This document shows positions 1-50,369 of a stretch of DNA of 50,369 bases, in pieces; the stretch's first letter is position 1, and each line of letters starts with the position of its first letter. The translations under genes and the position numbers were made by a program. This DNA comes from Deltaproteobacteria bacterium. Its GTDB lineage: Bacteria > Myxococcota > Myxococcia > SLRQ01. Below the pieces are notes generated by a model. It ran no database searches, was not told the DNA's origin, and saw only the letters and a list, made by a program, of their open reading frames with translations. The stretch covers positions 1 through 50,369 of the forward strand of contig SLRQ01000100.1 of NCBI GenBank assembly GCA_007130885.1, read 5' to 3'.

Positions 1-352
1 GGCTTTTACGCCAACGTTTTCATCGTGGTATCGATATATTATGTTGTAGATTCCGGTTTCATCGGTTGAAAAAGTTTTTCCAAATCCAACTTCACTTCCG
101 CAAAGGCACTGAAGCTCGAGGGCAACATGTTCTACTATATGGCCGGCCCAGGTTCCCCTGATCAGTCGCTCAAAGAAACCTCCAACCTTGCCCGGAGAGC
201 ATCGGTGCTGCTGGAGGGTCGGCATCATCATCGCCATATTGTCCTTGAGATCCGGAACCAAATTTGTTGGTTTCATCTCAAGCTCTTGAAGATCCAGTTG
301 CATGAAAATAACTGGGTGTCTGCTGTAGTAATTGGGCCCTCGAATGGCTCTC
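1..352 (-). CDS. cphA: cyanophycin synthetase CphA, N-terminal part (gene continues beyond the window start)
   Basis: The minus-strand translation from the ATG at 352 is MKIVEMRAIRGPNYYSRHPVIFMQLDLQELEMKPTNLVPD...GGFFERLIRGTWAGHIVEHVALELQ. This matches the canonical CphA N-terminus (MKIL..RGPNYWS...MRLDL...GGFLERL...GHVIEHVALELQ). It lies directly downstream of cphB as in known cphBA operons. The region is visibly AT-richer than the rest of the window. Confidence 0.8.
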
Positions 353-355
353 ATT

Positions 356-1252
356 TCAACTATTTTCATCAGTAGTTACCTCACTTTTCCCGAGATCCAT
401 TTCTCTCAAATCATCAGGTTCAAGATATTGTTTTTTACATAAGTTATAGCCATACCCGTGAACCATGGTATGGAGGATTAGATTTTCAATAGCGATAGGT
501 TCATCAGAATCAATATTTGCTACATTTGTAGATTTGAGATGCTCTCCATCCAAAATAACCGTGGTGCCGCTTCCAATGGCTCTTAGGATGGACCCACCCT
601 CGACAATGATACCGGAATCTTCCCCGAGACCTATTCCTGTATTGCTTGGATTCATGCTTACTATTTGCATCAAGCGGCTAAATCGTCCTCGTTCCACAAA
701 ATGGGTGTCGATGATCACGTTGTCGATTAATCCCATACCGGCGGAAACACCAAGGGTTCCTTTGCGCAGAGCTTCGCTGCTGTCTCCCCCCACAATCATG
801 GTTTTAGACATGACACTGGCACCGGCGCTTGACCCGGCAATGACGCAAAACTCTTCTACATACCTCCGGAGGATTTCTTTCTCTATGGGAGATCCTCCTA
901 GAATACTGGTGATCCGCAGTTGATCCCCGCCGGTAAAAAAGACGATGTCCGCTGCAGTAATTCTTTTGAGCAGGCGGACATCGGAGGCCTGTTCGCGCGT
1001 TGATATATGCATCAATTCTACTGCATGATCGTGATCTTTCGTAAAGGCCTTGCAATATTCCCTGCTGGCCTCTTCGGGACATTGGCTGGCTGTTGTAATG
1101 ATTTCTATTGTTTTCTTACGTTTTTTTACCAGGGAGAGGATGGTGGATAAAATCTGCAGTTCGTTTTCTTTGTCTTCATTTCCCCCGATGACCACTAACA
1201 AACCTTTGGGCTTGATACGATTGGTCAATCCGGGGGATGGGTGTTTCTTCAT
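356..1252 (-). CDS. cphB: cyanophycinase (peptidase S51)
   Basis: 298-aa ORF with S51/cyanophycinase motifs: VVIGGNED, FFTGGDQ, and the serine-nucleophile box IAGSSAGASV. Its stop lies 3 nt before the cphA start. It sits in the AT-rich patch. Confidence 0.88.
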   Translation of the reverse strand: MKKHPSPGLTNRIKPKGLLVVIGGNEDKENELQILSTILSLVKKRKKTIEIITTASQCPEEASREYCKAFTKDHDHAVELMHISTREQASDVRLLKRITAADIVFFTGGDQLRITSILGGSPIEKEILRRYVEEFCVIAGSSAGASVMSKTMIVGGDSSEALRKGTLGVSAGMGLIDNVIIDTHFVERGRFSRLMQIVSMNPSNTGIGLGEDSGIIVEGGSILRAIGSGTTVILDGEHLKSTNVANIDSDEPIAIENLILHTMVHGYGYNLCKKQYLEPDDLREMDLGKSEVTTDENS

Positions 1253-1685
1253 GTTCTAACTCCAATAGACTTACGAAGCTGTTCGGTCTAATCATATCAG
1301 CAAAATGCACCCGGGTGTCCGCGAGCCCACTGACCGTCTTTCGAGGGCGTTCGGCCGGAGTGCCTATTCGGCCGTTCCCCTCGAGCCTTCAGTCTCGATC
1401 ATAAACGCTGCCGGACGAACGCAACGAAACTATGGCTCGTTGGCTCAACGAGAAGCCTCGGTCGTTCGACAGGAGAGACCGGACGGGGCTGGCGGGCAGC
1501 GCTGACACATGTGTCTGTTCGGCACATACCCTTGACGCCTACTCAAGCCGACATCGGTGGATGACACGCGCCAAAGGCCACCGGATGGCCCTGATTAGCC
1601 GCATCTCCGGAAGGACGCGCCGGCCTGGCACGACTCATGCGTTCAAGCATGGCAGGCCCGGCACCAAGTCCCCTCTTCGCTGCTG

Positions 1686-2225
1686 GTGGGCATGGCCCAG
1701 CAAAGGGTTCGCCGGGCCGTTTCTCAATTCCTTCTTCTAAAATGGGCGACCCCTCGGGTCGCTGGCTCCAACAAAGACCGACCCATGGACATCCTGACCT
1801 TAGTTCATCGACTAGCTCGAGGGATCGATTCCGAGACCAGAGTATACGGCCGAGTGAAGACCATGGACTCCATCCGAGAGAAGGTTAGTCGCAAAAACCT
1901 CGCTCTGAACGAAGTCATGGACATCATCGGCCTGCGGGCGATCGTGCCACGAACGGACGACTGCTATCGGCTGAAGGACCTCATCCACGACGAGCTCATG
2001 GTGCTTCCCGACGAGTACGACGACTATATCGCCCAGCCCAAGCGTAACGGATATCGCTCGATCCACACCACGGTGATCGTGCCGGCGGGGATACCGGTGG
2101 AGGTGCAGATCCGTACCGAATGGATGCACGAGTTCTGCGAGACCGGCTTGGCCGATTACTGGCGCTACAAGAATGGCGATGGCGCACCGTGGGCGCGCGC
2201 CACACGAGAAGCCTCGACCATTTGA
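1686..2225 (+). CDS. small alarmone synthetase (RelA/SpoT-family (p)ppGpp synthetase domain only), SAS-1. The start is uncertain (GTG at 1686 or ATG at 1782).
   Basis: Complete synthetase-domain motifs: RVKTMDSIREKV, DIIGLRAIV, DCY, YIAQPKRNGYRSIHTTV and PVEVQIRT. There is no hydrolase, TGS or ACT domain, and the protein is about 150-180 aa. Confidence 0.8.
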   Translation: MGMAQQRVRRAVSQFLLLKWATPRVAGSNKDRPMDILTLVHRLARGIDSETRVYGRVKTMDSIREKVSRKNLALNEVMDIIGLRAIVPRTDDCYRLKDLIHDELMVLPDEYDDYIAQPKRNGYRSIHTTVIVPAGIPVEVQIRTEWMHEFCETGLADYWRYKNGDGAPWARATREASTI

Positions 2226-2259
2226 TGCAGCACGATCTTGAAAGGAGGACATTATAACA

Positions 2260-2736
2260 ATGAGCCATCGAGTCATCGACGTTCGCGGGAAGCACCACCG
2301 GCCACGGCACGAAAGTGCCGGGCGTGGCATGAACGGCTACAAGCGCATGCGCCGAGCGATACTCGCCCAAGCCCACGTCCTTGTCTACAATGACGAATCC
2401 GGCCACTCCGCTCACGTCGCCAGCGGCCTCTCGCGGCTCGGCACACGAACCGTGGTCGTTCACACACCGCTCGAGGCGGTAGTCACCCTGCAAAACGAGT
2501 CCGATCCTGTGCACGCGGCCTTCATTCCGCTCGATTCCTCCAACTTCGACATGGCGGCCTTCTGCGCCTTCTTGAGGGATGCCCACCCGCGGGTTCGGAG
2601 AGTAGCCTTCGCCACGGGAAGTACGCGCCAAAACGGCACGGTCCTCGCCTGCGCCCCCCACTGCGAGCGGGTACTCTGGACCCCGCGGGATAGAGGCGCT
2701 CTCGAAGACGCGCTCGATGCCCTTGGTCCGAGCTAA
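2260..2736 (+). CDS. hypothetical protein, possibly a degenerate receiver (REC)-like fold
   Basis: The ORF lies 35 nt after SAS-1 and has a strong RBS (aaaggagga) 8 nt upstream of the ATG. Its alternating hydrophobic beta/alpha pattern (HVLVYNDE ... FIPLDSS ... AFATGST) is weakly reminiscent of CheY-like domains. It has no recognisable catalytic motif. Confidence 0.45.
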   Translation: MSHRVIDVRGKHHRPRHESAGRGMNGYKRMRRAILAQAHVLVYNDESGHSAHVASGLSRLGTRTVVVHTPLEAVVTLQNESDPVHAAFIPLDSSNFDMAAFCAFLRDAHPRVRRVAFATGSTRQNGTVLACAPHCERVLWTPRDRGALEDALDALGPS

Positions 2737-3255
2737 CGAGAACGGGCGCACCAACCCTCGGGGCATATGCCTTGCGAACCGGGCTCCGAGGCGTAGTCCA
2801 TGGCCTGCGCCCAGCGATAGAGCCCGCCATAATTAGCACACACCTCGAAGCTCCGTTTGGGCGCTCATACGGAAAGAATCCGGATGCGCTACGTCTTGGT
2901 GGAGATAGACGAGGAGCAGGCCGCGACAACTCTTTGTTAGATGTGTCGCTGCTTTCCCCGGGTGACGGGATTGACCTGGAGCCGGGCGCGGTGTCCGCAA
3001 CCGTACGGGACTGCCTCTTCTTTCTCGGAGGCGAGTGCGTGGTGCGCGAAAGATGAGGAACCAGAACTAGGCGGTCGTATTAGGTGCGGTTCGCCAAATC
3101 GGACTATGGTCTCCCGAAAGCTGATGCTCCGAGGAGCGTCTTGAGCTACTCTTGGAGCCCGAAAGGCTCCCAGACCCTAGTGCTCCTTGCGGCTAATTCC
3201 GTACGCGTCACTAGACGGATATGCGAGCCTGTAACACTCTTACGGAGATCCAAGC

Positions 3256-4029
3256 GTGTACAGTCTCATTCTGGTTTCCCTCGTAGTATCTGGCTCACCG
3301 AGCTCCGAAGCGACCCTCACTGAATCACGAATGATTTCGGTGGGCGGCGGTCTTCTGTCTGCTCACCAGGTGGATAGGGGATACTCTCCGCTGATCTTTT
3401 CCGGCCGGCAAGGTTCGGCAAACGCCACCTATTCGAAACTCAGAGGACACAGGGAAAGGGTTTGGGCTCTCGAGTACTCTTCGGGGACCTTACAGAACCG
3501 CCACGGAAGAAACCTGGAATGCTGGTCCCTGAGCTGGCTCGGGCTTTTCCTTTATCAGCCACACGAGGAAAGCCCGTTCAGCTGGGGCTGGAGCAACAGC
3601 AATAATATAAACAGGCGAACCATTGATGACTTTTTAAACTATACCGGCCGCACGGACTACTTCACTTCATTTGGGCCGGCGGCGAAGTACTCCCTATCCT
3701 TTGGCTTCGGGAAACATGAACTCACGTTTCAGGTCCTAGGCCACCTTCAGCTGTTGGGCTTCTACATTCCATCGAGTCATGTGAGTTCCATGCCCAGGGG
3801 CTTCGGCTACGAGCAAAACGGTTTTGGGAACGCAGTTCTCAACTCAGCTTTCCTCTTTCATCCGGGTTCAGCCATCAACTTCGGTTTGCGTCCTGGATTG
3901 AAATTGAAATTGGGCGAAAACAACAGCGTGGGGCTCTCTTACCTCTATGACTACTCATCGTTGAGTCACGTCCACTCCTCGCAAAGGAGCCGGGGAAGCC
4001 TCGGCCTATCACTGACCATGGGGATATGA
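3256..4029 (+). CDS. hypothetical protein, possible outer-membrane beta-barrel
   Basis: Its Gly/aromatic-rich alternating pattern (YSLSFGFGKHELTFQVLG, GLSYLYDYSS) suggests amphipathic beta-strands. The stop is 3 nt before the S41 peptidase gene. The N-terminus lacks a convincing signal peptide, so the start may be wrong or the gene may be decayed. Confidence 0.4.
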   Translation: MYSLILVSLVVSGSPSSEATLTESRMISVGGGLLSAHQVDRGYSPLIFSGRQGSANATYSKLRGHRERVWALEYSSGTLQNRHGRNLECWSLSWLGLFLYQPHEESPFSWGWSNSNNINRRTIDDFLNYTGRTDYFTSFGPAAKYSLSFGFGKHELTFQVLGHLQLLGFYIPSSHVSSMPRGFGYEQNGFGNAVLNSAFLFHPGSAINFGLRPGLKLKLGENNSVGLSYLYDYSSLSHVHSSQRSRGSLGLSLTMGI

Positions 4030-4032
4030 CAC

Positions 4033-5040
4033 ATGCGAATTTCCTCCTTCGTCATTCCGGTCGCGTTCTTGCTGCTGGGCCTTACTGCCTGCGAGAGGTA
4101 CTTGCTGGGCCAGAATGCTTCCGATGATGCGACGAGCATCTTCGACCATCTATGGCAGGATGTGCATGAACGATACTCCTACTTTGAGCTGAAAGGAATT
4201 GACTGGCACGAGGTGGGGGACCGGCACCGGGAGCGCGTCCATGACGGCATGCCGGAGAAGGAGCTGTTCAGCGTGTTGGCTGACATGCTTAATGAACTGC
4301 GAGATGGGCATGTGAACTTGACCAGCCCGTTCAATCGAAGCCGCAATTGGGGCTACTTCCAGGACTTCCCGCTGAACTACAACCAGGGCGTCATCGACAG
4401 GCACTACCTGAAGTCCGACTTCTGGATCACCGGTCCGCTGCGTAACCAGATAATCGACTCCGTTCTTTACGTGAACTACCGGTCTTTCATGGACGAGATT
4501 TCAGATGCTCATCTGAACGAGTTGATGGAGCGGGCGCAGGGGCTACGGGGTGTAATCATTGACGTGCGAAGCAACGGCGGCGGAAGCATGCTCAATGCCG
4601 AAAGGCTAGCCTCATCCTTCACCGAGCAAAGCTATCTATTCGGAAGAGTGCGAATCAAGACAGGGCCATGTGAGAGTTGTTTCTCTTCATGGAACGACAT
4701 GAGAGTGTTCCCGCGAAACGGCCCACAATACCTAGGCAAGGTGGTGGTTCTGACTGATAGGACATCCTTCAGTACAACCACATACTTTGCCGAAATGATG
4801 CGTCAGAACGAGAATGCCGTGCTCGTCGGTGACATGACAGGCGGTGGAGGGGGGACCCCGGCCTACGGTGAGCTTGCGAACGGATGGATCTACAGGTTCT
4901 CCGCAACTCAAGTCGTGAGCGTGGAAGGAGAGCACCTCGAGTTGGGGGTGCCCGTGGACTTCGATGTCCAGTTGCTGCCCGAAGATGAGCATGAGGGAGT
5001 GGACACCATAATCGAGTTTGCACTGAGCTTGTTCGAGTGA
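4033..5040 (+). CDS. S41-family peptidase (C-terminal-processing/tail-specific protease-like) lipoprotein
   Basis: It has a lipobox signal (LLLGLTAC) and the S41 signature IIDVRSNGGGS. The downstream Ser box is TDRTSFSTTTYFAEMM. The usual catalytic Lys position reads GDMTGGGGG, so the protein may be non-canonical or inactive. Confidence 0.75.
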   Translation: MRISSFVIPVAFLLLGLTACERYLLGQNASDDATSIFDHLWQDVHERYSYFELKGIDWHEVGDRHRERVHDGMPEKELFSVLADMLNELRDGHVNLTSPFNRSRNWGYFQDFPLNYNQGVIDRHYLKSDFWITGPLRNQIIDSVLYVNYRSFMDEISDAHLNELMERAQGLRGVIIDVRSNGGGSMLNAERLASSFTEQSYLFGRVRIKTGPCESCFSSWNDMRVFPRNGPQYLGKVVVLTDRTSFSTTTYFAEMMRQNENAVLVGDMTGGGGGTPAYGELANGWIYRFSATQVVSVEGEHLELGVPVDFDVQLLPEDEHEGVDTIIEFALSLFE

Positions 5041-5056
5041 GAGGCGGGCCCGAAAG

Positions 5057-5142
5057 GGCCCTAAGCGCCTGGCATCCACCCATCCAATCGGGACTCGGCG
5101 GCCCTAAGCGCCTGGCATCCACCCATCCAATCGGGGCTCGGC
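5057..5142. repeat. perfect-ish 43-bp tandem direct repeat (2 units)
   Basis: The unit ggccctaagcgcctggcatccacccatccaatcggg[a/g]ctcggc occurs twice back-to-back (5057-5099 and 5100-5142), with a single mismatch. It is intergenic, between the S41 peptidase and the FN3 lipoprotein. Confidence 0.85.
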
Positions 5143-5275
5143 AGGCAGCATGGCGTCACGCACTTCACTTTGTGATAATTAGGGAATTTCATCATGCTCT
5201 GCTGTCGGCGCCTGGATGGGTGTCCGCAAACGCGGTCCGCGTCCGAGCGCGAAAACGCATTCAAGGAGCCACCAC

Positions 5276-8011
5276 ATGAGACTCCTACTCTCCAGATCCA
5301 TTGTCACCTCGAGCCTTCTGGTCTCGTTCGCAATCGCCGCGTCGGGATGCGGGGGATGCGACCTGTTCGCCGAGCCGCTCGGGCAGCCGACGAATCTTCG
5401 ATACGAAATGGGCCACTACAGCGCGGAGGACCGCGAGTTCAAAGGCATCAGCCTCTACTGGCAGGGGGTGGACGGCGCCTCGGCGTACGAGCTGCAACGG
5501 GCGGACGTCGATGGTGGGGCGGACTTTCGCCAGATCCACTGGGGAGACAGGTGGGACTTCACCGACGGCGGACGGGATCTGCCTGGCGGCTTCACCCCCG
5601 GCCACTCCTACCTTTACCAAGTGCGCGCCCACAACGGAAAGACCGGCCCATGGTCAAACGAGCTGACGGTCGAGGTGCCACCGTTCCTTCCCCCGAAGAA
5701 CGTCGTCGCCACCCATATGGAGGCAGGGGGCTTCGTGCGCGTCGAGTGGGACGCCGTCGACGTACAGGGCGTACGGTACGAGATAGTGCGCGGCACGGAG
5801 CCGGAGCATCAACATCGCATCGGCGAGGTCGACGGGTCGGTCGCCATGATGTTCGAGGACCACGACAGCTTGGAGCGAGGCCAAACCTACTACTACCGGG
5901 TTCGCGCCATGCACCAGCAGTACGGCGAGACGGCCTTCAGCCTAGTCGCGCCGTTCGACATGCCACCCGTGCCGGCTCCCGTGATGGTCGATGCAAGCGA
6001 GGGCGAGCCGGACTCGATCATCGTGCGCTGGCTGCCCGTCGAGGGGGCCGAGTACCAGGTCCTGAGGGCGGAAGGAGAGCCGCTGCTCGACGGCTCCTAC
6101 ACGGGAGACGGCTACCAGTGGATTCAGCCCGAAGACGACATCGTAACCTACAGTGACACGAACATCGACGTCGGCAAGCGGTACTACTACAAGGTCAGGG
6201 CGAGGATCGACTGGGCCGAGAGCGATCCCTCGGCGGACTACGTTTCGGGTTACGCGGGCGCCCACAGCCCCGACGAGGCTCCGCCGGCTCCCGGCGACCT
6301 TCGCGCGGAAGGCGCGGGGGTCTCGATCTATATTCACTGGGAGCAGGTCGCGACGGCGGACTTGTATCGGATTTATCGCCTGGCTTATGAAGAAGGGGTG
6401 GATCCCGACACGGCGGGCACCGTGACCGGCGACTTCAGCCTCCTCCACGAGCTGACCGCCGATTCCATGGGAGCGAGCAGCAGGGCTTATTACCACGACG
6501 ACGACACAGAAACCGGACGAGTCTACTTCTACTTCGTCACCGCAATGAACGAGCATGGCGAGGGAGCACCCTCCGATGTGGCCTCCGCGCACCGGGGCGA
6601 CGCCGACATCCCCGGCCGCCCCGAGATCACCGCGAGCGACGGCGACTACAGCGACGCCATCGTCGTCTCGTGGTCACCCGTCACGCACGGCGACCGGTAT
6701 CAGGTCTACACTGTCGCGATCAGCGGCGGATCCTTGGAGATCGTCGAGTCGGTATCGGACTGGATTCAGGAAACCCAGTTCGTTCATTTCACGACCTCCG
6801 ACACGAGGCTGGCCGTGAGAGCTCTGAGCGACAAGGGTATCGAAGGACCGCTGAGTAACGAGGTGATGGGCCGAGTGGACTCTTCCGCTCCGGAGTACAC
6901 CGATCCGGTCGATCCGCCGCCCGGAGACTTCGACTACGAGGACCTCGGTGAAGTGCCCGCCTCCAGCGGAGAAGGAGTCGTCCTGGCGGTCGACGGCGCT
7001 CATGATGACGGGTCCGTTTATGTCGCCGCCAGCGAGGACGCCGGCGCATATCCGTATGGCAGGCCGAGCCTAGCGGAGCTGTCGAACGAGGAGTGGGCGG
7101 CTCTTCCGGACCTACCCCAGGAGATCCTGGACTCGAACCTGGTGAGGACGAAAATCACCGTCGCGGCGGGCGGCGGAAAGCTCTACTTCTCGGCCCTCGA
7201 CGAAGACACGGCCCACGTCTACGAACTCAGCGGAGGATCGTGGTCCGAGAACCTCGCGGCCGGTCACTTCGGCTACGAAGAGAAACCGAGCTTCGTCACG
7301 GTCGCCGTGCACGACGACCAACCGCACGTGGCCATCGTCAGCCCGGACAATGAAAGACTGCGTGTCCTTCGCCTTTCGGGGTCCGACTGGGTGGGCGCCG
7401 GAGGCGACGGCTACCTCACCTCCGACGAGCCGGTCACCGACATCGCCGTCGACGCCTTCGGCGACACTCTCTACGTCATCTACAGCCTCGTCGAGTTCGG
7501 TGCCGATGACGCCACCCTGCGCATCCACGGCCTGAAGGATGGCGGCTGGCAGACCCTTCTCGACTACACAGGCGAGTACACCGATGTCCCGGCCGAGAGG
7601 GCGCGGATCGCCGTGGCGCCGGACGGCACCATCTACTTCATGCACTGGTATCCGCGAGGTATCTACCGGGTCTCCTCGCTCTCCACCATCGAGAGCATCA
7701 CGCCCGATTGGTGCCAGGATCCCTTCGCGATCGCGGTCGACTCGTGGAGCAACCTCTACGCTGCGTGCATGTTCTTCGAACTGGACCACGACCCGGAGGA
7801 AGATGAGCACTATCCCATCTATCAAGTCGTCGGCGCCTACGACGGCATCGAGTGGAAGGAGACGGGTGCCGACTTCAGAGGCAAGTGGCGCCCGGTGACG
7901 CTGATATCCGGCGAAGACGAGGTGTACTTCATATACGGCGACTTCGACAGCCTGCCGGACGATCAGAACCTGCCGACCGTAATGCGTTCGATGACGCTGT
8001 CGCCCAAGTAA
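5276..8011 (+). CDS. large secreted lipoprotein with multiple fibronectin-III-like repeats and a C-terminal beta-propeller-like region
   Basis: The RBS aaggag lies 8 nt before the ATG at 5276, followed by a lipobox signal (LLVSFAIAASGCGGC). Repeated ~90-aa modules end in Y(Y)YRVRA/YKVRAR, as FN3 strands do. The C-terminal third has repeated hydrophobic beta motifs (LYVIYS, TIYFMHW, NLYAACM, EVYFIYGD). Confidence 0.8.
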   Translation: MRLLLSRSIVTSSLLVSFAIAASGCGGCDLFAEPLGQPTNLRYEMGHYSAEDREFKGISLYWQGVDGASAYELQRADVDGGADFRQIHWGDRWDFTDGGRDLPGGFTPGHSYLYQVRAHNGKTGPWSNELTVEVPPFLPPKNVVATHMEAGGFVRVEWDAVDVQGVRYEIVRGTEPEHQHRIGEVDGSVAMMFEDHDSLERGQTYYYRVRAMHQQYGETAFSLVAPFDMPPVPAPVMVDASEGEPDSIIVRWLPVEGAEYQVLRAEGEPLLDGSYTGDGYQWIQPEDDIVTYSDTNIDVGKRYYYKVRARIDWAESDPSADYVSGYAGAHSPDEAPPAPGDLRAEGAGVSIYIHWEQVATADLYRIYRLAYEEGVDPDTAGTVTGDFSLLHELTADSMGASSRAYYHDDDTETGRVYFYFVTAMNEHGEGAPSDVASAHRGDADIPGRPEITASDGDYSDAIVVSWSPVTHGDRYQVYTVAISGGSLEIVESVSDWIQETQFVHFTTSDTRLAVRALSDKGIEGPLSNEVMGRVDSSAPEYTDPVDPPPGDFDYEDLGEVPASSGEGVVLAVDGAHDDGSVYVAASEDAGAYPYGRPSLAELSNEEWAALPDLPQEILDSNLVRTKITVAAGGGKLYFSALDEDTAHVYELSGGSWSENLAAGHFGYEEKPSFVTVAVHDDQPHVAIVSPDNERLRVLRLSGSDWVGAGGDGYLTSDEPVTDIAVDAFGDTLYVIYSLVEFGADDATLRIHGLKDGGWQTLLDYTGEYTDVPAERARIAVAPDGTIYFMHWYPRGIYRVSSLSTIESITPDWCQDPFAIAVDSWSNLYAACMFFELDHDPEEDEHYPIYQVVGAYDGIEWKETGADFRGKWRPVTLISGEDEVYFIYGDFDSLPDDQNLPTVMRSMTLSPK

Positions 8012-8446
8012 CGGCTCCGGACCCCACGGGGCGGCGAGATGTCGCGACGTCAGAACGCGGTGGCCATGGCTGGAGAAACCCAAGCCGCACAAGACCTCCA
8101 CCCCGTCCTGTCCCCGGTAACCGGTTTCTTTTTCCTGGCTCGACCGATTGCGTCCTGACCGTTTTCAGAAGTATTCGGCCGCATACGCCCAAAAACACGA
8201 TCGAGCACAGCAACAAAAAGATATCACTCGGGTCGTGTGGGTTGGTTCTTGTTAGGTGCGGCTTCGGTCCTCTTTACTCAAGAATCGGAACGCCGAACCT
8301 GTACCCGGGGTTCGGCACACCCCGAGATCGAGGTCAGACCCCCACAGTGAACAAAGGGCCGAACTGTAGCGAATCAGCGCGCTGTGGACATCGGCCGAGT
8401 CTTCGGACCCGACGAGGGCAGCAGCAGGGAGCATATCTCTTTTGAA

Positions 8447-8900
8447 CGCGTACCGACCATGTAAAACACTGTCTCCGTAGCCATGCGTAAAACCTCTTTC
8501 GAATCGCTGCTGTACTCCTCCGCTGTGTCGAAGACGGCCGCGACCAACTCCCCTACCGAAACGACCCTGAGCGTGTCTGCGCCCATTTCATCCTCCTTTA
8601 GGACGCCGTAGCCAGAGTTGCGCCGCGGCTTTAGATAGCTGAATCAACTCAACGCCTTTGAAGCTACTTCGTCAGTTCATCTATTTGGCGTTTACTTGTT
8701 AGGCTTCGGAATGTTGGTGCGGTCGAAATTTCCCGATGTCTTGTGTCTCGAGTTTCCCTTGATGCCTGTGGCCCCTCGAGCCTCCTCCAACGCGATTGGA
8801 GATACATGCGTCGCTGAATCCGAAGCCTTGACGGTTTGATCGGCTTCCATCATGGCGTTGCGCATTTGCTCGGTGAGTGTGGTGAGATTGCCCGGCGAAT
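8447..8900. repeat. copy 1 of a ~450-bp duplicated segment (3' end of the SPFH gene plus ~245 bp downstream)
   Basis: It is ~90% identical to 13111-13446, starting at cgcgtaccgaccatgtaaaacac and ending inside the SPFH coding sequence at ...gagattgcccggcgaat. Copy 2 lacks ~125 bp that encode the SPFH C-terminal tail. Confidence 0.85.
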
Positions 8901-9741
8901 GTGGAATCAGGATCGCATTGGTTCGCGACGATGCACCGATCTCCTTGAGCATGTCGAAGTACTGCGTCATTAGCACCAGGTTCATTACGTCCTTGGCCGT
9001 CGTTCCGGGCACCGATTTTCGAAACTCATCCACCGAATCGCGGAGGCCCGCTACAATAGCCTGGCGTTGATCGGCAATGCCGCGACCCTGGAGGGCCTTG
9101 CTTTGGGCCTCGCCCTCGGCAGACTTGACCTTCAGAATCCGATCGGCCTCGCCTCTTTCAGTGGCCGCTACCCTCATCCGCTGCGCCGCGTTGATCTCAT
9201 TCATCGACTCCTTCACCTTGGCATCGGGATCAATGTCCGTGACCAGTGCCTTGAGGATTCCGTAGCCGAACCCTTCCATTACCTGAGAAAGCTCGCTTTT
9301 CACGATGTCGGCGATGTCGTCCTTCTTCTCGAATACTTCGTCGAGCTTGATCTTGGGAACCTGGGCTCGCACCACATCGAAAACGAATGAAGTAATCTGG
9401 CGATTTGCGTTTTCGAGTTTGTAGAACGCGTCGTAGACATTCTCCGGCAAGACGAAATACTGAACCGCGACGACCATTCGGACGAACACGTTATCTTCTG
9501 TCTTGGTCTCGATCTCGACGTCAAGTTGCTGGACGCGCAGATTGACGCGACCCACCACCTTTTCGATGAAGGGAATCTTGACGCCGATGCCTGGCTCTTC
9601 CTGCCGAACAAACTTACCGAGGCGCTGAACTATGGCCGTGGTTCGTTGCTCCACCGTAAAAAATGTCGATGACAGCAGCGCTATCGCCCCGATCCCCAAA
9701 AGGCCTATCCCGAAAACATAACTAAAAAGTTGGGCTTCCAT
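8692..9741 (-). CDS. SPFH/band-7 (stomatin/prohibitin/HflKC-like) membrane protein
   Basis: It has an N-terminal TM helix (FGIGLLGIGAIALLSS) and then an SPFH core (TTAIVQRLGKFVR...IPFIEKV...QQLDVEIETKTEDNVFVRMVVAVQYFV). A coiled-coil follows (EADRILKVKSAEGEAQSKALQGRG). The start at 9741 has an upstream RBS (aggaaaaaa); the ORF-track start at 9927 is probably too long. Confidence 0.85.
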   Translation of the reverse strand: MEAQLFSYVFGIGLLGIGAIALLSSTFFTVEQRTTAIVQRLGKFVRQEEPGIGVKIPFIEKVVGRVNLRVQQLDVEIETKTEDNVFVRMVVAVQYFVLPENVYDAFYKLENANRQITSFVFDVVRAQVPKIKLDEVFEKKDDIADIVKSELSQVMEGFGYGILKALVTDIDPDAKVKESMNEINAAQRMRVAATERGEADRILKVKSAEGEAQSKALQGRGIADQRQAIVAGLRDSVDEFRKSVPGTTAKDVMNLVLMTQYFDMLKEIGASSRTNAILIPHSPGNLTTLTEQMRNAMMEADQTVKASDSATHVSPIALEEARGATGIKGNSRHKTSGNFDRTNIPKPNK

Positions 9742-10159
9742 ATTATTATTTTTTCCTCTGGGCCGCGGTTTTCGTCCCATTATCAGGTTGTCTTGTCTCC
9801 GCTGGGGACCATGGAATGTAAAGGACACCAGCGAATCGTTCTTTCGATCCAGACAGTCTATCTGCAAGTTGCGATCCAAGAGCATAAACGCGGCAATTGG
9901 AGCCTTTGCGCTGCCCCACAGGCTCACCCCCCTCGCGCATCAAGTCAAAATGAACGGCATTGCCCCCATGTTGATTGGGCGCGTTCCTGCCGGATCGGAC
10001 CTCAAGTGGCCGTCAAGTGGCTGAGTTCACACCATTTCGGAATGTGGCTCGAATCCTGCTTTGGCAGGCTTCGGACCCAATCAACGATGCCATCAAGGAC
10101 AAAATATTGAAAACGACATGGTTTGGGCCACTAACACTTACGAAACTCTGGGAGACGAA

Positions 10160-10672
10160 ATGATTCGAAGACTATTGATGACCCTGGTGATGGCAGTCGC
10201 CCTCTTCTCGACCGCTGGCGAAGCTCATGCCGGATCCTTGATGCGTACGTCGGGCAGCATCGGGATCGGGTTAGGTCAGGGTTACGCAAGTGGCCTTTCA
10301 GGAAAGTACGTCATGGCGGACATGATGGCGGTTCAGGCCACTGTAGGTACCCATGCCTTTGGCCGGCACCACTACTGGCACCACGACCAGCGGCAGGACG
10401 GTATCTCCGTTGGTGCAGACCTCTTGTTCTTGATGCCCATCATTCACTCCGCCGAGCACTTCGCGCTGGGATGGAACCTGGGGTTCGGCCCGGGCGTATC
10501 GCTTTGGAACTCGGGTATAGGTATGGCTGTGGAAGCCGTGGCCGGCCTCGAGATGAACCTCAAGGTCATCCCCCTCGACATCGTGCTCGAGTATCGTCCC
10601 GGCCTTGGCATCCTGCCTGAGATCGGGCTTGGCCTCGGCAACTTCGGGGCCCACATCCGATTCTACTTCTAG
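10160..10672 (+). CDS. small outer-membrane beta-barrel protein (OmpW/OmpA-barrel-like), signal peptide
   Basis: It has a signal peptide (MIRRLLMTLVMAVALFSTAGEAHA), Gly/aromatic-rich alternating strands and a C-terminal aromatic ending ...HIRFYF that matches the OMP beta-signal. Confidence 0.65.
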   Translation: MIRRLLMTLVMAVALFSTAGEAHAGSLMRTSGSIGIGLGQGYASGLSGKYVMADMMAVQATVGTHAFGRHHYWHHDQRQDGISVGADLLFLMPIIHSAEHFALGWNLGFGPGVSLWNSGIGMAVEAVAGLEMNLKVIPLDIVLEYRPGLGILPEIGLGLGNFGAHIRFYF

Positions 10673-10683
10673 CGGGATCGCAA

Positions 10684-11325
10684 TCAAAGTTGAATGCTCA
10701 CCTCGAACTCGCCATAGCGGCTGGTGGCAGTTCCAATCACCGTAACCGTTCCAGGCTTCCTTCTGATTTCTCCATCGGAGCCCGCTACCTCCTCAAGAAC
10801 CCCTTCTATCTGAAGGTCCAGAGTCACTCTTCCATCGAGGTCTCCTTCCATCAAGAAATGCCCTTCCAGAGTGCCATCGAAGGTGCCGTCAGGCATCCCC
10901 TTTAACTTGAGGTCCAGCACCGGCAGGATTCCTTCCTCTTCTTCCGTTTCTTCCGTGAAGTAGACGATGAAGAGATCATCTCCGTCCTCATCCTCCAAGA
11001 CTCCGTCGCTGTACTCATCCAGAGCTACCGTCACGGTTATTACCTTGTTCGCGGACTCGCCGGCATCGACCTTGCCCCCGACGACCATGGTCCCCGACTC
11101 ATCACCCGGCTCGCTCTGGTCGGGTATGTGCGCGCTCGTCGCGGCGTTGTAACCTCTCATCGCGAGCTTCAGCGCTCGATCAACCGCATGATCGAGGCCC
11201 ATATAGGCCTGTCGAGCGGCATGCTCGCTGCTGACCCCGCCTCCGCACGCCGCGGGCATGAGAGTGAGAGTAACGAGACAGAAGAAGAGAAAAGCCCCTC
11301 CCCACCCGATCTTTACATGACTCAT
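10684..11325 (-). CDS. hypothetical acidic lipoprotein
   Basis: It has a lipobox (LTLMPAACGGG) and an RBS (ggaggtaag) before the ATG. It has a highly acidic stretch (EETEEEEG) and no recognisable domain. Confidence 0.65.
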   Translation of the reverse strand: MSHVKIGWGGAFLFFCLVTLTLMPAACGGGVSSEHAARQAYMGLDHAVDRALKLAMRGYNAATSAHIPDQSEPGDESGTMVVGGKVDAGESANKVITVTVALDEYSDGVLEDEDGDDLFIVYFTEETEEEEGILPVLDLKLKGMPDGTFDGTLEGHFLMEGDLDGRVTLDLQIEGVLEEVAGSDGEIRRKPGTVTVIGTATSRYGEFEVSIQL

Positions 11326-11744
11326 CTTACCTCCATGTGGCGAAACCTCGTTCGGTTAAAAGGAAAGCCTAGACAGGGTTACTGAGCACTGGGTCCACTA
11401 ATCCTAACAATAGAGATCCCTCCAGAACCCAAAGCCGTTGGATTTGCAGCGACGGTGCTACGTTCATGCCGCAAAAAAGAAGTTGCTGCCGGGCTATTTC
11501 TATATACTTCTCTCGCCTTGAGCCAGCTTCACAGCTAACTCTCGGTTCTCTCTTATGAATTCTTCCACTTCTTTATCGCTGATACCAAGGTCACGTAACA
11601 CCCCGTTATAAATCTTTTCAAACACCTTCCCTGAAGAGCCCCGAAATTCAAACGACACGTTCAATGCCCTACCGCTCGGGCTCCCAATGACACCGCTTCC
11701 CCGCCACCATACGGTGGCGGGGAACTCCTATGCCTGTATGTCGT

Positions 11745-12947
11745 TTACTGCGCGGGCGCCACGATCGTGCTGGCATCGATATCGACCGCGGTCTGCGACA
11801 GGATTCTCCCGTCCAACGACGCTCCCGTCTCCAGAGTGGCCGAGGTCTGCGTGAGGATGATTCCCTCGAAATGTGCCGTGGTGCCGATCTCCACCTTGCC
11901 GGCAACCTGCCAAAAGACATTCTTGGCCAAGGCGCCTCCGGTCAGGAATATATCCGTCGCACCAGCCATGGTGAGGTCCTGGGCGATCTGGAAGATCCAG
12001 ACGTCGGTGGAGCTTCCGTCCAGCGTCACATCAGTGGGGATCAGCAGACCGGTGCCCCATTGGTAGACGCCGGGCGCGAGGGTCAGGCCACCGATGTCGC
12101 CCGCCCCGAGCTCGGTGATGTCGGGAGCACGACTCGCGGCATCCGTGAAGGCCGTCTCCATATCGCTGACGGCCGTGGTCAGATTGGACGGCGTGGGTAC
12201 CGCGTAATCGGACGCGTAGATGCTTCCGGTCACCTGAGGCGAGGTCGAGAACGTCTCTGTGGAATCGGCGGTCAACGAGAACCCCGTGATGTAGGTGGCA
12301 GAGGCCGGCGAGATGCCGATATCGCCCGTGATGGCGGAAGTGGGCACGGTCGAGATGCCGCTCTTGGCGAGGATGACGTAGTCACCGGCGGTACCTAGAT
12401 TGACGGGCTCGCCCAGCGCGTAGTCGTTACCGGTGGTGAACTCCCAGACGAAGTCGGCCTCGAGCTCGCCGCCGTCGGCGCTCGTGACACCAGTGGTCAC
12501 AGTCACGATATATGTAGTGTCTTCATCCAAGTGCTGGGCCGGCCAGAACACCGCCGTCGAATCCGCGTAGATGTAGCTTCCCTCGACGGCCACCCCTGAA
12601 TTTTCGGAGGTTACCCAGAGGGTGTCGGCCGTGAATGAGCCTGGCGCCATCGACTGGCTGAACGTGACTTGGACGCTTGTGTTGAGGTGCACGTCCAATG
12701 CGCCGTCGAGGGGATGATTCGAGGTGACCTCGGGTGGCACGCCGTCGGTGCCGTTTCCGTTGTCGGTGCCGTTTCCGTTGTCGGTGCCGTTTCCGTTGTC
12801 GGTGTCATTTCCGTTGTCGGTGTCATTTCCGTTGTCGGTGCCGTTTCCGTCATCAAGGCCGTTTCCGTCATCGGGGCCGCATGCAATGGAAGAGGTGAGT
12901 AGAAGAAGCGCGACAGTCGTCGCGAGTATGCTGAATGTCCTTTTCAT
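11745..12947 (-). CDS. lipoprotein with a Big_5 (SbsA-Ig-like) domain and a DUF3494 ice-binding-protein-like beta-helix domain
   Basis: It has a lipobox (LLTSSIACGP). It has a DNGNGT hexapeptide tandem repeat. A Big_5-like segment follows (PPEVTSNHPLDGALDVHLNTSVQVTFSQSM...WEFTTG). The C-terminal domain closely matches the IBP/DUF3494 family (AGDYVILAKSGISTVPTSAITGDIGISPA...IFWQVAGKVEIGTTAHFEGIIL). Confidence 0.75.
   Translation of the reverse strand: MKRTFSILATTVALLLLTSSIACGPDDGNGLDDGNGTDNGNDTDNGNDTDNGNGTDNGNGTDNGNGTDGVPPEVTSNHPLDGALDVHLNTSVQVTFSQSMAPGSFTADTLWVTSENSGVAVEGSYIYADSTAVFWPAQHLDEDTTYIVTVTTGVTSADGGELEADFVWEFTTGNDYALGEPVNLGTAGDYVILAKSGISTVPTSAITGDIGISPASATYITGFSLTADSTETFSTSPQVTGSIYASDYAVPTPSNLTTAVSDMETAFTDAASRAPDITELGAGDIGGLTLAPGVYQWGTGLLIPTDVTLDGSSTDVWIFQIAQDLTMAGATDIFLTGGALAKNVFWQVAGKVEIGTTAHFEGIILTQTSATLETGASLDGRILSQTAVDIDASTIVAPAQ
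12745..12885. repeat. 18-bp coding tandem repeat (about 8 units) encoding (D-N-G-N-[G/D]-T)n
   Basis: The unit ggtgccgtttccgttgtc is iterated with minor variants (gtgtcattt...). It lies inside the IBP-like lipoprotein gene and is in frame. Confidence 0.85.
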
Positions 12948-13110
12948 AATTCTGTCCTTGATGAGGGTATCGGTGATTAGATCTGAAGCATGCTAAGGCA
13001 GGATTCGAGCCACATTTTGAAATGGTATGAATTCAGGCGCTTGGCGCCCGACTCGGAGGGAACGCGCAGGAAACTGCATGACAACGACCTGGCTAAGCCA
13101 TCATTTTGGT

Positions 13111-13446
13111 CGCGTACCGACCATGTAAAACACCTCTCCGTAGCCATGCGTAAAACCTCTTTCGAATCGTTGCTGTACTCCTACGCTGTGTCGAAGACGG
13201 CCGCGACCAACTCCTCCACCGAAACGACCCTGAGCGTGTCTGCGCGCATTTCATCCTGCTTTAGGACGCCGTAGCCAGAGCTGCGCCAAAGCTTTAAGGT
13301 AGCTGACTCAACTCAACGCCTTTGAAGCTAGTTCGTCAGTTCATCTATTTGGCGCCTCGCTGAATCCAAAGCCTTGACGGTTTGATCGGCTTCCATCATG
13401 GCGTTGCGCATTTGCTCGGTGAGTGTGGTGAGATTGCCCGGCGAAT
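13111..13446. repeat. copy 2 of the duplicated segment, including a truncated SPFH 3' remnant (coding-homologous part ~13357-13446, minus strand)
   Basis: It aligns with 8447-8900 with an internal ~125-bp deletion. The SPFH-homologous part encodes only ~30 C-terminal codons (..LTEQMRNAMMEADQTVKA..) with no start codon, so it is a gene remnant. Confidence 0.8.
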
Positions 13447-13465
13447 AATGTCTTCAGTAATACGG

Positions 13466-13660
13466 TCAGCTTGCTGCTTTGCTTTTCTCAACGACTCGGC
13501 GCTCCGTGGAAGGAGTCGCGCATCTCGCTTTTATGAACTGAGTGGCAATCAAAGCTATAGCTACCCCTAGTGCCACATGAATGAATCCCCCCAACGTGAC
13601 CGAAGTAGCCAAGCCGAGCGCCCATAGGAGAAGAAAGATTATTGCTATGGTCCATTGCAT
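13466..13660 (-). CDS. small two-helix membrane protein (lmo0937-like family)
   Basis: Its 64-aa sequence MQWTIAIIFLLLWALGLATSVTLGGFIHVALGVAIALIATQFIK fits the small 'MxWTIxxILxxLWxLG' membrane-protein family. An RBS (aaaggagaa) precedes the ATG. Confidence 0.6.
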   Translation of the reverse strand: MQWTIAIIFLLLWALGLATSVTLGGFIHVALGVAIALIATQFIKARCATPSTERRVVEKSKAAS

Positions 13661-13700
13661 GGTGGTTCTCCTTTTGCCCTCGTGACCAGGAAACTAGGCG

Positions 13701-14069
13701 TTATCTATTCAGCTTTATGACGACTTCCTCGACATCTCCCCAGGCCTTCTTGAAGCTATCGCCCAACATGGTCTTCTTCTGGCCGGAAGCAGTCTTGAGT
13801 TCGTCGAATTGGGACTGAGCGGCATCAAACTTCGCCTTAAACTCGTCCAGTAATTTACGATAGTCGTCCTTCGCGGCGGCACCCGCATTTTTAGCCTTTT
13901 CTGCTAGGTCATCGATCTGTGCAGCCCACCGCTCGAGTTGCGATTCCATCTTCCCGACATTTGTTTCGTTCGTATCCACGACATCCTCCTCTTTCCAAGG
14001 TGCGGTTGAGGCACTGCAAACCATGGGCCAAAACAGGAGAGTGAGGGCGAACAGGCTTTCTACTCGCAT
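13701..14069 (-). CDS. secreted coiled-coil protein, hypothetical
   Basis: It has a signal peptide (LFALTLLFWPMVCSAS), then a Lys/Glu/Ala-rich helical region (LAEKAKNAGAAAKDDYRKLLDEFKAKFDAAQSQFDELK). Confidence 0.65.
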   Translation of the reverse strand: MRVESLFALTLLFWPMVCSASTAPWKEEDVVDTNETNVGKMESQLERWAAQIDDLAEKAKNAGAAAKDDYRKLLDEFKAKFDAAQSQFDELKTASGQKKTMLGDSFKKAWGDVEEVVIKLNR

Positions 14070-14263
14070 TCCGGGTTAGCTCTTTGGTGGACCAACATTT
14101 CCGGTGGCTCTCTCATCCACTGTCTTTTCTCTCCTTCGTAGCCCACTGAATGAGCGGAGTTCTTGTTGGACGGCATCTGCTCTGACCACATCGAGTCGGC
14201 CGTTAGGGGTTGTCCATTCCATCGAAATGACGCAGGCTGCATTCAAATCGAAGGGGAACAGTT

Positions 14264-15928
14264 ATGCGCGTCGAAGATCTGCACCACAAGGAGTTGCTGG
14301 AATTGGACCCGGAAGGGGGCGTGATCCGATTCGCGGGGCAACGCGCCCTTCTTATTGACGCCGTGGCTATGGGGCTTCTTAGGCAGTACCTAGTTGACAA
14401 CTTTGGCCTGACCGCGGCTCGCGCGGTGCTGACCCAGTTCGGGTTCGCCCATGGATGGCGGATGGCGACGGCCATGAGAGATGAGTTCAAGTGGTCCCAA
14501 AAGGGAGATTGGCTACGTGCGGGCTCTCATATCTCCACCCTTGGAGGCCTCTTTCTCGTCCAGCCCGGCAGTGAGAACATCCTCACGAATAAGGGGGCTA
14601 TGCTGCTCGCATCCTACGAGGCGGAGCAGCATCTACTGCACTTCGGGCGCTCAGATTCGCCCGTGTGCTGGACGATTTGCGGGCTGATGAGCGGTTACGT
14701 CAGTCAAACCGCCGGTAAGGAGATATTTGTCCTCGAAGATCGCTGCCTGGGACAGGGTCACGCGGCGTGCCACATCCTGGGGCGCACGCGCCAGAAATGG
14801 GGTGAAGAACGGGCCGAGGATCTGAGCTTCTTCGAGCAGGGGCGCCTCAAGGAGTGCCTCGATGTCTCCCTCGCTCGGGTCATGGACACCTTGAAGGCGG
14901 CGGAGGTCAAGCTCCAGGGACAACGTCGGGCACTCGTACGTGCAGTTCGTGACGTGGAGGATCCACTGGGACTCGTTGCCAAAAGCCCGAAGATGAGGGG
15001 CATTGTGGATCTGGCGCAGCGCGTGGCCAAGGTCGATGCCTCGGTACTCATTACCGGCGAAAGCGGAGTGGGAAAAGAGCGAATCGCGCGACTGGTTCAC
15101 GACGAGTCGACCCGTGCCGCCGGTTCGTTCGTCGCCGTCAACTGCGGCGCCATCAGCGAGACGCTGTTCGAAAGTGAGCTCTTCGGGCACGCACGTGGTG
15201 CATTCACTGGTGCGGAGTCGGACCGTCCCGGACTCTTCGAGGCGGCCAACCATGGAACCCTGCTTCTGGACGAGATTGGAGAGGTCTCTCCAGGCATGCA
15301 GGTCAAGCTCCTGCGCGTGCTTCAAGAGCGAGAGATTCGGCGAGTCGGGGAGAACAAGAGCCGACCGGTGAATATACGGGTTCTCGCCGCCACCAACCGT
15401 AACCTGGCCCACGGGGTCGCCGAAGGCACCTTTCGGCAAGATCTCTATTACCGCATCAAGGTCGTAGAGCTATTCGTTCCCCCACTTCGCGATCGCAGGG
15501 AGGATATCTTGCCTCTTGCCCGGCTGATGCTTGCAGACGCCGCGCTTCGGATGGATCGCAAGATATCGGGTCTTACCCCGAGCGCCGCCGATCAGCTCCT
15601 GCGTTACGATTGGCCCGGTAACGTACGAGAGTTGGAGAACACCATGGAGCGCGCCGTCGCGCTCGCTAGAGGAAGTCGCGTGGATCTCGAGGATCTGCCC
15701 GATGAGGTTCGGCAAGCGTTTCAAAAACCCGTAGTTCGTGATGGCACCGTACAACCGCTTGACGAGATTGAAAAAGACTACATCCTTGCGGTGCTGGAAA
15801 TGAACGATGGGAACCAGACGCGCACAGCCCGACAGCTCGGAATAGGCTCGGCCACTCTTTACCGAAAACTCAAGAAGTTTGGCTTCACCGGACGTGCCCG
15901 GATTGCCGGAGCGGACCGCGCACGATGA
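14264..15928 (+). CDS. sigma-54-dependent transcriptional activator (enhancer-binding protein) with an N-terminal XylR-N/V4R-type sensor domain
   Basis: It has an AAA+ sigma-54 interaction domain: Walker A GESGVGKE, the GAFTGA motif, Walker B LLLDEIGE, and the R-finger region RQDLYYRI. It has a C-terminal Fis-type HTH ([18 protein letters not shown]). The N-terminal region resembles DmpR/XylR-family sensor domains. Confidence 0.9.
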
Positions 15929-16236
15929 ATTCGGAGGAATGAGGCCGGCCGAAACCCCTTCTCGACTTCCGATCCGCGGCACATCCGCTTGTACGTCTTG
16001 CGACCCAGCGGAGGATTCGACCCGAGGCACCGAGCAGCGCATGCTAACGGCACGCCTTCGCCAACCGCGAATCTGACAGCATCTCCGGCACCAGATCGGC
16101 GGCCACCTCCACTGCCTCGCTCCGCCTGCCGGGAATAGCTCACGTTGAAAGCTTGGAAGAACATTTTGATTGCACGTCCAAGTGACCGAACCGTTCCCCA
16201 ATGCGTAACGCTCTGTATTTGCGCCACAATCTTGTC

Positions 16237-16252
16237 TGGCACGCAATCTGCT
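16237..16252 (+). promoter_or_regulatory. candidate sigma-54 (-24/-12) promoter
   Basis: The sequence TGGCACgcaatcTGCt has the exact GG-N10-GC spacing and a perfect -24 element, matching the TGGCAC-N5-TTGCA consensus. It is 300 bp downstream of the EBP gene and ~140 bp upstream of the small-ORF/pirin/SAS-2 cluster. Confidence 0.6.
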
Positions 16253-16390
16253 TTCAGTTTGATGGCTAGCGTTGAGGCTCAAGCTCGCGCTTGCCTGGTT
16301 ACCGACGCCCAATTTCCGTTGCCAAGGGCGGTGGGCACACTCAGCCAGACAAAACGCCGTTACTTCGTAGGGATTATTGGAGGATGAGAC

Positions 16391-16615
16391 ATGAAGCAGG
16401 TCGAAAAGGCAGGAGGCTGTCCCTTCCAATGCAAGCTCCGCGATATCATCGACATCTTCGGGCTCCAGGGCCTTCATGTCGACCCATCCAAACCCGTCGA
16501 TCCAATCACAATCGCAAGCATCGAAGGCACGTGTCGATTTATTGTGTCGTCTGCTTCCGCGTTTCGTCGAACGGCTACTCGTAGACGCCCCGGACTTGCG
16601 AGAAATACGAGCTGA
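16391..16615 (+). CDS. hypothetical small protein (74 aa)
   Basis: It has a strong RBS (ggagga, 6 nt before the ATG). Its stop overlaps the pirin start region. It has no known motif and could be a leader or coupled ORF. Confidence 0.35.
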   Translation: MKQVEKAGGCPFQCKLRDIIDIFGLQGLHVDPSKPVDPITIASIEGTCRFIVSSASAFRRTATRRRPGLARNTS

Positions 16616-17355
16616 TGATCAAGCTTCTTCGCAATAGCCAGCGCCTCCATGTGAAACAAGGCCGGCAAGACATCTGGAGCTCCTGCATCGATGCCTTCGG
16701 TTTCCTGGTCGCCTTCGATGAGTTGCGTCTTCCGAAAGGTGACAGCACCGAGCCCCATTGCGACGACGAAACGGAGTTGGTCACGTACGTCTACAAAGGA
16801 GCTCTCTCGCAGGAGGACACCACGGGGAAATCGGGTGTGGTTCACGCTGGCGAGTTCCAGTGCATGTCCACAGGCGCCCGCATCCGGCATATAGAAACGA
16901 GTGTGTCGCGATCCGACTGGGTGCATTTCTTTCGGATTTCCCTGCGGCCCTCGCAGTTGGGACTCGCACCTGGTCACGAGCAAGCGCACTTCACGGCTGG
17001 ACAGCGCCGCAACGTGTTGTGCGTCGTTGCATCACCTGATGGCCGAAAGGAGTCCCTGCGAATCCAACAAAACGCACTCATCTATTCGTCCATTCTCGAT
17101 CCCGGACACCACTTCGTCCACGAACTCGAACCAAAACGAAGCGCCTGGCTACATATGATCTACGGCGAGGCAACACTGAATGACATCGTCCTCACAACGG
17201 GCGACGGGGTCGGGGTTTCGAGCGAACGCTCGCTCTCACTCACGGTCCACGAGACAACCGAAATCCTCTTGGTCGACCTCGGACCGTTGAAGTCGTGCCC
17301 TTGCGAAAGGGTTTCTTGCCCGGAAGATGCACGTCTACAACAGGGAGAGCACTGA
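16615..17355 (+). CDS. pirin-family bicupin protein
   Basis: It has the pirin N-terminal cupin motif pattern (EPHCDDETELVTYVYKGALSQEDTTGKSGVVHAGEFQCMSTGARIRHIE, compare pirin HPHRGFETVTYVLEG...G.V.W.TAG.G..H.E). A second cupin-like half follows. Its stop TGA overlaps the SAS-2 ATG (TGATG). Confidence 0.75.
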   Translation: MIKLLRNSQRLHVKQGRQDIWSSCIDAFGFLVAFDELRLPKGDSTEPHCDDETELVTYVYKGALSQEDTTGKSGVVHAGEFQCMSTGARIRHIETSVSRSDWVHFFRISLRPSQLGLAPGHEQAHFTAGQRRNVLCVVASPDGRKESLRIQQNALIYSSILDPGHHFVHELEPKRSAWLHMIYGEATLNDIVLTTGDGVGVSSERSLSLTVHETTEILLVDLGPLKSCPCERVSCPEDARLQQGEH

Positions 17356-17963
17356 TGCAGACTCAGAAGACTAACAAGGCGCGAAATGGCTCGAACTCAA
17401 GTATTTCAATGCCGGCAGAGCTGGAAACCATTCCCGCCATTGGCCATCTTCAACGAGCCACGGTCTATCTCGAACGCGGAGATGTCGGCCAAGAGCACGC
17501 ACTTCTTCACATGATGGAAGAAATCCAGGCTCTTGCGTGCCCCTTGAACCCCGATATCCAGGTGTATGGCCGCATCAAGAGTACTGTATCGACTTCGCAA
17601 AAGATGCTGGATAAGTTCCTCGACGCCCATGAAATACTCGACGTCATTGGCATCCGCGCGATCACCCGACATACGCGCGACTGCTATCGACTGATTCGCG
17701 GCATTCATTCCGCGTTCCCAGTCTTGCCACGCGAATACGACGACTACATCGCAACGCCCAAGCGCAACGGATACCGCTCAATACACACAACCGTGGTCAG
17801 CCCCAGTGGTCTTCCCGTCGAGATCCAGGTTCGAACCCAAACAATGCACGAAACCTGTGAACGAGGTTCCGCGGCGCACTCCGTGTACAAAAGAAATCGG
17901 GTTGCTTGGTTTCCACTATTTCCGAGCCCACCTCATCGCCTACGCAGTGCCTTAGCCTTCTGA
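17355..17963 (+). CDS. small alarmone synthetase SAS-2 (RelA/SpoT synthetase-domain-only protein)
   Basis: It has the motifs RIKSTVSTSQKM, DVIGIRAI, DCY, YIATPKRNGYRSIHTTV and PVEIQVRT. It is ~60-70% identical to SAS-1 across the catalytic core. It is translationally coupled to the pirin gene. Confidence 0.85.
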   Translation: MQTQKTNKARNGSNSSISMPAELETIPAIGHLQRATVYLERGDVGQEHALLHMMEEIQALACPLNPDIQVYGRIKSTVSTSQKMLDKFLDAHEILDVIGIRAITRHTRDCYRLIRGIHSAFPVLPREYDDYIATPKRNGYRSIHTTVVSPSGLPVEIQVRTQTMHETCERGSAAHSVYKRNRVAWFPLFPSPPHRLRSALAF

Positions 17964-17972
17964 TAGAGGTAG

Positions 17973-18140
17973 AGCCCCGTGCATCTGGCTTTCGGCTTCC
18001 CACAGGTCTTCGAGGGAGCGCTGGCGCACGAGCGGATCGTAACGGGCAGGCTCAATGATCTCGTCGATCTGGCCCTGGAGGAGCGAGACCACGCCAGCCA
18101 GAGCTTCCTTCGGTGGTTCGTGGACGAGCAGGTCGAGGAA
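17973..18140 (+). pseudogene. internal fragment of a ferritin-family gene (about 55 codons)
   Basis: The frame that begins right after the SAS-2 stop reads ...ALAHERIVTGRLNDLVDLALEERDHASQSFLRWFVDEQVEE. This closely parallels the ferritin helix C-D region ([39 protein letters not shown]). There is no N-terminal half and no C-terminal continuation. Confidence 0.5.
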
Positions 18141-18187
18141 AATGCCACCGCGACCCAGACCGAGAGATACTTTTCGAATAACCCCAT
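18140..18187 (-). pseudogene. acr3: N-terminal remnant of an ACR3-family arsenite efflux gene (about 16 codons)
   Basis: The minus-strand ORF begins MGLFEKYLSVWVAVAF. This fits the conserved ACR3 N-terminus ([SL]F[LE]xRYL[TS][LV]W[IV]...A). It lies 60 nt after arsC in the canonical arsR-arsC-acr3 order. The frame then degenerates into antisense of the ferritin fragment. Confidence 0.45.
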
Positions 18188-18248
18188 TCCTTACCGGGCT
18201 GGGTATCCTGTCCTTTTGATTGCTGCTCGACGGCTTGTTCCTGTTCGG

Positions 18249-18674
18249 TCACTTGCTTGTCTCCTCCATAAGAAGCGCCTTCACTCGAGCACGAATCTCA
18301 TCTCGGACTGCACGAAACTTGCCGGTGATCTCCTCCTCGGTTCCGGTAGCCTTTGCCGGATCGTCGATGGGCCAGTGGACACGTCTGGTTCCGGGCGACA
18401 AAACGGGACAGCTCTCGTCCGCGTGGCCGCAGACGGTGACTACGATATTCGCATCGGAGAGCATCTCGTCGGTCACTTGGGTAGACTCCTGATTCGAGAT
18501 GTCGACGCCGTCCTCGGCCATTGTGGCTATTGCACGGGGGTTTTTGCCGTGTGCCTCGAGTCCCGCCGAAGCGACTCTGACTCGGTGACCGCCGAGGTAG
18601 CGGGTGTACCCCTCCGCCATCTGCGATCGGCAGGAGTTTCCAGTGCAAAGATACAGAATGCTTGGCCTTGTCAT
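18249..18674 (-). CDS. arsC: arsenate reductase, LMW-PTP (thioredoxin-coupled) type
   Basis: It has the P-loop CTGNSCRSQMAEG at the N-terminus and downstream Cys residues (VTVCGHADESCP) typical of the Cys-X-Cys relay. It is 141 aa. Confidence 0.9.
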   Translation of the reverse strand: MTRPSILYLCTGNSCRSQMAEGYTRYLGGHRVRVASAGLEAHGKNPRAIATMAEDGVDISNQESTQVTDEMLSDANIVVTVCGHADESCPVLSPGTRRVHWPIDDPAKATGTEEEITGKFRAVRDEIRARVKALLMEETSK

Positions 18675-19024
18675 CTTTCGTCACATCTTCCCGGGGGCCT
18701 TGGGAGCATCGAGGCGAGCCGCCGCCGTGCCTCGATGATTTCCTCGGATTCCGCCTCGGCACGGCCTACGATCTCGAGCACCTCCAGAGCCCACTGGGGA
18801 AGATCGGGACTCATGCGGTAGTGAACCCACTGTCCTCTTCGCTGGTCCTCCACAATGCCGGATGCCCGAAGCTGCGCCAGGTGGCGTGATACGAGAGACT
18901 GTGGGGCATCCAGCGCCTCGACCAGTTCGCAAACGCAGAGCTCTCGCTCCGTGGAAAGAAGCAGCAGGCAAGATACCCGCGTTTGATCGGATAGAGCTTT
19001 GAAGAAGGATGCCGTCTTTCCCAT
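18671..19024 (-). CDS. arsR: ArsR/SmtB-family metalloregulator
   Basis: It has the ELCVCEL metal-binding motif within a winged HTH (ALSDQTRVSCLLLLSTERELCVCELVEAL...SRHLAQLRASGIV). Its stop overlaps the arsC start (ATGA). The ATG at 19024 was chosen; the ORF-track start at 19051 is also possible. Confidence 0.85.
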   Translation of the reverse strand: MGKTASFFKALSDQTRVSCLLLLSTERELCVCELVEALDAPQSLVSRHLAQLRASGIVEDQRRGQWVHYRMSPDLPQWALEVLEIVGRAEAESEEIIEARRRLASMLPRPPGRCDER

Positions 19025-19295
19025 ATGCGCAACTCCCGATATGCGTGGCAAGCTAGATGCGTCTTTCCACTATGTCAAGCGTCGCTGTCGCTGTCGCGGC
19101 ATGTCGCCCGGCTCGGCAGGTCGATGGCCAAATAGAAAAGTGGCTGCCTATAACACCGACTCGCCTGCCGTCTGCCCGAACTTTGCCCTCGCAAACCGTA
19201 GTGACTAACTAGTGGGAGCACGCGTGAGCGGTCGCGCGCCCCAGAGTGACGACGGAAGCACGACACGGCAAGCACGGGCGAGCGAAGGGAATCGG

Positions 19296-21122
19296 ATGAC
19301 AGCGACATCGATAGCGGACTACGCGTTGGTTTCGGACTGCCACACCTCTGCACTCGTGAGCCGTTACGGTTCCGTAGATTGGATGCCACTCTATCGCTTT
19401 GACGGCCCCTCATTGTTCACCCGCCTATTGGACAATGAAGGTGGACATTTCAGCTTGTGCCCGGAACGCAATAGCTCAGTGACCCGCACGTATTTGCCCG
19501 AGACCATGGTCCTCCGGTCCGAGTTTATGACGGAAGGAGGCGTCCTTTGCCTCGAAGATCTACTGGCGGTGGGCCCAAACGAGGACGAGCATGACCTCGG
19601 CGCTCATACGCCGCACGCGCTTTTGCGTAGAGCGAGATGCTTGTCGGGCAGCGTTGCCTTAAAGGTGGAGTTTCGCCCAAAGCCGGAGTACGGGCTCGTC
19701 ATCCCGCGCCTCGAGAACGCGCCCGGCGGTGTGCGTGGGACCGGGGGAGCGGTTCGTCTCTTTCTCTCAACTTCCCTGGCCCTCACCATGGGCTTGAAGG
19801 GGGGGCATGCTCTGGTGCGGCTGGATGCGGGGGACACGCTGAGATTCGCCCTCGAGGCTCGCTGCTCCTCGGATACGACGCCCCGGCACTGGCCGGAAGA
19901 CAAGTTCGACAGGTACTTCGAGGGCACTATAGATGCCTGGCGCCGCTGGTCCCGAAGGCACCAGCGCTATCAAGGCCCCTACAGCGAGATGGTGCATCAC
20001 AGCGGAAGGGTGCTGCAGGCTCTGACTTACTACCCCACCGGCGCGATAGTAGCGGCTCCCACGACATCACTTCCCGAGGACGTAGGCGGAACTCGGAACT
20101 GGGATTATCGGTTCACGTGGGTCCGGGACGCAAGCCTAACCCTCAACGCGCTTTGGGTCGCGGCGTGTCCGGATGAAGCCGAGAAGTTCTTTGATTATAT
20201 GGCTGGAACCGCGTTGTCGCAGATACAGGAAGGCCTCGACATGCAGATAGTGTTCGGCGTCGGCGGCGAACACGACCTCTTCGAGCGTGAGCTGCGGCAT
20301 CTATCGGGTTGGCGCGGGAGCAGCCCGGTTCGGGTTGGAAACGCGGCTTGGTCGCAGCGGCAGATTGACGTCTACGGCGAAGTCATGGACGCCGCCCATC
20401 AGCTACGCGACTACCTGGGTGACTCGAGCCCCACGACGCTCCGTTTTCTGGTAGAGGTTGCTGAAGCGGCGAGACGGAGATGGCAAGAGAAGGATCGCGG
20501 CATCTGGGAGGTCCGCGGAGGGGAGAAGCACTTTCTGCATTCGAAGCTCATGTGCTGGGTGGCCCTCGACCGGGCCGTCGCCCTTGCGGACCTTCTCCAT
20601 GCCGCCGAAAAGGTATCCGAATGGTACAAAGTTCGAGAGGAGATTCGATCGACCATCCTCACCCGAGGATGGAATTCAGGGCTGGGCGCCTTTACCCAGG
20701 CACTCGATGACAACGTGCTTGATGCCTCGACTCTGCTGCTTCCGATCATGGGTCTTCTCCCCGCGAACGACCCCCGGGCGCTCTCGACAATGGACGCGCT
20801 CGAGTACCGACTGTCGGATCGAAACGGTCTCCTCTACCGGTATACCGCCGACGACGGGCTCGAAGGGACCGAGGGAGCGTTCTTGCTCTGTTCATTCTGG
20901 CTCGCGCAGGCACGCGCGCTCGCCGGAGACACCAGGAAGGCGCGGGCCATCCTCGAGCGCTGCGTCAGCCATGCCAACGAAGTGGGCCTTCTCTCCGAGC
21001 AGGTCTCCTCGGATAGCGGGGAGATGGTAGGCAACTTTCCTCAAGCCTTCAGTCATATCGGCCTCGTCAACGCCGCTTGGACGATAGCAGTCGCCGAGGG
21101 CGCCGGAGAAGACGAGCCGTGA
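19296..21122 (+). CDS. glycoside hydrolase family 15 protein (glucoamylase/glucodextranase/trehalase-like)
   Basis: It has the GH15 signature GTRNWDYRFTWVRDASLTLNALW and the (alpha/alpha)6 catalytic-domain pattern (VDVYGEVMDA, GLLSEQV...). The start at 19296 (MTATSIADYALVSD) has RBS gaaggga; the ORF-track start at 19212 is also possible. Confidence 0.85.
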   Translation: MTATSIADYALVSDCHTSALVSRYGSVDWMPLYRFDGPSLFTRLLDNEGGHFSLCPERNSSVTRTYLPETMVLRSEFMTEGGVLCLEDLLAVGPNEDEHDLGAHTPHALLRRARCLSGSVALKVEFRPKPEYGLVIPRLENAPGGVRGTGGAVRLFLSTSLALTMGLKGGHALVRLDAGDTLRFALEARCSSDTTPRHWPEDKFDRYFEGTIDAWRRWSRRHQRYQGPYSEMVHHSGRVLQALTYYPTGAIVAAPTTSLPEDVGGTRNWDYRFTWVRDASLTLNALWVAACPDEAEKFFDYMAGTALSQIQEGLDMQIVFGVGGEHDLFERELRHLSGWRGSSPVRVGNAAWSQRQIDVYGEVMDAAHQLRDYLGDSSPTTLRFLVEVAEAARRRWQEKDRGIWEVRGGEKHFLHSKLMCWVALDRAVALADLLHAAEKVSEWYKVREEIRSTILTRGWNSGLGAFTQALDDNVLDASTLLLPIMGLLPANDPRALSTMDALEYRLSDRNGLLYRYTADDGLEGTEGAFLLCSFWLAQARALAGDTRKARAILERCVSHANEVGLLSEQVSSDSGEMVGNFPQAFSHIGLVNAAWTIAVAEGAGEDEP

Positions 21123-21135
21123 CGGGAGAGAGACC

Positions 21136-21615
21136 ATGTACCGCCGACGTTTGGGGATATATCTCAATGACCACCTTGCAGCGCTGTGCGGCGTTGAGTC
21201 GAGGGCGCGATACAGCGCCGAAGCGAACGACGACCCCGAACTAGTCGCTGCGCTCGAGAAGGTCGCCGGCGAAGCAGCCGACGATCGAGAAGCACTACTC
21301 GCAGTCATGAGAAGCCTCGGCGTTGGACGCTCGAGGTTCAAGGAGCTGTCGGTGCTCGTTCTCGAGAGAGCGGGTCGGCTCAAGCTGAACGGCAGGCTCG
21401 TTCGTTACTCCCCTCTTAGCAGAATAGAGGAGTTGGAGTTCCTGGCCGTCGGGACAGCCTTGACCGAGCGAGCATGGGAGGCGTTGGAGATACTGCGGGA
21501 GGAGTTGCCGCCGCTGGACGGGATGAACGTGTCGGCACGCAGGCTTCGCGCCAAGGCCTGCGAGGAGAACCTCCTTCGACTGCGAAGGCGGTTCGTGCGG
21601 ACGGCATTTCTATAG
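21136..21615 (+). CDS. hypothetical protein
   Basis: It lies 14 nt after the GH15 gene and has an RBS (gggagag). It is helical and Arg/Leu-rich with no recognisable motif. Confidence 0.45.
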   Translation: MYRRRLGIYLNDHLAALCGVESRARYSAEANDDPELVAALEKVAGEAADDREALLAVMRSLGVGRSRFKELSVLVLERAGRLKLNGRLVRYSPLSRIEELEFLAVGTALTERAWEALEILREELPPLDGMNVSARRLRAKACEENLLRLRRRFVRTAFL

Positions 21616-21741
21616 CGGTTGTCCCGAGCGAGCAAGCAATGTCACCAGCTTTGATTTGAGCCGCTTCTCCGGGTTGCGTATCTAGGTCGACTGAATACCG
21701 AGACTGCGTGCCGCCTCGGATTTTCGGTTCAGCAAACTCGG

Positions 21742-24700
21742 TCAGTCCTCGGCCACGCACTCATGGTCCTCGCAAACCATCTCGCCGCAGTGCTCATCCT
21801 CGACGCACTCCACGCAAAGACCCGATTGCTCATGGCAGTAAGCCAAGCCACTGTCGAAACAGTCCGCGTTCGAAAGGCACGCAGGCCAGCATAGGTCGTG
21901 CTCCGACATGTCGCCGAAGCCCTGACAAACATAGCCCTCGGCGGTTCGGCAGTCGTCCGCGTCATCGCAGGTCGCCACGCAGTAGGAGAGGCCTGATTCC
22001 GCGTCGACCATCAGACATTCGCTACCCAGCGGACAGGTCTGGGAGGTGCCCGCCGAGCAATCGATGACGCAGTACCCACCGAGCCAGTCCTCGAGACACT
22101 TTCCGTACTCGTATCCTCCGCAGTCCCACTGGCCCTCGCACGCGTCTCCCACGCTGCCTTCCCCCGCTGCTCCGCCGGCACAGACGCCTCCGCCCTGACC
22201 GTCGTCGACACAGATGTAACCATCTCGGACGCAATCCTCATGTGAGCCACACGATCGCATACAAAGGTTATCATGGGCCGGAGAACAGACGGCTTCTCTC
22301 CCGCAATCGGCGTCGGCGACGCAGGCGCGCGTGCAGTAACCGTCGAGCCACCCGAAGTCTTGCTGAGTGCCGCAGAAGCCAACACATTCGTCGTCTTCCT
22401 CGCAAGGCTCGCCATCCAGCGCCGTGAGATCAACACAAGCGTTGTGATCACACACCTTGTCGCCGCAATGGGCGTCGTCGGTGCACTCCACGCAAAGGCC
22501 CAAGTCGACGGCACAGTACGGCGATTGCTCGGACGGGCAATCCTCATTGGATTGGCAGGGCGGCACGCAGAGGCCAGCATCGCACACATACCCATCCTCC
22601 GTCCTGCAGTCAGCGCTTTCCTCACACGAAGCGATGCACTGGTATATGTCCAGCTCTCCGAGACGGTGGCACTCGCCGCCGTCGGGGCAGGGCTCGTCAG
22701 CCTCGGGATCGCAGTAGACCGAGCAGTAACCGAAGGGCCAATCGCCTTTTTGACAGAAGCCGTCCTCCCGTCCAGCGCAATCCCAGTAGTTCTCGCAGGC
22801 GGCCCCAAGCGCCCCATCACCGGTGGCTCCACTGACGCACACGTTTAGCCCCGTACCGTCATCGGCGCACACATAGCCTTCGGCCCTGCAATCAGAGTCG
22901 CTCTCGCATGAGATGAAGCAGTTGTCGTTGTAACCTTGCGAGCAGACGGCTCCCTCGCTGCAGTCCTCATCGCTGTGACACGACCGGCTGCAGTATCCAT
23001 CGCGCCAGCCCCGTTCGTCCTCGAATATGCAGTATCCGTCGCAGTCCACGTCGCTCGCGCAGGTTTCGCCATCATCGCCACCGGTTTCCACGCAAGTCCA
23101 ATTCACGCATTCAAGTGCCTCCCCGCAGTGATGCGACTCGGTGCACTCGACACAAAGACCCGACAGGACCTCACAGTGGGGCAGGTCCGCGAAGCAATCG
23201 TGCTGCGAGGCGCACGCGGGTCGGCAGAAGCCGACCTCGTTCAAAGGGTCGAGCGTTTGGCACACGTAACCCTCGTCGGAGCGGCAGTCGGCCTCGGACA
23301 CACAGGCGGCCACGCAATGCTCGAGGCCGTCGTCCAGGGGCAGACACTCACTACCGTCGGGGCAGTCCTGAGCGCCTCCCGCCGAGCAATCAATCATGCA
23401 GTAGCCGCCCGGCCAATGCGGAAAGCACAGGCCGTGCTCCTCGCCGCCGCACTCCCATTGCGCGGCGCAGGCATCCCCGGGTGCCCCGCCGCCGGTGGCG
23501 CCGCCGACACATACACGACGACCATGGCCGTCATCGGCGCAGACATAGCCCTCGGCCCTACAATCAGCCGAGGTCTCGCAAGCACGGAGGCAGTGGTCAT
23601 CGTAGCCCGGCGAGCATATGGCTCCGGGGCTACAGTCCCAATCGCTCAGACAAGCCCGCGTGCAGTGACCATCTCGCCACCCAATTGACTGCTCGGTCAA
23701 GCAGTAGCCGGCGCAATCCTCGTCCCACATGCATGCCGCTCCATCGGGGTTGCCCACCTCAACGCAGACATTGTCCCGACACGTGCCCTCGCAGTGCGCG
23801 TCCTCCAGACACTCGACACAGAGCCCGTCATCTTCCTTGCAATACGGCATATGCTCCGCGAAAGCACAGTCGTGGTCCGAACCGCATGCGGGCTTGCACA
23901 TGCCGATTGCTAGGTGGCCGCCCAGTGTCTCGCAAACATAAGACTCCTCGGCCCTGCAATCCTCTATGTCGCCGCAACCGGTGATACAGAAATGTCCAGA
24001 CCCGGGGGCCATACCCTCGACCGGCATACACTCGGCTCCATCAGGACACGACAGGCTGTCCTCCGGGTCGCATTCCAGTGAGCAAAAGCCTCCCGGCCAG
24101 TCATCGATACAGAGTCCCCGCTCTCTTCCCGCGCAGTCCCAGTTGCCCTGGCAGCCTTCTCCCACCGCTGCCTCACCCGCGGCTCCTCGCACACACCCCT
24201 GTCCGCCGAAGCCGTCATCGCCGCATACGTAGCCTGCCCGGCATTCCTGATCCGTCTCGCAGGAGACCAAGCAATGGCCGTCCGGTCCTCCAGCGCAAAA
24301 GGCCCCCACGCTGCACTCATCGTTCTCCTGGCATGGCCCCGTGCAGTAGCCGGCCTCCCATCCCATGTGCAGCGGAGCGGTCATGCAGATGCCGCCGGCA
24401 CAGTCGTCGCCGTCCACGCAGGGCTCGCCATCGGAGAAGCCCGCCTTCACACACTCGTTGTCCAGACAGAGATGCCGGTGCGGACACGTCCCGCATCTCT
24501 CCGACTTCCCGCAGCCTACGTCCACCGTTCCGCACTCCGCACCTACCTCAACGCAATCAAACGGGACGCACTCACAGAAGTTGTCAACGCATTCATGCTG
24601 GTACGGGCAATCGTCAAATTGGACCTCACCACCGCAGCCGTCGTCGACGGTGCCGCACTCCGCCTCGACGTCCTCGCTGCCGAGCGGCACGCAAACGCAA

Positions 24701-25293
24701 GTGTTCTCGATGCACTGATGTTGAGCCGGGCACGACTCGCACTCCGCCCGTCCTCCGCAGCCATCGGGGATCGTGCCACACTCGGCCTCGAGATCCTCAC
24801 ACCGCAGCGGCAGGCACTCACATACGTTATCGCGGCATTCGTGTCGGGAGGGACACTCATCACATTCGACCTCGTCCCCGCAGCCGTCATCGATCGTGCC
24901 GCACTGGGCCCCCACGTCGTCGCATCCGAGCGGCACGCATACACAAACGTTCTCGCGGCACTCGTGTTGAGCCGGACACTCCTCGCAAGTAGCGGTCCCG
25001 CCGCAGCCGTCGTCAATGATTCCGCACTCGGCCTCGACGTCAGCACACGTCAAGGGTGTGCACTCCTCGACGCAGAGCTTCCCGTCACAGACCTCTCCCT
25101 CCTGGCAAGGAGGACATGACACCGTCGCTCCGCAACCGTCGGGATGTGTGCCGCACTCCGCTCCTAGGCTCTCACACGTGGCGGGCTCACACACATCGGA
25201 CGGGCCCTCGTCACCACCGCACCGGGCGAAAGCTCCCAGCATCATGGCCGCGACCATCGCGGAACCCCAACGATTGACCTTCACCATATTCAT
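21742..25293 (-). CDS. large secreted cysteine-rich modular repeat protein (1183 aa)
   Basis: It has a signal/lipobox (AAMMLGAFARCGGDEG). It has ~8 tandem ~38-aa modules C.PLTC.D..AECG.IDDGCGG...C.ECP..H.C..N.C. Four ~190-aa super-repeats follow, each containing GWRDGYCTR.C..D.DC..GAVCS.GYDD.C...C..D.DCRAEGYVCADDG and CVEC.ED.HC motifs. It has more than 150 Cys. Confidence 0.85.
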   Translation of the reverse strand: MNMVKVNRWGSAMVAAMMLGAFARCGGDEGPSDVCEPATCESLGAECGTHPDGCGATVSCPPCQEGEVCDGKLCVEECTPLTCADVEAECGIIDDGCGGTATCEECPAQHECRENVCVCVPLGCDDVGAQCGTIDDGCGDEVECDECPSRHECRDNVCECLPLRCEDLEAECGTIPDGCGGRAECESCPAQHQCIENTCVCVPLGSEDVEAECGTVDDGCGGEVQFDDCPYQHECVDNFCECVPFDCVEVGAECGTVDVGCGKSERCGTCPHRHLCLDNECVKAGFSDGEPCVDGDDCAGGICMTAPLHMGWEAGYCTGPCQENDECSVGAFCAGGPDGHCLVSCETDQECRAGYVCGDDGFGGQGCVRGAAGEAAVGEGCQGNWDCAGRERGLCIDDWPGGFCSLECDPEDSLSCPDGAECMPVEGMAPGSGHFCITGCGDIEDCRAEESYVCETLGGHLAIGMCKPACGSDHDCAFAEHMPYCKEDDGLCVECLEDAHCEGTCRDNVCVEVGNPDGAACMWDEDCAGYCLTEQSIGWRDGHCTRACLSDWDCSPGAICSPGYDDHCLRACETSADCRAEGYVCADDGHGRRVCVGGATGGGAPGDACAAQWECGGEEHGLCFPHWPGGYCMIDCSAGGAQDCPDGSECLPLDDGLEHCVAACVSEADCRSDEGYVCQTLDPLNEVGFCRPACASQHDCFADLPHCEVLSGLCVECTESHHCGEALECVNWTCVETGGDDGETCASDVDCDGYCIFEDERGWRDGYCSRSCHSDEDCSEGAVCSQGYNDNCFISCESDSDCRAEGYVCADDGTGLNVCVSGATGDGALGAACENYWDCAGREDGFCQKGDWPFGYCSVYCDPEADEPCPDGGECHRLGELDIYQCIASCEESADCRTEDGYVCDAGLCVPPCQSNEDCPSEQSPYCAVDLGLCVECTDDAHCGDKVCDHNACVDLTALDGEPCEEDDECVGFCGTQQDFGWLDGYCTRACVADADCGREAVCSPAHDNLCMRSCGSHEDCVRDGYICVDDGQGGGVCAGGAAGEGSVGDACEGQWDCGGYEYGKCLEDWLGGYCVIDCSAGTSQTCPLGSECLMVDAESGLSYCVATCDDADDCRTAEGYVCQGFGDMSEHDLCWPACLSNADCFDSGLAYCHEQSGLCVECVEDEHCGEMVCEDHECVAED

Positions 25294-25471
25294 CTCCTCG
25301 AGGAAAGTGAGTCCTTACTCCTCGCGCTAGGGGCGCTGCTTGCCGGCGCGGTCTTTCATGAATCCCGGCCTGGCGACCCCCGGATCGGCTAGCCCGCGTG
25401 CGTCACCGCTCCCGAGCGAAAACGTAGTAGTCCAAGTCATCATTTTTGCGGCTGGCCCCAAAGCAGACATT

Positions 25472-26950
25472 TCATCGACGAACCTCGAATGAGACCCTGC
25501 GGTTGATGGCGCGGCCGAACTCGGTGGCCGGCGCCGCCGGCTGGTCGATCCCTTCCGCCCTGACGTCCAGGCGCTCACGCTCCACGCCTGCCTCAATCAA
25601 CGCCTCCAGGACGACATGGGCCCGCTCGAGGCTCAGCTCGCGGTTGAAGTCGGCGGAGCCGCGGTCGTCCGCATGCCCCACGACAGTCGCGCTCACACCC
25701 GAGTCCAGTAGAAGAACGGCCGCCCGCCGGATATCGCGCGCAGCCTCGGCATCCAAGGTCGCATCGCCCGTCCCGAAATGTATCGCCTTTCGCCGCAGCA
25801 TCTCCTCCGCGAACGATGAGCTTTCCAGCGAGCCTTGACGTCGTTCTTCCTCGAGGCGCTCTCGCCTGGCTCGCTCCTCCTCCAGGCGCTCGCGGTTCGC
25901 GGCCAGCTCGGCGGCGGCCTCTCGCAGCGAGCCCTCCAAGGCGGCACGCTCCGCGCGCTCCTCCGCGCGAGTGATCGCCTTTTCCTGCTCGATCATCAGA
26001 AGACAGATTGACGGCTCCATCGTGTCTGGCGCGAATCGGGAGCCCATGCCGATACTCACGAGCCCCCGAACCAAAGGCGTGGGCCCATTGGAGACGGGCG
26101 CTAAGCCGGCTCCGGCCTGGATATGGAGATCGCCCAGGTGGTATCGAGCACCCGCGAGGATCTCCAGTGAGGCACCCCGCCCAGCCGCGGAACCGGTCAA
26201 GCCGGCTACCGAGTGCCGATAGACGGCGTCCGCCATCCAGCGGACGCCCAAGGCGTGGTAGCCGCCGCCCACGCCGACGTGCAGGGTGTCGCCGAGGAGC
26301 TGGTCTCCTATGACCAGCGACCTACCGGTGTCGTACCCGAGTGTCCCGGCGACATCCCATCGCTCCTCCGTGAGGCCCACGGTAGTGGACACCTGGGCCC
26401 TGGCCCTATCCTCGCTGATGCCGCTGTGCTCTTCTCCGGTCGGAGCGAGCACGCCGGCCTGAAGAACCCAACCGACGGGCTCCTGTCCGGCTCCGTCCAT
26501 TAGTAACACTCGCGCACCCAACCGGAGGTCACCCAGCGCGGCGGAGCCGACCGAGCGTCGCGGGAGGTCCGTCCGTTCCACTCCGCCTTGGTACAAGAGT
26601 AGGGGCAGACCGGCGAGAATCTCGAGACGTCGCGTGGGGGACAGCGCGCCTTGAAGGAGCATTCCGCTCCTCGAGGATATCCAATCCACGTTCTCGTTCA
26701 CGCCGTCTCCGCGAACGTCGCCGGTGGCGACCTCGGCGCGGACGACCCGATGCTCGTATCCGAGCAGCGCGGAGAACTCCCAAGACCCGGGTTCCATGAG
26801 CCGCGAGGTGGGCAGCAAAAGCGTGCTACGCGAAGACGGCGCGGCAAGCCTCATGGTGAAAGCGTCAACGCTCTCCGCCGCGGCGGGAAAGGAGACGGCA
26901 ATCATCGAGGACGCCAGGAGGAGCGACGAGATGATACGTGAACGCTTCAT
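25472..26950 (-). CDS. OmpA-family outer-membrane protein: N-terminal beta-barrel-like domain, coiled-coil linker and C-terminal OmpA peptidoglycan-binding domain
   Basis: It has a signal peptide (MKRSRIISSLLLASSMIAVSFPAAA). It has a Glu/Arg coiled-coil (LEEERARRERLEEERRQ). The C-terminal OmpA_C motif is TVVGHADDRGSADFNRELSLERAHVV...NRRVSF. It is the last gene of the operon, 4 nt after the upstream gene's stop. The start could be 26983. Confidence 0.85.
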   Translation of the reverse strand: MKRSRIISSLLLASSMIAVSFPAAAESVDAFTMRLAAPSSRSTLLLPTSRLMEPGSWEFSALLGYEHRVVRAEVATGDVRGDGVNENVDWISSRSGMLLQGALSPTRRLEILAGLPLLLYQGGVERTDLPRRSVGSAALGDLRLGARVLLMDGAGQEPVGWVLQAGVLAPTGEEHSGISEDRARAQVSTTVGLTEERWDVAGTLGYDTGRSLVIGDQLLGDTLHVGVGGGYHALGVRWMADAVYRHSVAGLTGSAAGRGASLEILAGARYHLGDLHIQAGAGLAPVSNGPTPLVRGLVSIGMGSRFAPDTMEPSICLLMIEQEKAITRAEERAERAALEGSLREAAAELAANRERLEEERARRERLEEERRQGSLESSSFAEEMLRRKAIHFGTGDATLDAEAARDIRRAAVLLLDSGVSATVVGHADDRGSADFNRELSLERAHVVLEALIEAGVERERLDVRAEGIDQPAAPATEFGRAINRRVSFEVRR

Positions 26951-26954
26951 TGGG

Positions 26955-43791: not shown

Positions 43792-46503
43792 CTAGTACAC
43801 GCTGCCACTGGCGCCGCTGCTTCCAGCGTTCCCGGTGTCGGTGCCACCGATGGAGCACCATCGACTGGCTGCGCTTCCACCAGCGCCGCCGCTGCCATGC
43901 GAGAGGTTGTTGTCTTGCGTATCGGCAGTGCTGTCATGTCTATAGATGGCGTAAGAAGGACCACCGGCCCCGGCCCCACCATGCCCGCCGCGGCCGCCAT
44001 TACCACCCTGCCCGCCGTGACCTCCGACGCCCACTCTGTCGGAATCACGGGTGGCTCCCAGTCCGCGGCTGCCTCCTGCTCCCGGGCAACCACCCCTTCC
44101 ACCGTTGCCACCCCTTCCGCCGTTGCCGCTCGAGATCGTATTATTGTGAAGTGTGGCCCCAGTTGATGAAACGAGGAACAAACCGAAGGAGCCGCCGCCA
44201 CCAAGACCATGACTTCCGTTGGTGCCACGGCAACCGCCGCCACCACCTCCGCCTCCACCGTTGCCGGTGCCGTCGGTGCAATAGGGCAGCACCCCAGCCC
44301 TTCCTCGACCACCACCTCCACCACCACCACCTCCACCGTTGCCGTGCGTACCATGAGTTCCCGAGGAGCCGTTCGCGCTTCGCCAGTAGTTGCTGACTAG
44401 CGATCCACCCGAGCCCGCAGCTCCGTTGGCGCCGTCTGAACCATGAGCGCCGCTGTTGCCGTGGGTGCCGTCTCCATCTCCGGCACAGCCGCTGGCCGGT
44501 CCTCCGGTACCGCCGTTGGAGTTGTGAGTGCCCGTGAAGCCGTTCTCTCCAGCTTCGTTTCCGTAGCCTCCGCTGCCTCCCAAACCACCAGGCCGAGAAC
44601 ATGGTGATGTACCACGAGCCCCCCTGTTCGGTGTGACGTCGCCAACGTCAGCTCCGTCACCACCTCTGCCGCCATTTCCTCCCGGAGCGCCATCGGAGCC
44701 GTCGATACCGCCGTCTCCACCGGCCCCATCACCCGCATCCAGTGTGCTGTTTCTCAATTGCAGTCCTCCGCAACCGACACAATGCATGGCGTAGTTACTA
44801 ACTCCGTTTCCTACGGCGTTCGGGGTCTGAATGGTGAGTCTGTCCAGGACAGTGGTCGAGGTAATGTTGTTACCCTGCACCCCCACGATTCGATTGTTTG
44901 ATATGTCGCCGTTGTGACTGATGATGACTTGGTATGAGTTACTTCGCTCCCAGGTGTCGGCATGGTAGCCACCGTAGACCGACACTTCGTTGATCAGATC
45001 TATCGGCTCGGTGGTGGTGTAAGTGCCGGCCGCCACATAGACATCCTTGTCGACCAGAGCGGCGGCGGCGATGCCGGCCCGGATCGTATGCATGGGAGCA
45101 TCTATGGTGCCTGGGTTGGAATCATCTCCGCTGGCCGAGACAAAAATGGCCATATTGACGTCACCGTCGATGCCATCACAGTTGGAGTCAATGAAGTCGT
45201 CATCCGGAAGATCGGGACCCGGCACGGGAGTACACTCGTACTCGCAGCCCGTGCTGACATCTCCATCGAGATTGACCCAGCCGGCAAGGCAACCCTCGAA
45301 GTCGCAGGAGCCGTTAGAGCAACCGACGTGCGAGTTTGAGAATAGGAGGGAGCAGTCGTTGCCGCAAGAGCCGCAGTGATCCGTGTCGCTGGAGAGATCC
45401 GTCTCACAACCGGTCAAAACGTCGCCGTCGCAGTTGCCGAAGCCTGGCTCGCAGACCAACAAACAATCGCCGGTCTGGAGGCAGACATGACTGTCGGGGC
45501 AGTCTTCGTCCTCGACACACTCCACGCACGCATCGCCGTCGCGGTTGCAGACCAGATCCTGCTCGGTGCAATCCTCGCAAGAAGACCCGCAATGCTCATC
45601 CGTATCACAGTCGGCGCAGACGCCTTCTAGATCACAGTAGGTTCCCTTCGGGCAATCGATGGGCGTGCCGACACACTCAGAGCCGATGCACTTCTCATCC
45701 ACCGTGCACGGGTCCCCATCATCACAAAGGCGGCTTTGCCTCCAAGCCCAGACTCCATCCATGAGGGTGCAATGGTACGTCAAAGAGCCACAGCTTCTGG
45801 ATTGGCAGACAGAGTCCTCGCTGCAAGTGGAAACATCTCCTTTGGCGCATGTGCCGGAGGCCAGGTTCAACCCGCAACCCAAGCAGACCCTCCCCGTGGT
45901 TAAGGTCTGGTCGGTGCAGATGTCTTCGCAGGCTCCCGGCTCGGTTTCGCATCCCACGTCGGGATGACATCTTGCATGACAGCACTCGTTGTCCGCTCCC
46001 ACGTCGCAGCCGGTGCGTGTGGGCGTGCATGTACAATCGGAGCAGTCTCCCTCGCCGTCGCAGTAGCGAACGCAATGGGGTGAATAGGTCAAGAAATCAC
46101 CAGCGTCGCATTGGTCCAAAGGACATGAAGATTCTCCGCACACAGCGGTCTCCGGGTGCCACTCGCAGGCGCCCTCGCCGTCGCAAACCCCGGTGGTGCC
46201 GCAGGACTCGGGTGGCTGCTGCACACAATCGTCGTTCGGATCCTCCCCCTCCTCGATGAAGGAGCAGATTCCCTCGAGGCCCGGCAAGTCGCAGGCCTCG
46301 CACTCTCGATCACATGGAAGATCGCAGCAGTATCCATCCACGCACAGTTCGAGGGAACCACATAGAATCTCGGCGGACTCGAGATCGCAAGGGATCGCCT
46401 CCGACTCGGGGTCCGTCCAGGGATCGGACCCACAAGCCGACAAGAGCCCCGCGCAAAGGATCAAGAGCGCCGGCAAGCAGTAAACCCACCGTTGAAAGCC
46501 CAT
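43792..46503 (-). CDS. large secreted lipoprotein: Cys-rich N-terminus with CDG-type motifs, a predicted right-handed beta-helix, and a Gly-rich C-terminal half (paralogous in architecture to 35946-39695)
   Basis: The start at 46503 (MGFQRWVYCLPALLILCAGLLSACGS) has a lipobox and an upstream G-rich RBS. It has a Cys-rich region with CEPGFGNCDGDVLTGCETDL and CDGIDGDVNMAIFVSASGDDSNPGT. The latter is homologous to the NCDGLDGDLEWGVFVRP block of the operon gene. The C-terminal ~450 aa are GGxGG/GNGG repeats. Confidence 0.8.
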   Translation of the reverse strand: MGFQRWVYCLPALLILCAGLLSACGSDPWTDPESEAIPCDLESAEILCGSLELCVDGYCCDLPCDRECEACDLPGLEGICSFIEEGEDPNDDCVQQPPESCGTTGVCDGEGACEWHPETAVCGESSCPLDQCDAGDFLTYSPHCVRYCDGEGDCSDCTCTPTRTGCDVGADNECCHARCHPDVGCETEPGACEDICTDQTLTTGRVCLGCGLNLASGTCAKGDVSTCSEDSVCQSRSCGSLTYHCTLMDGVWAWRQSRLCDDGDPCTVDEKCIGSECVGTPIDCPKGTYCDLEGVCADCDTDEHCGSSCEDCTEQDLVCNRDGDACVECVEDEDCPDSHVCLQTGDCLLVCEPGFGNCDGDVLTGCETDLSSDTDHCGSCGNDCSLLFSNSHVGCSNGSCDFEGCLAGWVNLDGDVSTGCEYECTPVPGPDLPDDDFIDSNCDGIDGDVNMAIFVSASGDDSNPGTIDAPMHTIRAGIAAAALVDKDVYVAAGTYTTTEPIDLINEVSVYGGYHADTWERSNSYQVIISHNGDISNNRIVGVQGNNITSTTVLDRLTIQTPNAVGNGVSNYAMHCVGCGGLQLRNSTLDAGDGAGGDGGIDGSDGAPGGNGGRGGDGADVGDVTPNRGARGTSPCSRPGGLGGSGGYGNEAGENGFTGTHNSNGGTGGPASGCAGDGDGTHGNSGAHGSDGANGAAGSGGSLVSNYWRSANGSSGTHGTHGNGGGGGGGGGGRGRAGVLPYCTDGTGNGGGGGGGGGCRGTNGSHGLGGGGSFGLFLVSSTGATLHNNTISSGNGGRGGNGGRGGCPGAGGSRGLGATRDSDRVGVGGHGGQGGNGGRGGHGGAGAGGPSYAIYRHDSTADTQDNNLSHGSGGAGGSAASRWCSIGGTDTGNAGSSGASGSVY

Positions 46504-46910
46504 GAATGTCCCCCCAACCATAGGAGTAGGACTGCCACAATACGAATGATGATTGAACTCGGGTAGACAGTCTACCATTGTGGGGCGGCTCCGAGGACAT
46601 GAGCCACATCCTGACTCGTTCTTCCCAGGGCCGACGCTATCTCTCTCCTCGCCGGGTGGCTCCGGCGGCAATGGCGGCGTGCGAGGAGTGGTACAGGGCT
46701 TGCTCGCGAAGGAGGGGAGAAGACGAGTCGATCACCGCGCGCACCACCCAGTCATCGAGGTCGCCGGTGCCGGCTGGCAAAGCGACCGTACTCGCACTCG
46801 GCCTTCGCATCCACGGCCCAGTGCATCTTGTTCTGCACCGTCTTGAAGACCAGCTGCGAAGCCTCCGGACGCAGGCACGTCCGCCCGTAGACACCACCGC
46901 TCTTTGCCTA

Positions 46911-48491
46911 TTACCGCCTGGCCTCGGAGGAGGAGCCACGCCTTCTCTTCCTCCGATGGGTCTCGAGACCATCTAGAAAACTCTCGGAATCTTGAACTAT
47001 ACGAGTCCTTCTCGTGGCTTCCATTCGACGTAAAGTATTGTATGGCATTGCCATTCTTGGATTGGCAGCAAGCCGTTCCTCGTTTTGAATCAGGAAATAC
47101 CAATAGAGGTAGTTGAAGGGACAGGCGCCCTTGCCCAACTTTCGTCGATGATCAAAGGAGCAGTCACGACAGAAATCCGACATTCGATTGATATAACTTG
47201 CGGAGGCGGCGTAGGGCTTCGAGGCGAGCAAGCCTCCATCGGCATACAGCGCCATGCCGTGCGTGTTTGGAAGCTCTACCCAATCATAGGCATCAGCATA
47301 CACGACTAGATACCATTCCTCGACCTCGGAGGGCCTAAGGCCGGCTAGGAGCGCAAAGTTTCCTGTCAACATCAGACGCTGTATATGATGTGCATACGCA
47401 TTCCGTCTGGTATCCTCGATTGTTCGGCGAAGACACACCATGTCGGTGCGGCCCGTCCAGTAGAATGAGGGTAATTTTCGTTTCGCCGAGAGATAATTTC
47501 CTCTGGAGTACTCCGGCATCTTCAGCCAGTACACTCCGCGAACGTACTCTCGCCAGCCTAGGATTTGCCGAATGAAACCCTCCACGCTGTTCAAGGGAGC
47601 GCGACCGCTCTCATACTCCCGCAAGGCCGCCTCGCATACCTCTCGAGGTTCTAACAGCCCCAGGTTCAGATACGGTGAGAGCGCTGAATGAAACAAACGC
47701 GGCTCGGCACTCATCATCGCGTCTTGATAGTAACCGAAGTCCGGCAGACACTTTTTAACGAAATGCCGCAGCGCCTCGAGAGCTTGCGTTCGCGTAGTCC
47801 CCCAGCTGAAGGGCTCGAGATCACCAAAATGCTCCTTGTAACGTTCCTCAACCAGGTCGATGATCTCCCTGGTTACAACATCGGTTTCAAATTCCGGCGG
47901 AGCCGGGATTCGAACGCCGCCGTGCAAGGAGCGCCTATTCTCGACGTCATAGTTCCAGCGGTCACCCTCCGGAGAATCGCCGCGCATCAACCACCCCGTC
48001 CCGCGCCGCATCTCATGATAGAAGCTCTCCATACGTAGAGTCTTACGTCGTTTGGCCCAACCAGCGAAGCGCGCTCTATCGCAGATATACCTGTCGTCAG
48101 GCAGAACTTGCAACGAACCGATGAAGTCGTTCGGGGAGCAAATCATGGCCTGGACGCGCCATTCGGACGGCTCCGTCATGATTATATCTTTTGGACGATG
48201 GCGACCTATTGCTCTGTTCAGCTCGCTGGATATTGAACCGGTATTTCTGGAATCGGTCAAGGTTACGTAATCGACACGAATACCATTTGCTCGAAGCTCA
48301 TTCGCAAAGTGACGCATCGCCGACAAAATCAGCACAATCTTCTGCTTGTGGTGACGAACGAATGTCAACTCATCATGGGCCTCAACCATGAGAACCACGT
48401 CGCGGTCGCGATCGATATCTCGCAAAGAGGATAACGACTGTGACAGCTGATCTTTGAGAATCAATCGCAGGGCGTGAGTTCGTCTTGGCAT
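46911..48491 (-). CDS. cryptochrome/photolyase-family protein of the FeS-BCP / (6-4)-photolyase PhrB-like class
   Basis: It is a 526-aa protein with a photolyase alpha/beta N-domain and an FAD-binding helical domain. The C-terminal four-Cys cluster motif is DFCRDCSFD...GKGACPFNYLYW, as in [4Fe-4S]-containing bacterial (6-4) photolyases/CryB. The region is AT-richer than its surroundings. Confidence 0.85.
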   Translation of the reverse strand: MPRRTHALRLILKDQLSQSLSSLRDIDRDRDVVLMVEAHDELTFVRHHKQKIVLILSAMRHFANELRANGIRVDYVTLTDSRNTGSISSELNRAIGRHRPKDIIMTEPSEWRVQAMICSPNDFIGSLQVLPDDRYICDRARFAGWAKRRKTLRMESFYHEMRRGTGWLMRGDSPEGDRWNYDVENRRSLHGGVRIPAPPEFETDVVTREIIDLVEERYKEHFGDLEPFSWGTTRTQALEALRHFVKKCLPDFGYYQDAMMSAEPRLFHSALSPYLNLGLLEPREVCEAALREYESGRAPLNSVEGFIRQILGWREYVRGVYWLKMPEYSRGNYLSAKRKLPSFYWTGRTDMVCLRRTIEDTRRNAYAHHIQRLMLTGNFALLAGLRPSEVEEWYLVVYADAYDWVELPNTHGMALYADGGLLASKPYAASASYINRMSDFCRDCSFDHRRKLGKGACPFNYLYWYFLIQNEERLAANPRMAMPYNTLRRMEATRRTRIVQDSESFLDGLETHRRKRRRGSSSEARR

Positions 48492-48717
48492 TTGTTCTTC
48501 CGGAATGGGGTACCGCTAGCAGTAGAAAAGGCGAGATCGGCTTTCCAATCCCGCCTAATCATCGTCTCGTCGCGCGACTAGGGCTTTATTCCGAACGACA
48601 TGACACGCTGCAGCTGGTGCTCGACCGCCCGCGGATCCGCTTTTTCTTGCTTGTACGTGGGTCGATGCTCAATGTCCCGGGGCAGCATGACATTAGCGAG
48701 AGGTTCCCAAATCGCTT

Positions 48718-49227
48718 GTGAACAACTCACCGTGGGAGAAATTCATGGGACGGATGATCGGAAGCAGGAACAATTTGCCGGAAGCTACTAGAGAGAAGGT
48801 ATCGCAACTATTGAACGAGCAGGTGGCATCCGCCATTCATCTTCAGCTTCTAGCCAAGCAGGCGCACTGGAATGTTCGAGGGTCGAACTTCCGCTCTCTT
48901 CATAAGCTGTTCGATGATGTGTTCTCGGCCGCGACGGTATGGGCGGACTCGCTTGCGGAGAGAACGGCTCAGCTAGGCTGGACGGTCGACTCCACTCTCG
49001 AGTTCATTGGCGCTCGCACCAACCTACCTCCAGTAGCAGCAGAGCTATCGGACGGCCAAGGTCTTGTCGATGGCCTGGTCAAGGCTCTGTCGACCTTCGG
49101 TGCCAATGCAAGGAAGTGTATTGAGCAGACGGAGGAGGAGGGCGACATGGCAACTTCCGACCTGTTCACCGAGATCTGTCGCGGAGTGGACGAGAACCTG
49201 TGGATGGTCGAGGCGCACCTGCAGTGA
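48718..49227 (+). CDS. dps: Dps (DNA-binding ferritin-like protein from starved cells)
   Basis: It has the Dps signature LLAKQAHWNVRGSNFRSLHKLFDD (compare HWNVKGPNFFTLHEKFEE). It is ~165 aa and is transcribed divergently from the photolyase gene. Confidence 0.9.
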   Translation: MNNSPWEKFMGRMIGSRNNLPEATREKVSQLLNEQVASAIHLQLLAKQAHWNVRGSNFRSLHKLFDDVFSAATVWADSLAERTAQLGWTVDSTLEFIGARTNLPPVAAELSDGQGLVDGLVKALSTFGANARKCIEQTEEEGDMATSDLFTEICRGVDENLWMVEAHLQ

Positions 49228-49590
49228 TTGCGCTTCCTTGTAACTCGGCACCATCGACCCGCCTTGATGACACTTGAGCACGAGATACTCGCTGGAGAGA
49301 TGCAGTTGCTCAAGGGAGCGGCCGGGAAGGGGGCAGATAGGCCTCTCGGTCACATCGGCGGAAAGCAGCGGGCTCGCCATAGAAGCAGTCTTGGTGTGAT
49401 GCCGGAGTACTCGGCCAACCGTGGGTCTTCGTCTTTAATGATGGATCTGTGTGTTGGGTGCCGATGGGGAAGGGACTATAATTACCCATTCTTCGCCGAT
49501 TCGCTCCAAGCGGTCGGGTGATGAAGATGAGGACGAAGACGACGGTGACGGCGCGTGGGGCGTGGTGCCGCGTTCCGTCGACTCCGAGCG

Positions 49591-49736
49591 CCCCCAGAGG
49601 TGCCCCCCCAGAGGTGCCATCCTCTTGGAGAAGAGCTTACCCCCCAGAGGTGCCATCCTCTTGGCCCCAGAGGTGCCATCCTCTTGGAGAAGAGCTTACC
49701 CCCCAGAGGTGCCATCCTCTTGGAGAAGAGCTTACT
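49591..49736. repeat. REP-like tandem array of short imperfect palindromic units (5 copies of ccccagaggtgcc; 4 copies extended to ccagaggtgccatcctcttgg +/- agaagagcttac)
   Basis: Directly repeated units carry internal inverted symmetry (ccagagg / cctcttgg, ctctt..aagag). The array lies ~160 bp upstream of the start of a RAYT-type transposase gene. Confidence 0.6.
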
Positions 49737-49893
49737 GGGAGCAAGCGGTCGGTCCAAACTTCGGTCATCCCGTTCGAAAGTCGGCCAAGCCAACAAGGTC
49801 CGTGCTTTCCCATTAACTCTTCAATTCCTTGAAGATACAGCAGGTTAGCGAAGCCTCTCGAACCTGGAAGGGTTCCTGCATGGCAACTTCAGC

Positions 49894-50369
49894 ATGTCAC
49901 GCCCTCTCCGCTACTCTAATCCTTGGCAGCCCATCGAGATTACCGCCCGTACTTTTCAGGGACGCCATCTCCTTCGCCCTTCCTCTCGGCTCAACCTACT
50001 GATCGCCGGCGTTCTTTCTCTGGCAAAGGAACGCTACAAAGTTCGCATCTTCAACTTCGTCTTTCTCTCCAACCATTTCCACATCATTGCAGCAGCCCCA
50101 TCTTCTTGCGTCATGTCCGCGTTCATGGGCTTTGTCATGAGCAATGTCGCGAGGGAGGCAGGCCGTCTTCACAACTGGCCCGGCAAGTTTTGGGAACGCC
50201 GCCATAGAGCCATTCCTATTGCAGACGACGCTTCTCTTATCGGCCGCATGCGCTACATCTTTGAAAATGGCTGCAAGGAGGGTTTGGTTTCCCATCCAGC
50301 AAAATGGGCGGGACTCAATGCTGTCGATGCCTTGACCAAAGGCAAGACCATTGAAGGCATCTGGGTGAA
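49894..50369 (+). CDS. IS200/RAYT-family (Y1, HuH) tyrosine transposase, 5' part (continues past the window end)
   Basis: The frame from the ATG at 49894 (MSRPLRYSNPWQPIEITARTFQGRHLL...) contains the HuH motif in hydrophobic context (FVFLSNHFHIIAA). The downstream block FWERRHRAIPIADDASLIGRMRYIFENGCKEGLVSHPAKWAG parallels E. coli TnpA-REP (FWEHAIRNEKDYRRHVDYIYINPVKHGWV..DWPFS). There is no stop before the window end. Confidence 0.7.
   Translation, partial: MSRPLRYSNPWQPIEITARTFQGRHLLRPSSRLNLLIAGVLSLAKERYKVRIFNFVFLSNHFHIIAAAPSSCVMSAFMGFVMSNVAREAGRLHNWPGKFWERRHRAIPIADDASLIGRMRYIFENGCKEGLVSHPAKWAGLNAVDALTKGKTIEGIWV

Follow-up and report, generated by a model that had tools for sequence, protein, structure and literature searches.

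A pirin and alarmone synthetase operon as a putative, partly decayed arm of a sigma-54 stress regulon in a deltaproteobacterium

In a 50,369-nt stretch of DNA from a Deltaproteobacteria bacterium (contig SLRQ01000100.1; the whole stretch is called the window here), genes for a pirin and a small alarmone synthetase (SAS) follow a gene for a sigma-54 enhancer-binding protein (EBP). This arrangement raises the question of whether alarmone synthesis is placed under the neighboring activator and, if so, whether activator and synthetase are dedicated to each other. We consider it probable, at about 0.72, that the pirin/SAS locus belongs, as one of several arms, to a multi-operon sigma-54 regulon under the adjacent EBP. 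The features discussed are collected in Table 1; related metagenome loci carry L numbers.

Table 1. Coordinates of the genes and of the predicted regulatory sites in the window.
Feature	Position	Strand	Basis or remark
Candidate sigma-54 promoter TGGCACGACTCATGCG	1626-1641	+	upstream of SAS2
SAS2, second SAS paralogue, ~146 aa	1785-2225	+	tblastn 51% identity to SAS1; RelA_SpoT 120.8 bits
ORF after SAS2	2260-2736		37% identity over 91 aa to sigma70-region-2-like protein of L005
Band_7/SPFH (HflK-like) membrane protein gene	8692-9741	-	Pfam Band_7; NCBIfam HflK-like
Sigma-54-like promoter TGGATCGCAACTTGCA	9863-9878	-	74 bp from enhancer, upstream of Band_7 gene
Second enhancer pair TCAAAATGA-N12-CATGTTGAT	9945-9974		common to two divergent sigma-54 promoters
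Sigma-54-like promoter TGGCTCGAATCCTGCT	10045-10060	+	78 bp from enhancer
170-aa protein ORF	10160-10672	+	downstream of 10045 promoter
DUF5670 small membrane protein, 64 aa	13466-13660	-	Pfam, called gene of L002
sll1863-family stress response protein, 92 aa	13701-13979	-	NCBIfam NF052504
Candidate sigma-54 promoter TGGCCCATGGTTTGCA	14015-14030	-	upstream of sll1863-like/DUF5670 pair
EBP, 554 aa	14264-15928	+	XylR_N + V4R sensor, AAA+ with GAFTGA, HTH_8
Distal enhancer dyad TCACGTTGA (TCA-N3-TGA)	16140-16148		conserved, 43-site comparison
Proximal enhancer dyad ACATTTTGATTG, consensus TCATTTTGATtG	16161-16172		75 bp upstream of -24 element
AAC-N3-CTG-N-AAT block between enhancer and promoter	16207-16219	+	position-specific conservation, 43 sites
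Predicted sigma-54 -24/-12 promoter TGGCACgcaatCTGCt (16237-16251 as TGGCACgcaatCTGC, TGGCACGCAATCTGC)	16237-16252	+	motif and conservation
74-codon ORF, B12-binding radical-SAM (DUF4070-type) relic	16391-16615	+	open, coupled to pirin
YhaK-like pirin (bicupin), 246 aa	16615-17355	+	Pfam Pirin + Pirin_C_2
SAS1, 202 aa, RelA-like synthetase domain only	17355-17963	+	RelA_SpoT 110.7 bits
Ferritin gene relic, C-terminal part only	17997-18152	+	Pfam Ferritin E 4.1e-13, profile positions 81-132/142

A DmpR/XylR-like activator with a V4R sensor had been proposed from the sequence alone, and domain and structure matches supported this assignment. The EBP matched XylR_N (1.7e-24), V4R (2.2e-08) and Sigma54_activat (3.4e-69) as well as AAA_lid_14 and HTH_8 in Pfam, its GAFTGA and Walker motifs were readable in the translation, and its sensor matched the structures of PoxR, MopR and DmpR/CapR with E-values of 5.5e-22 to 6.5e-17. 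It shares with the aromatic sensors XylR, DmpR, MopR and PoxR the domain order, the sensor zinc site of Cys, Glu, Cys and Cys (C135/E158/C161/C169 in the alignment to the sensor structures) and dyad enhancer sites upstream of a -24/-12 promoter. Judged by these properties, the EBP is a genuine and highly conserved XylR/DmpR/MopR-type activator. In contrast, the phenol anchors of MopR, H106 and W134, are replaced by S91 and L114 in the alignment, and the aromatic sensors control aromatic catabolism, whereas the EBP would control stress and second-messenger genes. A small-molecule signal is plausible for the sensor. Because the sensor domain is 65-83% identical among metagenome-assembled genomes labelled Proteobacteria, Planctomycetota, Acidobacteria and Chitinispirillaceae, our data suggest that this signal is common and non-xenobiotic. 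Relatives of the EBP (70-84% identity) adjoin a YhaK-like pirin gene in many loci, and in 19 of the 33 loci with enough sequence the EBP gene precedes pirin by no more than 5 kb.

Upstream of the pirin/SAS operon, we found the sigma-54 promoter motif that the sequence-only reading had claimed. Its GG and GC are spaced by 12 nt, the -24/-12 elements read TGGCAC-N5-CTGC, and a transcription start is predicted near 16262-16264. The -12 element is CTGC and not TTGC, which we counted against the assignment. The motif had also been described as the sole match in the intergenic DNA of the window, which holds for the exact pattern TGGCAC-N5-YTGC (one match, at 16237 on the plus strand) but not for sigma-54-like sites in general, of which there are 13 when up to 2 mismatches are allowed. 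By itself, the exact pattern carries no significance, with 0.23 chance matches expected in a window of this kind and at least one match in 23 of 100 shuffles. The significance of the promoter therefore derives from its context and conservation rather than from the motif alone. The TCA-N3-TGA of the proximal dyad spans 16161-16169, and a perfect CATTTTGAT at 16162 is followed 75 bp further on by TGGCAC; in a comparison of 43 non-redundant sites, the distal dyad (consensus ttcAa.TtgA) precedes the proximal one by 21 bp, and the tandem pair was recovered by an independent scan as well. The conserved block between enhancer and promoter reads AACGCTCTGTATT in the window and is possibly the site of a bending protein. 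The promoter is kept as TGGCACGTAATCTGC in L173, a relative 86% identical overall, and the motif was also present when sought in orthologous loci. A scan of 15900-18300 revealed no sigma-70-like promoter, and Rfam gave no riboswitch in the operon region. Comparative evidence thus indicates that the sigma-54-type promoter with its own enhancer is real and conserved.

The composite arrangement of a dyad, a spacer of 73-76 bp and GG-N10-GC was counted 41 times across 469 kb of related loci and not once in 5 shuffles, and the logo of the sites shows two TCA-N3-TGA dyads 21 bp apart. Pirin genes (15), genes for a 104-aa protein (6) and Band_7 genes (5) were found downstream, together with radical-SAM, GGDEF, DUF5670 and sll1863-like genes. 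With looser settings, the window holds 3 such composite sites, with 0.4 expected; the two further ones, at 9878 (minus strand) and 10045 (plus strand), have the same kind of upstream enhancer. Band_7 genes in L004, L005, L111 and L144 bear the same site, and Band_7 orthologues 81-84% identical adjoin the EBP gene in other loci. A composite site was also present upstream and on the same strand in all 8 SAS-family loci at 51-59% identity that have enough upstream sequence (the window, L004, L005, L007, L009, L097, L170 and L171, the last with a weaker site), while it was absent upstream of the SAS relative L172 (44% identity).

Further genes in the window are preceded by sigma-54-like motifs. 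The 170-aa protein begins like a signal peptide and matched no family. The sll1863-like protein scored 60.7 bits against NF052504 (cut-off 35), and DUF5670 homologues are present in the same clusters of related loci. A degenerate dyad pair (14221-14250) beside the EBP start lies about 200 nt from the candidate promoter at 14015, a non-canonical distance; in L156, a related layout of upstream dyad and promoter at the same gene type was seen by eye, below the composite-scan threshold. The candidate SAS2 promoter fits the TGGCACGA-N3-ATGCG sub-consensus of L103, L143, L146 and L150, without enhancer dyads at canonical distance, and the product of the ORF behind SAS2 had no Pfam match in the window copy. 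The motifs at SAS2 and the sll1863-like gene, which lack canonically placed dyads, were counted against the regulon, as was the absence of rpoN from the window.

The proposed three-ORF cluster was recovered with both junctions, relic/pirin and pirin/SAS, formed by TGATG with a one-base overlap, and ORFs, overlaps and domains agree in placing pirin and SAS as coupled genes downstream of the promoter. Pirin and synthetase are thus two separate ORFs coupled in translation, and not a synthetase "fused to a cupin". Nor is the small ORF a protein gene of its own. Its 74-aa product was assigned no family in a Pfam search; residues 4-39 and 25-52 align to residues 171-206 and 296-323, respectively, of the L007 radical-SAM protein, and the first of these stretches has GCPFQCKLRD in place of GCPFQCEFCD, so that the third Cys of CX3CX2C is lost. 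An intact radical-SAM gene precedes pirin in L007, L097, L095, L112 and L170. The relic is open in L173 too, and dN/dS values against L173 (0.31 for pirin, 0.53 for SAS and 0.45 for the relic) point, from this single sequence pair, to moderate constraint only. The ferritin relic marks the right-hand rearrangement boundary of the operon, and in or around the operon there is also a pseudogene-bearing segmental duplication. Compared with its relatives, the window operon is a rearranged and reduced version, with a decayed radical-SAM gene, no remaining GGDEF gene and an EBP gene that is co-directional instead of divergent. Because of the two relics and the pseudogene-bearing duplication, it might be losing function.

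The pirin belongs to a family of more than 786 relatives, many of which carry the JGI name "redox-sensitive bicupin YhaK". It shares with E. coli YhaK the two-cupin Pirin and Pirin_C_2 architecture and a canonical 3-His-1-Glu metal site that is not strictly retained, a likeness that comes only from annotation (no NCBIfam equivalog matched the window pirin), and differs in its sigma-54 EBP context and operon partners. The quercetinase-type activity suggested earlier is unlikely, since the His residues of the canonical metal site are not conserved in the subfamily.

The best PDB matches of the SAS were the synthetase domains of E. coli RelA and Rel (1e-47 to 1e-39), ahead of RelP/RelQ (about 1e-18), and no toxSAS chain was among the structure matches up to E 1e-3. 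D96 and E156 align to the catalytic D264 and E323 of Rel_Seq, and EYDD corresponds to EFDD of RelA (EXDD motif). The family, which is rare (32 relatives), is invariant at the positions aligned to Rel_Seq D264, K304, N306, Y308, H312 and E323, of which we take K304, N306, Y308 and H312 to be guanine-binding; its N-terminal 60 or so residues are unique. By sequence, the SAS resembles a RelA synthetase domain and not a toxSAS. Like the RelP/RelQ enzymes of Firmicutes, whose output probably depends for the most part on stress-responsive transcription, it is a single-domain synthetase, but it is much nearer to RelA/Rel in sequence and has the N-terminal extension and the predicted sigma-54/EBP control. 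The earlier claim that SAS is under the EBP stands insofar as SAS lies downstream of the conserved site; however, the EBP is not dedicated to it, as among 45 metagenome loci SAS comes after pirin in just 2, and it has no adjacent pirin in L004, L009, L172 and at SAS2. The conserved partner of the EBP is pirin, with the Band_7, sll1863-like and DUF5670 stress genes.

Three other explanations deserve weighing. The regulated SAS may make pGpp or (p)ppApp, or serve a biosynthetic pathway with radical-SAM, pirin and GGDEF enzymes, as could be expected from its unique N-terminus and from relatives that cluster two B12-radical-SAM types with GGDEF and sigma-region-2-like proteins. We regard this as unlikely: the presumed guanine-binding positions are invariant and the RelA-type EXDD is present, and because the window keeps SAS although its radical-SAM gene is a relic and GGDEF is absent, SAS seems to work on its own. 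Alternatively, the -24/-12 match could be accidental or a vestige and the operon a decaying remnant of little function, in which pirin and SAS are expressed through read-through of the EBP gene or by a promoter that escaped recognition. This view would fit the chance expectation of the exact motif, the relics and duplication, and the co-directional EBP gene, behind which the plus strand showed no terminator-like site (15928-16391). It is quite unlikely in view of the intact dyads, 75-bp spacer and -24/-12 elements, a pattern found 41 times versus 0 in shuffles, its retention in L173, and pirin and SAS ORFs that retain every family-invariant residue.

A toxSAS-type toxin-antitoxin or defence pair, in which SAS would arrest growth by ppApp synthesis or tRNA pyrophosphorylation and be neutralised by the overlapping upstream neighbor (pirin or the small ORF), finds some backing in a small stand-alone RelA_SpoT protein overlapping the preceding gene by one base, in the small and patchy family, in similarity at the domain level to PDC-S33, a PADLOC candidate (E 3.1e-16), and in the statement by Jimmy et al. 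that of 30 SAS subfamilies few have been tested. Against it stand the structure matches described above, the pirin family, which is about 25 times larger and has its own distribution, the loci where SAS and pirin are apart, a small ORF that is a relic and no conserved antitoxin, and a dedicated enhancer-dependent promoter, unlike autoregulated toxin-antitoxin modules; we hold it to be very improbable.

In the regulon that we favor, the EBP would be activated by a non-phenolic ligand or stress cue via its Zn-containing V4R domain and would bind the two dyads, which are 21 bp apart and precede the predicted start by about 100 and 120 nt, although these could be bound by a factor other than the EBP, which we counted against the model. 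From its fixed position it would remodel the sigma-54 holoenzyme at TGGCAC-N5-CTGC, making transcription rpoN-dependent, and the resulting mRNA would carry relic, pirin and SAS, all translationally coupled. Induction would raise SAS and thereby probably (p)ppGpp. SAS may act beside the SPFH/Band_7 protein, the sll1863-like stress protein and DUF5670, and some interplay with pirin is conceivable; in relatives, the regulon would also include a diguanylate cyclase, B12-radical-SAM enzymes and a sigma-region-2-like protein.

The arrangement had been considered undescribed, which is too strong, since E. coli relA is transcribed from an NtrC-activated sigma-54 promoter (Brown et al. 2014, PMC4066584). 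There, as predicted here, an EBP and a sigma-54 promoter directly drive a gene for a (p)ppGpp synthetase and so tie alarmone production to one particular stress signal. The E. coli target, however, is the long ribosome-dependent RelA and not a synthetase-only protein that stands alone and shares its operon with pirin, and NtrC is a two-component response regulator for nitrogen status, whereas the window EBP is of the predicted ligand-sensing XylR_N/V4R type and would use an enhancer of its own with fixed geometry. Our comparisons indicate that a multi-operon sigma-54 stress regulon, probably run by an XylR-type EBP, is real, widespread and undescribed. The pirin/SAS operon of the window would be one partly decayed arm of it, with SAS as an occasional add-on rather than a core member.

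The pirin-SAS operon of the window (SAS, small alarmone synthetase) is preceded by TGGCACGCAATCTGCT (16237-16252), which departs from TGGCAC-N5-TTGCW at one position; within it, TGGCACGCAATCTGC (16237-16251) has its GG and its GC at the canonical 12-nt spacing of a -24/-12 element. Because 0.23 matches to the exact motif are expected by chance per 50-kb window, with at least one in 23 of 100 shuffles, the motif alone is weak evidence. We gathered the loci of SAS relatives together with 80 metagenome loci containing pirin relatives (numbered with the prefix L), in which sigma-54-like motifs recur 5' of equivalent operons. When the regions 5' of these operons were aligned, a further element, TCATTTTGATtG, emerged 73-76 bp 5' of TGGCAC. 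We scanned for the composite of both elements, allowing up to 1 mismatch in the dyad, up to 2 in the -24/-12 element and a spacer of 72-78 bp; the 469 kb of related loci gave 41 sites, and five shuffles of the entire set gave none. In the logo of 43 non-redundant sites, two TCA-N3-TGA dyads lie 21 bp (two helical turns) apart, an AAC-N3-CTG-N-AAT block is conserved, and the promoter consensus reads TGGC.CGaaA..TGC.

The sequence-only reading, whose coordinates and features proved correct, had made its model depend on the presence of the motif at orthologous loci, and there it was indeed found. In addition to the 41 composite sites, the promoter is retained in L173, a relative from another sample (86% identity in the aligned region) whose contig starts downstream of the dyads, and SAS loci at 51-59% identity with upstream sequence, the window included, carry the composite site in 8/8 cases. 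It is absent from L172, whose SAS is a 44% relative. A search for a sigma-70-type promoter in 15900-18300 found none, and the sole Rfam match at E <1 in this interval was at chance level; nothing in the whole window reached the Rfam gathering threshold, so that the 5' leader showed no riboswitch (for ppGpp or c-di-GMP, for example) or other known RNA. As judged from these alignments, the composite would be a conserved sigma-54-type promoter with an upstream activator site.

The presumed activator, an enhancer-binding protein (EBP) of 554 aa encoded at 14264-15928(+), comprises XylR_N, V4R, Sigma54_activat, AAA_lid_14 and HTH_8 domains (Pfam). Its sigma-54 interaction domain matches PF00158 with an E-value of 3.4e-69, GAFTGA, the Walker motifs and LLLDEIGE are all seen in the translation, and both sensor families, XylR_N and V4R (PF06505 and PF02830), score over their cut-offs. 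Alignment showed that the Zn site of MopR-type sensors, Cys-X22-Glu-X2-Cys-X7-Cys, is kept (C135/E158/C161/C169, corresponding to MopR C155/E178/C181/C189), whereas the phenol/aromatic anchor residues of MopR, H106 and W134, align with S91 and L114 of the EBP; for this reason, we did not classify it as a phenol sensor. The C-terminal HTH_8 is a Fis-type helix-turn-helix (HTH) and putatively binds the conserved dyads, which adjoin EBP genes and precede the regulon promoters. Among relatives, EBP identity (70-84%) exceeds that of the accompanying pirin (50-67%), and 19 of the 33 loci with enough sequence have an EBP gene at most 5 kb upstream of pirin, divergently oriented in 19/19. Sensor domains of 65-83% identity were found in MAGs labelled Proteobacteria, Planctomycetota, Acidobacteria and Chitinispirillaceae. 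On the minus strand, an ORF of 335 aa (15470-16477) and one of 127 aa (15859-16242, a called gene in one NCBI record) run across the 3' end of the EBP gene, the enhancer and the promoter, and for this reason both are probably spurious. Assignment to a defence system found no support, the PADLOC match for the EBP being domain-level only (RtcR-like AAA+).

The operon consists of ORFs at 16391-16615 (74 aa, no family), 16615-17355 (Pirin and Pirin_C_2) and 17355-17963 (RelA_SpoT), joined by TGATG one-base overlaps. The proposed fusion of the synthetase to a cupin was not borne out, pirin and SAS being separate ORFs. According to the alignments, the 74-aa ORF is the relic of a radical-SAM gene: its residues 4-39 and 25-52 correspond to residues 171-206 and 296-323, respectively, of a DUF4070-type B12-binding radical-SAM protein, the gene for which precedes pirin in L007, L097, L095, L112 and L170. 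We assigned it as a relic because the third Cys of CX3CX2C is lost (GCPFQCEFCD to GCPFQCKLRD) and only about 70 of 561 residues are left, with an internal deletion. The TGATG overlap that couples it to pirin descends from the junction between the radical-SAM and pirin genes. The frame is also open in L173, with a dN/dS of 0.45 over 74 codons, a value compatible with either maintained or lost selection. A conserved micro-protein or antitoxin was rejected as an identity for this ORF, which has no homologues but segments of the radical-SAM gene. The pirin is a bicupin (PF02678 and PF17954 over cut-offs) from a large subfamily (>786 matches, frequently labelled YhaK). The 3-His + 1-Glu site of metal-dependent, quercetinase-type pirins is not conserved in its N-terminal cupin: at the metal-ligand positions the window protein reads E-P-H ... 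H-I-E, and in a set of 24 relatives F, R, N, Y or Q can stand in place of His, the Glu residues alone being invariant.

The synthetase of the operon, SAS1 (202 aa), has PF04607 as its sole Pfam match (110.7 bits), without HD, TGS or ACT, and belongs to a small family with 32 matches among 5.8 billion clusters. The family profile matched RelA/Rel synthetase domains at 1e-47 to 1e-39 and RelP/RelQ at ~1e-18. Its invariant residues D96, K136, N138, Y140, H144 and E156 align with Rel_Seq D264, K304, N306, Y308, H312 and E323, of which we take D264 and E323 to be catalytic and the other four to be acceptor-binding; EYDD is the counterpart of RelA EFDD. When genome contigs were scanned with the SAS alignment, long RelA/SpoT genes at 36-48% identity dominated, and the matches listed included no close family members. 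The study that names 30 SAS subfamilies makes no mention of neighbourhoods with pirin, cupin, GGDEF or radical-SAM genes (Jimmy et al. 2020). Separately, we observed an 87-aa ORF after pirin at L004:4591-4854(-) whose homology is confined to the N-terminal region peculiar to the SAS family (55-57% identity to the SAS of L005 and L007, 33% to SAS1). The full SAS of the L004 genome lies elsewhere, after Band_7, and the ORF is a duplicate that has been truncated or else an N-terminal module retained in its own right.

Relative to intact versions, the operon in the window has lost parts and has been rearranged. In L171, from the same metagenome, a divergent EBP gene is followed, in this order, by genes for an RD-repeat protein, pirin, SAS, B12-radical-SAM, GGDEF, Band_7 and sll1863-like proteins, and L170 has the order radical SAM, pirin, SAS, radical SAM, GGDEF. 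In the window, the radical-SAM gene has decayed, no GGDEF gene follows SAS, and the EBP gene is co-directional with the operon, not divergent. Directly after SAS, a 5'-truncated ferritin gene, 17997-18152(+), abuts the stop codon and covers only Pfam Ferritin profile positions 81-132, which suggests a deletion or insertion junction at the right end of the operon; an intact ferritin/Dps-like gene lies at 48718-49227. A segmental duplication pairs 8440-8690 with 13104-13354, 8808-8900 with 13354-13446 and, inverted, 10008-10119 with 13049-12935. The duplicated DNA includes sequence 3' of Band_7, a C-terminal Band_7 fragment (aa 287-316) and a sigma-54-like promoter, and the copied small gene (~13240-13100, minus strand) is pseudogenised by an in-frame TAG. 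Despite this decay, window pirin and SAS retain all family-invariant residues. Elsewhere in the window, we observed a lipoprotein with seven TNFR_c6 cysteine-rich repeats and RCC1 repeats (39941-41872(+)) and, at 21742-39695(-), a run of very large proteins (1183-1526 aa) without family matches alongside an OmpA-domain protein; internal repeats from a self-comparison of the window are unrelated to the operon.

In the gathered loci, genes for pirin (15 sites), a helical protein of 104 aa (6) and Band_7/SPFH (5) stand downstream of composite sites, as do radical-SAM, GGDEF and DUF5670 genes. The window itself holds further sigma-54-like promoters (see table). Those at 14030(-), 13013(-) and 1626(+) lack canonically placed dyads and are weaker candidates: none was found at 72-78 bp from the 1626 and 14030(-) promoters, and a degenerate dyad pair lies ~200 nt from the latter. 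A Big_5/Ice_binding gene lies behind the 13013(-) copy, and Ice_binding genes of L007 have a composite site. SAS2, a second paralogue at 1785-2225(+), is 51% identical to SAS1 (RelA_SpoT, 120.8 bits) and is followed by 2260-2736(+), which has no Pfam match and shows 37% identity over 91 aa to the sigma70-region-2-like protein of L005; this protein accompanies SAS in L005 and L006. As side observations, relatives have groES-groEL, GCS2 glutamate-cysteine ligase, and ATP-grasp with M20 peptidase genes 3' of composite sites or in the same transcription units, which is consistent with a broad stress regulon, and a small-protein family with the N-terminus M.T..HKTAQLGELVAAAFDEAA.YS.DP.EVSRLAT recurs in regulon clusters, in many cases immediately behind Band_7 or ahead of pirin.

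Regulatory elements and associated genes in the window and related loci; positions without a locus name refer to the window.
Feature	Position	Strand	Remark
Distal dyad TCACGTTGA	16140-16148		part of complete composite unit
Proximal dyad ACATTTTGA	16161-16169		part of complete composite unit
Conserved block AACGCTCTGTATT	16207-16219		between dyads and promoter
Palindromic dyad pair	9945-9974		common to two divergent promoters
Sigma-54-like promoter	9878	-	upstream of Band_7
Sigma-54-like promoter	10045	+	upstream of 170-aa secreted-looking protein
Candidate promoter	14030	-	precedes sll1863-family stress protein (NF052504) and DUF5670
Duplicated promoter copy TGGCTCGAATCCTGCC	13013-12998	-	65 nt upstream of Big_5/Ice_binding gene 11745-12947(-)
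Candidate promoter TGGCACGACTCATGCG	1626	+	before SAS2
groES-groEL, GCS2, ATP-grasp and M20 genes	L005:4353-6282; L170:2373-3596; L007:2577-4974		relative loci
M.T..-type small proteins	8428-8586(-); L004:11738-11947(-); L005:4159-4320; L124:618-890; others		no family match
~62-aa ORF	L150:9782-9970		equivalent in L121, L124, L126, L142, L143, L146-L148, L153, L157, L162

In several relatives, an ORF of ~62 aa lies between the sigma-54 promoter and pirin. Its N-terminus is variable, whereas the C-terminal sequence LKNCGDCEPGGFGSTYGFSP(R) does not vary. The ORF, which the window lacks, matches no Pfam or NCBIfam family and resembles the precursor peptide of a cofactor or of a RiPP-like product. 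At the equivalent place in L171 (2016-2570), we observed a 184-aa protein composed almost entirely of Arg-Asp (RD) dipeptide-rich repeats.

In the model that we favour, with a probability of about 0.7, the EBP would sit on the two dyads and activate the sigma-54 holoenzyme at 16237-16252, the resulting transcript would cover pirin and SAS, and, together with the production of membrane and stress proteins, induction of SAS would turn the EBP signal into (p)ppGpp. Conservation speaks against a vestigial or fortuitous promoter, which we regard as quite unlikely. It is unlikely that SAS makes a different nucleotide product or has a biosynthetic role. Pirin and SAS might instead form a toxSAS toxin-antitoxin pair, which appears highly improbable. 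SAS follows pirin in only 2/45 metagenome pirin loci and is therefore an accessory output of the regulon; most pirins thus occur without SAS, and SAS occurs without an adjacent pirin in L004, L009 and L172 and as SAS2, which is not the behaviour of cognate partners. Kinship with validated toxSAS (FaRel, PhRel, CapRel) was not apparent in a PDB profile search, which gave only RelA/Rel, RelP/RelQ-type and related GTP pyrophosphokinases, and the PADLOC match for SAS is the candidate system PDC-S33 only, at domain level.

A further reading, which we consider very doubtful, holds that the EBP, pirin, B12-radical-SAM enzymes, SAS, GGDEF cyclase, sigma-region-2-like protein and, at other loci, the 62-aa peptide with its invariant C-terminus LKNCGDCEPGGFGSTYGFSPR make up a self-contained signalling system. 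The extremely conserved V4R sensor would then have as its ligand a small molecule, derived from a peptide or metabolite, that the radical-SAM and pirin proteins produce or alter, with (p)ppGpp and c-di-GMP as outputs of the same enhancer-dependent promoters. If true, this would be a new autoregulatory stress or communication circuit common to several phyla.

Sigma-54/NtrC control of alarmone synthesis has already been described for E. coli relA (PMC4066584), and the principle is therefore not new. Literature searches on pirin with small alarmone synthetases, V4R with pirin, and SAS with sigma-54 returned nothing relevant, and we could not find a description of a regulon that combines a non-phenolic V4R EBP, a double-dyad enhancer of fixed geometry, a YhaK-like pirin as core target and SAS/GGDEF add-ons. 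For annotation, the locus is a caution that a "small ORF" can be a gene relic and not a micro-protein of its own kind. The cis-architecture of the regulon is sharply defined: a pair of dyads, then a spacer fixed at 75 bp, then the -24/-12 element. As the sensor is 65-83% identical across MAGs labelled as different phyla, a ligand search on any one member could serve the whole group. In some lineages, one stress signal would drive both alarmone and c-di-GMP synthesis once a sigma-54 operon already in place had gained SAS and GGDEF genes. Sigma-54 control of (p)ppGpp synthesis would extend from a single known case, E. coli relA, to stand-alone synthetases.
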